A program made the translations under genes and the position numbers. Source: Candidatus Iainarchaeum sp. (lineage in GTDB: Archaea > Iainarchaeota > Iainarchaeia > Iainarchaeales > JAAZKV01). From it: a DNA stretch of 64,000 bases. The stretch is taken from contig JAPLVR010000003.1 of assembly GCA_026397015.1 (NCBI GenBank), positions 283,280 to 347,279 on the forward strand, in the 5' to 3' direction. Below, piece after piece: positions 1-64,000 of the stretch; positions within the stretch are counted from its first letter, which is position 1, and each line of letters starts with the position of its first letter. The notes under the pieces were generated by a model, which saw only the letters and a list, made by a program, of their open reading frames with translations, was not told the origin of the DNA and searched no databases.

Positions 1-1
1 C

Positions 2-1225
2 GACAGGTGCGAATTCGGAAAACAAATACCAATCGTGCCGTGTTCGGCGGAAACAAAGGAAGGGATTCCTGAAATCCTGACTCTGCTTGCCGGGCTTTCA
101 CAAAAGTATTTGGCAAAACAGCTGGAAATAAGCGAAGGTGAGAGGGGAGAGGCGGCGGTGCTGGAAGAGAAAGAAGAGAAGGGGCTTGGAAAAACAATCG
201 ATGTTATTCTTTACAAGGGAACGCTAAGCGTGAATGACCCGATTGCTGTTGTAGGAAAAAACGGGGTAATTGAAACCAAGATAAGGGCACTGCTGCAGCC
301 AAAACCGTTGCAGGAAATAAGGAACACTAACGAAAAATTTAACTCCGTGAAAAAGGTTTTCGCCGCAACAGGGGTAAAAATTGCCGCGCCAAATCTTGAA
401 GGAATTGTTGCTGGAACAACGCTTCTTGTCGAGGCGACTGGAAACGAAAAACGGGAACTGGAAAACGAAATGGAAAGCATAAAGATTGATTCCACGAACA
501 AGGGAATAATTTTAAAGGCGGACGCGATAGGGTCTCTTGAAGCGCTCATCGGGCTTTTGAAAAAAGAGGGAATACCGATAAGAAAAGCCGATATCGGAAA
601 TGTAAACAGAAAAGATGTGATGGAAGCGTCGTCTCTTTTGGAAGAAGAAAAAACGCTTGCATGCATTCTGGCTTTCAATGTCGAAGTGGAAAAAGAAGCC
701 GGAAAAGAAGCGGAAAAAAATGGGGTTCAGCTTTTCGATGAGAAGGTGATTTACAAACTTTTGGATGATTACAAGGAATGGTCCGAGAAAACGAAACGCG
801 CTGCAAAGGAGCAAAAGCTTTCCTGCCTAGTGATGCCCGTTGAGTTCGAAGTGCTGCGCGGAAACATTTTCAGGAACACGAAGCCGGCAATCGTCGGAGT
901 AAAAATTCTTGGCGGAAAACTGCGCGAAGGCTGGAAGGTCATGAACAAAGAGGGAAAAATAATCGGCAAGGTAGAAGGAATGCAAAAAAATTCAAAAAGC
1001 GTAAAGGAAGGAGCCAAGGGGGATGAGATAGCGGTGTCAATAAGAGGCGCCAATGTCGGAAGAAATCTTTTCGAAGGCGACCACCTATTCTCATGCATAC
1101 CTGAAAGCCATTACTGTGAATTGCAGTGCTGCCTGGAAGATCTTTCGGAAGAGGAAAAATCCCTGCTTGAAAAAATAAAAGAAAAACAATTAAACTTAGG
1201 ACAAAATAAGGAGGAAGCAGCATGA
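2..1225 (+). CDS. infB: Translation initiation factor aIF5B/IF-2, C-terminal part (5' truncated by window edge)
   Basis: Frame is open from base 2. Contains VPCSAETKEGI (G5), ILKADAIGSLEAL (domain III) and IFRNTKPAIVGV..G.L..G (domain IV), typical of aIF5B. Confidence 0.95.
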   Translation, partial: DRCEFGKQIPIVPCSAETKEGIPEILTLLAGLSQKYLAKQLEISEGERGEAAVLEEKEEKGLGKTIDVILYKGTLSVNDPIAVVGKNGVIETKIRALLQPKPLQEIRNTNEKFNSVKKVFAATGVKIAAPNLEGIVAGTTLLVEATGNEKRELENEMESIKIDSTNKGIILKADAIGSLEALIGLLKKEGIPIRKADIGNVNRKDVMEASSLLEEEKTLACILAFNVEVEKEAGKEAEKNGVQLFDEKVIYKLLDDYKEWSEKTKRAAKEQKLSCLVMPVEFEVLRGNIFRNTKPAIVGVKILGGKLREGWKVMNKEGKIIGKVEGMQKNSKSVKEGAKGDEIAVSIRGANVGRNLFEGDHLFSCIPESHYCELQCCLEDLSEEEKSLLEKIKEKQLNLGQNKEEAA

Positions 1226-1698
1226 AATTCGTTGTAAGCGAGCCAAAAACGAGAAAGGCATACAGCATGAACTCGGACAAAATAACTTTTGCCGGAAAAA
1301 AAATCGGCGAAGTGATAAAATTGGACGAGGTCGGGCTGCCCGGCTATGAAGGAAAAATAACCGGCGGAAGCGACAAACAGGGATTCCCGATGAACAAATC
1401 CGTTCAAGGGGCCATGAGAAAAAAAATATTCACAGGAAACGGAGTAGGCTTCAATGCCGAAAGAAAAGGCGAGCGAAAAAGGGTTTCAGTGAGGGGCAAC
1501 ACAGTAAGCGAAGAAACTGCACAGGTAAATCTAGTGGTGACAAAAGTTGGCTCTGTTGAACTGGACAAAATTCTGGCAAAGGGCGCTCCAAAAGAAGAGG
1601 ATACACTAACTGCAAAAGAAAGGGCTGTAAAAACAAGCCTCGAAATGGCCGGCAGTGCTGAACTCGGAGCCGCACCGAAAAAAACAGGCAGGCACTAA
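1222..1698 (+). CDS. rps6e: 30S ribosomal protein S6e (eS6)
   Basis: ITGGSDKQGFPM and GERKRVSVRGN motifs; conserved infB-rps6e-eif2g order. Confidence 0.96.
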   Translation: MKFVVSEPKTRKAYSMNSDKITFAGKKIGEVIKLDEVGLPGYEGKITGGSDKQGFPMNKSVQGAMRKKIFTGNGVGFNAERKGERKRVSVRGNTVSEETAQVNLVVTKVGSVELDKILAKGAPKEEDTLTAKERAVKTSLEMAGSAELGAAPKKTGRH

Positions 1699-1729
1699 AA
1701 ATAGTTCGAAAGAATTTGGGTTTGTTTTC

Positions 1730-1815
1730 GCGCTTCAGCGCTTGAAAACGGAAGCCAGGAGGCTTCATCCGTCGCCTAAGGCGACGGTTTTCGCCGGCCT
1801 TTTGTCAAAAGGCCG
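1730..1815 (+). promoter_or_regulatory. GC-rich cluster of four inverted repeats in the rps6e-eif2g spacer (candidate structured RNA)
   Basis: GCGCT-TC-AGCGC (1730-1741); GAAGCC-AGGA-GGCTTC (1751-1766); CCGTCGCC-TAA-GGCGACGG (1769-1787); CGGCCTTTTG-T-CAAAAGGCCG (1795-1815), directly before GAGGTG. Confidence 0.5.
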
Positions 1816-1825
1816 AGGTGGAACT

Positions 1826-3115
1826 ATGCAAAAAAAAGAAAAAACTGGGAAGGCGAAAGAAAAGAAGCCGAGGGCGGCGCACGCGAAAGCACTAAAAAAA
1901 ATAAAAGCGCACGCGCATAAAGAGAAACACAATAAAGGGGCGGCCGCACAGCCGGAAATAAATATCGGCATGATAGGCCACGTTGACCACGGCAAAACCT
2001 CGCTCACCAAGGCGCTCACCGGAAAGTGGTGCGACACGCACAGCGAAGAAATGAAGAGGGGAATTTCAATAAGGCTTGGATACGCCGACACCACTTTTTA
2101 CAAACTCAAAACGAATAACGGAATAATTTACAGCAATGACAAAAGCAAGGGAACGGTGATGAGCGAGAGATTGGTTTCTTTTGTTGATGCGCCAGGACAC
2201 GAAACCCTTATGACGACAATGCTGAGCGGAGCTGTATTGATGAATGGGGCGGTGCTTGTAATAGCGGCAAACGAAATATGCCCGCAACCGAGAACAGTCG
2301 AACATCTGATGGCACTTAAATTTGCCGGCGTCGAAAAAATTGTGGTGGCACAAAACAAAGTTGATTTGGTGGATGCGGAGAAGGCAAAACAACAACAGGG
2401 AGAAATAAAAAAATTTTTGAAAGAATACGGGTATGAAAACGCGCCGATAATTCCGACTGTTGCAAATTTCGGGACAAATATTGATTACCTTATAGAGGCG
2501 ATTGAAACGCACATCCCTACGCCGAAATATGAGTTGCACAAGGGGCTGAAAATGTTTATTGCAAGAAGCTTTGACATCAACAGGCCTGGAACAAAAGTCA
2601 AGGAAATGAAGGGCGCTGTTGTCGGCGGAAGCATAACACAGGGAAAAATAAAATTAGGCGATGAGGTCCAACTGTACCCGGGCATCAAGGGAAAAACAAT
2701 AACAAAAGTTATAAGTCTTGCAACCGATTCTGGAATGCTGAATGAAGCCGTTCCGGGCGGACTTATTGCGGTTGGGACTGAAATTGATCCGAGCATAGGG
2801 CAGAATGACAGGTTGAGAGGGCAAATAATCGGAAAGCCCGGTTCGATGCCTGAACCGACAAAAGTTGTTTTATTGAAATTAAATCCTTTTGAAAGAGCCG
2901 TCGCAATCGACCAAAAGGCGGAGATAAGAAGCAACGACATAATTGTTTTGACAATCGGAACAAATACCGCAATCGGAACGGCGGCGCAAAGTGCTGGCGG
3001 GAAAGTTATTGTTTCTTTGAAGAACGAAGTGGTTGCGGAGAAGGGAGAAAAAGTTGCGGTGAGCAAGAACTTAAATAACCAATGGAGGCTAGTGGCGTAT
3101 GGGGAGGTCTTGTAA
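1826..3115 (+). CDS. eif2g: Translation initiation factor 2 gamma subunit (aIF2-gamma)
   Basis: GHVDHGKT, RGISIRLGYAD, DAPGHE and NKVD motifs. Start moved to ATG 1826, after the SD-like GAGGTG (1815-1820). Confidence 0.96.
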   Translation: MQKKEKTGKAKEKKPRAAHAKALKKIKAHAHKEKHNKGAAAQPEINIGMIGHVDHGKTSLTKALTGKWCDTHSEEMKRGISIRLGYADTTFYKLKTNNGIIYSNDKSKGTVMSERLVSFVDAPGHETLMTTMLSGAVLMNGAVLVIAANEICPQPRTVEHLMALKFAGVEKIVVAQNKVDLVDAEKAKQQQGEIKKFLKEYGYENAPIIPTVANFGTNIDYLIEAIETHIPTPKYELHKGLKMFIARSFDINRPGTKVKEMKGAVVGGSITQGKIKLGDEVQLYPGIKGKTITKVISLATDSGMLNEAVPGGLIAVGTEIDPSIGQNDRLRGQIIGKPGSMPEPTKVVLLKLNPFERAVAIDQKAEIRSNDIIVLTIGTNTAIGTAAQSAGGKVIVSLKNEVVAEKGEKVAVSKNLNNQWRLVAYGEVL

Positions 3116-3491
3116 GGTTTTATTGGACACAAATTTTCTCCTCGGCATCGCAAGGCTAAAAATCGATGTTTTCGGGGAAATAAAAAACAAATTTTCGGAA
3201 AACGGGGTTGAAACGGAATTTTTTGTGCTTGGCGGCGTAATGGATGAATTGAAAAAATTGGGTGCGAATAAAACGCTGGAAAAGGGGGCAAAAATAGCAA
3301 AAAAATTGCTTGATGGGAACGGCGCAAAGGTGTTGGACGACAAGGGCGATGTGGACACATTATTAGCCGAAAAAAGCCCGGAATACTGGATCGCAACCAA
3401 CGATAGTGCACTTAGAAAAAAGATAAAAAGCTTTGGAGGAAGAACCATATACATCAGAAAAAGGTCTTTTGTCGAAATAGATGGCATTTAA
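3099..3491 (+). CDS. PIN domain ribonuclease (Fcf1/Utp24-like)
   Basis: VLLDTNFL, V.DEL, DVD and IATND.ALR PIN motifs; usual neighbour of eif2g and rpoE. Confidence 0.88.
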   Translation: MGRSCKVLLDTNFLLGIARLKIDVFGEIKNKFSENGVETEFFVLGGVMDELKKLGANKTLEKGAKIAKKLLDGNGAKVLDDKGDVDTLLAEKSPEYWIATNDSALRKKIKSFGGRTIYIRKRSFVEIDGI

Positions 3492-3587
3492 ATCACTGAT
3501 GTTTTTAAAGTTTTTCAGAGTTTAATTTGTTGTTTAATTGGTTGTTTTTATTATTTGAAAAATTGTTTCGAAGCGAAAGGTGAGCAA

Positions 3588-4232
3588 ATGTACTACAAAA
3601 CAAAAATAATTGATAAGGTGAGGGTCCCTCCAAAAAATCTTGGGGCGAAAATAAAGGAATCAATACTGGGAATATGCAAGGAAGATTACGAAGGAAGAAT
3701 AAATGACGAATATGGAATAATCGTTGCCATAACGGGAATAGGCAAAGTTGGGGACGGGCACGTAATACCCGGAGACGGCGCGGTTTATTATGAAACTGAG
3801 ATAGAAATGCTGACATACAAGCCGCACATACAGGAAATCACAAGAGGAGTTATAACTGAAGTAACCGAGTTCGGCGCATTTGCAAGAATCGGGCCGATTG
3901 AAGGATTGATACACGTGAGCCAAATAATGGACGATTACATAAATTATGACGCGAAGCTGCCGGGATTTGTCGGAAAGAAAACCGGAAAAAAACTTGTCGG
4001 AGAGGATTCGGTGCTGACCAGGGTCGTAACAATTTCAATGAAGGGGCACACGCCAAGCTCCAAAATAGGATTGACAATGAGGCAGCCTTTCCTCGGAAAA
4101 CCGGAATGGGAAAAAATTGATGATAAGCTTGCAAAATCTATAAAGGATGAGAAGGGAAAGAAAGGAAAGGCGCCTGTTGTGGAAAAAGCCGAGAAGGCGA
4201 AGAAAAAAGAAAAAGAGGCCGAAAAGAAATGA
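3588..4232 (+). CDS. rpoE1: DNA-directed RNA polymerase subunit E' (Rpo7)
   Basis: VRVPP, GDGAVY, FGAF.RIGPIEGLIHVSQIMDD and KIGLTMRQPFLGK; ATG 3588 follows AGGTGA. Confidence 0.96.
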   Translation: MYYKTKIIDKVRVPPKNLGAKIKESILGICKEDYEGRINDEYGIIVAITGIGKVGDGHVIPGDGAVYYETEIEMLTYKPHIQEITRGVITEVTEFGAFARIGPIEGLIHVSQIMDDYINYDAKLPGFVGKKTGKKLVGEDSVLTRVVTISMKGHTPSSKIGLTMRQPFLGKPEWEKIDDKLAKSIKDEKGKKGKAPVVEKAEKAKKKEKEAEKK

Positions 4233-4423
4233 TAAAAGAGAAGGCGTGCAGAACATGCAGATTCATTGTTGAAGATGCGAAGGTTTGCCCAAACTGCGGC
4301 GGAAACACCTTCACAACATTCTGGAGAGGGTATATAGTAATAACAAAACCTGAAGAATCGGAGATAGCAAAAAAAATGGGAATAACAAAACCAGGCAAAT
4401 TTGCCCTGAGGCTCAGCAGGTAA
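4229..4423 (+). CDS. spt4: Transcription elongation factor Spt4 (RpoE'')
   Basis: ACRTC..CPNCG zinc ribbon; W.G.IVI..PEESEIAKKMGI..PGKFAL. Confidence 0.95.
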   Translation: MIKEKACRTCRFIVEDAKVCPNCGGNTFTTFWRGYIVITKPEESEIAKKMGITKPGKFALRLSR

Positions 4424-4526
4424 AAAAAAATTGTGCAAAAAAAGCTGGAAAAAATAAAAAAGGAAATTTAGGGAAAACAAAAAATGAAATTTAGGAAAAA
4501 TAAAAAAGAACTTAAAGGTGTGAAAA

Positions 4527-4892
4527 ATGAAATTGGATATAAAAACAAACAACAGGAATGAAACGCTGAAGAGAAACGAGGTGACGGTTGAAACCGAAGA
4601 AAAAGTAACCCCCTCAAGGGCCGCGCTCAGGGAAAAACTTTCGGCCGTTTTGAATGCTCCGCAGGAAAAAATAATTATCGACAAAATAGAAACAAAATTC
4701 GGGAGCCCGAAGGCAACTATTTATGTCAAGGTTTATGACAGCAGGGAACAGCTGAGAAAAATTGAGGCAAAACACATGCTGAAAAGAAATTTCAGGGAAG
4801 AAATGGAAAAGGAAGAAAAAGAGAAAAAAGAAAAGGCCGAAAAAAATAAGGCGGCGGAAAAAAAATCCGAAGAAGCTCCGCAGGCGGCATAA
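4527..4892 (+). CDS. rps24e: 30S ribosomal protein S24e (eS24)
   Basis: N..LKR.EV, TPSR and I.TKFG...A..Y.KVY motifs. Confidence 0.92.
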   Translation: MKLDIKTNNRNETLKRNEVTVETEEKVTPSRAALREKLSAVLNAPQEKIIIDKIETKFGSPKATIYVKVYDSREQLRKIEAKHMLKRNFREEMEKEEKEKKEKAEKNKAAEKKSEEAPQAA

Positions 4893-4923
4893 AAAAGTAA
4901 AAAACGGTTCAAGGTGAATTAAT

Positions 4924-5103
4924 GTGGCTGAAAAGGAAAAAAACAAAAAATTGAAATCAGAACTTTATTCTGTTACGCCCGAAGGGCTCAATAGAAAGGC
5001 GAACTTTTGCCCCAAGTGCGGAGCGGGAGTTTTCATGGCAAACCACAAAAACAGGCTCACATGCGGAAAATGCGGATACACCGAAATGAAAACTCAAAAA
5101 TAA
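4924..5103 (+). CDS. rps27ae: 30S ribosomal protein S27ae (eS31), missed by the ORF track
   Basis: Manual translation from GTG 4924 gives MAEKEKNKKLKSELYSVTPEGLNRKANFCPKCGAGVFMANHKNRLTCGKCGYTEMKTQK*; AGGTGA upstream; follows rps24e. Confidence 0.95.
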   Translation: MAEKEKNKKLKSELYSVTPEGLNRKANFCPKCGAGVFMANHKNRLTCGKCGYTEMKTQK

Positions 5104-5160
5104 TCGGAAGAATCCACACTTATTTAAAAAGAACAAGCCTATCTGTTTAGTCTGATTAAT

Positions 5161-5706
5161 ATGGGCGGAATAATTGAAATGTTCGCGATAGATTTCGTAA
5201 TGCTGTTATTGCCTCTTTTTTTTCTCAGGGCGGTAAAGGGGAAAGAATGGGGGGAAATCGAAAAAGAACTTCTTGGAAAGTATCAGGGAAATAAAAAAGA
5301 AATTGTGGGCGCTTTGGCGCTTTTCTCCGCCCTCCTCATAGGATTTGTAGTGATGGGCTCAATTATAAGTTTTCTCGGGATAAACGACCTGTCAAAAGTG
5401 CAAGAAGTGGTGGTGGAAACCTATTCCCGAAACGCGCCCGCACTAATATTTACCCTGTTGATAGGGGTTTTTGCGGAAGAATTTTTCTTCAGGGTTTTTC
5501 TGGTAAAGAGAACGGGCATACTGGTCTCAACAATAATATTCACTTTCGCGCACCTTGGTTACGGGTCGGCAGCGGAAACGATTGGCGTTTTCTTCCTTGG
5601 GTTGATACTCTCTTGCTGGTACAAGAAAAAAAAGTCGCTGTTCCAAAATTATTTCGGGCACATGCTTTACAATCTGTTTGCAATTACAATCTATCTGGTT
5701 GGGTAA
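5161..5706 (+). CDS. CPBP family intramembrane metalloprotease (CAAX/Abi)
   Basis: Multiple TM segments with EEFFFR, F..AH and H..YN motifs. Confidence 0.85.
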   Translation: MGGIIEMFAIDFVMLLLPLFFLRAVKGKEWGEIEKELLGKYQGNKKEIVGALALFSALLIGFVVMGSIISFLGINDLSKVQEVVVETYSRNAPALIFTLLIGVFAEEFFFRVFLVKRTGILVSTIIFTFAHLGYGSAAETIGVFFLGLILSCWYKKKKSLFQNYFGHMLYNLFAITIYLVG

Positions 5707-5742
5707 AAACCGCGCCGGACAAAAAATTGGCGGGCGAGGCTG

Positions 5743-6396
5743 ATGATTGAAATAAAAGAAAAAGAGTTCCTTTCCGGAAAAATGGATTCGAAAATAAGGA
5801 AGGCGCTTGAAAACGGGGCAATAATTATTTTTCCGAGCGAAAGCTCATATGGTTTTGGGGCGAACTGCCTAAATGAAAAAGCGGTAAAAAAAATTCATGA
5901 AACAAAAAAAGAAAGTTTTGACAAGCCAATCGGACTTGTAACTGATGATGTGAAAAAAGCAGGCCCGCTTTTTGAAATCGGGCAAAAGGAAAAAAAGCTT
6001 CTTGAGGCAAGGCTTTCCGGACCGCTTACAATCCTATTGAAAGAAAAGAAAAAAATGCCGTGCTCTTCCAACGGAACTGTCGGCATAAGAATCCCCATCA
6101 ATAAAACACTCCTCAGACTTTGCTCGCTGGCAAAATTTCCACTGACGGCGACTTCCGCAAACATCCATGGAGAAGAGGCAACCTTTTTACCTGAAAAAAT
6201 AATGGGCGCCTTTAGCGCGGAGAAGGATTTTATTTTTATAAACGCGGGAAAACTCGAAGAAAACAAACCATCCACATATTACGATCCGACCAACGGAAAG
6301 ATTCTACGGGAAGGAAAAGTAAAACTGGAAGAAATAAAAGGAGCACTAAGCAAAAAATTAATGCAGCAAAAAAGAGTATCCATGGTGATTGAATGA
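5743..6396 (+). CDS. sua5: Sua5/YrdC (TsaC)-family threonylcarbamoyl-AMP synthase, YrdC domain only
   Basis: FPSESSYGFG, GPLTILL, TVGIRIP, PLTATSAN, PST and ILREG; overlaps kae1. Confidence 0.85.
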   Translation: MIEIKEKEFLSGKMDSKIRKALENGAIIIFPSESSYGFGANCLNEKAVKKIHETKKESFDKPIGLVTDDVKKAGPLFEIGQKEKKLLEARLSGPLTILLKEKKKMPCSSNGTVGIRIPINKTLLRLCSLAKFPLTATSANIHGEEATFLPEKIMGAFSAEKDFIFINAGKLEENKPSTYYDPTNGKILREGKVKLEEIKGALSKKLMQQKRVSMVIE

Positions 6397-7373
6397 AATG
6401 CTTTGCAATAGAATCAACGGCGCATACATTCGGCGCCGCAGTTGTGGATGAAAAATGCAATATTCTTTCAAACGAAAAAAGTGTATATACAACGGAAAAA
6501 GGGGGGATGATTCCGAGGGAACTTGCGGAGCACCACTACAAATGCGCACCAAAAGTTGTTGCGGGCGCACTTGAAAAGGCGAACTGCAAAATGAGTGAAA
6601 TTGATCTGGTTGCCTTCTCGCAGGGGCCGGGAATAGGAAACGCGCTGAAGTGCGGGGCAATAGCGGCGAGGCAGCTTTCATTGTTGCACAATATCCCGCT
6701 AATCGGAGTGAATCACTGCGTCGCGCACGTGGAAATCGGGAGGAAACTTTGCGGAGCGAAAGATCCTGTTTTGTTGTACGCGAGCGGAGCGAACACGCAA
6801 ATAATCTGCTTTGAAAATTCTTATTACCGCGTATTTGGGGAAACGCTGGATGTGGGAATAGGAAATTTTTTGGATTCATTTGGAAGGGAATTAGGGCTGG
6901 GTTTTCCGGCCGGACCGGCGCTGGACAAAATGTATTTTGAGGGCAAAAAATACATCGAATTGCCTTACACTGTAAAGGGAATGGACCTTGCGTTTTCAGG
7001 GCTTTTCACGGCTGCGAAAAACAAAATCGGAAAAGTAAGGAAAGAAGATTTGGTTTACTCGGCGCTGCACAATGCGTTTGCGATGCTCACGGAAGTAACT
7101 GAAAGGGCGCTGGCGCACACGGAAAAAAAAGAGGTAATACTCGGCGGAGGAGTGGGGTGTTCGCGCGCGCTGCAGGAAATGATTTCAAAAATGTGCGAGG
7201 AGCGCGGAGCAAAGCTCTTCGTTCCTCCGAATTCGGTTATGGTGGATAATGCCGCGCAAATTGGTTGGACCGGCATACTGATGTATAAACATGGAAATAA
7301 AACAAAAATAGGCGATTCAATTATTCTGCCAAAGCAGAGAACTGATGATGTTAAAGTGAATTGGAGAAAATAA
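6393..7373 (+). CDS. kae1: tRNA N6-adenosine threonylcarbamoyltransferase Kae1 (KEOPS)
   Basis: IESTAHT, FSQGPG, VNHCVAHVE, SGANTQ, GETLD and DNAAQI. Confidence 0.96.
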   Translation: MKCFAIESTAHTFGAAVVDEKCNILSNEKSVYTTEKGGMIPRELAEHHYKCAPKVVAGALEKANCKMSEIDLVAFSQGPGIGNALKCGAIAARQLSLLHNIPLIGVNHCVAHVEIGRKLCGAKDPVLLYASGANTQIICFENSYYRVFGETLDVGIGNFLDSFGRELGLGFPAGPALDKMYFEGKKYIELPYTVKGMDLAFSGLFTAAKNKIGKVRKEDLVYSALHNAFAMLTEVTERALAHTEKKEVILGGGVGCSRALQEMISKMCEERGAKLFVPPNSVMVDNAAQIGWTGILMYKHGNKTKIGDSIILPKQRTDDVKVNWRK

Positions 7374-7391
7374 CTTGTGGGATTTGGAAAA

Positions 7392-7991
7392 CTATTTTCT
7401 TCTCTTTTTCGCGATTCTTTTTTTCTTCTTGGGTCTTGGCGCGGCTTTTTTCCCGGACTGTCTAGCGGGCCTGATTTTTGACTGCAAAAAGCCCTGCCCA
7501 TAAACCGCACGCCTGAAGGGTTTCGTGTGCGAAAAAATTATCATTCCGAAAGTGAGAAGACCCAGGAAACCTATGAAATTATAGGGAAAAGGAACGATGT
7601 TTACTTCCGGGTCGAGGTAAACGTAAATGCTCATTGCAATTACGGAGGCGAAAGCGAATTCCGCAATCCAGAGCACGATTATTTCAGTGCGAATGCCTAA
7701 AATTTTTCTTTTTGCCGAACCCAAAATTATTTTTGAAAATCCTTTGTGAACTTCTGCAACAGTTTTATCTTTCTTTACAACAACAATTTGGCCGATTGAG
7801 AGAAGGAAAACTGCAAGGAAAAGAAGAATTGCCGAATCGAAAAGGGTTGATTCAAAAGAAAGGAAAGATACAAAATTTGTTCCAAGGAGGGCTTTTACAA
7901 TATTTTTTACCTGGAGGACAATTATAAGTGCCAAAAGCACTTCCAGAAAAATAAATGCAGTTGCCTGTTTCTTTGAAAGCATGCTAAACAA
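7392..7991 (-). CDS. Hypothetical membrane protein (about 4 TM, basic C-tail)
   Basis: Hydrophobic segments; fills the gap; no family motif recognised. Confidence 0.7.
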   Translation of the reverse strand: MFSMLSKKQATAFIFLEVLLALIIVLQVKNIVKALLGTNFVSFLSFESTLFDSAILLFLAVFLLSIGQIVVVKKDKTVAEVHKGFSKIILGSAKRKILGIRTEIIVLWIAEFAFASVIAMSIYVYLDPEVNIVPFPYNFIGFLGLLTFGMIIFSHTKPFRRAVYGQGFLQSKIRPARQSGKKAAPRPKKKKRIAKKRRK

Positions 7992-8062
7992 TACGCAAAA
8001 GCAGTAAATAAAGGTTACCTTTTGGAAAGATTTTCACTTTTTGGTCCAAGAAAACGAATGTG

Positions 8063-8578
8063 CTAAATTCTTTTAATGGCCGAATATACGCTATAAACTT
8101 TGACACTTCTTGGGCGAACACGCTTTCCCACTTTTGGAACCATCCTTGCCTTCCCAATTCCCTTGGAACGCATGCCAATTTTTTCTTTCAAAATGCGCGC
8201 CATTGCCTGATGCGTTTCAATTCTCACGGTTGAAACCCCCCTTGTTTTCAGGTGACTGAACACATGCGGCATAAATTTTATTAGTGCACGAACTCCCTGC
8301 ATTTTGTTTGCATAACCATCTTCGGGATAGATATTCGCAATGGTAAAATAGTTTTTTCTGCCGTATCCATATATTCCCATATTTTCTTTTCTTTGTGGAA
8401 AAACAAATTCAAATTCAAATACTCTCAGACTCGGGTCGTGCTTGTGAATACCTTCAGCAATGTTAAGCCTGTACCCCTTGCCGCAGGAATCGCTGAGATC
8501 AATTGATTTTAAAGCGGTTAATTCTGATTCTGTAATATATATTGGCATAATGGTCGCAGAAAAATAATAGTGTTTCAA
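8063..8578 (-). CDS. Hypothetical protein, possibly a degenerate GNAT-like fold
   Basis: 171-codon ORF, true start may be ATG 8548. QGVRALIKFM..LKTRGVSTVRIETH..ILKEKIGM loosely resembles GNAT motifs A/B. Confidence 0.5.
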   Translation of the reverse strand: MKHYYFSATIMPIYITESELTALKSIDLSDSCGKGYRLNIAEGIHKHDPSLRVFEFEFVFPQRKENMGIYGYGRKNYFTIANIYPEDGYANKMQGVRALIKFMPHVFSHLKTRGVSTVRIETHQAMARILKEKIGMRSKGIGKARMVPKVGKRVRPRSVKVYSVYSAIKRI

Positions 8579-8628
8579 ATATAAAAAAGAAGCATATAAG
8601 GGCTGAAAGAACTAAAAACCATTCAATT

Positions 8629-9168
8629 TTATTCCAAACCGAACTGCCTGTCAATTTCGATGGCGGATTTTTTGAGCTGCTCGAAAATCCTGTCCACGTC
8701 GGATTCGATTTCTTCAATCGTGCGTTCAAGGGAACTGCTTCTTGAGGAATAAAACTTTCCATTCTTTTCAATGAGACCGGATTTCAGAAGCCGGTTCAAA
8801 TGGTTTATTGTGCTGCCGCGGCTCATGCCGATGCGCTGCGCAATCGCAGTGCTTGAAAGGGCTTCGCCATTTTCTGTAGCGGAAACGATTTCTTTAAAAA
8901 CAGCCGCAGCATTTTTCTCCTTGTCGATTGGCTCAAAAAAACCAAGCGAGGAACAAATCCATGCCAATTGGTGTTCAAAATCATCGTGGTAAGGCCTCTC
9001 CACCTTCCTGATAACGACCTTAAAAACGCCTCTCCGCGGCGAAATATGCTTCACAGAGGCTTTTTTTATGGGCAAAGCAATGAGAGAATTAGAAATTTGC
9101 ACCCTCCCAAAGTGGTTTCCTGAAAGCTGTTTACCCCCAGATTCCTGCTCCAACTCATTTTGAGGCAT
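8629..9168 (-). CDS. Winged helix-turn-helix (ArsR-like) transcriptional regulator
   Basis: LSSTAIAQRIGMSRGSTINHLNRLLKSGLIEK wHTH; divergent from grpE; start may be internal. Confidence 0.8.
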   Translation of the reverse strand: MPQNELEQESGGKQLSGNHFGRVQISNSLIALPIKKASVKHISPRRGVFKVVIRKVERPYHDDFEHQLAWICSSLGFFEPIDKEKNAAAVFKEIVSATENGEALSSTAIAQRIGMSRGSTINHLNRLLKSGLIEKNGKFYSSRSSSLERTIEEIESDVDRIFEQLKKSAIEIDRQFGLE

Positions 9169-9282
9169 AAAACCAATAAAAACTTATTTACAGAAGGATT
9201 TAAAAACTATTTGTTTAAGAAATATCAATATTGTTCATAAAGTATAGACGTTTTGGTTGGTTTTTTAGTTTTGGTGGACAAA

Positions 9283-9885
9283 ATGGCCAATAAACAGAAA
9301 CAAAAAGAAGGTCAAACTGACCAAACAGGCCAAAAAACACCAAGCGAAGAAAATATTCAACCAAAAGTCGATGAACAAGAACAAAAAGGCGAAAAAAGCA
9401 GTTCGAAAGAGGCAGTAGAGATATTGAAGGAAGTGGGAGAGCTTACTGAAACACTTCAGCGCGTACAGGCAGAATTTGAAAACTATCAGAAAAGAGTTCA
9501 GAAACAAAATGAGGAATTCAGGCAATACGCAAATTCAAAATTAATGGAAGAAATTTTGCCGACGCTCGACACACTGGAACAAGGAGTTATACATAACAAA
9601 GGATTTGTGGGCGTCCAGAAACAGATAATGCAAACTCTTGGAAAAAACGGGCTTGAAAAAATAGCGGTAAAAGAAGGTGACGATTTCGACCACGAAACAA
9701 TGGAAGCAATGATGCGAGAAAGCAACGAAAAAATCGGGGATGGAAGGGTGGCAAAGGTTTTACTGGGCGGATATAAATTGAACGGAAAGATTCTGAGGCA
9801 TACAAAAGTTTCGGTGAATAAGTTAGAAAAGAAAAACGAAGAAAAAAATGAAACAAACGAAGAAAATGGCAAAAAAGTATTTTAA
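9283..9885 (+). CDS. grpE: Nucleotide exchange factor GrpE
   Basis: RVQAEFENYQKR, LPTLDTLE, FDH..MEA and GYKLNGKILR. Confidence 0.94.
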   Translation: MANKQKQKEGQTDQTGQKTPSEENIQPKVDEQEQKGEKSSSKEAVEILKEVGELTETLQRVQAEFENYQKRVQKQNEEFRQYANSKLMEEILPTLDTLEQGVIHNKGFVGVQKQIMQTLGKNGLEKIAVKEGDDFDHETMEAMMRESNEKIGDGRVAKVLLGGYKLNGKILRHTKVSVNKLEKKNEEKNETNEENGKKVF

Positions 9886-9904
9886 AAACAGGAAAGTGAA
9901 ATTT

Positions 9905-10855
9905 ATGGTAAATTATAAAACTGGTTATTTAGATATTGGGCTTCCCAAAGAAGACTTAAAAATCATAAAACGAATTTCAGAAATAAGAAAATTAGGGAAC
10001 TTCCAAACAGTCAGAAAAACCATTGGCGATAAAAAATTAGTTTCGTTGATAAATAGGCTTTATCCAAAAAATAATATTTCAACTCTCGAAAAAATATTTG
10101 GTGTTCCTGATTCATCAATCAATTACTGGTTTAAACAACTTGAAATTAAACCCTCCAGAAAACATGTAAACAATTTGGTGGTCCCGGCAAATTTTAATGG
10201 ATCCTCTGTTTTTTCAGTTGGCAACAAGTCAACTAATTTTTCAGCGATTAGAATTGACAAAGATTTAGCTTATTTAATTGGATTCTGCATTGGGGATGGA
10301 AGCGTCCAAAAATATGCCATAGATGTTTTCAACAAAAATCACGGGATGAAAGAATATCTCAATAAAATTATGGCAAGATACGGAAAAGTAAAAGAAACGA
10401 ATCGAAAAGATGGATTATGGAAGCTAAGGCTTTCAAGTGTCAAAATAGCTGATTTAATAAAGAGGAATTCCATAATCAGAAATGACACTTTGAATCACAT
10501 TTTTTCTGAGAAAATACTTGCCGGAAATTTTCTTGCTGGGCTTTGGGATTCGGAAGGGAGTGTGCTAAAACAAAAAAATTATTTTCACGTTTATTTGTAT
10601 AATTCCAACAAAAAACTTATTGATGAAGTTTCCAATTATCTTGAAAGAGATGGAATTCAAAATTCAGTACTTGCTATGAAAAAAAGACTCAACCGCTATG
10701 TTCTGCAAGGAAGAGTGGTGAAAGCAAAGAAAACTGTATATCGCATTGGGATAAAAAAAACCAGTTTGGATAAATGGGTTAATTTAATTGGTTTGCATTT
10801 AAAACACGACAAAAAATATGTCGTAGTTAAACAAATTTTGGAGGAGTGTGATTAA
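9905..10855 (+). CDS. Free-standing two-motif LAGLIDADG homing endonuclease-like protein with N-terminal HTH-like segment
   Basis: [13 protein letters not shown] and [12 protein letters not shown] motifs; [22 protein letters not shown]-like; visibly more AT-rich than grpE/dnaK. Confidence 0.85.
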
Positions 10856-10857
10856 AT

Positions 10858-12777
10858 ATGGCAAAAATCGTAGGTATAGACCTTGGAACATCGAACAGCG
10901 CGGCAGCAGTGCTTGAAGGGGGAAAACCGAAAATAATTCCCTCGGCGGAAGGAAACACCGTTTACGGGAAATCATTCCCGAGCTACATTGCTTTTGCAAA
11001 AGACGGAAAACTTTTGGTCGGAGAGCCGGCGAGAAGGCAGGCAGTAACAAATCCGGACAGAACAATTACGAAGGCGAAAAGAAAAATGGGCACCGGCCAC
11101 AAATACAAAATTGATAACAAGGAATATACGCCGCAGCAGATTTCCGCTTTCCTTCTTCAGAAAATAAAAAAGGACGCAGAATCTTTTTTAGGCACAACAG
11201 TTGAAAAAGCGGTAATTACCGTGCCAGCTTACTTTGACGACAATCAGAGGCAGGCCACAAAAGATGCGGGAGCAATCGCAGGATTGGAAGTAATAAGAAT
11301 AATTAACGAGCCAACGGCTGCTTCGCTCGCATACGGTTTGGACAAAAAGGGAAAAGAATCAAAAATACTTGTTTTCGACCTCGGAGGAGGAACACTCGAC
11401 GTAACAATAATGGAAATGGGCGACGGAGTTTTCGAAGTAAAATCAACTTCAGGGGATACGGCGCTCGGCGGAACTGACATGGATGAAATTTTGCTTAAAT
11501 ACGTTGCGGACGAATTCAAAAAAAGTGAGGGCGTCGACATTAGAAAGGATTCAATGGCTGTTCAGAGAGTAAGGGAGGCTGTTGAAAAGGCGAAGATAGA
11601 GCTTTCAACTGTGCTTGAAACGGACATAAATTTGCCTTACATTACGGCGGATCCGACCGGCCCGAAGCACTTGGCGATAAAACTGAACAGGGCGAAACTT
11701 GAAGAGCTTGTTGAGCCGCTGATAAAGAGATGCGAAAAACCGATAACACAGGCGTTGGCGGACGCGAAGCTTACAGCAGCAGACATTGACAAAATAATTT
11801 TGGTCGGAGGGCCAACGAGAATGCCTTCAGTACAGAAATTAATAAAAAAAGTTGTCGGAATCGAACCGGAAAGAGGTGTTGACCCGATGGAATGCGTTGC
11901 GATGGGCGCGGCGATACAGGCAGGGGTGCTTGTAGGAGAAGTAAAGGATGTGCTGCTGCTCGATGTAACACCATTGTCTCTTGGAATCGAAACGCTCGGA
12001 GGAGTATTCACAAAACTAATCGAAAGAAACACCACAATTCCGACAAAGAAATCGCAAATATTTTCAACCGCGAGCGATAATCAAAGCGCAGTCGACATAA
12101 ATGTTTTGCAGGGAGAAAGACCGCTGGCAAGGGACAATAAACCACTTGGAAGATTCCAGCTCACTGGACTCTTACCCGCGCCGAGAGGGCTTCCCCAAAT
12201 AGAAGTAATTTTTGACATTGATGCAAACGGAATAGTTCACGTAACGGCAAAGGACAAGGGAACCGGAAAGGAACAGAGCATCAAAATCGTTGCTTCGCAA
12301 AAATTAAATGAAGCCGAAATAAACAGAATGAAAAAGGAAGCGGAAGAGCACGCGTCCGAAGATGTGAAAGCAAAGGAAGAAATCGAAATAATCAACAATG
12401 CGGATGCGACAGTTTATTCGGCGGAACAAATGCTGAAAGAAATAAAGGAAAAAATCGGCGAAAAAGACAGAAAAGAAATTGAAGAAAAACTGGGCGCATT
12501 GAAAGAAGAACTAAAGAAAGAGCAGAAAGATGCGCAAGGCGTAAAAACAAAAATGGAGGAACTCACTTCGAAGCTTCAGGAAATCGGCAAAAACTTCTAC
12601 CAGCAGGCGGGAGGAAGCGGACCGCAGAACGAAAACTGGGAAGGAGGAGGCAATCCGGAAAAAGAAGGCGGGGAAAGTGAAAACAGGGGCGAAGAAAATG
12701 ACAATGTTGTTGACGCCGAATTTGAAGAAAAAGATTCGGACAAAAGCGGAAAGGACAAGAATAAAAAAAGAAAGTAA
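10858..12777 (+). CDS. dnaK: Chaperone DnaK (Hsp70)
   Basis: [34 protein letters not shown] and [14 protein letters not shown]. Confidence 0.99.
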
Positions 12778-12873
12778 TCCAAACACTAACAACCCGAACG
12801 ACGGAAAAAAAGAAGTTTGGCACGCCGCATAATCATTGGCGCGCGCCCGATTGCCTGATGCAGAGTTGATTTA

Positions 12874-13995
12874 ATGGAAAAGGATCACTACGAAGTTCTT
12901 GGACTGAAAAGGGGTGCCCAGATCGAAGAAGTAAAGAAAGCGTACAAGCGCCTTGCAAAAAAGTATCATCCCGATGTTTCAACCGACAAGGAGGCTGAAA
13001 AAAAATTCAAGGAAATAGCGGAAGCATACTCCGTGCTCTCGGATCCTGAAAAAAAACAGAACTACGACAATTACGGAAACACTTACAAACAGTTCGAAGG
13101 ATTCAGCGGATTCGATTTCGGAAAAGGGTTTGACTTTGATTTCGAAAACATATTCAACCAGTTCGGATTTGAAAATTTTTCTGATTTTGGAAGCGCCTTC
13201 GGTTCAACGAACAGGCGGGGAAAAGATTTCGGTTCAAACATAAAAGCCGAAATATCGCTCACATTTGAAGAAGCGGCATTCGGCACAACAAAGCAAATAG
13301 CCTACAATAAAACTGTCAGGTGCAAAAACTGCGGCGGAAGCGGAGCGGAAGGCGGCAAATTCAAAACCTGCAAAAACTGCGGCGGAAAAGGATATTCCAT
13401 AAGGCAATCAAACCAGGGATTTATGGTTTTCCAGTCAAGAAGCGTATGCCATCACTGCGGTGGAAGGGGAAAGGCCCCGGAAAAAAATTGTTCTGAATGC
13501 AACAGTCACGGTTTTATTAATAAGAGGGTTTCGCTCGAAGTAAAAGTGCCCGCCGGAATAAATACGGGAAACCATTTGTTCCCGATAAAAGGCGGGGGAA
13601 ACGAGGGAACGGATGGCGAAGGCGCACTTTTTGTTGTTGTGTTTGTTGAGCCGCACGAAATATTCAAGAGGGACGACGCCGACATTTACACGGAAATTCC
13701 TATTTCCTTTACCGAAGCGGCGCTGGGTTCAACAGTTGAAGTACCGACTTTGAAAGGAAAAGCGGATTTAAAAGTGCCCGCGGGAACTCAAACAGGCACA
13801 ATATTCAGGATGAAAGAAAAAGGGGTAAAACACCTGAACCAAGAAGGATTCGGGGACGAATATGTTAAATTAATTATAGAGACTCCTAAAAAAATAAGTG
13901 AAAAACAGAGGAAACTTCTCGAGGAACTGGAAAAAGAAGCGCAGCTGGCAAAAAAAAGAAAAAACTTTTTTTCAAAAATAATAGAAAAATTTTGA
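12874..13995 (+). CDS. dnaJ: Chaperone DnaJ
   Basis: J domain with HPD, G/F-rich linker, four CxxCxGxG-type repeats, C-terminal domain. Confidence 0.97.
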
Positions 13996-14055
13996 TGCAC
14001 CGGCAAAAAGAAAAGAATTTAATACACTATAGCGCACCTATATATCTGATTCGCG

Positions 14056-14622
14056 ATGGCAAAACTTGCTTATGAGAGAAAAAACGGTTTCTTCGTGCTC
14101 GCAATTTTTTTCGTGGTAGCAGTTGTGTCCATTTACATTCTGATGGGGCACCCCTCGTTTGGAGGAAGCTCCTTAACACAGGTTGATGATGCCACAGCTT
14201 TGAAAGAGCTTGCGGCAACCATTGCAAAACACGGAGTGGAAAACGGCTTCATCCCTATTTCAGTAAAAATGGAGGGTTACATAAACGATCTCTCAATTCT
14301 GAGGGGAAGAACTGGAAACGGGAGCGCTTCAGCCATAATTGATGCCGAACTTTCTTCGGCAAATAGCCATTATTATTTGACAAGAGCGCTTGAGGAATTA
14401 AATCTCATAGACAGGGCAAAACCGAACTGCGGCGGCGCCGAAATAAAAGAAATAATTTTGTTCTGCGATTCCTCGATAAGAGAGGCGAATGCAGCGGTTG
14501 CAAAAATAAATTCTCTCAACGGGGAAGACAAGGAAAAGATAAGGGAAAACGGGCTTGAAATTGCGCAGTCCAACATTGAACTGGCCGAAGAAGTGAAGGC
14601 GCAAGTAAACAAAATCTGCTAA
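14056..14622 (+). CDS. Hypothetical protein with N-terminal TM/signal anchor
   Basis: Single N-terminal hydrophobic helix followed by a helical soluble region. Confidence 0.7.
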   Translation: MAKLAYERKNGFFVLAIFFVVAVVSIYILMGHPSFGGSSLTQVDDATALKELAATIAKHGVENGFIPISVKMEGYINDLSILRGRTGNGSASAIIDAELSSANSHYYLTRALEELNLIDRAKPNCGGAEIKEIILFCDSSIREANAAVAKINSLNGEDKEKIRENGLEIAQSNIELAEEVKAQVNKIC

Positions 14623-14678
14623 AAGTTTTTCTAACCGGCTCGTTTGGAGGGGACCTGAAAAGCGCCGAAATAATTCTT

Positions 14679-15320
14679 ATGCAAAAAAAATCTGGCGAAA
14701 AAAAACGCCGCGAAGAAAAAAAATTCCGCAAAATCGGCGCGGAAGCTGTGCTGACGGAAAAAATTTTCATGGGAAAAAAGGCTGTTTCAAAGAGGCGACT
14801 GAAGAAAAAATATAGAAACGGGGCGCTCGATTCGGCGATAAGAAAAAAAAGAACGAGGGCGGAAGCGAAACTGATAAGGGCGGGCGCGCCGATTGTGAGA
14901 GTTCCTTCCATATTCAATGTTGATGAGGCGGACGCGGAAATATTGATGGAATTCATCGAAGGGAAAAGACTGAAAGAAGTTGTTGAGAAGAGAGGAAGCC
15001 TTTGCACCCTCGCAGGAAAAGAAATAAGAAAACTCCATGACTGCGGAATAATACACGGCGACCTCACCACTTCGAACATAATTGTGGTTGCCGGGGCAAA
15101 GGGCGGGAAAAACGGATTGTGCTTAGTCGATTTCGGCTTGGGTTTCTTCTCAAACAAAATCGAGGACAAGGCAACCGACTTGATTGTGTTCAAAAAAACG
15201 TTTAACGCGACGCACTCAGGACTGAGAGACGGCTGGGCGCTTGTGATGAAGGGTTACGCGCCGAACGAAGAAATGAACTCAAAGATGAACGCGATTGAAA
15301 AAAGGGCGCGTTATCATTGA
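14679..15320 (+). CDS. bud32: KEOPS kinase/ATPase Bud32
   Basis: GAEA, K.R..K.YR...LD..IR..RT..EA, IIHGDLTTSN, VDFGL and IEDKATDL. Confidence 0.95.
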   Translation: MQKKSGEKKRREEKKFRKIGAEAVLTEKIFMGKKAVSKRRLKKKYRNGALDSAIRKKRTRAEAKLIRAGAPIVRVPSIFNVDEADAEILMEFIEGKRLKEVVEKRGSLCTLAGKEIRKLHDCGIIHGDLTTSNIIVVAGAKGGKNGLCLVDFGLGFFSNKIEDKATDLIVFKKTFNATHSGLRDGWALVMKGYAPNEEMNSKMNAIEKRARYH

Positions 15321-15433
15321 CTGCCTCGCCGCTTCCCGATTAGCTTTTTAAAGGTTCCTTTAGTTAGAGTATTAAGCATAATTTTGTTGTTCTTTTCCAA
15401 GCCCCGAGGGTTGGAAAGGTTAAATTAAAAAAA

Positions 15434-15952
15434 GTGGTAATTGTGAAGAAGAAAAGCGGAAGCGCCGAAGAGGAAACGAAGGCAGCAGTTGCCGCCGAAG
15501 AGAAAGAGGAAAAAGAGCCGGTGCCCGTGAAGGCGAAGAAAAAGGTTTCTTCAAAAAAGAAAGTTGTGCAGGTTTCGGTTTCGCCGAAAGAAGCCGAAGA
15601 AATTGTTGTTTCTCTTTCGAACGCCGGGCACTCGCCGAGCGAGATAGGGCTCATTCTAAGGGATGAACACGGCGTAAAAAATTTTTATGTTCATACCGGG
15701 AAAAGAATACAAAAAGTGATGGCGGAACACAAACTGGTAGGAGAAGTTCCTGAAGACATGTTGAATTTGATAAAAAAAAGCGTTGCCCTGCAGAATCACC
15801 TGGCAAAAAATAAAAAAGATTTTTCGGCAAAGCGCGGATATGAGATAACGGTTTCAAAAATAAGAAGACTTGCCGCTTACTATTCAAAGAAAGGAAGGAT
15901 TGCAAAGGACTGGAAGTATGATGCGGAAAGCACAGCATTACTGGTAAAGTAA
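15434..15952 (+). CDS. rps15: 30S ribosomal protein S15 (uS15)
   Basis: SPSEIGLILRD.HG, PEDM.NLI.K, KD...KRG and SKIRRL..YY. Confidence 0.94.
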   Translation: MVIVKKKSGSAEEETKAAVAAEEKEEKEPVPVKAKKKVSSKKKVVQVSVSPKEAEEIVVSLSNAGHSPSEIGLILRDEHGVKNFYVHTGKRIQKVMAEHKLVGEVPEDMLNLIKKSVALQNHLAKNKKDFSAKRGYEITVSKIRRLAAYYSKKGRIAKDWKYDAESTALLVK

Positions 15953-15971
15953 ATGAGGAATTTTATTTTGA

Positions 15972-16577
15972 GTGGTTTTTATGGTTGAAGAAAAAAAATC
16001 AAAGGGCGCACACAAGAGCGTTGACAAGTGGAAGAAGAAAAAATGGTTCATTTTGAACGCTCCAAAGGTGTTTGATGGCAGGGTTCTTGGAAGCTGCCCT
16101 GCGGAAAAGCCGAAGAATATTATGGGCAGGACAATAAAGGTAACGCTCGATGTGATAACCGGGCAAAGGGCCATGAGGGATGTTGCAACTTATTTCAAGG
16201 TAGTGGATGTTCAGGGGCAGAATGCAAACACCAAAATTTCCTGCTTTGAAACAAACAGGGGTTACCTAATGAGAACAATAAGGAGAAGGGCGAGCAAAAT
16301 CGCGCTGATTGAAAAAATTCCTGTTAAGGGCGGGGATGCGAGGGTAACGATTGTGGCAGTAAGCGACAGGAAATGCACAAAGGGTCAAAAGACCGGCGTG
16401 AGAAAAGTAATTTCTGAGGAATTGAAAGTTATAAGCGGAAAAGAAAATGAATTCGATGATGTCGCAAAGGAACTTTTGTTCGGAAAGTTCAACAATGCTG
16501 TTTTCAAGAGGGCAAAAAATATTTGCGCCATGAAAAAGGTAATAGCAGCAAAAGCCACATTCATTGAGGCAAAATAA
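15972..16577 (+). CDS. rps3ae: 30S ribosomal protein S3Ae (eS1)
   Basis: DKWK.KKWF.L.AP..F, GRTI.VTL and IRRR.SKI; follows rps15. Confidence 0.92.
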   Translation: MVFMVEEKKSKGAHKSVDKWKKKKWFILNAPKVFDGRVLGSCPAEKPKNIMGRTIKVTLDVITGQRAMRDVATYFKVVDVQGQNANTKISCFETNRGYLMRTIRRRASKIALIEKIPVKGGDARVTIVAVSDRKCTKGQKTGVRKVISEELKVISGKENEFDDVAKELLFGKFNNAVFKRAKNICAMKKVIAAKATFIEAK

Positions 16578-17275
16578 TGGTTTCTTTGGAAGAAATGCTG
16601 GTAGTCCTCGCCCTTCTTTTGGCATTCTCAATTTTTTCTTACAAAAAAAAGCTCCTCGACACCGACGGAATATTAATTGCAAACGCAATCGGAATAGCGG
16701 CAATGCTTTCCGGCCCGAACAGGCTGGCGAATTTTTTTGTTGTAGTAATTTTCTTTCTGATTGCGGAACTGGCAAGCAACTTTCCGCTAAAAAAGCACGA
16801 AACCCGCGGAATAAGAAATATTGTTGGCAACGCTCTTCCGGCGCTCATAATGCTCTTCATGACAAAGATTTTTCCGCAGAACCCGCTCGCCTTTGAACTT
16901 GCTTTTTTTGGAGCGGTTTCGGCTGCGCTTGCTGATACTCTCGCATCCGAAGTCGGTTATTATTCAAAAAAGGACCCGGTAATGATAACCACTTTTAAAA
17001 AAGTAAAACCAGGCATTGACGGCGGGATAACGGTGCTCGGCGAATCCGCCGCATTTGCAGGAGGGCTTTCAATCGCAATGATTCATTTTTTTCTCTACAG
17101 AAACATTTTCATGTTTTTTGTGATAATACTTGCAGGAATATTTGGGACAAATATTGACTCGCTTTTCGGGGCGACATACGAAAGAAAAAAAATCATAGGA
17201 AATACCACTGTAAATTTCATCGGAAGCCTTTCGGGCGCGCTGCTTGCCCTCGGATTCGGGCTGGCGCTGCTTTAA
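16577..17275 (+). CDS. DUF92 (TMEM19/VTE6 family) membrane protein
   Basis: R...NI.GN, ADTLASEVG, ITTFK.V.PG.DGGIT..G and G.NIDS.FGA. Confidence 0.88.
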   Translation: MVSLEEMLVVLALLLAFSIFSYKKKLLDTDGILIANAIGIAAMLSGPNRLANFFVVVIFFLIAELASNFPLKKHETRGIRNIVGNALPALIMLFMTKIFPQNPLAFELAFFGAVSAALADTLASEVGYYSKKDPVMITTFKKVKPGIDGGITVLGESAAFAGGLSIAMIHFFLYRNIFMFFVIILAGIFGTNIDSLFGATYERKKIIGNTTVNFIGSLSGALLALGFGLALL

Positions 17276-17342
17276 AATATGTGCGATTTCAAAACCCTGC
17301 AAAAGCTTTTATCCCCTCTCAACAAAGTATCTTTGAATTGAG

Positions 17343-17879
17343 TTGATTTTTATGGAAAATGAAATCTTAAAAATCGCAATTTTGATAGCCGCATATGCCG
17401 TGCCGATGTACTTTGCAAATGCAGCGCCCCTGCTTTTTTTCAATTACCATTCAAAAATTCCCCTTGATTTTGGAAAAAAAATCGGGAAGGAAAGAATTTT
17501 TGGAAAGGGAAAAACCTGGCTTGGAACGGAAATAGGAATACTTTCCGGTTTAGCTGCCGCATGTATTTTTGGTTTTGCACTGCCTGCTGTGTATGAAATA
17601 ATCCCTAATTATTTTGCCGTTTCGGCGCTGCTTGCAATAGGGGCAGTGCTTGGCGACATCGCCAAAAGCTTTTTGAAAAGAAGAATAGGGATAGAAAGCG
17701 GGGAAATGTGGATTTTTGCTGACCAGCTGGATTTTATTGCGGGTGGCTTTTTACTGAGCGCGGTCATAAGGGTTCCAGAAATAACGGTCATATCGATAAT
17801 TGTGGTTGCGACCGTTTTCATCCACATAATAACAAATTTTGCCGCGTTTAAAATGAGAATAAAGAAGGTGCCGTGGTGA
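17343..17879 (+). CDS. carS: CDP-archaeol synthase (CarS, DUF46)
   Basis: P.YFANA.P, PLDFG, RIFG.GKTW.G, GD..KSF.KRR.G and DQLDF. Confidence 0.9.
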   Translation: MIFMENEILKIAILIAAYAVPMYFANAAPLLFFNYHSKIPLDFGKKIGKERIFGKGKTWLGTEIGILSGLAAACIFGFALPAVYEIIPNYFAVSALLAIGAVLGDIAKSFLKRRIGIESGEMWIFADQLDFIAGGFLLSAVIRVPEITVISIIVVATVFIHIITNFAAFKMRIKKVPW

Positions 17880-18457
17880 AAAAAAAGAAACAAACAAAAA
17901 AAAGAACGAAAACTTTCAAAACCGGGCGTTCGAAAGGAACCGCAAAAAAAACAATAAAAAAGGCGCAAAAATCTGAAAAGGAATCGTTTAAAATCGCGGT
18001 CTTTCTGGCAAAGTTTTTTTTGCTGTTTGCCTTTTTCAGCTATGCGATTGAAAAAATTAATCTTTCAGCCCTGAACACGTACATTGCGGGCATTACTGCG
18101 GCAATCGCGGCGCTTCCTTTTTCAGGAAATGAAATAATTATTCCAAACGGCGAAAAATTTATTATAACAAATCTTTGCACGGGGCTTTTGAGCGGAAGCA
18201 TACTATTCTCAATAATTTTCTCGTTAAAGAGGCCTGCAATGAAGAAAAAAATAATTACTTTTCTCGCCGGACTGGCGGTTTTGTTGCTGGCAAACATTCC
18301 GCGCATTTCAATAGTTTTGGTTGCGGCAAAAAGCGGCTTTGACGCCGAACTTGTGCACACGACCTCATGGTTTTTAATGAGCGGGTTGGTGGTGCTGCTC
18401 TGGTACTACGGCACGAAAAAAATCGCGGGAATAAAAAATTTCAACGAGTTGATTTAA
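17873..18457 (+). CDS. Archaeosortase/exosortase family transpeptidase
   Basis: Multi-TM with a Cys/Arg/His triad pattern: IITNLCTG, ANIPRI and LVH. Confidence 0.78.
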   Translation: MVKKKKQTKKRTKTFKTGRSKGTAKKTIKKAQKSEKESFKIAVFLAKFFLLFAFFSYAIEKINLSALNTYIAGITAAIAALPFSGNEIIIPNGEKFIITNLCTGLLSGSILFSIIFSLKRPAMKKKIITFLAGLAVLLLANIPRISIVLVAAKSGFDAELVHTTSWFLMSGLVVLLWYYGTKKIAGIKNFNELI

Positions 18458-18506
18458 GGAATTTTTGCGAATTTTGCATCGGCAAATCAAAATCTAAAAT
18501 AATTTT

Positions 18507-20159
18507 TTAAGAAGACTCTTTTTTCTCTTTCATGGTTACTACTTTTTCCACTATCTTCGTAAATGCTGGTCTTGTAAAAAGGACTCCCGCTACCGAACCA
18601 AATATTGCGATGATTGCAAAACCGTAGAGTTTTTCCATGCCCGGAAAACTTCTTGATAACAGCACTATTGGGCCCATAACACCGACTATTGTAATTGTTG
18701 AAGTTGTTATTATGAAGAGGGCGCTTTTTACCCTCTGAAGGGTTGACTCCTGCACAACTTCCGACTTTCTGGTTATTTCATCTGTTATTACAACTTCTGA
18801 GTTCACGCCCGAACCGAGCGCCGCAATAAGCCCCGCAAACGCCGCCAAATCAAGTGGGTTTCTTGTGAGGGCAAGAAAACCAAAAAGTATAATTGTTTCG
18901 GCAACAACCGTTGCAAAAATTGGAATGGCGAGCAAAATTGTTTTATATCTCAAAACTATGAACGCCGCAACAGCTACCAGTGCGATCACTCCCATCAAAA
19001 ACAACTCATTCAAAAAAGACGCTCCGAGCGAAGGAGAAATCGTTTCCCTTGAAATACTTTTTACCGGCGTAGGAAGGGAACCGGATTCCAAAAGAATAGT
19101 AAGTTCTTCAAGGTCCGTTTTTGCGACTTCCGCACTTGACCTTGTGCCTGTTATTACAAGAGTCGTGAACATTTCCGCCTTTGAAATGTCGGAAACGTCT
19201 TCATTCGTTACGTTTTCAGTAAGGGAAATAACTTGTTTTGCTTTTGTAACTGACCAGAGCCATGGAACATCTTTTTTAATTTCCTCTTTTGTAACATTAA
19301 ACCCTTTTGCCTTGAGGGCATTTACAACATTGTCGCCGATGCCGGGCGAAACGATTGCATCGCTGGTTTTCAATAATGCAAAACTTAAAATATTTTCATC
19401 CAATCCGATTGATGCACCAGAGTTTGAATCTGATGGATTGCTGTAAATAATCAAAGGAAGCTGCGCGTTTTCAACAAGGGTCTTTATGTCAGTTCCCTGA
19501 GAGATGTCCGCAAAAGAATTTCCCACATTAAGGGATTCCGAATCCACGTCGTACTGCTCCTCGCTTATCACCAAAAGCGCGTTGGGCTTGTCAAGGAAGA
19601 AATAAGTTTTTGCACATTCATATACGGGCTTTCCGTTGGTTCCGATTGAAGAAACATCGCATTGGTGGAATGTTTTTTCCATGAAGCGCTTGGCGGCTGT
19701 TTCGCTCAAAACAAAGGGCATTCTCCAGCCTACTGCCTTGCCGCCCGCGGAATAAATTCCATATGTGGTCGAACCGCGCAAAACACTTTTTATTTCATCA
19801 CCGGTAAAAATCGTTTCGCCGTTGAGCGTCGCTTCAAAGCGCCCCTGCTGCCTTATGCGCGCCTCTATTTTTTCAAGCTCAATCTGGTCGGTTTCAGTAG
19901 TTTGTATCAGTATAAATTGCCCGCCGACCGGAGAAACAGAATCTCCGCGAAGACCGCCAGGATCCATACGTTGGGAAATTATGTTCGCTACTCTTGCTAT
20001 TTCTTCGGAAGAAATTTGATTGGCGAGCTCGACCTGGTAAAGGGTCCCACCCTTGAAATCGATTCCAAGCCTTATCCCAAAAATCGCAATAAATATTATT
20101 GAAATAAGAACAACCCCGATTACAAGGGCATATCTCCAATATTTTAACACGGGATTCAA
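18507..20159 (-). CDS. secD: Protein-export membrane protein SecD
   Basis: LGIDFKGG, L.SGSLP and ISPSLG followed by five TM segments; paired with secF. Confidence 0.9.
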   Translation of the reverse strand: MNPVLKYWRYALVIGVVLISIIFIAIFGIRLGIDFKGGTLYQVELANQISSEEIARVANIISQRMDPGGLRGDSVSPVGGQFILIQTTETDQIELEKIEARIRQQGRFEATLNGETIFTGDEIKSVLRGSTTYGIYSAGGKAVGWRMPFVLSETAAKRFMEKTFHQCDVSSIGTNGKPVYECAKTYFFLDKPNALLVISEEQYDVDSESLNVGNSFADISQGTDIKTLVENAQLPLIIYSNPSDSNSGASIGLDENILSFALLKTSDAIVSPGIGDNVVNALKAKGFNVTKEEIKKDVPWLWSVTKAKQVISLTENVTNEDVSDISKAEMFTTLVITGTRSSAEVAKTDLEELTILLESGSLPTPVKSISRETISPSLGASFLNELFLMGVIALVAVAAFIVLRYKTILLAIPIFATVVAETIILFGFLALTRNPLDLAAFAGLIAALGSGVNSEVVITDEITRKSEVVQESTLQRVKSALFIITTSTITIVGVMGPIVLLSRSFPGMEKLYGFAIIAIFGSVAGVLFTRPAFTKIVEKVVTMKEKKESS

Positions 20160-21199
20160 TTCGACACCTTCTTTTCAACAAACCATAGCAATATTGAAGT
20201 GTTCATGAACCATGTTGCAATTACATCCCCGATTTGACCGAAGAAAAGAACCGCGGCTATTTGGAAAACTATATCAATTTGATAGAAATAGGATATTGCA
20301 AGCATTGGAATCAGTGCAGCCATCGTTGTTCCGGTCATTGTAAGCCCGGTTTTCATGGAAATTGTTGCACGCTCGCTTGGCGTACCGCTCTTTCCTTTCA
20401 GTATGCGCGACGTAAGCATTATGTCACTGTCAACTGAGTAGCCGACTACCATCAAAAGCGTGGAAATTGTGAGCAATGAAAGCGGTATGCCCAGAAGCGC
20501 CATTCCGGTTAGGCCTGCGAGTACGTCAAAAATCATTGATTGTATTATTGCCGCAGATGGAACAACCTGCCTGAAGGAAACAAAAATTATTATCAGGAGC
20601 GCTATTGCGCCCAAAAGTGAAATGAACAGGGCCGATTCTAACGACGCCTTTCCAAGCGTCGGGGAAACTTCGCGCATCTGAAATTCTACATTTTTTCCAA
20701 GTGAGAGTTTGTCCGAAAGCATTGCCTGAATCTTTGAAGAAAATTCCTGCTTATAGGCTGCAAGGGCACCCTGTGCCGCATTTAGGGCCGCTTTTGAATT
20801 TTGAAATGACTGCTCGGGCTTTCCAAGAGACTTCAGGGCAGAATTAGAAAATACAATTGACTCCTGCTCGTTGTCTATTGAGGCCGCTGCCTTGGAAATA
20901 AAATCTTCGGCGGAACTTACAAAATACTCCTTGCTATATTGAATATATGCGCCGTAACCGGTGGGGGAAGAAATTGTTGAAACGGCGAGGTCGGTGAGCT
21001 GAAATTCGCTTTTCAAAATTGATTCTATCTGCGAGATCGAAAACGGGCTGCTCGAGCGGAGAACAATTACATTGCCCCCAGTAAGCTCTGTGCCCATGGG
21101 GATGCCCGGGTAAACAATTATTGCAAAAAGCATCGGAATAAGAAGTATTAGCGGAACAAGCATCATTCGCTTGTATTCGCCAGCGTAAAAATCTTTCAT
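20156..21199 (-). CDS. secF: Protein-export membrane protein SecF
   Basis: GTELTGG, VSPTLG and GYSVDSDIMLT; start set at ATG 21199 (MKDFY). Confidence 0.9.
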   Translation of the reverse strand: MKDFYAGEYKRMMLVPLILLIPMLFAIIVYPGIPMGTELTGGNVIVLRSSSPFSISQIESILKSEFQLTDLAVSTISSPTGYGAYIQYSKEYFVSSAEDFISKAAASIDNEQESIVFSNSALKSLGKPEQSFQNSKAALNAAQGALAAYKQEFSSKIQAMLSDKLSLGKNVEFQMREVSPTLGKASLESALFISLLGAIALLIIIFVSFRQVVPSAAIIQSMIFDVLAGLTGMALLGIPLSLLTISTLLMVVGYSVDSDIMLTSRILKGKSGTPSERATISMKTGLTMTGTTMAALIPMLAISYFYQIDIVFQIAAVLFFGQIGDVIATWFMNTSILLWFVEKKVSN

Positions 21200-21328
21200 T
21201 AAAAGACCCCGAAAAATTGCTCTATCGCTCTTAAACTTCCATAGGATTAAAAACCTGCTAACCCTTAAATAGGTTATTGTTTGCTTTGACAAAGTTTTTA
21301 TTGAAGCGCAACCTGTGCATTTATTTGG

Positions 21329-22396
21329 GTGAATTTTCGCATGAATCTGAAGTTTTTGGAGAAACCTGAACAGCTTTTGGACAACGCTTTCAGAGCAGGA
21401 AGAAAGGAAGCATCTATTTACAAAAAACAAAAAACGCCGTTTTACACACTCAAGGGAAAAGAAATAACAAAAATTGATATTTCCGCCACATACCTTCAGG
21501 AAACGCTCCAAAAAATTGTGGAGGAGTTCCCGAGGATTGAAGAGCTTGATTCTTTTTACAGGGAATTGGTGGAATGCATAATCGATGCGGATGAAACAAG
21601 AAAGGCCCTTTCAAGCATCTCGTCTGTTTCAAAGCTGATAAAAAAACAGAAAATAATCGCGATTACAAGACTGAAGGAACTGAATTTCGAAAAAAAATTC
21701 GAATCCGGAAAAGGAAGGAGTGGAAAAAACAGGGGTGGGGAAAAAGGAAGCGGAGGCTGGAGCTGGAACCGCGTGAAAAAAATTTCAAACGAATACTTCG
21801 GAAGGACTTCTTCGCTTGTGAAGGGGCTTCGCAAGCAAATTGAGGTTTACAACGGGGCGGCAAAAAAAATGAGGGAGCTTCCTTCAATAAGGGCAAGCGA
21901 AGAATCGATAATTCTTGCAGGTTACCCGAATGTAGGAAAGACGACGCTGCTGGGAAAAATCACGGAGTCGAAAGCGAAAGTCGCGTCATATCCATTCACA
22001 ACGCAGGGGCTGAATATCGGGTATTTGAAAAAAAAGCACATTCCAATTCAGATAATTGACACGCCCGGCTTGCTTGACAGGCCCCTTAACAGGCGAAATA
22101 AAATAGAGATGAGGGCGATTTCGGCGCTGCGGCACCTGAACGGATTGGTGGTTTTCATTGTTGACCCGCTGGAAGATTTGCCGGCGCAAAAAAATCTTTT
22201 GCTCGAAATGAAAAAACTTTTTTCCGAAAAAAAGTTTTTAATAATAATAAATAAAACGGACATAACGCCGGAAGAAATCAGGGATAAGACGGAAAAAGAA
22301 TTACGCGAATTCTTGGACAGCATCGGCGGGAAAGAAAAAATTATTTTTGAGGGAAACGGGCTGGATAACCTGAAAAATGAATTGCTGTCAAACTGA
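21329..22396 (+). CDS. NOG1-family (OBG class) GTP-binding protein
   Basis: GYPNVGKT, YPFTT, DTPGLLDRP...RN.IE and NKTD. Confidence 0.92.
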   Translation: MNFRMNLKFLEKPEQLLDNAFRAGRKEASIYKKQKTPFYTLKGKEITKIDISATYLQETLQKIVEEFPRIEELDSFYRELVECIIDADETRKALSSISSVSKLIKKQKIIAITRLKELNFEKKFESGKGRSGKNRGGEKGSGGWSWNRVKKISNEYFGRTSSLVKGLRKQIEVYNGAAKKMRELPSIRASEESIILAGYPNVGKTTLLGKITESKAKVASYPFTTQGLNIGYLKKKHIPIQIIDTPGLLDRPLNRRNKIEMRAISALRHLNGLVVFIVDPLEDLPAQKNLLLEMKKLFSEKKFLIIINKTDITPEEIRDKTEKELREFLDSIGGKEKIIFEGNGLDNLKNELLSN

Positions 22397-22493
22397 ATAG
22401 GCACAGGCGCCAGCATTCTTTTAAAAGGATTTCAGCGGGAATATCCTTGTTGGGTCAGGCGGATTTTAATTAACTTTTCCGCTCGGCGCTGTT

Positions 22494-22748
22494 TTGGTGA
22501 TGGGAATGCATGAGGGGCTCGTACAGTTGATGGAAGAAATCCTCAGCGATAGGACCGTTCCAAGGAATATCAGGGAAAAGGTTGAGGGCGCAATCCAGAA
22601 GGTCAAAGTAGACAATACTACTTCGCTTAGCGAGGCGATTTACATTCTGGACGATATAAGCAGCGACATCAATATGCCTGAGCATACGCGGACGGACATT
22701 TGGCACGCAATCTCAATGATTGAGGAAGCCAAAGAAAAAATGAAGTAG
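22494..22748 (+). CDS. UPF0147 family protein
   Basis: D.TVPRNIR and LDDIS.D.NMP.HTRT.IW. Confidence 0.88.
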   Translation: MVMGMHEGLVQLMEEILSDRTVPRNIREKVEGAIQKVKVDNTTSLSEAIYILDDISSDINMPEHTRTDIWHAISMIEEAKEKMK

Positions 22749-22809
22749 TTCCCAAAGTTTCGGATTTGAAAAAATCCGCCTGGCCGACAATTCAGAAAAA
22801 GGTGTTGGG

Positions 22810-24393
22810 TTGGGCGAAGTGAAAGACGCCGGTAGCGGAGCGGAAGAAACCGAGGCGGCAAAAATATGGGATGCGCGGGCGGCTGAAAAAGGAATCTTTA
22901 ATTTCGCCGAGGAGAAAGGGCTGATAATTTCAAAGGAATCCGTTGCGCTGCTTTCATCGAACGAGAACTGGAAAAAAATTTTGGAAGAGCTCGCGGACGA
23001 AGGAAATTTTCTGATTGACAATAATATTCTTGGAAAAAAAATCACTGTAACAAAAATTTCGCACGCAACCCCCGAAGTTGAAATAAGAAAAACAAGGTTT
23101 AATGCGCAGGCCAAGGAAAGGGCGCCGAATTTCAGGGTAATGGAGGAATACGATGTTACGGGACAAAGCACTTCAGAAGGGCACATAGAAGATTTTTTGC
23201 GGCTGTTCAGAAGCAAATACGAATTGATTTCGGCGATGCTGAGAGAGAGGCACAACCTTTCCCCTATTCCGCTGAAACAACTTGAAAAAATACAAAAAAA
23301 TGAGAAAGTGGATGTAATCGGAATAATAAACAAAAAATGGGTTACAAAAAACGGCCACCTTGCTTTTGAAATCGAAGATTTGGAAAACAGGTGCATTGCG
23401 CTGATAATGGAAAAAGAAAAGGAACTTACAAAAAAAGGCGAGCATGTTCTTGAGGACAATGTTGTCGGAATAAAGGGCGCGAAATTAAGCAATGATTTCA
23501 TAATAATAAACGAAATTTATTGGCCCGATTTGCCGATAAACAAGCCAAAACTTTTGAACGAAGAGGTTTATATCGGCGGAATAACCGATTTGCATGTCGG
23601 AAGCCAGCTGTTTTACGAGGACAAATTCAAAAAACTTTTGGAAAGGCTGAACGGAAAAGGGCTCGAAGGAAAAAAACTCGAACAAATGGGAAAACTGCAG
23701 TATCTGATTGTTGCGGGGGACAATGTCGCGGGCATAGGAGTTTATCCCGGCCAACTGGATGAATTGCTGGTAAGGGATTTGTACGAGCAGTACGCTAGAT
23801 TTGAAGATTTGATGATTCAGATTCCCGAATACATTCATGTTTTTGTATGCCCAGGACAGCATGACGGGGTGAGAAGGGCGGAGCCACAGCCGGCAGTCCC
23901 AAAAGAGTTTTTGCCGCGGCTCTCAAAATTGAGGAATTTTCATTTCATCTCTTCGCCGTCATGGGTGGAAATAGAGGGATTGAAAAATTTGGTTTATCAC
24001 GGGGCAAGCATTCATGATCTCATAAGTAGCGTCAGCTTTTTGGAGATGAGCAAGCCGCAGGAAGGCATGGTGGAACTGCTGAAAAAAAGGGACCTCATGC
24101 CTAAGTACGGCGGAAAAAACCCGTATGTGCCGGAAAAAAAGGATTACATGGTGATAAAGGAAATACCCGACCTGGTTTGGATAGGGGATATGCACACAAA
24201 CGGATACACAACATACAAGGGAACAACCGTGCTCAATTCGGGCTGCTGGGAAGGGCAGACAACTTTTCAGGAAAAAATCGGGCACAAACCAACCCCGTGC
24301 ATCTTTCCAATGATAAATCTTCAGACGCGGCAAATATACGAAACACATTTTTTGAGGGAAACGGCGGAAGAACTTGCGGAGGAAAAAAAATGA
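22810..24393 (+). CDS. polB: DNA polymerase D small (proofreading) subunit DP1
   Basis: OB fold plus phosphoesterase motifs DLHVGS, AGD, G.GVYPGQ, PGQHD...AEPQP, YHG and NSGCW..QT. Confidence 0.94.
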   Translation: MGEVKDAGSGAEETEAAKIWDARAAEKGIFNFAEEKGLIISKESVALLSSNENWKKILEELADEGNFLIDNNILGKKITVTKISHATPEVEIRKTRFNAQAKERAPNFRVMEEYDVTGQSTSEGHIEDFLRLFRSKYELISAMLRERHNLSPIPLKQLEKIQKNEKVDVIGIINKKWVTKNGHLAFEIEDLENRCIALIMEKEKELTKKGEHVLEDNVVGIKGAKLSNDFIIINEIYWPDLPINKPKLLNEEVYIGGITDLHVGSQLFYEDKFKKLLERLNGKGLEGKKLEQMGKLQYLIVAGDNVAGIGVYPGQLDELLVRDLYEQYARFEDLMIQIPEYIHVFVCPGQHDGVRRAEPQPAVPKEFLPRLSKLRNFHFISSPSWVEIEGLKNLVYHGASIHDLISSVSFLEMSKPQEGMVELLKKRDLMPKYGGKNPYVPEKKDYMVIKEIPDLVWIGDMHTNGYTTYKGTTVLNSGCWEGQTTFQEKIGHKPTPCIFPMINLQTRQIYETHFLRETAEELAEEKK

Positions 24394-27300
24394 AAAATAA
24401 CAACAACAGCCCAGACGAAAAAACAGGTTCAACTAATAAAATAAATTCAATTAACAAAACAAGTTCATCTTCATCCGGTGAAAAAATTTCAATCGCTGAA
24501 TTCAGGGAAGAAATGAAAATTCCCGAAATAGGGTTTGCATGCAACGCCCAAATAAAAAAATATTTTGAAAAAATCCAGCTGGATACTTACAGCGCGCTAA
24601 AGGTCGCAAGACAGGCGAGGGCAAAAGGGCTTGATACGAGCATGGAAGTTGAGACTACGCCGACGCTGGACCTCGCGGACAGGGCAGAAACAATCATAGG
24701 ATTGCCGGGCTTGGCGAGAAGATACAGGGAAGTTTTTGCGCAGAAAAAGGACAGAAAGGAAACATACTTCCAGCTTTTCAGGGAAATTTTGGAACAAAAG
24801 TGGTGCTCAATTCCGGATGTGCAAAAGAGAGTTGAGATAGGAATAAAAGCGTGCCTGCTAATAGAAACGGAAGGCGTGGTTGTGGCGCCGCTTGACGGAG
24901 TGCCAAAAATAGAAATAAACTCTAATCCGGATGGAAGCAAATATATTGACATTTATTATGCGGGGCCGATAAGAGCCGCGGGAGGATCTGCCGCGGTAAT
25001 GCCCCTCATACTCGGGGATTATGCGAGGCAGCTTCTTGGAATCGACAAATACAAGCCCACAAACGACGAAGTTGAGAGGTATGTTGAAGAAATCGACATT
25101 TACCAAAACGAAATTTTTTCAAGGCAATACAAAATTCCGGCGGAAGAAATAAGAATAATTGTAACCAACTGCCCCGTTTGCATCAACGGCATGCCAACCG
25201 AAGAGAACGAAGTTTCTGTTTACCGCGATTTGAAAAGAATTCCCACCAACAGAGTCCGAGGCGGAGTCGGATTAGTTATTTCGGAAGGGCTCGGGCTGAA
25301 AGCATCATGGGTCATGAAAACGGCGAAAAAACAGGGATTGGACTGGAGCTTTCTTGAAAAAATAATAAAGGTTGAAAAAACCCAGACAAAAATTGAAATC
25401 GTTCCGAACAAAAAAATTCTTGACGGATTGGCTGCTGGAAGACCGATACTTGCATATCCGAGCGCGTGGGGCGGCTTTCGGCTCAGATACGGAAGGGGAA
25501 GAAACACCGGAATAATGGCGAAAGCCATCAATCCGGCTTCGATGGTAATATTTGATGAATTTATTGCGGTTGGAACGCACGGAAAGCTTGAAAGGCCGGG
25601 AAAAGCAACGCAATTTTTTCCGTGCACAACAATTGACGGGCCGATTGTATTGCTTGACGATGATTCCGTAGTAAGAGTGAATGACACAAAAAAAGCAAAC
25701 GAAGTAAAGGCGAGATTAAAAAAAATTCTTTACATAGGAGATCTCCTTTCGAGCTACGGCGATTTCAGGAAAAGCGCCCACCCGCTGATTCCTGCAGGGT
25801 ATTGCGAAGAATGGTGGCTTGAAGAACTAAAAGAAGCAGTTAAGGACGGAACAAAGATGAAAGAACTGAAAAAACTCGGGCTCGAAAAAACTTTGAAGGA
25901 ATGCAGAAATGTTTCGCAGGAGGAGGCAATTGCGATTTCGAGAAAGTTCGGCATTCCATTACACCCGAAGTGGCTGCATTTTTACAGGGCGATAAACGAA
26001 AAGGAAATTGTTTTACTGCACAATAAATTGCTGGGCGCCAGGCTTGAAAAAGAAAATGAAAAAGTGAAAAGGATTGTTGCGGAAAATGATTTGGAACTGA
26101 AAAGATTTTTGGACGGAATAGGCCTGCCCCACCACTTTGAAAACGAAAAAATAATAATTGATGAATTTGCCGAAAGCGTTGCCTCGACTTTTGCGCTTGA
26201 AAGCGGGCAAAAATCAATCAACACTGAAGAAAAAGTAGAAAATGTTTTGGATTATTTGAGCAAAATTTCTGGAATGAAAATAATGGACAAAGCAGGTTCG
26301 TTCATCGGCGGAAGGATGGGCAGGCCCGAACAGGCGAAGCCGAGGGAAATGAAGGGAAACCCGCACGTGCTTTTCCCAATCGGCATGAAAGGGGGAAGCA
26401 CGAGAAGCATCAACAAGGCGATTGATGAAGAATATAACCCGGGGGGAAAGGTAACGGTCGAAATTTCAGAATACAAATGCGCAAAATGCGGAAAAATAGT
26501 GCACATACCATATTGTCCGGATTGCAATGTAAGAACAAAAAAAATGAAGTATTGCCCGAAGTGCAAGTCAACAGTGGCGGGGGAAAAATGCTACAAGTGC
26601 GGAGCGGAAACGGTTGAAGCGGGGGAGCACGAAGTCGCCCTGAGAAAAATGTTCGAGAAGGCGAAGGAAAGGCTCCGCGTAAGTATTCCCGAAACATTTA
26701 AAGGGGTCAAGGGAATGATTTCGGAAACGAAAGAAGTGGAGCCGCTGGAAAAAGGAATATTAAGGGCGAGGCACGATGTCCACATGTTTAGGGATGGAAC
26801 TTCGAGATTCGAATTGCTGAACGCGACAATAACCCATTTCAAGCCGAAAGAAATAAGCATGAGCGTCGAAAAAGCCATGGAATTAGGCTATGAAAAAGAC
26901 ATTTACGGAAATGAAATAACGAGCGACGAACAAATTGTTGAAATTTTTCCGCAGGACATCATCGTGCATGAATCGTGCGGGAACTGGCTTGTTAATATGA
27001 GCCAGTTCATCGATGAGTTGCTTGAAAGATTCTATGAGATTGACAGGTTCTACAACGCGAAAACAAAAGAGGACCTCATCGGGCAACTGACACTCGGCCT
27101 GGCGCCGCACACATCCGCGGCTGTCGTGGGAAGAATAATCGGGTACACTAAGGCAAGGCTCGGATTCGGGCACCCGTATTTTGTGTGCGCAAAAAGGAGA
27201 AATGTTGACGGGGACCAGGATTCGCTGATTTTGCTGATGGATGCATTAGTAAATTTCTCACAAAAATATTTGTCGCTGAAAAGCGGCGGTAGGATGGATG

Positions 27301-27959
27301 CGCCGCTCGTTTTTACAACAATAATAAATCCAGAAGAGGTTGACAACGAGGTTCATGAAATGGAAACCTGCTGCAATTATCCGCGCGAGTTCTACGAATC
27401 CGCGGCAAAAATATGCGAACCATCTCTTGAAAACCTGAGCATCGAAATTGTGAAATCAAGGCTCGGGAAGCCCGCCCAATACAGCGGGTTCGGATACACT
27501 CATGAAACGGACATCTTTGACGAGGGACCGAAAACTTCGCGTTATATCCAGTTGAAAACGATGGATGAAAAGATACAGATGCAAAATATTTTGCAGAAAA
27601 AAATAGTTGCAGTTGATGCAAGGGACTGCCTCGAGAGGGTAATGGCGTCCCACTTCCTGCCGGACATAATCGGAAACGCAAGGGCTTTTTCCAGGCAAAC
27701 ATTCAGGTGCACTTATTGTAACGAAAAATACAGGCGGATTCCTCTGTGCGGAAAGTGCTACAAGTGCGGAAAAAACACGTTAATACTTACAATCAATCAG
27801 GGCGGGGTAAGGAAGTACCTGAAGATTGCGCAGAGAATGGCGAAGCAGGAACACCTCTCAGCATATCTTATCCAGCGTCTTGACATGATTGAGAAAGAAA
27901 TTGATTCGGTTTTCAAGGATGAGAGGGCGCAGCAAAAAAGTTTGTTCGAATTTGTTTAA
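24390..27959 (+). CDS. polC: DNA polymerase D large subunit DP2
   Basis: EGVVVAP.DG, YYAGPIRAAGG, GGFRLRYGR.RNTG, GRMGRPE, KRRNVDGDQD and GGRMDAPL, plus Zn fingers; start ATG 24390 overlaps the DP1 stop; no intein seen. Confidence 0.97.
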   Translation: MKNNNNSPDEKTGSTNKINSINKTSSSSSGEKISIAEFREEMKIPEIGFACNAQIKKYFEKIQLDTYSALKVARQARAKGLDTSMEVETTPTLDLADRAETIIGLPGLARRYREVFAQKKDRKETYFQLFREILEQKWCSIPDVQKRVEIGIKACLLIETEGVVVAPLDGVPKIEINSNPDGSKYIDIYYAGPIRAAGGSAAVMPLILGDYARQLLGIDKYKPTNDEVERYVEEIDIYQNEIFSRQYKIPAEEIRIIVTNCPVCINGMPTEENEVSVYRDLKRIPTNRVRGGVGLVISEGLGLKASWVMKTAKKQGLDWSFLEKIIKVEKTQTKIEIVPNKKILDGLAAGRPILAYPSAWGGFRLRYGRGRNTGIMAKAINPASMVIFDEFIAVGTHGKLERPGKATQFFPCTTIDGPIVLLDDDSVVRVNDTKKANEVKARLKKILYIGDLLSSYGDFRKSAHPLIPAGYCEEWWLEELKEAVKDGTKMKELKKLGLEKTLKECRNVSQEEAIAISRKFGIPLHPKWLHFYRAINEKEIVLLHNKLLGARLEKENEKVKRIVAENDLELKRFLDGIGLPHHFENEKIIIDEFAESVASTFALESGQKSINTEEKVENVLDYLSKISGMKIMDKAGSFIGGRMGRPEQAKPREMKGNPHVLFPIGMKGGSTRSINKAIDEEYNPGGKVTVEISEYKCAKCGKIVHIPYCPDCNVRTKKMKYCPKCKSTVAGEKCYKCGAETVEAGEHEVALRKMFEKAKERLRVSIPETFKGVKGMISETKEVEPLEKGILRARHDVHMFRDGTSRFELLNATITHFKPKEISMSVEKAMELGYEKDIYGNEITSDEQIVEIFPQDIIVHESCGNWLVNMSQFIDELLERFYEIDRFYNAKTKEDLIGQLTLGLAPHTSAAVVGRIIGYTKARLGFGHPYFVCAKRRNVDGDQDSLILLMDALVNFSQKYLSLKSGGRMDAPLVFTTIINPEEVDNEVHEMETCCNYPREFYESAAKICEPSLENLSIEIVKSRLGKPAQYSGFGYTHETDIFDEGPKTSRYIQLKTMDEKIQMQNILQKKIVAVDARDCLERVMASHFLPDIIGNARAFSRQTFRCTYCNEKYRRIPLCGKCYKCGKNTLILTINQGGVRKYLKIAQRMAKQEHLSAYLIQRLDMIEKEIDSVFKDERAQQKSLFEFV

Positions 27960-27970
27960 ACTGAACAAAA

Positions 27971-29281
27971 CTATTTGAACAATTCTTTTTCAAGCGCGCT
28001 TTTTATTCTTTCGGCGTCGAAGCCGAGTTTTATCAGCCTTGTCTGCCCCCTGATTCCCTTTCCCGACGCCGTAATTAAAATCAAGCCGTACATTTCAAGC
28101 TCATTAATGTATTGCCTATACCACCTGCTTGTAATTGTCCTTCTGCCGAGGTGCTTTGCCATCTCGCAATAAGTTTCGAAAATTTCTCCGGAAAACAAGG
28201 TGCCCTCTTCTATTTCGCCTGTTATGCGCCTGCTTCCCTTGTGCTGAATGGTCATTGCTGAAATTGAATAAAGAACAAGTTGCTGCTGTCCTGGCAAAGT
28301 TGAAACCATCGAGAGGATTATTTCCTCTTCAACGCTTGCCTTCGCCTTCTCAACGTGCTGCTCGACAACCAGCACAGCTTTTTCTGAATCGGCGATTTCG
28401 CCGGCGCGCTGCATCAGCATTACCGCTGTTCTTGCGTCGCCGGATTCCTGCGCCGCCAAAGCAGCGACTAGGGAAATCGAAGAGTCGGAAACTGCTTTCG
28501 GTTTGAAGGCTTTTTCACAGCGCTCGACCAAAATTTCTTTCAGCTCATTCGCATTATAGGGGGAAAAAACAAGTTCCTTTTCGCAAAGGGAACTTTTCGT
28601 CCGCGGATCGAGCTTTTCTTTGAACATCAGATTGTTTGAAATCCCGATTAGGGTTATGGAACCTTTTCCAAGCTCGTCGTTCCCGCGCGTGAGCGAATAA
28701 ACCAGTTCGTCCAAATCCTTTACTTTGTCGATTTCATCAAGCACCAAAATCAGGTGTGCGGAATTGGCTTCACAAAAATCAAGAATTTTTTCGTAAATAA
28801 ATGAAACGCTGTAGCCCAAAAAATCTTTTGAAGGGTAAAATGATTTTGCAACTTTCAAAAGAACCTTGTATTTTGAGGGGTGGTTTCTGCAGTTAATGTA
28901 CGCGGAGAAAACCGGAAGGCTCTGTTTTGAAACAAATTCGGTGAGCTGCTCAAGAACGTGCTTCACAGTGGCTGTTTTTCCGGTGCCGGTTTTTCCATAG
29001 AGAAAAATATTGTTCGGCTTCGTTCCTTTTATCGACGGGCTCAAATCGGAACTGATTTCATCTATCTGTTTCTCCCTGAACGGAAGCTTTTCTGGAATGT
29101 AGTGCTGCGAAATTATCTCCTTGTTGGCGAAAACGGAGGCATTTAAAAGCCGCCTTTCAAAAACATTTTTCACGATTTCAGATATCTCAGATTTGGCCTT
29201 GGATTCAACTATTCCAGATTCAAGCACTTCCGCGTCTGATTCAGCGCGGAGCGAAAGCGATAAATTACTCATACCATTCAT
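27971..29281 (-). CDS. cdc6: Orc1/Cdc6 replication initiator
   Basis: YIPEKLPFRE.QI, Walker A GKTGTGKT, Walker B VLDEID, GDAR, C-terminal wH; start at 29281 after GGTGG. Confidence 0.95.
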   Translation of the reverse strand: MNGMSNLSLSLRAESDAEVLESGIVESKAKSEISEIVKNVFERRLLNASVFANKEIISQHYIPEKLPFREKQIDEISSDLSPSIKGTKPNNIFLYGKTGTGKTATVKHVLEQLTEFVSKQSLPVFSAYINCRNHPSKYKVLLKVAKSFYPSKDFLGYSVSFIYEKILDFCEANSAHLILVLDEIDKVKDLDELVYSLTRGNDELGKGSITLIGISNNLMFKEKLDPRTKSSLCEKELVFSPYNANELKEILVERCEKAFKPKAVSDSSISLVAALAAQESGDARTAVMLMQRAGEIADSEKAVLVVEQHVEKAKASVEEEIILSMVSTLPGQQQLVLYSISAMTIQHKGSRRITGEIEEGTLFSGEIFETYCEMAKHLGRRTITSRWYRQYINELEMYGLILITASGKGIRGQTRLIKLGFDAERIKSALEKELFK

Positions 29282-29733
29282 AAGCCCACCAACCCACACA
29301 AATAAAAAACTTAAAACCTTCGCGTTCCGAAACTTCAATTTGAAGGCCAAAAAACCAAGGCTTAGTTCCAATAATTTACTTCCACTAATAGACGCGGGCG
29401 AAAAATTAATACCTTTGGGGTTTGGAAACCGAATGAATTCCCTTTCCTTTCAAAGCAAAACCAAATAAACATAAAAAAAATTGGGAAAAATTTTGAAAAT
29501 TCAAAAAAAAATCTAAAAAAAGCAAAAAATTTTAAAAAAAACAAGAAAAATTAATTTTTTCAAGATTTCTCGTAAAAGTATTGCTTTTATATTTTTCGCA
29601 CAGGGGATTTATTGCATTAGACGGGTTTAATGCCTGTTTGAGGCGAACTGGATAGGACTTTGTGGAAGCCAACAAATGGGCTTATATACATTTTGCACAA
29701 GGGAAATCCATACAAAAGCGCTTTTAACGCGGG
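29282..29733. other. Candidate replication origin (oriC) region
   Basis: About 450 bp non-coding gap upstream of cdc6 with an extremely A/T-rich core (~29455-29580), TTCCA/TGGAA half-motifs and a repeated GCACA(G/A)GGGA; no full ORB recognised. Confidence 0.5.
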
Positions 29734-30093
29734 GTGGTCATTTTGGGTTTGTTTAACAAAGTAATGTCGAAGCAGGACTCTGACATAGAAGAATTTTTGA
29801 ATACTATTGACGAGGAGCCTGAAGAAAATTACGAAGACGCTGACGCTTTCGTAAAGCCTATGGACCTTATTTCAGAGGCGGACGCAACGGCAATAATCAA
29901 GGAAGCAAAATCCGGGAATATTGTTCTGGTAAATATTGATGATTTGTCGAGGAGAAACAGCGTAAAGCTGAAAGAGCTCATTGGAAGAATAAAGCGGGAA
30001 ATAAAGCTTATTGACGGCGATCTGGCAAGAATTTCACAGGAAAGAATAATTGTTACGCCATCAAAAGTAAAAATAATCAAAAGAAGGCAGTGA
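29734..30093 (+). CDS. sepF: Cell division protein SepF
   Basis: GNIVLVNI and L...I..IK......DGDLARI....IIVTP..VKI, the archaeal SepF core. Confidence 0.85.
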   Translation: MVILGLFNKVMSKQDSDIEEFLNTIDEEPEENYEDADAFVKPMDLISEADATAIIKEAKSGNIVLVNIDDLSRRNSVKLKELIGRIKREIKLIDGDLARISQERIIVTPSKVKIIKRRQ

Positions 30094-30103
30094 GGCGAGG
30101 GCG

Positions 30104-30919
30104 TTGTATTTAGGCAGCCCCGCATTGCCGATCAAATTGGTTCCGGCGGACGCAGTAAAATCGTTGGATGATATTATCAGAAAGAAAAAGCGCTGGCACA
30201 AATTCGAGATAGCGACATTGAAGCTAATTCTCGTGCCCTATTTCTACTTTAATTATCACTACTTTAAGGAAAAGGAGAAGGGCGGAGAAAAAATAATTGA
30301 AAGCTCGGTGGACGGCTTTCTTGCGATGAATGGGGAAACGCTTCAAATTGACGAGGAAACAACCACATTGATAAAGGAGAACATAAAAGCGGCTTCGGCC
30401 GAGGCACCGGGCATAGAATTTGAAATAATTGAAACGGGGATTGAAAAAAAGGAGCAGGAAACCGTTCTGAAGCTCAAGCTCGCGGAATATTTCCAAATAT
30501 CGAAGGCAAACGTTGTTATTTCCAGCACAAAAAAAATTCTTTTGCCGCTCTACAAATCGTTTGTGACTGTTGAAGAAGGCACATTTCAGGTGCTGATAAA
30601 CGCGGTAAACGGAGAAATTTCGGGAATTGAAAAAGTTCCGGCAAGGGAAAGGGAGCTCATAGAAATAACAAAAGAAACCATTAACGAGTTAAAGGACCCT
30701 GCTGCGTGGGTGGAATACACGAAAGGAATTTTATTCGAGACAAAAAAAATTGTTGTTCCGAAAAAAATGGCTGAAAAATCTGCCCGCGAATCGAAAAAAA
30801 GCGGAAGCGGAGAAGGATTTTCCATTGATTTAAATTTCTTTTCAAGCAAGTGGATTCTGGTTCTGATAATGATATTGGCGCTTTTTGTGATTTACATGGC
30901 GCTCTTCGGAAGGCGCTAA
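30104..30919 (+). CDS. Hypothetical protein with C-terminal membrane anchor
   Basis: 271 aa; L.LVPYF.F.Y and INAVNG motifs; C-terminal TM ending in RR. Confidence 0.75.
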   Translation: MYLGSPALPIKLVPADAVKSLDDIIRKKKRWHKFEIATLKLILVPYFYFNYHYFKEKEKGGEKIIESSVDGFLAMNGETLQIDEETTTLIKENIKAASAEAPGIEFEIIETGIEKKEQETVLKLKLAEYFQISKANVVISSTKKILLPLYKSFVTVEEGTFQVLINAVNGEISGIEKVPARERELIEITKETINELKDPAAWVEYTKGILFETKKIVVPKKMAEKSARESKKSGSGEGFSIDLNFFSSKWILVLIMILALFVIYMALFGRR

Positions 30920-30998
30920 CAAAAGGACGCGAAAAGAAAACTTGGAATCTGAACGCCGGCACCCTTCAAAATCAGACTCTCTTCAAAATTCGGGAAAA

Positions 30999-33680
30999 TC
31001 AACCGACTATTTCCGCCGCACAAATCTGGTTCGCCGGAACAACTGCTGTTTTTGCGCCGGCCAATTCGGTCGCCAAAACTTTCTGCTGATTCCAAAAGAC
31101 TATCCATTTCGGGCTTCCCGTGCCGCTCATTTCCCTTGCGACACAAACGTCTTTGGTCTTTATTTTGTTCAAAATATCTTTCAGAATACTTATTTTGTCC
31201 GTGTTAAGCGAACTTACAAATGAAGCCGAAGTATTAGAGTAACTTAATGAGCAAGCGGCACCTGTGCTTGTACAGCTGCCTAATGCGCCTTCGCCTTTGT
31301 AAAAAGCGCTGACAGACGGGCTTGAAGGCTTGAAATCGAGCGACTGGTTAACTGCGCCCACTGGCAAGTAAAGGACCGTTTCGAGATAAATGTTACTATC
31401 AGGAATTAATCCTGCTTTGAATTTATCCAATTCGAATTGGGTGCCTGCTATAGGTGCATCCGGTTCCCTGTAAGGCAACGGATCTACCCCTGGAGATACG
31501 ATACTTCCGCATCCGTTCTTAACCGAACTTGCAAAGCCCGTCCAATAAGAGAAAGTGTCTTTTCCGTTGAAGGGAGTTCCCCAGTCACCAGAAACATTGA
31601 ACGAAGAATTTGCAGTTCCTGCACCGCCAGCATTTATTCGAATGAAAATCGGAATCGCGAATGTGTTGTAAAGGATTCTGTTCAGATTTTGCTCTCCGCC
31701 TTCCATATACTCAAGCAGGTAACCGCTTTTCAAAACATTTGTTGCATACGGAAAATTTGTAAATGCCTCGTTATACATTGAAATATTGTTTGAAACGCCG
31801 TCGGAATTAAAGTCGCTGTCGTAAAAGAACCAGTGCAAAGCTGGCTTGGAAACCGGCCCCGTAAGCTTAATTTCAATCTGCAACTTAGGGTCTACTGCAG
31901 CAGTGCTGCCGCTCAAACATGTGTCGCCGAAAACGTATGCGCAGTCACTACCTGAAACACTTGGAGGTGCCGACCTTGAAACTGTTATTGCAACATCATA
32001 CGAGCCGGCATCAACAAACCCCATATAGTTTCCGTTGACGCTTATTTTTGCCGCATTGTAAAGGGCTGAAAGCCTTGCAAATTTATCCGCATTTGTAGCC
32101 CCATAAACGTTCGCGTTTACTCCTGAATTTGAAAGGAAACTATTTATTATCCCGAGACTTTTTGTAATTTCTTCGGCACTAACTTGCTGGTCTCGCACAT
32201 AAGAACTGAAAGCCATATACTGCGCTTCTTCAGCTGAGCCTTCTCCCTGATCAGTCCTTATCTCCGCAACCTTTGCAATTTTGTTTGCGAGCTCCACAAG
32301 GAATTCTGACTGCATGCAGTAGACATAATTCGAATTACTCGAATCACATTCATCAATTGATATTGCCCCGCCGCCCGTGCTTCCTCCGTGGACGAGATTT
32401 ACTTGCGGGTCAACTTCTTCGCCCGTGCGGCCAACCAGCCCTTCAAACCCTATACATTCATTCTGACCCGCGGCAACTTTGACTTCCGCCTGGAAATCCT
32501 GCTGGTCAAGCAGCCCGACAGTGTAATCTATTGGGCTTGAGGAGATTGAAGCTGATTCCGGATTGGAACCGTTGAATAGGTAATTCACGTTCAGGGAAAC
32601 AGCCGATGTTATTGGGCTGTTTGATTTTGCAAACGTTAATTTCAGCGGAACGATTAGTGACCCTCCATTTTCAATAGGCCAACCGTTATATTCTGTCGGA
32701 GCAACACAGGTTACGCCGTTTGACGCCGTACAACTAAAAGTTGTTGTTGTTTCCTGTGCGCCGGAATTGTTCACCAAAATAAAGTAAATCGTTTCATTAT
32801 ATCCCCCTGTCTGTTCGAAGTGCCTTATTGCCTTTGTTTGTGCCGGGCCAAAAATTAAGAGGGATGGACGAGACGGGGGAACAGGTTCAACCACATTAAC
32901 GACTATTTCTTGAGAATCCCTCCAAACAAAATTTGCCTCTCCTTCTCCAGGGATAGGTGCCCCAGCGATTGCAAACAACCCATATTTCAGTTTCATTTTG
33001 TACGTGCCAGCTTCAGCAAATGTGTATTCGACTGTGTTATTTGCCCAGTCATTGCCACTTCCAACTTTAAAATCTTCAGAAACATTACCACAGATCTCCT
33101 GTGACAGCTTCCCATCCGCCCCAAACGCGCCCGATGGGACCGTTTTGTAAAGTGTGGAAGGAATGTATGCACAAAACCCTATTTTGACTTGACCGCCACT
33201 GTCCCTGCAAAGCACTTGAAGACCTCCCGAATTTGGCAAGCTAATTAACCCGTTATTGCAACTATGCCCGGGGTTATGAACTCCATGATCAAAAAGGCAG
33301 TATTTAACTGTGGAATACGCCTTCGGAGAACACCAACCAACTTGGCCGCTATCACAGGAATTCGTCACAAGATAACTGTCTTTACGGACTGTTGCGTCTG
33401 AGGAATTGTAGAGTGCCACGAAAGGCGCCACTGCCCCTTGGAGAGCCTGATCATCACAATAAGCATTCATTTTCCCAAATGTTAATGTCATTTTCGTTCC
33501 AACTGGGAAAGAATTATCCGGATTGGCAGTCTGATCATAGGAAGGAGTGGTTGTAAGCGCATTATCCAATTGAGGCACCATGCAGTGAACATTTTGTTCG
33601 ATGACAAATGAAAATGAAAAAGGCGTTAAGACAAAAAGCGCTAGAACCAAGCAAAACACGGCAACTTTTCTTGAAGTCAT
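30999..33680 (-). CDS. Large secreted Cys/Ser/Gly-rich protein (893 aa)
   Basis: Sec signal peptide, beta-rich composition, many N-x-S/T sequons and paired Cys. Confidence 0.85.
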   Translation of the reverse strand: MTSRKVAVFCLVLALFVLTPFSFSFVIEQNVHCMVPQLDNALTTTPSYDQTANPDNSFPVGTKMTLTFGKMNAYCDDQALQGAVAPFVALYNSSDATVRKDSYLVTNSCDSGQVGWCSPKAYSTVKYCLFDHGVHNPGHSCNNGLISLPNSGGLQVLCRDSGGQVKIGFCAYIPSTLYKTVPSGAFGADGKLSQEICGNVSEDFKVGSGNDWANNTVEYTFAEAGTYKMKLKYGLFAIAGAPIPGEGEANFVWRDSQEIVVNVVEPVPPSRPSLLIFGPAQTKAIRHFEQTGGYNETIYFILVNNSGAQETTTTFSCTASNGVTCVAPTEYNGWPIENGGSLIVPLKLTFAKSNSPITSAVSLNVNYLFNGSNPESASISSSPIDYTVGLLDQQDFQAEVKVAAGQNECIGFEGLVGRTGEEVDPQVNLVHGGSTGGGAISIDECDSSNSNYVYCMQSEFLVELANKIAKVAEIRTDQGEGSAEEAQYMAFSSYVRDQQVSAEEITKSLGIINSFLSNSGVNANVYGATNADKFARLSALYNAAKISVNGNYMGFVDAGSYDVAITVSRSAPPSVSGSDCAYVFGDTCLSGSTAAVDPKLQIEIKLTGPVSKPALHWFFYDSDFNSDGVSNNISMYNEAFTNFPYATNVLKSGYLLEYMEGGEQNLNRILYNTFAIPIFIRINAGGAGTANSSFNVSGDWGTPFNGKDTFSYWTGFASSVKNGCGSIVSPGVDPLPYREPDAPIAGTQFELDKFKAGLIPDSNIYLETVLYLPVGAVNQSLDFKPSSPSVSAFYKGEGALGSCTSTGAACSLSYSNTSASFVSSLNTDKISILKDILNKIKTKDVCVAREMSGTGSPKWIVFWNQQKVLATELAGAKTAVVPANQICAAEIVG

Positions 33681-35413
33681 TTCTTTTTCACCTTCTCTTT
33701 TTTGTGCTGAACCTCTTTCTTCTTAACAGCCTGCTTAACAGAAATTTTCTTCGGGCTCCTCAGCACCGTGAAAAGAACAGCCAATGCAATCACTATAATT
33801 ATTATTGCCGCCCACAAAATAAAAGGTATGCTGAAAATCGACAGGAACGAAATTGGCTCTATTGCGGGCTGGCATGTTCCAATACAACACAAACCCTGAA
33901 CCGATTTGTAGGAGTTTCCTCTGCACGCTTCCCCTGCGGAGCAGATTATGCCTGCGCACTCGGTCGGCTGTGCCTGCCCTTCCGATTGTTTTGAAGAGAA
34001 ATCTAATGTAAACATCTGCTGCCTTTTTGCATCAAAGTCATCAACTGTCATTGTAAGGTCGCCCTTCCTTAAGTAAATACTTTTCTTGTAAATGCCGGGC
34101 TGGTTTATCTGCTCTTCAAAAAGCGTTTCATCCGAAGAAAAGATTCTTACCCTTGCATTGATGCTTTCTTTTTCGAGGGTGAGAGAAAGCGTTTCGGCGG
34201 ATTCCTCATATGCCCAAGTTACTTTTACAACTCGCGGGTGCCTTGCGTCATAAGCTGCTTGTATCTCTTCAATTGGCGCGGGAAAGCATTCCTGCTCGTA
34301 AATTGTCCCGCCTTTCTCAATCTTTGCGCATATCTTTGTAAACTTTTTAGACTCGAGGTTGAAGGACTGCAAAATAATGTACCTGAATTCCTCGCCCCCC
34401 GCACCGAGCTTTTCTCCTTCGGCGGATTTTTCCTCAATCAATTTTTCGCCATCATAAATCTCTGCCTTTATCGAATAACCTTCAAAAGCTGGATAGTTGA
34501 AATGGTCAGGACTGCCCGCAATTAATAGGTTGAGTGAATATTTTCCAACATCAAGACCGTCAATGAAAATTTTTCTGAATTTTGCTGTGCCGCCGGCGAC
34601 GATTGCCCTGTTTTTGTAAACCGATTCTGTCTTGTCTCCGTTGAAAAGTTTGAGATTTATTTCATAAGCGGAAGGAATTGCAGGGGCTTTCATGGCAACT
34701 TGCACATCAACAGTTCCGCCTGCAGGGATTGATATTACATCAACAACCGTTTCCTCCGGATTTTCGCAAAATGCTGAAGCCCAATCACACATTGAAACGT
34801 GCAATTTTAGAGAATCTTTTGGAACAGTTGAAGGATTCGAAACGCGCACGACACCTTTTATTTCTCCATTTGGTTCAACTGGAAATCCAACCGGGCCAAC
34901 GGTATCATTGAATTTTGTATTTTCCCTGTCAATCGATGCTTTTGCTTCCGCACTGCCCCCCGAAACTTTAAACTCTTTCGATGCCGGCGCCAGGAATATT
35001 GCGCTATTGCCAATAAGAATTGATTTCAGCGCCCAGGAATAAATATCTATCCTATATTCTCCACTTTCCTGCGCATCAACAGAAAAATTTATTGTTTTAT
35101 TTGCGTTCGGAAGTATCCATATGTCGCCATAATTTTTCTCTGAAATAACGTTGTCCTTTGTGGTAAATTGCGCCACATAATCGTATTTTCCCTGCGCCAA
35201 TTGAACTACGACTTTCGCCCCCAAAAGCGGATAATTTTCAGAATTCAAGAGGGTTATTTTTCCCGTTATCGGTTCGCCGCTTTGGAACTCTGCCTTATCA
35301 AGCTGAATCGTTACTGCGCCTTTCCAAATCAAATCTTCGAATGAGTATGCGAATGCTCCCGAAAGCAGGAACGTCAAAGCCAAAAATAATGCGATTTGCT
35401 GCAGTACCTTCAT
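33677..35413 (-). CDS. Exported Ig-like multi-domain protein with C-terminal TM anchor (578 aa)
   Basis: Signal peptide, repeated beta-sandwich-like segments, Cys-rich knot, then TM and Lys-rich tail. Confidence 0.85.
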   Translation of the reverse strand: MKVLQQIALFLALTFLLSGAFAYSFEDLIWKGAVTIQLDKAEFQSGEPITGKITLLNSENYPLLGAKVVVQLAQGKYDYVAQFTTKDNVISEKNYGDIWILPNANKTINFSVDAQESGEYRIDIYSWALKSILIGNSAIFLAPASKEFKVSGGSAEAKASIDRENTKFNDTVGPVGFPVEPNGEIKGVVRVSNPSTVPKDSLKLHVSMCDWASAFCENPEETVVDVISIPAGGTVDVQVAMKAPAIPSAYEINLKLFNGDKTESVYKNRAIVAGGTAKFRKIFIDGLDVGKYSLNLLIAGSPDHFNYPAFEGYSIKAEIYDGEKLIEEKSAEGEKLGAGGEEFRYIILQSFNLESKKFTKICAKIEKGGTIYEQECFPAPIEEIQAAYDARHPRVVKVTWAYEESAETLSLTLEKESINARVRIFSSDETLFEEQINQPGIYKKSIYLRKGDLTMTVDDFDAKRQQMFTLDFSSKQSEGQAQPTECAGIICSAGEACRGNSYKSVQGLCCIGTCQPAIEPISFLSIFSIPFILWAAIIIIVIALAVLFTVLRSPKKISVKQAVKKKEVQHKKEKVKKK

Positions 35414-38400
35414 TATTTCGCCCTCCCTTTATTTACATAATCTGTAATATTTATTATGCTGTAATTGGTTCCGCTTGAAGTTCCCTTGTTCAGCAAAAAA
35501 TCCATTTTGCCGCTGGAATCAATAGGCGTATTGTTTGTTCCGAAGTACCTTGCCTTTATTATTCCCAGGTATCTCCCATTTAGGTACCCTCCTTCGATCC
35601 AAAAAAACAAACTTGAATCGGCGGGCGCGCACACTATTTGTGTAGTTGGATTATTAACACCGGAATTGCTGAAAATTGAATAGTCAATCGTGCCCAGTGT
35701 TTGCGTAATCCCATTCGTCGATTTTACGGAATAAGTGCCGAGCGTTATTTCTTTCGCCGTGCCCCCCGAAGTCAACTTTACGTTGCAGCCATAGTTGGCC
35801 GCTGTTCCAGGGTTTGCGGTGCCAGGGCCAACAGTTAATCCGAAAGAATCCACAGCAACTTTTGGAGTTTCCGAATCCTTATTTGTGCCAATGCTTTTTC
35901 TACAAGAATTTGTTATTGAAAATGCCTCTGATGCATTAGATATGAGGTCGAAGCTGTCCTTGGAAATCACGAAACAATCTGACGGCCTCGTCAGGTGCAC
36001 TATTGCACGCTCAGCCATTACAAATCTTTTGTTTGTGCCCGCAAACTTTGCTTTCACCAAAATCGGGAAGAAACCTAAAATGTCCGTAAAGTTTGGATCC
36101 GGCTTAGCTGAAAGAGGAAGGTAACCCTTGTTCATTCCATTAATATTGAATGAGTGGGAATTAAGAGGATAGCCCGCGAGAGAAGGAATTGTTATTTCAA
36201 GAGTGCTCGCATTAATGTCTGTTTCAAGCTTTACAACAACATCCCTCACACAATTGTTAGTAACTATCAGCGTTGCGTTTGCGCCCCACTCCAAAGTTGT
36301 TTCGCTTTCCTCTGTAATGTTTGGAACGCCTGCAAATACAGCATCAACGCATGCAAGAGAAGGATCCGGACCCTGGCCCCTTCCTGCATAAAGTGTTGCA
36401 CTTAGCATCTCAAAATCAGGATTAACTGCTGAGGCATTTATATCTAAACAATCAACATTATACACGTAAACACCCGGAATGTTTTTCCAAAAATATCCGT
36501 CGGCAGGAGAATTTACGCCAGCAATAAGCCCGACTAAAGGCGGGTGAGTATCGCCATAAGGATCAATTGCAATAGTTTTTGTTCCTGTTCCTCTGCAATT
36601 TCTGTAAACTGTAACCGAAGCGTTTCCAAGTTTTACCAAATTTTTATCGGAAATCGGCTGAGTCGAGCCGGGCAAACCTGTCAAATAAACGTAACCGTCA
36701 AAGTTTTGGTCCGGGAAGCGCGCAAGGAATTCCGCGTCCAAACTTATCTGGCTTCCAAGGGTGTGAGTTGAAACGAGCGCCGCATAAATTTTGCCGCTTG
36801 AATTCGTGTCCATTACGAGCCAGTTGTCCTTATTCAATTTGCTTGAATAGACTAACATATCTATTGGTGATGAACATTCTCCGGATACAATTGTTCCAAC
36901 CGGGAAAGTTTTCATCTGCACTGTCTGATCGTCAATGTAAAGGTAGCCGCTGCCGCTGAAACCCGGCTTGCCTATTACCGTGAGATCCAAAGTTGCAGCT
37001 GAAAACACAACCAAATTTCCGAAAGAAATATTTGCCCCTGAATTATTGCAAACGCTTATGCTCGCCTTGTTGAATTGATTTCCTACAAGAACGCGGGAGC
37101 TGGTTCCTTGAGAAGCTATTACGCCTGCAGGAACGCCTGAAGTCAATTGTGTTAAATCAACTGCAGTGTCCTTTATTGAAACGTCAAAATAAATTCCCTT
37201 TTTAACCGGCTTTCCGACAACGAACATTACTTTTTTCAATTCCGTTTGGGATGCGAATGAAGTGTGTTTTTCTTTTGCGCGGTAACCAACCGTAACAGTA
37301 TCGCCCTTGAGCGCAGTTGGTCCGAGAAGGAAATCAACTGCAAAAGAATATACTCCTGTCGGAAGAGGGTCATTTTTCCAATCCGTTCCGACCTGAACAT
37401 TTTTTAGGAAACATCCCGATGTTGTTGGGAAATAATAATTGTCATCGCATACTGTTGCGGAGCAGTTGGCTTGTGAACCTCTGCAAGTGAAAACCGAGGG
37501 CGAAGGCGGATTGTAATAGAAAGGCGTCGCAAGTTTTGATGGAATGCTTATCATTTCTGCCGTCCCGTTGCTTTTTGAAACAATATTTATGTCCGCCATT
37601 GAAAGCAATTCCTGATAACTCACTTCTTTATTTATCACAATATCGAGCTTCACATAGTAATGCTTGCCATTTGTAGAGTCTGTTGAGAAAGTCGTTACTG
37701 TTGAGGCGTCCTTGCCTTTCCACGGATCATCCGTAACGTTGTAAAGCTGGTCAAAGAAAATATTTATGTTTCCATCAAGATTTGAAGGATACATCTTTAT
37801 TGCGTATTCATTTGAACCGACTGCGAGGCTGCCGGGCTCGATTGGAACGCTTGTAGAAACAAATCCTGAGGCGTTTGCCTTTATCATCAGCCTTTTTGAG
37901 CTATCATAATTGAGGGAGCTTGCAAGCAAATGTGAAGAGGAATCGAAAACCATTTTTTCAGCGGAAACCAAAGTGGAGTAATCTGTTGAACTTGAAATAT
38001 AAATATTCACATCCGCGCTTTGCATCGCCGAATCGGAAAGCTTTTCCTCAGTTATGCCATTGTAAAGCAAAACTTTTATTGTGCTCAGGCTTGTGTCAAC
38101 ATTCAAGTCAAAGAAAATTATTCCCCCCTTATACAGGTTATTGGTGTCAGATAATACCGAAACGGCGCCGCCGTAGGACGCTTTCGCCCTGTAAGTGCCT
38201 TGCATCATTCCGGAATAAGTTGCTTTTCCGTACGGAACAGTGGTGTCCCTTTCGGGGTACAATTTTATTGTTCTCAATGCGGCTGCGTTCAATGTTGGAG
38301 AACAAGGACTTGTTATGCAAAAATCATAATACAGCCATGTTTTCGCATCGATGAGAGGCTTGAGATTGCTTTTCTGCTTTACGCCCACTTCAACTGTGCC

Positions 38401-39831
38401 GCTATTTGAAGCAGTGGCTTTTTCAAGTTTCACCGAATCATATTCCGTGCTTGAAGTTTCCTTCAAAGTCGGAACAAATGCGGAATACAAATAACCTTCC
38501 TTGTAAACTGTAACAACCAATACATTTCTGTCTCTGACTGTGCAGCTACTTGAACCGGCGCCGCCATTCGGATTGCAAAGAATTACCTTTCCATTTGAAT
38601 CCGTTTGATTTGTTTCCCTGAGCCCCGTGCCCGCAATTGCATTATTGAAATCAAATTCCATGTCTTCTAAAGCTACAAGTGCCCCGGGAATCGCTGCACC
38701 CGTAGAAGAATCTGTAACCACCAAATTTATTCTTCTCCTGTCCAGGGGGTTAATGAATTCAAGATAAATGTTTACTTCTTTTGGAGGACTGACTTTTATT
38801 TCAAATTCTATTCCTTTTTGTGTGTAATAGCTTGGGTGATTTACGGTGAGCGAATATGCGCCGGGGTCCAAATCGCTTTTTGTATAAGAACCCCTTGAAT
38901 TTGCAAGATAAGTTCCAAGGATGTCGCCGTCTTTGTAAATGCTTATTGTTGCGCTTGTCGGATCGACAATTTGCTCCGGAGTTGCTCCTGAAGAAGGCGC
39001 TGGTCCCTTGTACAAATTGACCGTTAATGTTCCCTTTGTGTTAGGGTTGTTTTTTCTCAATACAATCGTGGTTGAAGAATCCGTCAATATTTTTGGCAAA
39101 GATGTCACCGCAATGTAACCGTCTGCGCTCGCATCAACAATTTGGAATTGGCATTCATCCCTCGCCAAGCTGATGCTTCCATCCGTATCCCCGTCTTCTG
39201 AATCGTTCACAGTAAATTTTGTTCCCGGGCTGTTTGCACAAACATATTTTACAAGCGAGCTTTCTTCGACGATAGTGTTGCCGCTTTCATCCTCAAACAA
39301 AACTTCGGCTGCGCCCAAAAACTCGCTCTTAATTTGATAAAGCTTCATTTCATATTGAAGGGAACCTAAATCAATCTCTGCGCCTTCTATTGTGCCATAA
39401 CCTGTTTTCTCCGCGGAAATTAGTGCTGAAAAAGTTTCTTTTGAAGGAAGAATTATTTTTCCAATCATGCCAAAAAAATTTACAGGTTCACCCGCAAAAG
39501 ACAGTGTTGCTTTTCCTTCCGCGCCAGTTACTTTATCCATAAAAGGTGTTCCACTTATTGAACCGTATAATTTAACTCCCGGGAGCGGATCTCCTGTATC
39601 GCCGTCCTTGGTTATTATCATTGCCTCATAATTGCTGGAAAAATTTAGAAGATACCCAACCAGAACCAAAAGAAAAACAATTGAAAGCAAAAAAAGGACG
39701 AAACTGGGAATTATTTCGTCAATCTTATCAATTACGTGGTAAACAGGCATCTTTGCATCTATTTTATCCAAAAGGTTGTACCATTTATCCTCAAAAGAGA
39801 AATAAATGTTCTTCAGGAAATCCAACGCCAT
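35413..39831 (-). CDS. Giant N-terminally anchored surface protein with carboxypeptidase-regulatory/Cna-B-like repeats (1472 aa)
   Basis: N-terminal TM; repeated V.D..TG.PL.GA and T...G...K.GY-type units. Confidence 0.85.
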   Translation of the reverse strand: MALDFLKNIYFSFEDKWYNLLDKIDAKMPVYHVIDKIDEIIPSFVLFLLSIVFLLVLVGYLLNFSSNYEAMIITKDGDTGDPLPGVKLYGSISGTPFMDKVTGAEGKATLSFAGEPVNFFGMIGKIILPSKETFSALISAEKTGYGTIEGAEIDLGSLQYEMKLYQIKSEFLGAAEVLFEDESGNTIVEESSLVKYVCANSPGTKFTVNDSEDGDTDGSISLARDECQFQIVDASADGYIAVTSLPKILTDSSTTIVLRKNNPNTKGTLTVNLYKGPAPSSGATPEQIVDPTSATISIYKDGDILGTYLANSRGSYTKSDLDPGAYSLTVNHPSYYTQKGIEFEIKVSPPKEVNIYLEFINPLDRRRINLVVTDSSTGAAIPGALVALEDMEFDFNNAIAGTGLRETNQTDSNGKVILCNPNGGAGSSSCTVRDRNVLVVTVYKEGYLYSAFVPTLKETSSTEYDSVKLEKATASNSGTVEVGVKQKSNLKPLIDAKTWLYYDFCITSPCSPTLNAAALRTIKLYPERDTTVPYGKATYSGMMQGTYRAKASYGGAVSVLSDTNNLYKGGIIFFDLNVDTSLSTIKVLLYNGITEEKLSDSAMQSADVNIYISSSTDYSTLVSAEKMVFDSSSHLLASSLNYDSSKRLMIKANASGFVSTSVPIEPGSLAVGSNEYAIKMYPSNLDGNINIFFDQLYNVTDDPWKGKDASTVTTFSTDSTNGKHYYVKLDIVINKEVSYQELLSMADINIVSKSNGTAEMISIPSKLATPFYYNPPSPSVFTCRGSQANCSATVCDDNYYFPTTSGCFLKNVQVGTDWKNDPLPTGVYSFAVDFLLGPTALKGDTVTVGYRAKEKHTSFASQTELKKVMFVVGKPVKKGIYFDVSIKDTAVDLTQLTSGVPAGVIASQGTSSRVLVGNQFNKASISVCNNSGANISFGNLVVFSAATLDLTVIGKPGFSGSGYLYIDDQTVQMKTFPVGTIVSGECSSPIDMLVYSSKLNKDNWLVMDTNSSGKIYAALVSTHTLGSQISLDAEFLARFPDQNFDGYVYLTGLPGSTQPISDKNLVKLGNASVTVYRNCRGTGTKTIAIDPYGDTHPPLVGLIAGVNSPADGYFWKNIPGVYVYNVDCLDINASAVNPDFEMLSATLYAGRGQGPDPSLACVDAVFAGVPNITEESETTLEWGANATLIVTNNCVRDVVVKLETDINASTLEITIPSLAGYPLNSHSFNINGMNKGYLPLSAKPDPNFTDILGFFPILVKAKFAGTNKRFVMAERAIVHLTRPSDCFVISKDSFDLISNASEAFSITNSCRKSIGTNKDSETPKVAVDSFGLTVGPGTANPGTAANYGCNVKLTSGGTAKEITLGTYSVKSTNGITQTLGTIDYSIFSNSGVNNPTTQIVCAPADSSLFFWIEGGYLNGRYLGIIKARYFGTNNTPIDSSGKMDFLLNKGTSSGTNYSIINITDYVNKGRAK

Positions 39832-39978
39832 CGAAAACTACCCACAATATTTTGTATGCCTGCAATCTTCCGCAGCATACACACAATATAATATAACAGT
39901 TAAATAATAGTTTTAGGTTGTTAATAAAGCTTTTGCGCTGCAAAATGCGCGAAAAATGGCCCCGTTGCCGCGGTTGCA

Positions 39979-42069
39979 TTATGCTGAAAGTTGCCTTGCT
40001 AACTGAAGAGAAACGGCCTTTCCGAATATTGCCTCAACCTTTGAAAGATTTTTCTTAATCTCCGAAGGTTTTGTGATGCCCGCATTGAAAAGCCTTCTCG
40101 CACGCACCCTTCCGATTCCCTTCAACTGCACAAGGGAAAGCAGTTCTTCTTTAACGCCGTACTTCGCGCGGTCGGAAAGCTTTTTTGCCGGAATCAAATG
40201 ATGTTCAAGTCCTAAAACTTTTGAAAGCTCTATTGTTGAATATGCGAGCCATTCAATTATCCGGGTTTTTCCGAAAAGGGTTCCGGGAAGAACGCCATAC
40301 TTTTCAAAAAGCTCCTGCTCGCGCTTTTCCTCAATCCACTGCTCAAGCATCATCGCGGAAAAAAATTTGTTTGTTGATTCGGGTTCGAACAAAAGTTTTT
40401 CCTGCGAAAAGGGCACTTCAAAAAAGCGGGAATTTATTTCCTCCGAAATAATCGGCTCAATTTTTTTAGGGGTATTCAGCCACGGGGAAAATTCCATACA
40501 ATTCGCCCATGCAAAAAGATAGGAAAAAGGGGTGAAAGTTTTTTTGACGCGGAGAGCCCGTATCAGGGAGTAGGCGCTTTCGGGATCGAGGAACAAATCG
40601 GAAACGCGCTTGCCTAATTGAGTGGGCTCGTAGCGGGCCAGCATCGGATTCATGCTTCCGCTCTTTTTTACGAAACCGAATTCCTCCAAATCGTTTATTA
40701 TTCCCATTATTTTTTCAAGGAGTGCAGACATTTCCCCGAATTGCTTTGCGTAAAAGGTTTTTGAGAAAAAAGATCCGGCGCTCTTCAGGTCATAAACATA
40801 ACGTATTGCAACCAAACCCAAAATATGGGTGCGCAAAATAGGGATAATTCCCAGTTGAGAGTTCACCGGTTCGGGCAGGCCGTTGATGTAATCTTCCATG
40901 TACAAATCTTTTTGTGTTTCGCTGTTTGCGAAAACAATGCTTTTTCCTTCCTTTGAAAATTTTGGACGACCTGAACGCCCCGACATCTGCTTGAATTCTC
41001 GAACTGAGATTAGTTCCATTCCGTATTTTTCGAAGCGGTAAAGGCTTGGAATCAATACTATGTCAGCTGGAGAATTTATTCCGGCGGCAAGTGTTGTCGT
41101 GGCAACAATTATTTTTATCAATCCGTTTCTAAAATTTTCTTCCACAAGCGAGCGCTGTTTTTGAATCAGGCCTGCATGGTGGAACGCAATCCCGTTCTTA
41201 ATTGCTTCCCCCAAAGAAATGCACTGTTCGGTGGGCTGCTCCAAAAAAGAAATCGCTTCCAAAGAAATTTTTTCAAGCTTCGGCTTTTCTTTTTCGCACA
41301 ATTTCTTGGACACTGATTCCGACAACTTTTTTGCAGTTGTTTCAGTGCGCTTACGCGCGTTCATAAAAATCAGAATTTGTTTTCCCTGCACAAGCGCGTC
41401 GTCGACAATTTTTTCGAAGTCGCCTTCCTCAACAGAATCATCGTTAAATTCCACAATTTCATTGTAACCCACGCCTTCTTTCAATTTCACCGGACGGAAA
41501 CTGCTTTCCACCAGCTCGGCATCAAGCCAATTCGAAATTTCTTTCGCATTTGGAATGGTGGCGCTCAGTGCCAGGACCTTCAGCTGCGGAATGAGCTGCC
41601 TCAATTGAGTAATCGTTATTTCAAGCACCGGCCCCCTGTCGGAATCAATCTCGTGTATTTCATCAACAATCAGGCAGCCGATTTCTTTCAGCCATTCAGC
41701 ATCGTGCCTTATCAGCGAAGCGAGCTTTTCATACGTGGTGAAAATCACGTCAAACTTTTTCAAATAGGAGCTGCTCGAATCCAAGTCCCCTGTGGAAAGC
41801 GCGAACTTGAGTTCGGAATATTTTTTCTTGAAATCGGAGTAGTGTTCGCTTGCAAGCGCGCGCAACGGACAGGTGTAAATAACTTTTTTTCTGTTGTTGA
41901 ACGCCTGCTCAAGCATAAATAATTCGGCAATAATCGTTTTCCCTGAAGCGGTGGGCGCGGAAACCACTAAATTTTTTTCAAATTTTTTTTCAATGCAAAG
42001 TTTCTGCATTTCGTTGAAATCAGAAAAACCGTTTGCTTCAAGCACCCTTTTTGCAACATCGATTTTCAT
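39979..42069 (-). CDS. hel308: Ski2-like DNA helicase Hel308 (Hjm)
   Basis: APTASGKT, DEIH, LSAT, FHHAGL, TLAAGIN.PA, QMSGRSGRP and C-terminal HhH GIGRVRAR. Confidence 0.95.
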   Translation of the reverse strand: MKIDVAKRVLEANGFSDFNEMQKLCIEKKFEKNLVVSAPTASGKTIIAELFMLEQAFNNRKKVIYTCPLRALASEHYSDFKKKYSELKFALSTGDLDSSSSYLKKFDVIFTTYEKLASLIRHDAEWLKEIGCLIVDEIHEIDSDRGPVLEITITQLRQLIPQLKVLALSATIPNAKEISNWLDAELVESSFRPVKLKEGVGYNEIVEFNDDSVEEGDFEKIVDDALVQGKQILIFMNARKRTETTAKKLSESVSKKLCEKEKPKLEKISLEAISFLEQPTEQCISLGEAIKNGIAFHHAGLIQKQRSLVEENFRNGLIKIIVATTTLAAGINSPADIVLIPSLYRFEKYGMELISVREFKQMSGRSGRPKFSKEGKSIVFANSETQKDLYMEDYINGLPEPVNSQLGIIPILRTHILGLVAIRYVYDLKSAGSFFSKTFYAKQFGEMSALLEKIMGIINDLEEFGFVKKSGSMNPMLARYEPTQLGKRVSDLFLDPESAYSLIRALRVKKTFTPFSYLFAWANCMEFSPWLNTPKKIEPIISEEINSRFFEVPFSQEKLLFEPESTNKFFSAMMLEQWIEEKREQELFEKYGVLPGTLFGKTRIIEWLAYSTIELSKVLGLEHHLIPAKKLSDRAKYGVKEELLSLVQLKGIGRVRARRLFNAGITKPSEIKKNLSKVEAIFGKAVSLQLARQLSA

Positions 42070-42087
42070 CAAACCAGCTTCCAAAAA

Positions 42088-42915
42088 TCAGAAATAAAAT
42101 TTTTTTATCTGGGCGCGGACAATTTCCTCGTCCCCGGGATTTGTTACCCCAAACCACTTATCACGGGTTTCAATTTTTTTCAACGAAATATTTTTTCTTT
42201 CAACTAATGCTCCGACTGAATTTGAAATGGCTGTTTCCGCGTTCTGGTCGTCTTTGTTGGCTTCCTTGAAGTCGACCAAAATTTTTTCAAAGAGCCCTAA
42301 AATTTCCGGCTGGAAACCAAAAATAAGCATGTTTGTCAGAGAGTTTTCGCTCAATCCGCTTTCTTTTAAATTCGATTTTTCTATGCCAAAAAATTCTTTT
42401 ACTTCAACAATATTTCCTTTCGCATCCGCAAAAATTATTCCCCTGTTCACTTTCCCATTTTCAGGAATGACATCGCCTAACCTGTGAACTACTGCTGCAT
42501 TGGATTTATTTTTCGAAAGGAAGTCATAAAGCAACTTGAAAGTTTTTTCCCCGTAAATGTCGTCGCCTGTGCAGACGACAAAAGATTCTTTTATGTTTTC
42601 CTTTGCGGAAAGCATAGCATCAAGCGTGCCCCAAGGCTTTCCTCTCTTTGAATGGTCGAATGTTTGTTTCGCGTAAAAAACCGGCACACCCTTGTAATTG
42701 TTCCCGAATTTTTCCTTGAAAGGCTTTTCGGTTTTTTCGCCCACGACGAAAATTATTTTGCCAAACGGTGATTTCAATGCCTGGTTGAGGGAAAACTCAA
42801 TCAGTGTTTCCCCACTCGGCCCGACGCGCGCGAACTGCTTCATCCTGCCGCCGAAGCGGCTTGAAACGCCTGCGACCAAAAAAACAAGCGCAACTCCCTT
42901 CCCCAAATTGAACAC
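42088..42915 (-). CDS. Sugar-phosphate nucleotidyltransferase (NTP transferase family)
   Basis: AGVSSRFGG.MKQ..VGPSGETL, KPWGT..A, GDDIYG and WFGVT.P.D. Confidence 0.88.
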   Translation of the reverse strand: MFNLGKGVALVFLVAGVSSRFGGRMKQFARVGPSGETLIEFSLNQALKSPFGKIIFVVGEKTEKPFKEKFGNNYKGVPVFYAKQTFDHSKRGKPWGTLDAMLSAKENIKESFVVCTGDDIYGEKTFKLLYDFLSKNKSNAAVVHRLGDVIPENGKVNRGIIFADAKGNIVEVKEFFGIEKSNLKESGLSENSLTNMLIFGFQPEILGLFEKILVDFKEANKDDQNAETAISNSVGALVERKNISLKKIETRDKWFGVTNPGDEEIVRAQIKKFYF

Positions 42916-43010
42916 CGATACAAATTAATATTGCAAAAGAATTTTTGAAGGAAAATGTTTATGAAACCCCCTCAATGGACTGTAACTTCTGCTCCCGCCC
43001 ACCTAAAAAT

Positions 43011-43229
43011 TTAATCCTCTTTCAGGGAAGCGAATTCGAAAGCCTTTTGAAGCGCAAGAATCGCTTTCGGCAAATCATTCATTCGGAAGGAATTGGTTTT
43101 TTTCCACTCTTCGCCTTTCTTGTAGCTGCGCTCAATCGTTGTTGTAAAAAACTTGTCCCCTTTTTTGGACTCGTTCTCCCAAACTGCCACATCAATTGTT
43201 CCAATCTTCAATTTTTTCACCGGCTTCAC
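43011..43229 (-). CDS. Small protein, putative PC4/Whirly-like ssDNA-binding fold
   Basis: GTG 43229 after GAGGTG; 72 aa KPVKKLKIGTIDVAVWEN..TTTIERSYKKGEEWKKTNSF..DLPK (beta-hairpins with exposed aromatics, then a helix). Confidence 0.6.
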   Translation of the reverse strand: MKPVKKLKIGTIDVAVWENESKKGDKFFTTTIERSYKKGEEWKKTNSFRMNDLPKAILALQKAFEFASLKED

Positions 43230-43373
43230 AAAAACACCTCTCGCAGAAATTGAATCTGCAAAATAATTGCGAGAGTTTTTGTTTTTAAATGCAGAGCCAG
43301 CATCCGTGCCGGTGGAAAAAAATTTATCCAAAAAAATTGGGAAAAAAAGAAGTAAAAATTTATGGAAAAAAAA

Positions 43374-44015
43374 TTATTCTCTCGCCCATCTCTGGATTTC
43401 TTTCAAGGCTTTTTCGGTTTTTTCTATTTCCAAAACTTTTTTTTCAAGGCTGTCGATTTCTTTCTGCGATGCCGCCATCCTGAAACCCTGCAAATCATCG
43501 GCATACCTTGCAACCTTCTTGTTTTTTCTGTAGGCGATTGAAGTGCTTACTGTTTCCGTAAGCTGTTTTCTGTAATCCAAATCCGTTACGAACATTTTCA
43601 CCATCGGTTTCCAGCGGTCATCGCCGACAAGATGCGCGGGCAGCTTTACTTTTTCAGCGTCCTTTTTGTAATCGGAGTCGGAAAGGACTTTTGCCATGTG
43701 CTGCCAGTAAAGCGGCTCCTTCAGTTTTTTTAACTGCTGAATCTGGTGGTAAAGAGAAGCGGAAGCGTATTTCAGCCTCCAATCGCCAAGCTTGCCGGAA
43801 TAAATTTTTTTCTTGTCACGCAACTCTTTTATTTTTCTGTCAAGAACCAAATAGCTCGGATAGGTTAGCTTCGGCCACTTGCCACCAATGTCGTATGCTT
43901 TTATCACGCCGCCGGAAGAAAAGTATTCTTTTAATGCGTCCTTCCTTTCGCCCTTTTTCGGGAGTTTTGGAAACGTCTTGTCAAAGCTCTCCAAAGAGGC
44001 AATTACTTTATCCAT
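43374..44015 (-). CDS. Hypothetical basic helical protein
   Basis: 213-codon ORF with host-like codon usage; no motif recognised. Confidence 0.75.
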   Translation of the reverse strand: MDKVIASLESFDKTFPKLPKKGERKDALKEYFSSGGVIKAYDIGGKWPKLTYPSYLVLDRKIKELRDKKKIYSGKLGDWRLKYASASLYHQIQQLKKLKEPLYWQHMAKVLSDSDYKKDAEKVKLPAHLVGDDRWKPMVKMFVTDLDYRKQLTETVSTSIAYRKNKKVARYADDLQGFRMAASQKEIDSLEKKVLEIEKTEKALKEIQRWARE

Positions 44016-44146
44016 AAAATCACAATAGGCTCAACCAGCAAATTTCATATTAGCAAGTTTTTGATTATAATAGAGAGCAGGGCTAATATTTAAAATATGC
44101 TACTTGAAAGTATTTATTAGAAGGTTAATTATCTAGGTGATTTTTT

Positions 44147-44482
44147 TTGTTTCCGGGCGGAATAAATCCGAAGCAGATGGGAAAAATGATGCGGCAAATG
44201 GGCATCAAGAGCGAGGATCTAGAAGCGGAAGAGATAGTAATAAAATTGAAGAACGGAAAAAAACTTATTTTCAAAGAGCCGCAGGTTCAAAGCATCGAAA
44301 TGCAGGGAACGAAAACCTATACGGTAATTGGAAATCCTTCGGAGGAAAGCGGCGTTCCTGAGGAAGATGTGAAGATGGTTGCGGAGCAAACCGGTGCTTC
44401 AAAAGAAAAAGCAAAAAAGGCTTTGGAAGAAAGCAACGGGAATATTGCGGAAGCGATAATGAAATTAAAGGAAAAAGAGTAG
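44147..44482 (+). CDS. nac: Nascent polypeptide-associated complex protein
   Basis: NPKQM.KMMRQMGI, and UBA EDVKMVAEQTG.S...A.KAL....GNIAEAI. Confidence 0.95.
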   Translation: MFPGGINPKQMGKMMRQMGIKSEDLEAEEIVIKLKNGKKLIFKEPQVQSIEMQGTKTYTVIGNPSEESGVPEEDVKMVAEQTGASKEKAKKALEESNGNIAEAIMKLKEKE

Positions 44483-44582
44483 TTAGTGTGAACTAAATTG
44501 TTCAGAAAATTAATTAGCTCGAATCAAATCCAACAAAAAAGTAATTCGCACAAATTAGGCTAATTTTTGAAAATAAAAAAAA

Positions 44583-46700
44583 TTACTCGGGCGGGCGGAC
44601 CTTCCAAATAAATCCTGTTCTGGACGTGAAATTTGTGTCATCAAATGAAGCATCACTACTCCATGCCTCTCCGACTATATACACATAACCTGAAGAATCA
44701 AGCGCGATTCCATTAGGGTAATCAGAATCTGCTCCGCCGCCCTGTTTCGCCCAGTCCAGATTGCCGCTGGAATCAAACTTTGCGACGAGCACATCAAACG
44801 AACCGTACGCTCCAAATTGTTCTTCTCCTCCGATTGTAAGCGTTCCTGCGAATCCGTACGTTACATACACGTTCTCAGAAGAATCGACTGCAAGTGATTT
44901 TGTACCCCCGCCATAGGTTAGCATGCCGATCAATAAATCCGAATCCATTACTTTTGCCCACTGCCAGTTTCCAGAACTGTCAAGCTTTGCCAAAAACATG
45001 GCTTTGCCGCCATCGGAAGAGCTTATCTCGATACTGCCGAAAGTCGCCGTTTCGGTGAATTGCCCGAGAACATATACTCCGCCTGATTCCCCGACAACGA
45101 CATCATACACCGAACCGGCAGAGGCCTGCGCAACCCACCCCCAATTGCCATCAGTATTAATTTTTCCAACAAAAACACTGCCATCATAGGCATTCAAGTC
45201 AAACGCATCAAACAGCACACTATCGCCAAAAGTGCCCGTTACATATAAGTTGCCTGAACTGTCTATGTCAATGCTCACGCCCCCATCAACAGACACTCCG
45301 CCATCCCTTCTTGCCCAAACCCAGTTGCCATCAGAATCAAGTTTTGAGACAAAAATATCTCTGTCATCTTCGCCTTCAACAGCCAGCAAATTTGTATCCC
45401 CGAATAATGCATTGGGCCCAAAAGTTCCAGTTAAATAAGTATTGCCGGAAGCGTCAACAACACACTTGCCGCCATATACGCCGTGGTTTGCAAACAAATA
45501 TGAGCCGACATAGGGGTTTCTTCCCGACTGCTCTGCCCACAGCCAATTTCCACCAGAATTTAATGTAGCCGAATATATGTCCGTAACATCGTCTTCGTAA
45601 GCTTGCAACATCACACCATCGAAAAATGCCGATCCATAAAATCCACCGCAAGTATGTATTTTGCTTGATGAATCAACCTGCGGCCTGCTAGAAACAACAC
45701 TTTCATTTGTCCCATACGAAGTATTTGCCCACACCCAGTTGCTTCCGTTACTATCAAGTTTTGCTATCGCGGCACCCTGATCACACGCTGGATCTGTATG
45801 GGTTGCGGTCAGATTGATGCTCCCGAATGACATTGAATCAGTATATGTTGCAGTCACGAAAATATTGCCGCTTGAATCAACAAACACTCCGTTTCCGGTG
45901 CCATCAAAACCTTTCGCAAAATAAATCGGTGGCGCAGGTGCGGCATACGTTACGCTCCACGGCCCGTTGTTGCTGTCCGCCCAATTATTGTTGCCGTCAA
46001 TACAATTAACATTCCACTCATAAACCCCTTCTTCGCCGAACGAAACGCTAAAAGAATCAAAAGGCGCGCTGGAATCCGTTTGGTCAACAACTCCGCCAAT
46101 AATAAGCTTACAATTCGAAACCCCTACATCATCACTCACAAAATAAACAAAATTAACATCCCCGTCCTCATCAACACTCTCATCCGAAGGAGAAACCAAA
46201 GAAACAACTGGCGAAGTCACATCTATAAAAACATCAGGAGTACAATTCACAACAAACTCGCCCGACCCTGCAATGATTTTGGTAAGTCCATGCTGGTCAA
46301 TGTAAATAATATTTATTTTGTAGCCGTGCTCGTTGCCTGTGCAGGCAGGCAAATTGGAAACGCTTATTGCTGCATCGCTGCCCACAGGAACCTTTGTGAT
46401 TGTAAGGTTTTTGTCCTCGCCGTCAATATTTACGCCAACAATTGTTATATCATCTGCGCTATTATTACTAAACTTGAAAATTGCATCCCCCTTGGAATCA
46501 GCAACAGATTCAACAATACTCACATCCTGCGAAGACCAAACCAACTGAGAATTATCCTTCGTAAGCCCTGGAGCAGAATCAATAAAACCAGAAATCAAAG
46601 AAATAACAACCAAACTTATGACAACTATTATCGCCAAAAGAACCACATATTCAATCGTTCCCTGGGCGCGCACCGGCCTTCCTCCACTCATTTTACGCAT
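44583..46700 (-). CDS. Class III signal peptide (pilin-like) protein with Ig-like domain and SBBP-type beta-propeller
   Basis: RAQG/TIEY plus hydrophobic helix; repeats of VDSSGN.YVTG.F..FV.KLDS.GNW.WA. Confidence 0.88.
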   Translation of the reverse strand: MRKMSGGRPVRAQGTIEYVVLLAIIVVISLVVISLISGFIDSAPGLTKDNSQLVWSSQDVSIVESVADSKGDAIFKFSNNSADDITIVGVNIDGEDKNLTITKVPVGSDAAISVSNLPACTGNEHGYKINIIYIDQHGLTKIIAGSGEFVVNCTPDVFIDVTSPVVSLVSPSDESVDEDGDVNFVYFVSDDVGVSNCKLIIGGVVDQTDSSAPFDSFSVSFGEEGVYEWNVNCIDGNNNWADSNNGPWSVTYAAPAPPIYFAKGFDGTGNGVFVDSSGNIFVTATYTDSMSFGSINLTATHTDPACDQGAAIAKLDSNGSNWVWANTSYGTNESVVSSRPQVDSSSKIHTCGGFYGSAFFDGVMLQAYEDDVTDIYSATLNSGGNWLWAEQSGRNPYVGSYLFANHGVYGGKCVVDASGNTYLTGTFGPNALFGDTNLLAVEGEDDRDIFVSKLDSDGNWVWARRDGGVSVDGGVSIDIDSSGNLYVTGTFGDSVLFDAFDLNAYDGSVFVGKINTDGNWGWVAQASAGSVYDVVVGESGGVYVLGQFTETATFGSIEISSSDGGKAMFLAKLDSSGNWQWAKVMDSDLLIGMLTYGGGTKSLAVDSSENVYVTYGFAGTLTIGGEEQFGAYGSFDVLVAKFDSSGNLDWAKQGGGADSDYPNGIALDSSGYVYIVGEAWSSDASFDDTNFTSRTGFIWKVRPPE

Positions 46701-46840
46701 AAAAATCAATTGGCGGCGTTCATCGCTTAACAATTAGAAGGCGTTATTGTTTATATTATTATCTTGACCATTTTTCCAACGCGCATAGTATAGAATATAG
46801 GTTTCACTGTGTGTCATAAGACCGAACATGCCGTAGCGCC

Positions 46841-48208
46841 TTATTCGCTTTCCTCGCCGGAAATTCCGGAAATTTTTTCCCTTTGAACCGTGAGGGTGAG
46901 AAGAAGATTCAGGCCATCACCTATTTTGTGGCCGGGATTCACTATTGCGGTGAAGCTCCCCTTTTCAAAAGGAAGCTCCTTTCCAAACGAATTAACCATT
47001 AGGCCGTTCATGTCGAAATTCGCGTCCTGTTTCAATGAAACGGAAAAGCCTTTTGAGGAAAGAATCGTTTCAAGTACGCCTGCATTTTCGGAAGAGAGAA
47101 TTTCGCCGAAGACAACCTCTTTTGGATACGAAATTTGAATTGCTGCATTTTTGCCCTTGAAATAATTTCGAATTGAGGAAATAATGGAATCGATTTTTTC
47201 TTTCTGGAAACCTGCTGAAATCGAATTGTCTTCGCCCGCTTCCGCCGAGGAAACGCCTGCAAAACCCTTAATCATATCGATGTCAGAAGAAGACACTGTG
47301 TAATTTTTGTCAACCGAAATTGTTAGGGAATTTTGAAGGGAAAAAATTGCAGGCCGCGCATTTACGCCGGCGGCGACCAATTGTGATTTCAACGCATTTT
47401 CATCGACATAAGAATTCAAATCTCTTTCGCCTTCATATGAAATTTTTTCCCCGAGAGAAATTATGTTTAATGAAGCGTTTTGGGAAAAATCTTTTGATGA
47501 ACCTGTATTGTTTGAGGACTCGAGCAGCTCGGCATTAACAAGGGTTTTTCCCTGCAGCTGAATCGTGCCGCCGACAACGATTGAATCATTCGGAATCGTT
47601 GAAAGTTCAACCCACGCCGTTTGCGCCTTTCCTTCAAAAGAAAAATTCACGTCCATATTTAGGTCTGTGTTGCGCAGAATCATCGGTTCCTTCGGAACGG
47701 AAATTGTAACGCTTTTCTTTACCTCATATGTTCCCTGTTCGCCGGAAAAAAAGCCCGATGCGAGAATTTTTTCTGCCACCGCGCTTGGAGAAGCATTTTT
47801 CTCTATTGAAATTTCGGCGAAGTAAACCCACTCGCCTTCCGGAAAGCCCGTTTGTGTTTTGAAATTTGAAATTGAAACGGACTTAACGCCGTCTATTCCT
47901 TTCACAAACTTGTCGATTTTGTAGATATCGGATTCCTCTGTAATCGCGGCAAATCTGACGAAGTTGAGTTCCTTCAAAACAGTTGTTTCAAAACTGGCGG
48001 TATAATTGAATTTTGATGTTTCAACAGTTGTTGGCGTTTCTTCCTGATTATTTTTGTTTGCATTCTTTTCGGTTGAAAGGATGGCTCCCGCTATCATGCT
48101 GCCGCCCATTACGACTACAACGAGGATGCCGAGCGCCTGCAACATCTTTTCTTTTTTCTTTTCGTCCAATTCAACCACTTCAGAACAACCTTTAAAAAGA
48201 TTCCACAA
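46841..48208 (-). CDS. Hypothetical membrane-anchored extracellular protein
   Basis: Single N-terminal TM after a Lys-rich segment; start probably internal. Confidence 0.75.
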   Translation of the reverse strand: MWNLFKGCSEVVELDEKKKEKMLQALGILVVVVMGGSMIAGAILSTEKNANKNNQEETPTTVETSKFNYTASFETTVLKELNFVRFAAITEESDIYKIDKFVKGIDGVKSVSISNFKTQTGFPEGEWVYFAEISIEKNASPSAVAEKILASGFFSGEQGTYEVKKSVTISVPKEPMILRNTDLNMDVNFSFEGKAQTAWVELSTIPNDSIVVGGTIQLQGKTLVNAELLESSNNTGSSKDFSQNASLNIISLGEKISYEGERDLNSYVDENALKSQLVAAGVNARPAIFSLQNSLTISVDKNYTVSSSDIDMIKGFAGVSSAEAGEDNSISAGFQKEKIDSIISSIRNYFKGKNAAIQISYPKEVVFGEILSSENAGVLETILSSKGFSVSLKQDANFDMNGLMVNSFGKELPFEKGSFTAIVNPGHKIGDGLNLLLTLTVQREKISGISGEESE

Positions 48209-48312
48209 CCCAATCCTGCAATCGGCTGATTTATTTTTAATTTGGAAAGGATTATAAAACGTGGGAATTACAGCGGGTGTTTGGGTTGGAAACCGAAAAA
48301 GAAAAAATTAAA

Positions 48313-49098
48313 ATGAATAAAAAAATGGTGAAAATAAATTTTACCGGAAGGGAGCTTACCACCCAAAGCATATTTGATACTACCATAGAGAAGGAAGCGA
48401 AGGAAGCTGAAATTTTTGATGAAAAAAGAAAGTATGGCGGGATAACTGTAATCCTCGGCGAAAAGGAAATGCTGCCCCTTGTTGAGAAAGAGCTTGAAAC
48501 CATGAAAAATGGGGAGGAGAGAGTTGTTAAAATCGGGCCGAAAGACGGCTTCGGGGAAAGAAAAACCGACTTGGTAAGGGTAATGCCGATTCTTGATTTT
48601 CAAAAACAAAAGTTGAATCCTTTTCCTGGAATGCTGATAAGGGCGGAGCAGTACATCGGAAAGGTGCAAAGTGTAAGCGGAGGAAGGGTGCGTGTCGATT
48701 TCAATCATCCGCTTGCAGGGCGCGAACTGGAATACAGAATAAAACTGGAGGAAGAAGTGAAGGGCAAGGAAAAAATCTGCGAAGAAATTTTTGAAAAATA
48801 TTATTCGATGGTTCCGGGCGCAAAAAAAGAAATCAAAGATGAAAGCTTATACATAACAATTCCTTCTCCCCTTTACAAAAATTTGGAGGGAGTAAATAAA
48901 AGCGTTGAAACTCTTGGAAAAGAAATGGGAATAAAAATTTCATTTGCAGAGGGGAAGGAAAAGCCGGCAGAAGCAAAAAAGGATGAGGGGAAAACTAAAA
49001 AAGAAAAGGCATCCGAAAAAAAATCGAGAAATAAAAAATTGTTGGGAAAAGAACCAAAAAAAGAAAAAAAGGCCGAAGAAGAAAAGGGCGAGAAATAG
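48313..49098 (+). CDS. FKBP-type peptidyl-prolyl isomerase (SlyD-like, archaeal long form)
   Basis: FDTT, P.DGFGER and GRVRVDFNHPLAG.EL. Confidence 0.92.
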   Translation: MNKKMVKINFTGRELTTQSIFDTTIEKEAKEAEIFDEKRKYGGITVILGEKEMLPLVEKELETMKNGEERVVKIGPKDGFGERKTDLVRVMPILDFQKQKLNPFPGMLIRAEQYIGKVQSVSGGRVRVDFNHPLAGRELEYRIKLEEEVKGKEKICEEIFEKYYSMVPGAKKEIKDESLYITIPSPLYKNLEGVNKSVETLGKEMGIKISFAEGKEKPAEAKKDEGKTKKEKASEKKSRNKKLLGKEPKKEKKAEEEKGEK

Positions 49099-49163
49099 CT
49101 TTTTAAAGGTTTCACTAGCCAAATCTGATATTAGAGCTAATTGCGAATTCTTTCTGTGATAAA

Positions 49164-49904
49164 ATGAATTATTATAGGGAAGCAGAGGGGCTGCCAATAA
49201 GCCTCATAAGTGAAAGGGCACAATTCAATCCGCCGAGAGGGGCGATAAGTGCGACAAACGCGAACAGCCACCAAGATGACAGGAAAAGCGGAACGACCAC
49301 GCTTGGATTGGCGGGAAAGGATTTTGTTGTTCTTGCCGCGGACCAAAGGGGGGTAATGGGAAACATTGCAACCGAAGCGAATGTGCCGAAAATTTATCCG
49401 ATAACAAAATACGTTGCAGTAACTGTAGCGGGCGCAGTCGGAGACGCGCTGGCAGTGATAAGGTTTTTGAAGGCACAGGCGAATTTGTACGAAATCGAGA
49501 GGGGAACAAAAATGACTCCGAAAGCGTTGACAACGCTGCTCTCAAATGTGCTTAACAATAACAGGTATTACCCTTTTATTTTCCAGCCGATAATTGCGGG
49601 TTTTGTGAAGGTGCCTGACATTTATGAAGCGACCCCTTACGGCTGCGTGGTTCAAAAAGACGATTACGCGATAACGGGTTCGGGAACAACATTCGCAATG
49701 ACGACGCTTGATTCCGAATACAAAAAAGGGATGACAAAAGAAGAGGCGATTGCGCTCGCTGTGAAGGCGGTAAGCGCGGCAAAGCACAGGGATATTTACA
49801 GCGGCGGAGAGAGCGTAACAGTTGCTGTGATCGATGCTAACGGGTATAGAGAAATTGACAGAAAAGAGATTGACAAAATAATACAGAAGCTGAAATTCAA
49901 CTAA
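49164..49904 (+). CDS. psmB: Proteasome beta subunit
   Basis: Propeptide then G/TTTLG, VVLAAD.R, AGAVGDA, TGSG and RDIYSG. Confidence 0.95.
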   Translation: MNYYREAEGLPISLISERAQFNPPRGAISATNANSHQDDRKSGTTTLGLAGKDFVVLAADQRGVMGNIATEANVPKIYPITKYVAVTVAGAVGDALAVIRFLKAQANLYEIERGTKMTPKALTTLLSNVLNNNRYYPFIFQPIIAGFVKVPDIYEATPYGCVVQKDDYAITGSGTTFAMTTLDSEYKKGMTKEEAIALAVKAVSAAKHRDIYSGGESVTVAVIDANGYREIDRKEIDKIIQKLKFN

Positions 49905-49973
49905 TTAAAAAATTGCGAAGCAAACAAGCGGCAAACTTAAAGAATTTTTTTGCGGACACGCAAATTAACTTAA

Positions 49974-50081
49974 TTGATTTAACAAACTGGATTACCAAAA
50001 TTTATTTAACAAATTAGATTACCGAAGTTGATTTAACAAATTGAATCATCAAAATTTATTTAACAAATTGAACAACTGAAA
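49974..50081. repeat. Four imperfect 27-bp tandem repeats in the psmB-aCPSF1 spacer
   Basis: TTGATTTAACAAACTGGATTACCAAAA / TTTATTTAACAAATTAGATTACCGAAG / TTGATTTAACAAATTGAATCATCAAAA / TTTATTTAACAAATTGAACAACTGAAA. Confidence 0.85.
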
Positions 50082-50090
50082 TTGATTTTT

Positions 50091-51995
50091 ATGCCTCAGA
50101 AAATTGAAATACTAAAGCATATTGAGGAACAGCTCAAAGAAACCCTGCCGGACAGGTGCGAGGTTTCAAAAATAGAAATGGAAGGGCCCGAAGTTGTAAT
50201 CTATACAAAAAATCCTTCCGCGTTTTTTGGAAACGACAACTTCGTTTCAAAAACGGCGTTCGCACTCAAAAAAAGAATTAACATAAGAACCGATAAAAGC
50301 CTGCTCGGGCCGGAAGAACAAACCAGAAAACAGGTTTTCGAATTGGTGCCGAAGGAAGCCGAGGTGAAGGACATTTATTTCAACGCGCCGTTTTCACAGG
50401 TCGTAATTGAGGCAGTGAAAAAAGGGATTGTAATAGGAAAAGGCGGGGAAATTTCAAAAAAAATAATTATGGAAACCGGCTGGACGCCTGAAATTCTGAG
50501 GGCGCCGACAAGCGATTCGGAAATATTGAAGGGTATAAGAAGGCACCTCCACACGCACTGCGACGAAAGAAAAAAATTCCTGTTAAAAACTGCGGAAGAC
50601 ATTTACACCCGGCCAAGCAAGGCGCAGCATGAATGGGTGAGGTTCAACGCGCTTGGGGGGTTTAGAGAGGTGGGAAGAAGCTGCATGCTGGTTGAAACGC
50701 CGCACACAAGATTGATGATGGATGCGGGAATAAACATGAGCCAGGATGACCCTTATCCTTACCTTGATGCGCTTGGATATCCTCTCACAGAACTTGATGC
50801 TGTTGTGATTTCACACGCGCACATCGACCACTCGGGATTACTGCCTTACCTTTACAGATTGGGATTTGAAGGGCCGACATACTGCACGGAACCGACAAGA
50901 GATTTGATGACGCTGCTGCAATTTGATTACATTGATGTTGGGATTACGAATGAAAAGGAAGCCCCTTTCGGAGAAAGGGACGTGAAAAATGCGTTGCTCC
51001 ACACGATTCCGAGGGATTACAGGGAAGTTACCGACATCGCGCCCGACATGAGATTGACTCTGCACAATGCGGCGCATATTTTAGGTTCAAGTTCCGTGCA
51101 TTTGAACATCGGAGAAGGCGCGCACAACCTTGTTTACAGTGCGGACATAAAATACGGTTTTACAAGATTGTTCAACAATCTTGACATAAAGTATCCGAGA
51201 ATTGAGACGCTTGTAATTGAAAGCACCTACGGTTCAAAGGACGCAATACAAATGCCGAGGGAAATCGCGGAGCAGAAGCTGCTTGAAATAATACAGGAAA
51301 CGACGCAATTCGGCGGCAACGTTTTGATTCCGGTTTTCGGAGTCGGAAGGGGGCAGGAAATCGCGCTTGTAATTGAAAATTTTTACAAGCAGGGAATTTT
51401 AACTGACCAAAACAAAATTTACATTGACGGAATGATAAGAGAAGCTTCTGCAATACACACTGCGTACCCTGAACAATTGAGGAAAAGCCTTGAGAGAAGA
51501 ATACTTACAAACGATTCTCCATTTGATTCGCCGATATTCAAGGTTGCGAAACGCGAGGACAGGGAGAAAATAATTAAGGAAAGCGGGGCGGTAATAATTT
51601 CCACATCGGGAATGATGCAAGGGGGCCCAATAATTGAATATTTTAACGCAATGGCCGAGAACCCGTCAAACACTTTGGTGTTCGTTGGTTATTTGGCTGA
51701 AGGGACGCTTGGAAGGAGAATACAGCAGGGAATGCGAAGCCTGCCGATAATACAGAACGGCAAAACAAAAAAATTGGAAGTTAAAATGAAAATTGAAACG
51801 GTTGACGGATTTTCCGGGCACAGCGACTTCAACCAGCTTTCTGCTTATGTCGGCGCATTGAAGCCGAGCCCGAAAAGAATTTTGGTTGGGCACGGGGACC
51901 CCGCGAGAAGCGTCGAATTTTCGAGGTACCTCGCCGGAAGGTACAAAATCAATTCCACTTCAATCAGAAACCTCGACGCGGTGAGGCTCAAATAA
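50091..51995 (+). CDS. fttA: Beta-CASP ribonuclease aCPSF1 (transcription termination factor FttA)
   Basis: N-terminal KH domains, LGGFREVGRS, SHAHIDHSG, AHILGS, ESTYG and FSGHSD; conserved psmB neighbour. Confidence 0.96.
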   Translation: MPQKIEILKHIEEQLKETLPDRCEVSKIEMEGPEVVIYTKNPSAFFGNDNFVSKTAFALKKRINIRTDKSLLGPEEQTRKQVFELVPKEAEVKDIYFNAPFSQVVIEAVKKGIVIGKGGEISKKIIMETGWTPEILRAPTSDSEILKGIRRHLHTHCDERKKFLLKTAEDIYTRPSKAQHEWVRFNALGGFREVGRSCMLVETPHTRLMMDAGINMSQDDPYPYLDALGYPLTELDAVVISHAHIDHSGLLPYLYRLGFEGPTYCTEPTRDLMTLLQFDYIDVGITNEKEAPFGERDVKNALLHTIPRDYREVTDIAPDMRLTLHNAAHILGSSSVHLNIGEGAHNLVYSADIKYGFTRLFNNLDIKYPRIETLVIESTYGSKDAIQMPREIAEQKLLEIIQETTQFGGNVLIPVFGVGRGQEIALVIENFYKQGILTDQNKIYIDGMIREASAIHTAYPEQLRKSLERRILTNDSPFDSPIFKVAKREDREKIIKESGAVIISTSGMMQGGPIIEYFNAMAENPSNTLVFVGYLAEGTLGRRIQQGMRSLPIIQNGKTKKLEVKMKIETVDGFSGHSDFNQLSAYVGALKPSPKRILVGHGDPARSVEFSRYLAGRYKINSTSIRNLDAVRLK

Positions 51996-52139
51996 TTTTT
52001 GTTTAAAACCCGCTCAAATAACCACAAACAAGTTCAAACTCGAAAAACTGGAAAAAATTTGGGAAATAATCTTTTTCCTTTGGAAATAAACAATTCCCAA
52101 TAACTTTTTGCTTTTTTCGCAACGTTTCTTTAAATTTTT

Positions 52140-52619
52140 TTATTTTTCGTAAATCCTTTGGAGTTTTTCCAGCGCGGCCGAAATTTTTTCCAATTCTTGG
52201 TCGAAAGGGGCTCTGACCCAGGCGTCGAAAGAAGCGGAAAGCGACCCCCTTTTTTCGGAATAAGGGTTTGGGTTTATCGAGTAGCGGTTTTTCTTCCGCT
52301 GAATTATTCCCAAATCAACAAGCCGATTCAGATGATACCTTATAAGTTTCTCGCTCACCACAAAAGAATACTTTTTCTTAATTGACGCTTGAACATCAAG
52401 CGTTGTCGGCTTTTCCTTTTTCTTGAAAAGCAGCGAAAAAAGGGAGTCGAAAATTATTATCGCCTTGTCCCTGCTTTCCTTCGGAGAAATTAAGCCGAGG
52501 GAGAGGGAACACCAGCGGAGTAGGGACTTTTTTGTGAGCGTAACTGATTGCGGTAGGTCGAGCTGGCGCAAAATAATTTCCTTTCTAATATATTCCGCCT
52601 CGGGAATCACCTGTGCCAT
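52140..52619 (-). CDS. Winged-helix protein, paralog of 8629-9168
   Basis: LRWCSLSLGLISP.E and IRYHLNRLVDLGIIQR align with LAWICSSLGFFEP.D and TINHLNRLLKSGLIEK. Confidence 0.78.
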   Translation of the reverse strand: MAQVIPEAEYIRKEIILRQLDLPQSVTLTKKSLLRWCSLSLGLISPKESRDKAIIIFDSLFSLLFKKKEKPTTLDVQASIKKKYSFVVSEKLIRYHLNRLVDLGIIQRKKNRYSINPNPYSEKRGSLSASFDAWVRAPFDQELEKISAALEKLQRIYEK

Positions 52620-52738
52620 TATCCAAATAGAGCTGAAGAAGTTAAAAAACTATGGAAAAAGAGTTTTTCCTTAAATAATAAATTGTTCTAAAAATATTAA
52701 ACGCCGACTGAAAATTTTTACAAACAATAATCAAATCG

Positions 52739-53869
52739 TCAATTTTCTAAACGGACACACCGAGCACCGTAGGTGCCGCCATCGCTCTTACTGCCGAAGC
52801 CAAGGGTGCCGCCATTACTGGAATACAATCTGAACGCGCTGCCCGGACTCGACGGAACACTCGTACTAGACCAATAAAAAATACAACCGGTAAACCCGGA
52901 ATAACAAGTGCCTGTCTGATTATCATATATCAACCCAATCTCAATCTTAGTAGGCAAATGCCAATCATCATAACCAGCCAAAGACAAATTATTACAATAA
53001 TCCAAAGCACCCTGCCAAGTAACCGTAGAACCACTACTGCCTTTTTGCCACATCAAACCACTACTCAAATCACTCAAAGTAAAATTATCACTATTAACCC
53101 TCCAAACCCTCGCATAACTAGCACCATAAATATTACCATCCTCGCCAGTACCACTACAAGACCTAGGAGCACCGCCAGTATCCCAACAACCAGTCTGGCC
53201 AGTCATAGTTTGATAAAAAGAACCATTAAAACCAAAAATACTTGTTCCTAATTTAATCCTACTAGCCCTCAAATCAGGATCAACTGTACTCAAAGTATTC
53301 GCATCATAATAACCAGCACTCAAAACCGCAGAAGAAGGACTCAAATACTGAGTCGGCAAAGAACCATGCAACAAAGTACTAGAATTACCATAAAAACTAT
53401 ACCCGCTCAAAACCTTATCCACAACAGCATTACCATCATAACTACAAGAACCACCTTCTACCAAAGAACCATCAACACCAAAAATATTTACCCCTGATTT
53501 AATGTTTCCAACAACCAAATCAGGATCAACTGTATTCAAAGCAGTTGCGTCATAACAACCAGCCGAAACATTTGTTGAAAGAGGATTCAAAGTTTGCGGA
53601 CCACCACTGCAACTCGAACCACAACTACCCGGAACATTCCCTTTACATGAAACAGGATTTATTACTTCACAATTCGAGTCACTTGTCGGGCTGTCATAGC
53701 TGCAACTCTCAAAGCATTTTAATTTATCCAGTTCACTAGTTACCTCTTCTGGCTTTGGATTCGCAGAACTCCCAATACCCACTATCACTGCAATAACTAT
53801 TGCTGCAACCACCACTGCCGCGCCAATTATCAGAAGGTATTCCACTGCCCCCTGCCCTTTTCTTCCCAT
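52739..53869 (-). CDS. Class III signal peptide (pilin-like) protein with C-terminal DUF1566/Lcl (CLec-fold) domain; probable DGR target
   Basis: KGQG/AVEY plus hydrophobic helix; TGQTGC, D..SGLMWQ, W..A..YC..L.LAGYDDW.LPT..E, YWSST and ARCVR. Confidence 0.9.
   Translation of the reverse strand: MGRKGQGAVEYLLIIGAAVVVAAIVIAVIVGIGSSANPKPEEVTSELDKLKCFESCSYDSPTSDSNCEVINPVSCKGNVPGSCGSSCSGGPQTLNPLSTNVSAGCYDATALNTVDPDLVVGNIKSGVNIFGVDGSLVEGGSCSYDGNAVVDKVLSGYSFYGNSSTLLHGSLPTQYLSPSSAVLSAGYYDANTLSTVDPDLRASRIKLGTSIFGFNGSFYQTMTGQTGCWDTGGAPRSCSGTGEDGNIYGASYARVWRVNSDNFTLSDLSSGLMWQKGSSGSTVTWQGALDYCNNLSLAGYDDWHLPTKIEIGLIYDNQTGTCYSGFTGCIFYWSSTSVPSSPGSAFRLYSSNGGTLGFGSKSDGGTYGARCVRLEN
52751..52873 (-). other. 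Putative DGR variable region (VR)
   Basis: Codons between WSST and RCVR are mostly NNC/NNT (GGC x7, AGC, AGT, TTC, TCC, ACC, TAC, GAT, AAT), as expected from mutated AAC/AAT template codons. Confidence 0.6.
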
Positions 53870-53890
53870 AAAAATCATAACTATGTCCAA

Positions 53891-53938
53891 AAAGCAATAC
53901 TCGAAGTAACATTTAAAGTAATATTTGAAGTAATATTT
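53891..53938. repeat. Four 12-bp tandem repeats upstream of the DUF1566 pilin-like gene
   Basis: AAAGCAATACTC / GAAGTAACATTT / AAAGTAATATTT / GAAGTAATATTT. Confidence 0.75.
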
Positions 53939-53990
53939 AACACTTGCTATTGTAATTCAACGCCGGCTTTCGAATGTAAGCCCGATTGAT

Positions 53991-55634
53991 TTAAGTGAGG
54001 ATAAAATTAGTGAAACCCATTTTTATCAGCAGTTTTTCAACCGGAATCCTGAACTCGGCGAGGCACTCTTCCGAATAGTCGAAGCCGAGCTGCATCTTGT
54101 ATGTGCAATCCGAATTTCGCTGGCATTCGTCAATTGTGATGTACTTGAACATGGAACCCTGCGGAATGCGGGCGCGCAGTTCCGAAAGGGAAAATTTGTC
54201 GTTAGTTATTATCTTTATTTCTTTGGGGAGGGAGAAGAAATCGCATTCGAATTTCCACTTTATCGCGTACTGCATCGCCTTAATGTTGTTCGGCCAGGTG
54301 CTCACCTGCGCCAAAGTTGTTTCTTCTTTTGCCTCAATGAGAATCATTTCCTTTGAATCGCCAATTACCTTGAATTTGCTGAAATCCCTCAGCGCGTCAG
54401 GGGTAACATAAAATCTGTCGCCTTTTTTTATTGGCGCAGTCATTTCTTCGAAAGGGCCTATGTAATTCCTTTTGAAAAAAACATTGAGGAAGAAAATCAT
54501 TGAAATGAAAAAAATTAACAGAAAAATAACTGCTAAAAATCGCTTCCAATTTTCTTTCAATAAAACAAAAATAAAGTTTTTCTTTTTTTCACCTTTCTTT
54601 TTCTTCGCATTCAACCCCTCAAGTCCATACTTTATTTTTTGAATTAAATAAATCAAAAAGTAGGGAATGAGGGCGAAAGTGAGGAAACCCGAAAAAATAA
54701 TTAAGTTCATAATTACGCCGGTAATCATCAGGTCAAACGGGTAACCGCCACTAATGAGGTAAATTGTCGCTGGAATTAGGTTGAAAATAAAGGTTGGAAG
54801 AAAACAAAATTTGAAGTAATTTTTAACCGGCGAGAAAATTGTTTTTGGGTTTCCTAAGAGAAGATAGAGGAAGAAGGGCGCGCCCACGAGGAAGTCTTCG
54901 GTGAAGATACCGCCGTCGATGATTGTTTTTGTGACAAGGAAAAAGGCGCACACGAAAAGCCATGTTAAAGGAAACAAAATTTCTTTCGGCCATTTTTTTA
55001 CGAACCTCGAAAACAAGAAAATGCTGCATAATAAAAAGGCGGCGTAAAAAATGAATGCGAGGAACCACACGGGAAAAAACCATTGTGGCATGAAATCGAC
55101 CAGCGCCAAATCCAAGCCGTAAAAGTTTTCGATTCCGGGGAAAAGTATTTTCAACGGGAGAAGGAGGGGCTTCATCACGTGATTATGCGTCATGCTGGTG
55201 ACGCTTAGAACGGGTGCGTTTGTGGAATAAACCAAATACGAAAGCGTAAAAGGGGAAAGATTATTGTAGTCGGAATAAACCATGAATGAAAAGATGTTCA
55301 GGAAACCCAAAACAACTAGCAGCAGAACAACGAGAAAACTCAGGAACGCGATTCTTTTTTCCAAAACTTCTTTCATGCCTTCCAATTTTTCAAAAAAAGA
55401 AAAAAATTTTATGGGCTTTGAACCAATTTTTCGATTTGTTTTGATTTTTTGTTTTTGTTGCGCGCGGAAAACAATAAAAAAACAAATCCCAAAAATTACC
55501 AAAAATAAAAGGACCTTTGAATTTGAATAGGCTTTGAAAAAACCCATTCCTGCAATGCGATACCACAAATCGAAAGGGGAAACAAACGCAAGCGCGAACA
55601 AGGCAAGCAACACGGCGAAAAACAGCCACATCAT
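53991..55634 (-). CDS. Polytopic membrane protein (about 10 TM plus C-terminal soluble domain)
   Basis: Phe-rich TM segments; loop motifs HNHVMK and KTIIDGGIF; function not recognised. Confidence 0.78.
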   Translation of the reverse strand: MMWLFFAVLLALFALAFVSPFDLWYRIAGMGFFKAYSNSKVLLFLVIFGICFFIVFRAQQKQKIKTNRKIGSKPIKFFSFFEKLEGMKEVLEKRIAFLSFLVVLLLVVLGFLNIFSFMVYSDYNNLSPFTLSYLVYSTNAPVLSVTSMTHNHVMKPLLLPLKILFPGIENFYGLDLALVDFMPQWFFPVWFLAFIFYAAFLLCSIFLFSRFVKKWPKEILFPLTWLFVCAFFLVTKTIIDGGIFTEDFLVGAPFFLYLLLGNPKTIFSPVKNYFKFCFLPTFIFNLIPATIYLISGGYPFDLMITGVIMNLIIFSGFLTFALIPYFLIYLIQKIKYGLEGLNAKKKKGEKKKNFIFVLLKENWKRFLAVIFLLIFFISMIFFLNVFFKRNYIGPFEEMTAPIKKGDRFYVTPDALRDFSKFKVIGDSKEMILIEAKEETTLAQVSTWPNNIKAMQYAIKWKFECDFFSLPKEIKIITNDKFSLSELRARIPQGSMFKYITIDECQRNSDCTYKMQLGFDYSEECLAEFRIPVEKLLIKMGFTNFILT

Positions 55635-55755
55635 GCAACACCAAAAAATGCGAAGGATTAAAAAAGCAGAGAGAAACCGCGCAACCCGCTATTAAAACAA
55701 GCGGTGCATGAAACAAAAATCCGGCTCAACAAAAACAACACCCCGCCAATACACA

Positions 55756-57756
55756 TCAACAATCAGGACACCAGCCACATTCACAACCATCAGTATCACC
55801 ACACCCCGGGCGGCGCAAATAATTAAAACCACCAGAATAGCCGGTGTTGCTGTAACAATACACGCCCTTGCCTATCTGATTGGAATCTGTGCTGGTCATC
55901 GTGCTGCCGGCAGGCGTGTAATAAAACTTTGCTGTAACCGCACGCCGCGCATTATCCACACAGGGGAAAATCAGCCCACTACTCTTACCCATCCTATCCA
56001 TCAAAAGCCCGGTGGTTTCCTCGGAATTAATATTAATATCCGGCGGGTCACGCGTGCATTTGTAATCATAATTCATATCCCCATTGCCAGTAGTTGCATC
56101 CCAACTAGCATAAGTAACGGTAGGCGCCTTCATCAAACCTTTCCAAGCCCCGCAAACATTACAACCCTCCCCACTCGGCCCAGTAGCCCTGATGCTCCCG
56201 TCATACATCCCGACCTGATTACCGTTAATATCCATCTTATTAACCTGCACCATGCTGTTAGAAATGTTCTTTATCAAGAACTGGATAATGCTGCCACTTT
56301 GGACACTTGGTAAAGAATTATAATCAATCCCGACCGCAGAAAAAATATGGAACGGCCAAAACTTCGCAGGGAAATAAAAAAAATCAGGGTCCTGAATATA
56401 ATCAAACGCACCCTCATAACCGTTGCCCGAATACCGACTCTCCTTGCATGGAATATTAACATCGTCAAAAAACTGGGAAGAACCATCGGCGAAAACAAAA
56501 TTAATATCAAGAACCTTCCAATAATTACCCCAAGAACCGATGCACCAGTCAGGCCAAGCGTCATCACTGAAAATCCCAATAGTCGCACCCGCGGAAACAT
56601 AAGCCCTCGGCGGCAACGAGGTGCACGCAAACTGGCCATTAAGGTCCCCACCAGTAATATTCGAATCCTTGGGAGAAGCCCCCTGCAAATACGATAAATT
56701 AATCACCTTACCCAAACTATCGGGCAACGAACTACCACAACCACCTGTCTTCGGATCTGAAACAGAATCTGAAATTTTATAATTCTGTGTCACAGTGCAG
56801 GAAGTGGAAGTTGCATTGCACATGTTGCCACTAGTCCCAGTCTTACCACCGCAGCTAGTGGTGCAGCCGGTGGTCCCTGTAACCTTAATCGAGGAGATAT
56901 TCTTGTCAACCCCGGAATTATTTTTGACAACATAGGCCATCGTTCTGGAAGAGCCCCAGTTGGTGTCCTCCGAAGTCGCAGCAATATCATGACCAGTAAG
57001 CTCAATCGCCATCAAACTCAATGGCGAACCGCACTGCGATAAGAAACTGCAATCCGAATCGTCACAATCAACACCATCATCGCAATCATTATCTATATCG
57101 TCAGAACAAAGGACCCAGGTATTCTCCGCGGCATCAGGATGAATGCTGGCGCTGGAATCATTGCAATCGGTGCTGTTTGTAACATAACCCGCTGGAGGAG
57201 TGGCGGAAGTTGAAGTAATCGAATTGGAATCTTCACCATAAGTATCGCCATCTTTATCACCGTAGTATGCGAAGGGGGCCTGGTCGGTGGTGCCGGTAAC
57301 ATCAGTTGCGCACCCAACATAAACAGGGGTTATTCCCATGAAAGAATGAACCAACTCGTAAGCATCAATGTAATTTATGGTAATACGATACTCCTCTGAA
57401 GTGCCGGTGCAGGGAACGAGGTTAGACAAATTGATGTTTGCCTCCTCGCTGGGATAGAGAACCTTATCTGTTATATCAATAGCGTTGCCGTTAATCACCA
57501 AAGAAGTTAAAGTTATTCTGGTGTCGGTTTTGTTCTCGAACTTCAGAATGCCGTCTCCATTTGAATCAACCGCCACGCCCTTCAAGGCAATCCCCTGAAT
57601 CAGCCAATAGGCTTCACTCTGAGCCTTGGTTATTGTCATGGCAGAATCGGGAAAACTCGAAATAATTGAAACAGCTACAAGGCCGAGGACGACGATGATT
57701 GCGAGCAAAATGATGTACTCTATGGCGCCCTGCCCTTTTTTTTCAATTCGAAACAT
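55756..57756 (-). CDS. Class III signal peptide (pilin-like) Cys-rich protein with MopE-like metal-binding repeat
   Basis: KGQG/AIEY plus hydrophobic helix; YYGDKDGDTYG..DCNDSSASIHPDAAE..C.DDIDNDCD.GVDCDDSDC. Confidence 0.88.
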   Translation of the reverse strand: MFRIEKKGQGAIEYIILLAIIVVLGLVAVSIISSFPDSAMTITKAQSEAYWLIQGIALKGVAVDSNGDGILKFENKTDTRITLTSLVINGNAIDITDKVLYPSEEANINLSNLVPCTGTSEEYRITINYIDAYELVHSFMGITPVYVGCATDVTGTTDQAPFAYYGDKDGDTYGEDSNSITSTSATPPAGYVTNSTDCNDSSASIHPDAAENTWVLCSDDIDNDCDDGVDCDDSDCSFLSQCGSPLSLMAIELTGHDIAATSEDTNWGSSRTMAYVVKNNSGVDKNISSIKVTGTTGCTTSCGGKTGTSGNMCNATSTSCTVTQNYKISDSVSDPKTGGCGSSLPDSLGKVINLSYLQGASPKDSNITGGDLNGQFACTSLPPRAYVSAGATIGIFSDDAWPDWCIGSWGNYWKVLDINFVFADGSSQFFDDVNIPCKESRYSGNGYEGAFDYIQDPDFFYFPAKFWPFHIFSAVGIDYNSLPSVQSGSIIQFLIKNISNSMVQVNKMDINGNQVGMYDGSIRATGPSGEGCNVCGAWKGLMKAPTVTYASWDATTGNGDMNYDYKCTRDPPDININSEETTGLLMDRMGKSSGLIFPCVDNARRAVTAKFYYTPAGSTMTSTDSNQIGKGVYCYSNTGYSGGFNYLRRPGCGDTDGCECGWCPDC

Positions 57757-57891
57757 AAAAAAAATAACCCGTACGACTAATTCGGAGTATATCATTAAGA
57801 ACAAAAATAGTATTTAATACTTGTGGTGGATGCCGGCATTTGAAATGGTGGAAAAAATAAAAAATGCTGAATAATCAGGAGGGAATTATAA

Positions 57892-58584
57892 TTAAGCGGG
57901 GCTGGTTGAAAATGGGCTGAAAATGTCTGCATATGCGGAACCCGTTGACTGAACACAATTAATGTACAAATCTTTTGTCCCTGTTTGAGTGTTGGAGAGA
58001 TTGTTTGAACTTGTGTAATTTATTGTGAGTGCCATAGTGGCCGCTGAACCAGGGACGCATGCCGTGAGCGAACACGCATTGAAAAGGGATACCCCTGCAG
58101 TTTCCCCCATTTGAAGAATAATATCTGGTGCAATCACAGAATTCCTGTTAGTCAAATCAAGCAAATATGTTCCATTTGCTCCGCCGGGCACGGCCTTTAT
58201 AAGATGATCATTCCAATCGCCGACCCCTCCTTCATGATGAGCGCTTGTTATTGCGCTGCCGCCCGCGAGGGTTATAGAGTCAATCGTTATTTTTTCCGCA
58301 CCGTTATTCCTTATTATCAACCCGAATGACATGGGTGAAGAACAATTTGCGCCCCAGTTCGCATCTTCATAACCGGAAGGCGCTATGTTCATCTGTGCCC
58401 CCAAAACTGCCACGGGGTAAGACGACATCCAGTATTGCGCGCTCGCATTCTGCGTAATCTGCTGGCTGGAACCGGAAAAGCCTGCGATGATGGACACCAC
58501 GACAAGCGCGATTACAACGATGATTGCAAGCATCACTATGTATTCGATCGTGCCCTGCGCGCGCCCGGAAAAAAAAGCCTTCAT
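57892..58584 (-). CDS. Class III signal peptide type IV pilin-like protein
   Basis: RAQG/TIEY plus hydrophobic helix and a single ~190-aa beta-rich domain. Confidence 0.88.
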   Translation of the reverse strand: MKAFFSGRAQGTIEYIVMLAIIVVIALVVVSIIAGFSGSSQQITQNASAQYWMSSYPVAVLGAQMNIAPSGYEDANWGANCSSPMSFGLIIRNNGAEKITIDSITLAGGSAITSAHHEGGVGDWNDHLIKAVPGGANGTYLLDLTNRNSVIAPDIILQMGETAGVSLFNACSLTACVPGSAATMALTINYTSSNNLSNTQTGTKDLYINCVQSTGSAYADIFSPFSTSPA

Positions 58585-58690
58585 GGTCCAGATAAGTAAT
58601 TCAACTTAGTATAAAAATGTTCCTGTCATCTTTCGCCTTGGAAACCGATGTGCAAAGGCAAGGGATTTAATTTTATTCGAATCAATCTTA

Positions 58691-59611
58691 TTGAAGGCGA
58701 AACAAATGAAATGGGCGAGCGGTGCCGAAAAAAAATACTTGCAAAACTCGAAAGTAGAGTCGGCGATTAGCTCGCCGAGAACCGGAAAAATAGCCCTCTT
58801 CTTTGCGACAATCCTGTTCGTGCTGTTGCTTTTTTTTCTAACAAACGCGAGCCTCCCGAAAATAACCGCTTACGACTTGGGGGCATTCGCACTTCTTTTT
58901 GCTGCATACTATGCAATAAAGGGTTTCGCGTTTCAACAGACTTTCGCAGCGCTCGCGCAAAAAATTTCTTTTACGGCATCGCTGAAAAGCTTCTTTGTAA
59001 GCGATTTTGTTGAACTGGTAAGCTTTTCCGGAAAACTCGGCGGCGATGCTTCAAAATTCCTGATTTTCAGGAACAAGGTTTCACAGAAAGAACTCCTGGT
59101 GGCGATAATACTTTTCAGGGTAATAGGGGTTGCTTCGCTTGCAGCGACGGTTGCGTTGTTCGTTTTGTGGGAGGCAAAATTATTCGGACTCATTGCTGCA
59201 ATCTCTCTGGGCGCGCTTGTTGCGACAGCGGTTTACTTCAAAACAACCGCAAAAAATGAAAAGCACAACTATTTCAGGCTCGCGATATCGTTCGCCGCAA
59301 ATACCGTTTGCCAAGTATTGAGCGTCCTCACAATGCTTTTGGCAGCAATTATTTTCGGGATACCCATAACGTCACTTTCATGGCTCGTGGGCGCGTTCAT
59401 AGTTTCGCGGAGCATAGGGATTGTAACGCTGCTGCCATTTGGTTTTGTGACGCAGGATGTATCGTTCAGCATTTACCTCGCGCAGTTCCTTGATGTACAG
59501 GGACTGATTTCTTTCAACGCGTTCCTGAGGATTGTGAGCGTACTGCCCTCCACAATAATCGGGTGGTTCATTGTGAGCAAAAAAATTTCTGAAACAAAAA
59601 AACAAAGATAA
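58691..59611 (+). CDS. Flippase-like membrane protein (lysylphosphatidylglycerol synthase TM/UPF0104 family)
   Basis: About 8 TM; SGKLGGDASK, LPFGF..QD and FLRI pattern. Confidence 0.7.
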   Translation: MKAKQMKWASGAEKKYLQNSKVESAISSPRTGKIALFFATILFVLLLFFLTNASLPKITAYDLGAFALLFAAYYAIKGFAFQQTFAALAQKISFTASLKSFFVSDFVELVSFSGKLGGDASKFLIFRNKVSQKELLVAIILFRVIGVASLAATVALFVLWEAKLFGLIAAISLGALVATAVYFKTTAKNEKHNYFRLAISFAANTVCQVLSVLTMLLAAIIFGIPITSLSWLVGAFIVSRSIGIVTLLPFGFVTQDVSFSIYLAQFLDVQGLISFNAFLRIVSVLPSTIIGWFIVSKKISETKKQR

Positions 59612-59758
59612 AAAATTCCGCCACGGGCGAAAAACAAAAAAACCTTTCTGCTACATAACCGTTTTTTGTTGGTTCAAGATTTTTAAACAAATTCGTATAG
59701 AATAGGATCAACGGTTTGAGTTAAAGAAAAAAGTTCAACTTTTTAAGGAGAGGTTTTT

Positions 59759-60112
59759 ATGGTGAAAATTGTAACGGAATTGTTTCCTTTCAGACTGGCA
59801 ATAAAAAGAAGGGAGCCTGTTTCGCTGAAAATTGAGATTACGAATGATACTGAGAAGCCGCAGATAATTTCATATGAAGTTGCATTGGCAAACGAACTTG
59901 GATTCGAGAAGCAGGGATTGAATAATGTGCAAACAAAACAGATTGATTCAATGAAGCCCGGGGAAATGGTGAGGGAATATTACAAAATTTTTCCAAAAGT
60001 GACTGCGAGAGCCGGAGAGTATCCGATAAGAGTTACCGTTACTGAGCATTACAACAGCTTCAACTATGTTTTGGGAAGGAAAGTGAAAACCCTTAGTTTG
60101 ATTGTCGAATAA
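59759..60112 (+). CDS. Hypothetical small Ig-like protein
   Basis: Strong SD GGAGAGG; I.N, L.PGE-like MKPGE and GEYPI.V beta-sandwich pattern. Confidence 0.75.
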   Translation: MVKIVTELFPFRLAIKRREPVSLKIEITNDTEKPQIISYEVALANELGFEKQGLNNVQTKQIDSMKPGEMVREYYKIFPKVTARAGEYPIRVTVTEHYNSFNYVLGRKVKTLSLIVE

Positions 60113-60132
60113 AAATTAGCTTCAACAAAAAA

Positions 60133-60669
60133 TTATTTTTTTTTGCCCGCGCGCCTTTTCTCGCGTTGGGCCCTCAACTTTTCAGCTTTTGCAATTCTTT
60201 CCTTTGCCATGTCATTTACGTACTCTGCATAACCGCTATCCCCGCCGTGGCGCGATATTCCTGTTATTGCCTCAAGTATTATATTGTGTCTGCGCTCCGA
60301 ATCCCTGCGCTTGGCATAAACACCTTCATCAAAAGGAAACGCACGGTGATGCCCCGGATAATCTTTGGAACGCCTAAAATCACGTTCAAGTTTCCTCGTC
60401 ATTTTGTAATAAGTATTGTAGCGCGCCCTTGCTTTTTGCCCTTCTTTCCCGTGACTCAAAGTGTCAAACCCATATAAAGACATTTTTTTCAAATCATTTT
60501 TAGTAAAGCCCTTCCATCCCGGCGAAGTCGAAGTTACCTGTCCGAATTTATCCCTCTCAAGCCGGCGCCTGTTTCTCTTCCCTTTTCGAAAAGCAAAACT
60601 ATAATTGACCGGAACGCAAGATGATTTTCTTTTTTTTGGAGAATTAGTTCTAACTTTTAACCTTGCCAC
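60133..60669 (-). CDS. Hypothetical Arg/Lys-rich protein
   Basis: Long ORF, probable GTG start at 60669; very basic; no motif recognised. Confidence 0.6.
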   Translation of the reverse strand: MARLKVRTNSPKKRKSSCVPVNYSFAFRKGKRNRRRLERDKFGQVTSTSPGWKGFTKNDLKKMSLYGFDTLSHGKEGQKARARYNTYYKMTRKLERDFRRSKDYPGHHRAFPFDEGVYAKRRDSERRHNIILEAITGISRHGGDSGYAEYVNDMAKERIAKAEKLRAQREKRRAGKKK

Positions 60670-60824
60670 ATGGACCACAATAAAAATTGCCGCTTCCGAC
60701 AATTTAAACGTTTGCTTTTTGCCAAAAAGTGATAAGAAAAGCGAAAGAGAAAACCTTTTATCTTAATCAATCAATATTATCATTATTAGTCATGGAATTT
60801 GCCTACAATTTGGAGTGATAAAAT

Positions 60825-61070
60825 ATGGTAAACGAAATTTCAACGGGAGTGCTTCGCACGCCTGAAATGAGAGATTCGAGCAGGGTGCAGGGCAAAGCCG
60901 CCCAAGATTCTGAGGCTGAACGATCTCAGATAATAAGGGAATTCAGGCTGACTGAAGAGGATAATCCTTCAATGCCGAAAAAAATTATCCTGCTAAAGGT
61001 ATCTAGAAGGCTCGGCGTAAGCGTCGAAAAAATTGAGAAGGCAATGAGCAGCTGCCGGCCGTACGAATAA
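60825..61070 (+). CDS. Hypothetical small protein with HTH-like C-terminus
   Basis: SD GGAGTGA; KVSRRLGVSVEKIEKAM. Confidence 0.65.
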   Translation: MVNEISTGVLRTPEMRDSSRVQGKAAQDSEAERSQIIREFRLTEEDNPSMPKKIILLKVSRRLGVSVEKIEKAMSSCRPYE

Positions 61071-61114
61071 ACAATGATTTTTGTTTTTGCAAAGCATTAA
61101 ATCGATGTGATGAC

Positions 61115-61210
61115 ATGGGAGTTATTCGCTCTCCGGAAATGAGGGAGCCAAGCAGGCTGGGAAGCGGCAGAGACAACTTAAGGGCGCTTCCAGCGAATAA
61201 GTTTTTTTAA
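61115..61210 (+). CDS. Putative 31-aa peptide paralogous to the N-terminus of the upstream ORF
   Basis: MGVIRSPEMREPSRLGSGRDNLRALPANKFF*, preceded by GTGAT; matches GVLRTPEMRDSSRV of 60825-61070. Confidence 0.45.
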   Translation: MGVIRSPEMREPSRLGSGRDNLRALPANKFF

Positions 61211-61267
61211 ATCGCAAAGTTTGCCAACCAAAAAATAGTTAAATATCGGCAGGCCTAATTTAGTCGG

Positions 61268-61483
61268 ATGAACCCGGCGAAGATTGCGAAAAGAAAAAAA
61301 ATGCCGATGAGCCCGCTGGAAAGAATGCGCATGGAAAATCTGGAAGGCGAGAGGCATCGGCAGGCGCTCTTGAAACATGAGAAGAAAATATACGAAGCGC
61401 GGGAAACGCAGGCGAAAGTAAACAGGGAAGATTATGAGAGAATGCTTTTGATGAACGAGAAAAAAAAGCAGGCGGAGAGATGA
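61268..61483 (+). CDS. Hypothetical small charged helical protein
   Basis: 71 aa, E/K/R/M-rich; stop abuts the next start. Confidence 0.55.
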   Translation: MNPAKIAKRKKMPMSPLERMRMENLEGERHRQALLKHEKKIYEARETQAKVNREDYERMLLMNEKKKQAER

Positions 61484-61486
61484 GCA

Positions 61487-62401
61487 ATGATGGCAAAAAA
61501 ATCCAGACCGAAATTGCCCACTGCAAGAAGCGCAATTGAAGCTGCAGCAAGAAGCGGAAAAGGAATAAGATGGTGGCAAAGACTCATTCACCCGCGGCTG
61601 AAAAACTATTATTTTGAAATCGCCATGGGAAAAAAGCCCGGAAAAAGCCCCGTTGATATTTCACATTCAAGGGGCAAGTACTGGGTAAAATATTATCCGG
61701 AGACTGCAAAAACTATGATTCACACTCACACGTTTGAAGGGAAAAAAAGGCAAAGGCTGGCGAATTCGACAAAGATTGAAAATATTTTGGATCAGGACGC
61801 GCTCAGCATGGGCGACATTTACGACATGATTGCAGAAAACTCCAAATCAAAATTTGAAATTGTTTCCATAACTGAGGACGGAAACGAAGTGGAAAGGTAT
61901 TTTTTCAAAAAACCGAAAAATATGGAAGAGGCTAGAAAAAAATTCGAATTAGTAGATGTTGAATCTTATCTTGCCATTGGAAGGGATTTGGCGCGCGCAT
62001 ATAGAGAAATCGAACGAAAAAAAATGGAGCGTTGCGGCGGGCATTTTGACGAATTAGAATTCCGGCGCCGCATTCAACTGAACGCAAAAATTGCCCTTGA
62101 GAAGTTTGCGGCGAAAAAGGTACTGCGTTCGCTCGAAATTCATGACCGCGAAAAGTGCCAGAGGATTCTGGACCTTGTGTCAGAAAGGGCAAGGCGGGAA
62201 TGGATGCGAAAGGAGTGGAACAAGGATCTTATTTCGGATCCCGTATTGGCGGAAATAGACCGTAAGTTATTCAAGGAGCTTGGCGTTTTGACGCGCGTGA
62301 AATTCCAATGGCGTTTCGATATCCAAATGGAGAATATTGATTCCGTTCTTCACTACAACTATTGGGGAAGGTTAACCGGCGACAAGCTTCTTTCCAGCTA
62401 G
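61487..62401 (+). CDS. Hypothetical protein with JAB/MPN-like HxH...SxxD motif
   Basis: TMIHTHT...DALSMGDI followed by EIVSIT.DG; basic N-terminus. Confidence 0.6.
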   Translation: MMAKKSRPKLPTARSAIEAAARSGKGIRWWQRLIHPRLKNYYFEIAMGKKPGKSPVDISHSRGKYWVKYYPETAKTMIHTHTFEGKKRQRLANSTKIENILDQDALSMGDIYDMIAENSKSKFEIVSITEDGNEVERYFFKKPKNMEEARKKFELVDVESYLAIGRDLARAYREIERKKMERCGGHFDELEFRRRIQLNAKIALEKFAAKKVLRSLEIHDREKCQRILDLVSERARREWMRKEWNKDLISDPVLAEIDRKLFKELGVLTRVKFQWRFDIQMENIDSVLHYNYWGRLTGDKLLSS

Positions 62402-62474
62402 GCTTATTTCAAATGGGCACAGTAAAACGCGCAAATTGTTGGACAACATTTTTTTCGCCACATCCTCTTTTGAT

Positions 62475-63233
62475 TTATTTTTTGTAAGCCGCTATTTTCA
62501 AACTTTCAAGCGGAATGCCCTGGTACTGGCTTTTGCTTATTTTTTTATCCTCTGAAAGAATCTTTACTTTGAAACCCGCGTTTTCAACCAGTTTCAAGTA
62601 TTCTTTTTTTAAAACTGCTCCGCCGACGCAGCCGACAACAAGCTTTTTGTCTTCCCTTTGCCACTCGGAAAGCTCTTTCAGCAAAACAATGTCGGACACC
62701 AGCATTTTCCCGTTCTTTTTCAAAACCCTGTGTGCTTCGGCAAAAACTTTTGATTTATCGGGAGCGAGATTTATTACGCAATTGCTTATTACAACATCAA
62801 CAGAATTATCCTCAACCGGCAATTTTTCTATATCCCCGAGCCTGAATTCAACATTCTTGTAACCGTATTTTTTCGCATTTTCTTTCGCATTTTTTATCAT
62901 CTGCCTTGTCATGTCCACCCCGATTACTTTTCCGGTTTTGCCGGCTTTTTTTGCCGCAAGAAAACAATCAAAACCCGCCCCCGAACCAAGGTCAAGAACA
63001 GTTGCCCCTTCAGCTATTTCCCCCAATGCGGTCGGGTTGCCGCAGCCAAGCCCGAGGTTAGCTTCGGGCACTGTTTTAATTTCCTTATCGGAGTAACCGA
63101 TTGTTTTCGCCAATTCTTCGTTGCTTGTGTTGCTGCAACCGCAGGAACAGCCGGTTCCCGCACTGGCTATTCGCCCATAGCCTTCCCTGACAATTTTTTT
63201 TATCTGTCCGGCATTTTTTCGCGCTTTTTTCAT
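62475..63233 (-). CDS. arsM: Arsenite S-adenosylmethionine methyltransferase
   Basis: NLGLGCGNP, VLDLGSGAGFDC, VIGVDMT, ISNCVINL.PDK and GCVGGA; start ATG 63233. Confidence 0.92.
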   Translation of the reverse strand: MKKARKNAGQIKKIVREGYGRIASAGTGCSCGCSNTSNEELAKTIGYSDKEIKTVPEANLGLGCGNPTALGEIAEGATVLDLGSGAGFDCFLAAKKAGKTGKVIGVDMTRQMIKNAKENAKKYGYKNVEFRLGDIEKLPVEDNSVDVVISNCVINLAPDKSKVFAEAHRVLKKNGKMLVSDIVLLKELSEWQREDKKLVVGCVGGAVLKKEYLKLVENAGFKVKILSEDKKISKSQYQGIPLESLKIAAYKK

Positions 63234-63403
63234 TTGAATCAAATCTTGACAATCCCGTATGAAATAATTTAATTGCTTGGTTGTTTTAAAAATACGCTTG
63301 AAGAATAAAAGCACGATTTGTTGGACATTTTGGTGGGGGCGTTGGGAGGTTAAAAAAAGAAAAACAAAAAGCTGTTTTTTTATGAATCCAATGGTTTCGA
63401 TTA

Positions 63404-63814
63404 TTAATTTACTTTGATATTTTCGAGTATTAGTTTTCCGGTTGCTAAGTCGCTGCAATAGTCCCAAGTATTCACGGCATATATTTCTCCTGGTTGCCCA
63501 GTAGTGCAATATTTTTCAGTAATTGTGTCGGTGCAGCAAGCTTTTCCGCAATTACCGTCTGCGTACGGGCATTCGTGAATGCAATCAGCTATTTTTTGGC
63601 CATACGATTGCCTGCAAAGCTGCTTAACAGCATTTTCAAGAGTGTTAATTCTTTCTTGTTGTGCAAGTATTTGTTCGTCAGTTGTTAAACCTCCGCTTGC
63701 AATATTAGCAATGTTATTTGGCGAGGTTGTGCCGTTTTCTTGAACGCACCCTGAAAGTTGGGTTAGGAATAATATTGTGATAAGAAGTATTGAAGGTGCA
63801 AAGTAGTTTTTCAT
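63404..63814 (-). CDS. Putative Cys-rich lipoprotein
   Basis: Signal peptide with lipobox-like LSGC, short coiled coil, then eight further Cys. Confidence 0.7.
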   Translation of the reverse strand: MKNYFAPSILLITILFLTQLSGCVQENGTTSPNNIANIASGGLTTDEQILAQQERINTLENAVKQLCRQSYGQKIADCIHECPYADGNCGKACCTDTITEKYCTTGQPGEIYAVNTWDYCSDLATGKLILENIKVN

Positions 63815-63875
63815 CTTTAACTATGTAACATTCTTTGTATTTAACCTTTTCCTGTTTCTGGACTCTGGGACAGAA

Positions 63876-63998
63876 TTAGGTTGGGTGTAGGATTGTTGTG
63901 ATGTAGTTGTGTAGGGTCATTCTGGTTGACATGGTTGTTATGATTCTGTTTTCTTTTTTTTGGCGTATTATGCCAAAGCGTTTTTTGTCTGCTGAGTG
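63876..63998 (-). mobile_element. 3' end of a putative DDE transposase (IS4/IS5/ISNCY-like), truncated by window edge
   Basis: Manual translation HSADKKRFGIIRQKKENRIITTMSTRMTLHNYITTILHPT* fits the S..K.RFG..R.....HN tail after the catalytic Glu; atypical A/C-rich coding strand. Confidence 0.6.
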
Positions 63999-64000
63999 GC

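Follow-up and report, generated by a model that had tools for sequence, protein, structure and literature searches.

A DGR-type variable region at the lectin tip of a pilin-like protein in Candidatus Iainarchaeum sp., and the probable orphaning of its gene

The pilin-like protein encoded by P0001, a gene of Candidatus Iainarchaeum sp. (contig JAPLVR010000003.1), ends in a variable region (VR) of the DGR type. Homology to the template repeats (TRs) of related genomes confirms this assignment in the historical sense, as a region written by a DGR in the past. The VR lies in the CLec (Lcl_C) domain of a protein with a prepilin-like N-terminus, the same architecture that is the target of complete cassettes in genomes of the same family, and to that extent the original prediction, made from the letters of the window (the whole stretch of 64,000 nucleotides that was analysed), stands. 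We consider that P0001 is probably an orphaned, now static DGR target. The locus is composed of the following features.

52739..53869, minus strand: coding sequence of the pilin-like Lcl_C protein P0001, 376 aa, stop codon included (ORF list and translation, Pfam)
53777..53863, minus strand: class III (prepilin-type) signal peptide and hydrophobic helix, aa 3-31 (Pfam PF04021 and AF2)
53465..53566, minus strand: 34-aa repeat module, copy 1, aa 102-135 (sequence and alignment)
53219..53320, minus strand: 34-aa repeat module, copy 2, aa 184-217 (sequence and alignment)
52751..53080, minus strand: Lcl_C/DUF1566 C-type-lectin-fold domain, aa 264-373 (Pfam, AF2, Foldseek, profile search)
52743..52863, minus strand: variable region, 121 nt, including an IMH-like 3' end (homology to TR/VR pairs of relatives' DGR cassettes)
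52712..52742, minus strand: stop codon and short post-VR flank, homologous to relatives' VR flanks (84% identity to G016:C30, flank alignment)
52620..52711, minus strand: remaining intergenic DNA without GC hairpin, Avd, TR or RT (flank alignment, hairpin search)

The open reading frame starts with ATG and encodes 376 aa plus stop, with an alternative TTG start upstream at 53890 that would extend the product to 383 aa. Both predicted ends of the protein score above their Pfam cut-offs: Class_IIIsignal (PF04021) matches aa 3-28 (E 4.5e-7, 30.0 bits against a cut-off of 23.7) and Lcl_C (PF07603) matches the DUF1566/Lcl C-terminal domain (E 6.4e-18, 65.6 bits against 34.9). In the AF2 model residues 7-31 form a helix and the C-terminal block from residue 261 has a pLDDT of 83-93. 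The best Foldseek match of this block is the C-terminal domain of Legionella pneumophila Lcl (8q4e_A; E 5.6e-4, TM (target) 0.59; 119 aligned columns, 26% identity), with further matches to other C-type-lectin-domain structures, and a profile search against the PDB likewise retrieves 8q4e_A (E 7.3e-9). Fold and family are shared with Lcl, which unlike P0001 is a collagen-like bacterial adhesin without a pilin signal. The 34-aa repeat module that occupies part of the middle is also found in homologous Lcl_C proteins. By sequence, P0001 belongs with the archaeal type IV pilin-like proteins and carries an Lcl_C C-type-lectin domain at its C-terminus. Profile searches of the genome retrieve two Peptidase_A24 and five T2SSE homologues above cut-off as pilus machinery, and the class III signal is matched 13 times, eight of them above cut-off. 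We infer that the protein is displayed on a pilus and has an adhesive or ligand-binding role.

The evidence for a DGR origin of the tail comes from alignment with real template repeats. The VR aligns codon for codon with the TRs of relatives (four TR/VR pairs), and its mismatches concentrate where the template has adenine: against the TR of G016:C16 it matches 58 of 75 non-adenine columns and 17 of 43 adenine columns (Fisher p = 6e-5), and the corresponding p values are 0.003 with the TR of G007, 0.017 with that of G009 and 0.07 with that of G016:C30. For comparison, the cognate pairs of the relatives match at 67-73 of 72-73 non-adenine and at 20-30 of 39-43 adenine TR columns. Adenine makes up 18% of the P0001 VR, 18-27% of true VRs and 35-38% of TRs, and the A3 of the tail is 0.02, within the 0.02-0.05 of true VRs and far below the 0.29-0.41 of old static orphans of the family. 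The DGR signature is still unameliorated (A3 0.02, C3 0.39), and the last rewriting of the VR must therefore have been recent when measured against synonymous change. Such a fresh signature fits a DGR that is still present, and also a recent loss or transfer.

The base composition of the gene tells a related story. The final codons quoted in the original prediction agree letter for letter with the sequence, and the abrupt shift that it placed near 52870 appears in 60-nt windows as a change in GC from 0.38-0.42 to 0.50-0.63 from about 52880. GC is 0.593 in codons 333-373 against 0.407 in codons 1-332, and C occupies the third position in 16 of 41 codons of the tail against 19 of 332 before it (C3 0.39 versus 0.06, p = 2e-8). 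The predicted contrast between a GGC-rich tail and a GGT-rich body is real (GGC share of glycine codons 7/8 versus 6/43, Fisher p = 1e-4), but it is partly due to an atypical body: GGT accounts for 26 of the 43 glycine codons there and for 11% of glycine codons genome-wide (406 long ORFs), the T3 of the body (0.58) exceeds the genome's 99th percentile (0.43), and P0001 is the second most T3-rich of the ORFs of at least 150 aa.

How does the locus compare with intact systems? The same-family set comprised the cassettes of G016:C16, G016:C30, G009:C37 and G007:C3, together with those of G008, G148 and G151. In the first four, RVT_1 genes lie about 1 kb downstream of the target, TR/VR repeats of 79-92% identity stand 772-822 nt apart, and Avd-like ORFs are present (bAvd, E 4e-6), the order being pilin-Lcl_C target, Avd, TR and RT. 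Class III signal N-termini were found on the targets of G016:C30, G009:C37 and G007:C3, and the target ORF of G016:C16 as listed begins within the hydrophobic helix. P0001 shares with these targets the class III signal, the Lcl_C domain with C-terminal VR, a VR scaffold that ends in ARCVR, the IMH-like end and a short flank, and its identity to them reaches 60% over the C-terminal 160 aa, the nearest homologues being those of G016:C16 (60% over aa 218-376) and G008:C23 (60%). It differs in that Avd, TR, RT and the GC hairpin are all missing from the locus, in that its middle consists of repeat modules rather than of the relatives' middle domain, and in a VR that is one codon longer. The cassettes of G016:C16 and G009:C37 sit within a split-intein lonB, beside a homing-endonuclease-like ORF; by tblastn, lonB is uninterrupted in the P0001 genome.

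Downstream of the gene, homology to the intact cassettes ends about 27 nt past the stop codon; the last stretch of it (query 136-189, window 52765-52712) is 84% identical to G016:C30. A perfect GTGCCC-GNNA-GGGCAC hairpin stands 46-52 nt past the stop in four of six intact cassettes, with a weaker version in G007 and other 8-bp hairpins in G016:C16. This hairpin is absent downstream of the P0001 VR: the sole hairpin in 52620..52711 is AT-rich, has 7 bp and lies ~68 nt past the stop, and folding of the 136 nt downstream as DNA yields weak AT-rich stems only (z = -2.2). In phage BPP-1 such a hairpin is needed for efficient retrohoming (Guo, 2011, PMC3240598). In the relatives the hairpin precedes a T-run, and termination rather than homing could be its function.

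The assembly of the P0001 genome amounts to 898 kb in six contigs, each of at least 50 kb, and is about 85% complete. RT, Avd and TR had been reported missing from the window, and they are missing from the rest of the assembly as well. The RVT_1 profile gave no match in the genome at E <= 10; tblastn with the RT, Avd and homing-endonuclease-like ORF of the relatives recovered no RT or Avd and nothing beyond the VR itself; and no fragment of RT, Avd or TR was found at the contig ends. The DGR RT and Avd for which the original prediction had proposed a profile search were not recovered, the RT by profile and tblastn and the Avd by tblastn, and the TR-like second copy that it anticipated did not emerge from blastn-short, blastn at word size 7 or an adenine-tolerant ungapped scan of the six contigs, all of which returned self matches only. 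Because the genome is only about 85% complete, this does not prove the absence of a TR. A 159-aa downstream ORF was considered as a candidate Avd and rejected: it belongs to no Pfam family, does not resemble the Avd of the relatives and has a conserved counterpart in the congener G001.

Searches beyond the genome gave a similar outcome. Among 196 genomes of the order, VR and flank DNA matched at the IMH and flank only (best 84% over 54 nt), with no TR. The exact 23-nt IMH pattern had no match in any of the genome, metagenome and viral contig collections, and degenerate TR-like and VR-5' patterns had none in viral, metagenome and genome contigs, scans from which the records of the genome itself may be absent. 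None of 86 TR peptides, taken from the N-termini of 120 of 7,889 RT homologues (E <= 1e-30), fits the P0001 VR scaffold by eye. The protein collection held no near-identical VR variant, the next match being at most 60% identical. The original prediction had also looked to complete genomes, close relatives and A-specific variation for its test, and here the outcome is mixed: DGR RTs and TRs do occur in close relatives, but none cognate to the P0001 VR was found, and no A-specific variation was seen.

At the level of contigs, and among the pieces listed, four runs from two studies carry the same VR letter for letter. In both runs of the source study a single contig spans the gene with 0 differences, and the pieces listed include no contig with a variant VR; the second study contributes, from two runs, pieces 52690-53037 and 52833-52983, likewise with 0 differences among the pieces listed. 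The source runs had a depth of about 20 and the other two a depth of 2-6, and contigs drop rare variants. No evidence was drawn from the stretches that runs X3 and X4 leave uncovered, or from runs X5-X7, whose shares are small.

The gene appears to occupy a variable pilin slot. The flanks around the slot are conserved in the congener G001 (77-80% DNA identity), where other pilin-like genes stand in place of P0001, and no Lcl_C or RT occurs anywhere in the G001 genome; the next gene (52140-52619) is native, with 80% DNA identity to G001. Perhaps P0001 was acquired horizontally into this slot, and the transfer may have brought either the whole gene or its C-terminal ~275 codons. Other surface-protein genes of the same genome are T3-rich too, which makes the codon-usage case for horizontal transfer a weak one.

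Could the tail owe its appearance to something other than a DGR? An assembly or binning artefact, with the gene or only its tail stemming from another, DGR-bearing organism through a chimeric join, might be suspected from the codon usage of the body, which is atypical for the genome. We regard it as barely credible: two runs have independent 71-kb Logan contigs that agree with 51000-56000 at every position, synteny with G001 holds in the flanks, and the atypical usage extends over codons ~100-332 rather than being confined to the tail. It is also highly improbable that the shift in composition arose by chance or selection in an Lcl_C domain with no template repeat in its history. The family does include static Lcl_C pilins that lack a DGR (G012:C14 and G009:C36), and their VR-equivalent stretch is nearly identical across two genera. 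However, these genes lack the composition jump and keep an A3 of 0.29-0.41, against a tail A3 of 0.02 and a GC difference of +0.19 in P0001; the codon-for-codon alignment with real TRs, the bias of mismatches to adenine columns and the post-VR flank common to real VRs all speak for a template.

A more serious alternative is the one advanced by the original prediction, in which the protein is currently hypervariable as a remote (trans) target. The cognate Avd-TR-RT would then reside on an unassembled or unbinned short contig, a mobile element or a virus, rewriting would be occasional, and one selected allele would dominate the sampled populations. A cassette could have escaped binning, because the genome is about 85% complete, only contigs of at least 50 kb are included and five of seven relatives' cassettes lie on contigs of at most 8.7 kb; one of them is split exactly in the VR, between contigs G008:C23 and G008:C11. 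Conservation with bona fide VRs extends over the IMH-like 3' end and about 27 nt of flank, the codon signature is fresh, and remote targets have been documented for other DGRs (Wu, 2018, PMC5758913). Yet no RT, Avd or TR fragment came to light even at contig ends, the GC hairpin is absent, the pieces listed from four runs of two studies carry one and the same VR and include no variant contig, exact and degenerate patterns are unmatched in genome, metagenome and viral contigs, 0 of 86 TR peptides fit the scaffold by eye, and no trans pairing is seen in the four fully read cassettes of the relatives, each TR of which serves its own adjacent target. We therefore think this explanation rather unlikely; in its narrower form, with the cassette on an unbinned short contig or mobile element and a pilus-borne lectin tip hypervaried in trans without the usual hairpin, it is more doubtful still.

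For an orphaned, static target we envision the following scenario. Adenine-mutagenic retrohoming from an AAC/AAT-rich template repeat would have written the last ~120 nt of the Lcl_C domain, and the writing cassette would have resembled those that persist in genomes of the same family, with a pilin-Lcl_C target, Avd, TR and RT. The Avd-TR-RT module and the downstream hairpin would have been lost from the genome, or would never have arrived, and the sequence of the tip would therefore now be fixed. The protein might thus serve as an ordinary adhesin of the cell surface whose binding site is frozen in one variant.

Partial DGRs have precedents. In the DUSEL4 Nanoarchaeota, a target gene, a VR and cis elements have been described without an RT (Paul et al., 2015, PMC4372165). 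The resemblance to P0001 is close, in that a DPANN-type archaeon carries a VR with adenine-directed mutagenesis at an RT-less site, and the same two readings, fossil or remote diversification, apply. Unlike in P0001, whose genome yielded no DGR cassette, cassettes coexist in the DUSEL4 genomes (PMC4372165), and P0001 differs further in its pilin-like class III signal joined to Lcl_C and in the absence of the downstream hairpin. The remote targets of Treponema denticola and category 'd' DUF1566 targets, Legionella LdtA among them, are surface proteins that likewise end in a VR of the CLec2/DUF1566 type, and they illustrate the general idea of a target far from its RT (PMC5758913). These targets are bacterial lipoproteins, and the remote ones are assigned through a TR of the same genome with A-to-N differences only (PMC5758913); P0001 is an archaeal pilin-like protein, and no such TR was found for it. 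An earlier description of pilin-type archaeal DGR targets was not found in the literature searched, and one may exist. P0001 is an addition to the known target-only partial DGRs, described in Nanoarchaeota in 2015 (Paul et al., 2015, PMC4372165).

Taken alone, the P0001 window is a modest result, one more partial DGR. The setting gives it wider meaning. DPANN and CPR organisms commonly carry DGRs, whose presumed role is to tune the attachment of cells to one another; to our knowledge, the identities of their targets and the gain and loss of cassettes are poorly known. An A3-free tail of NNC/NNT codons is a signature that can tell recently written orphans from old static paralogues. DGR targets appear to be separable from the retroelement, and may survive in a variable pilin slot as adhesin genes that are intact and frozen. 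Within this one family of archaea, DGRs consistently act on type IV pilin-like proteins that bear a lectin tip, which would provide a concrete structural setting for the recognition of hosts or surfaces.

P0001, the pilin-like Lcl_C protein under study, is encoded by the only Lcl_C gene in its genome (898,628 bp in six contigs, about 85% complete; contig C5 ends with the window), within a same-strand run of class III signal genes:

57892-58584, minus strand: class III signal protein, 230 aa
55756-57804, minus strand: class III signal protein, 682 aa, rich in Cys, carrying a metal-binding motif of MopE type
53991-55634, minus strand: polytopic membrane protein, 547 aa, no Pfam family, between the P0001 gene and the other class III signal genes
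52739-53869, minus strand: P0001 coding sequence, 376 aa
aa 3-28 of P0001: class III signal peptide (Pfam, 30.0 bits against a cut-off of 23.7)
aa 264-373 of P0001: Lcl_C/DUF1566 domain (Pfam, E 6.4e-18)
52743-52863, minus strand: variable region (VR) of P0001, 121 nt, aligning codon for codon with the template repeats (TRs) and VRs of relatives

Together, these genes may form a pilin or adhesin operon. Given this gene run, and because the genome encodes two prepilin peptidases and five T2SSE ATPases, processing of P0001 as a pilin-like protein is plausible. An AF2 model built on a 23-sequence alignment has a mean pLDDT of 63.7, with low confidence at residues 33-138 and 193-221 and block means of 83-93 from residue 261 onward; in it, the VR occupies the C-terminal strands of a C-type-lectin fold. 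Among PDB entries, 8q4e, the C-terminal domain of Legionella Lcl, scores best (Foldseek E 5.6e-4; E 7.3e-9 by profile search).

Of 41 genomes (40 relatives plus the own genome), 9 have RVT_1 above cut-off, the own genome not among them, and 15 have Lcl_C at E <= 0.001; among 24 relatives of the same family, the counts are 5 (RVT_1, E <= 0.01) and 13. The proteins closest to the C-terminal half of P0001 are encoded on G016:C16 (60% identity over aa 218-376) and G008:C23 (60%), followed by G017:C50 (45%) and G011:C80 (43% over aa 102-375). Four loci (G016:C16, G016:C30, G009:C37 and G007:C3) share a gene order: downstream of the Lcl_C gene and in the same orientation come an Avd-like ORF (bAvd, E 4e-6, under the cut-off), a repeat and a reverse transcriptase (RT). 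The repeat is a direct copy of the 3' end of the Lcl_C gene, 79-92% identical to it at a spacing of 772-822 nt, and the RT ORF reads through it. Differences are nearly confined to adenines of the downstream copy: within cognate pairs, 71/73, 73/73, 72/72 and 67/72 non-adenine template columns match, as against 22/42, 30/39, 20/40 and 23/43 adenine columns. Such loci are DGR cassettes of the textbook kind. A class III signal peptide opens three of their targets (G016:C30, G009:C37 and G007:C3); in G016:C16 the listed target ORF starts within the hydrophobic helix. RT homologues 81-90% identical to a same-family RT bear the source names 'Candidatus Diapherotrites archaeon' or 'Candidatus ainarchaeum sp.', a hint at the placement of the family. 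Among 120 RT homologues listed (P0107-P0226), 86 annotated RTs start upstream of the TR and read through it, their predicted N-terminus repeating the Lcl_C tail in an Asn-rich version, in many cases with a precomputed PF07603 match.

Further cassettes are present in G148, G151 and G008, the last divided over two contigs exactly in the VR: the end of G008:C23 (locus L049) stops inside the Lcl_C gene, and G008:C11 (locus L019) opens on the last eight target codons with their stop, after which come Avd, TR and RT. This broken cassette illustrates how DGR loci escape binning. In G016 and G009, which belong to different genera, a cassette lies between two halves of lonB:

L045 (G016:C16:17000-25000), 1408-7554: split lonB with cassette
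L047 (G009:C37), 1-5608: split lonB with cassette

The N-half ends with an intein N-part, and the C-half opens with an intein C-part whose final HN precedes an S; matches to Intein_splicing are weak and sub-threshold (E 3e-4 to 0.06) but at the right ends. Between the G009 halves lies a 357-aa ORF, LAGLIDADG-like by eye, with no Pfam match. The arrangement looks like a 'fractured gene', in which a split intein would carry the DGR as cargo; among the literature matches listed, none treated such an arrangement, by title or start of abstract.

Does the tail of P0001 belong to this system? The original prediction of a DGR-type VR is borne out here. Against the closest TR (G016:C16), 58/75 non-adenine but only 17/43 adenine columns match (Fisher p = 6e-5); for the other three TRs the same bias has p = 0.003, 0.017 and 0.07. 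Heterologous VR-TR pairs among the relatives show a similar bias in most combinations (two pairs have p = 1), and what the comparison therefore indicates is descent of the tail from a TR that is related to, yet distinct from, those of the relatives; it makes none of the latter the template. Adenine content is VR-like (18%; true VRs 18-27%, TRs 35-38%). The VR is also fresh, written recently in terms of synonymous change: its third-position adenine fraction (A3) is 0.02, like that of true VRs (0.02-0.05) and unlike that of the static Lcl_C pilins on G012:C14, G009:C36 and G011:C80 (0.29-0.41, no GC jump). The G012:C14 and G009:C36 genes (loci L030 and L031) are orthologous orphans from two genera with ordinary codon usage and 3 aa differences in the 41 of the VR-equivalent stretch; they form a branch of the same family that is static and not diversified. 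A second VR-like orphan, on G017:C50 (L051), has A3 0.05, C3 0.27 and GC 0.46 against 0.38 in its body, and has neither the conserved post-VR block nor the GC hairpin of intact cassettes; no RVT_1 was found in the G017 genome (80% complete).

The final codons as originally quoted are identical to codons 333-373 (52751-52873), the 41 codons preceding the final LEN-stop, which we compared as tail with codons 1-332 as body. GGC accounts for 7/8 glycine codons in the tail and 6/43 in the body (Fisher p = 1e-4), third-position C for 16/41 and 19/332 codons (p = 2e-8), and GC is 0.59 and 0.41. The variable codons, with few exceptions NNC or NNT, are of the kind that AAC/AAT codons in a template would give. 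The composition jump noticed initially is thus real and not due to chance, but the body against which it was drawn is itself unusual for the genome, so that the contrast is the sum of two anomalies: GGT makes up 26/43 body glycine codons but only 11% across 406 long ORFs, T3 is 0.58 (genome 99th percentile, 0.43) and C3 0.06 (1st percentile, 0.11). The extreme T3-rich, A3-poor, C3-poor usage covers codons ~100-332 (52874-53569) and equals that of the four relatives' target genes (T3 0.62-0.66, C3 0.02-0.04). Across these five target bodies, T3 is 0.58-0.66 and A3 0.08-0.14; adjoining RT and Lon genes have A3 0.31-0.37.

We consider it probable that the P0001 gene is an orphaned DGR target, static in the sampled populations. 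The original prediction saw instead a live remote (trans) target; on that reading the cassette would now have to be an unbinned one. This is conceivable, in that the VR is fresh, the incomplete assembly comprises only contigs of at least 50 kb, and five of the relatives' seven cassettes lie on contigs of at most 8.7 kb; nevertheless, we regard it as rather unlikely. In the six contigs, neither blastn nor a scan forgiving all template-adenine mismatches detected the proposed TR-like copy, RVT_1 had no match even at E <= 10, and tblastn queries with RT and Avd from relatives returned only the VR itself. The lonB gene, the cassette site in G016:C16 and G009:C37, is continuous (C1:85449-87404). 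Homology to intact cassettes ends ~27 nt past the stop codon (54 nt at 84% identity to G016:C30), and 52140-52619, the gene that comes after P0001, is native, 80% identical at the DNA level to the congener G001. A perfect GTGCCC-GNNA-GGGCAC hairpin, a candidate homing element or terminator, lies 46-52 nt past the stop in four of six intact cassettes (the G007 cassette has a weaker version, G016:C16 other 8-bp hairpins), whereas downstream of P0001 this GC hairpin is absent and only an AT-rich 7-bp stem occurs at +68. In phage BPP-1, a hairpin/cruciform just 3' of the VR is needed for efficient retrohoming (Guo 2011, PMC3240598), and the tetraloop of such hairpins is typically GRNA (Paul 2015, PMC4372165).

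Population data likewise give no sign of ongoing diversification. In two source-study runs, one contig spans 51000-56000 with 0 differences and no alternative contig over the VR among the pieces listed; low-depth pieces from two runs of a different study (52690-52840, 52819-53037 and 52833-52983) also have 0 differences among those listed; all this is contig data, in which rare variants stay hidden. Near-identical variants are absent from the protein collection (next match <= 60% identity), exact and degenerate VR/TR patterns had no match in genome, metagenome or viral contig collections, and 0/86 TR peptides from the RT homologues listed fit the P0001 scaffold by eye. Set beside the codon-for-codon TR alignment, a tail of non-DGR origin is very improbable, and an assembly chimera, set beside the spanning contig, more so still.

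Fossil or remote diversification are the two alternatives that Paul et al. (PMC4372165) give for partial, target-only DGR loci in Nanoarchaeota, and the same two readings apply here; Wu et al. (2018, PMC5758913) catalogue remote targets assigned by TR matching and define DUF1566-type category 'd' targets. The P0001 locus therefore belongs to a known class. The literature searched yielded no description of archaeal DGR targets with a class III (pilin-type) signal, for which we claim no priority.

How might the orphan have arisen? G001 keeps both flanks of the locus (77-80% DNA identity), its slot is filled by two other pilin-like genes, and its genome contains neither Lcl_C nor RT. Just downstream, 52090-52140 is ~50 bp where G001 has ~1.4 kb (G001:C5:56317-57715) between an aCPSF1-type gene (FttA KH, beta-CASP) and a 159-aa ORF. 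The differing slot, and a body codon usage equal to that of targets from lower-GC genera (loci of 28-38% GC, against 40-43% in the own genome), suggest that a variable pilin locus gained the C-terminal ~275 codons through horizontal transfer or recombination. We infer this with reserve, because other surface-protein genes of the genome are also T3-rich (e.g., C5:2660-3304, T3 0.69). If the tail came in this way, the writing of its fresh VR signature could date from the donor. As an orphaned target, P0001 would be a lectin adhesin of pilin-like build; adenine-mutagenic retrohoming would have written its tip, and the gene would since have been separated from its Avd-TR-RT and hairpin.
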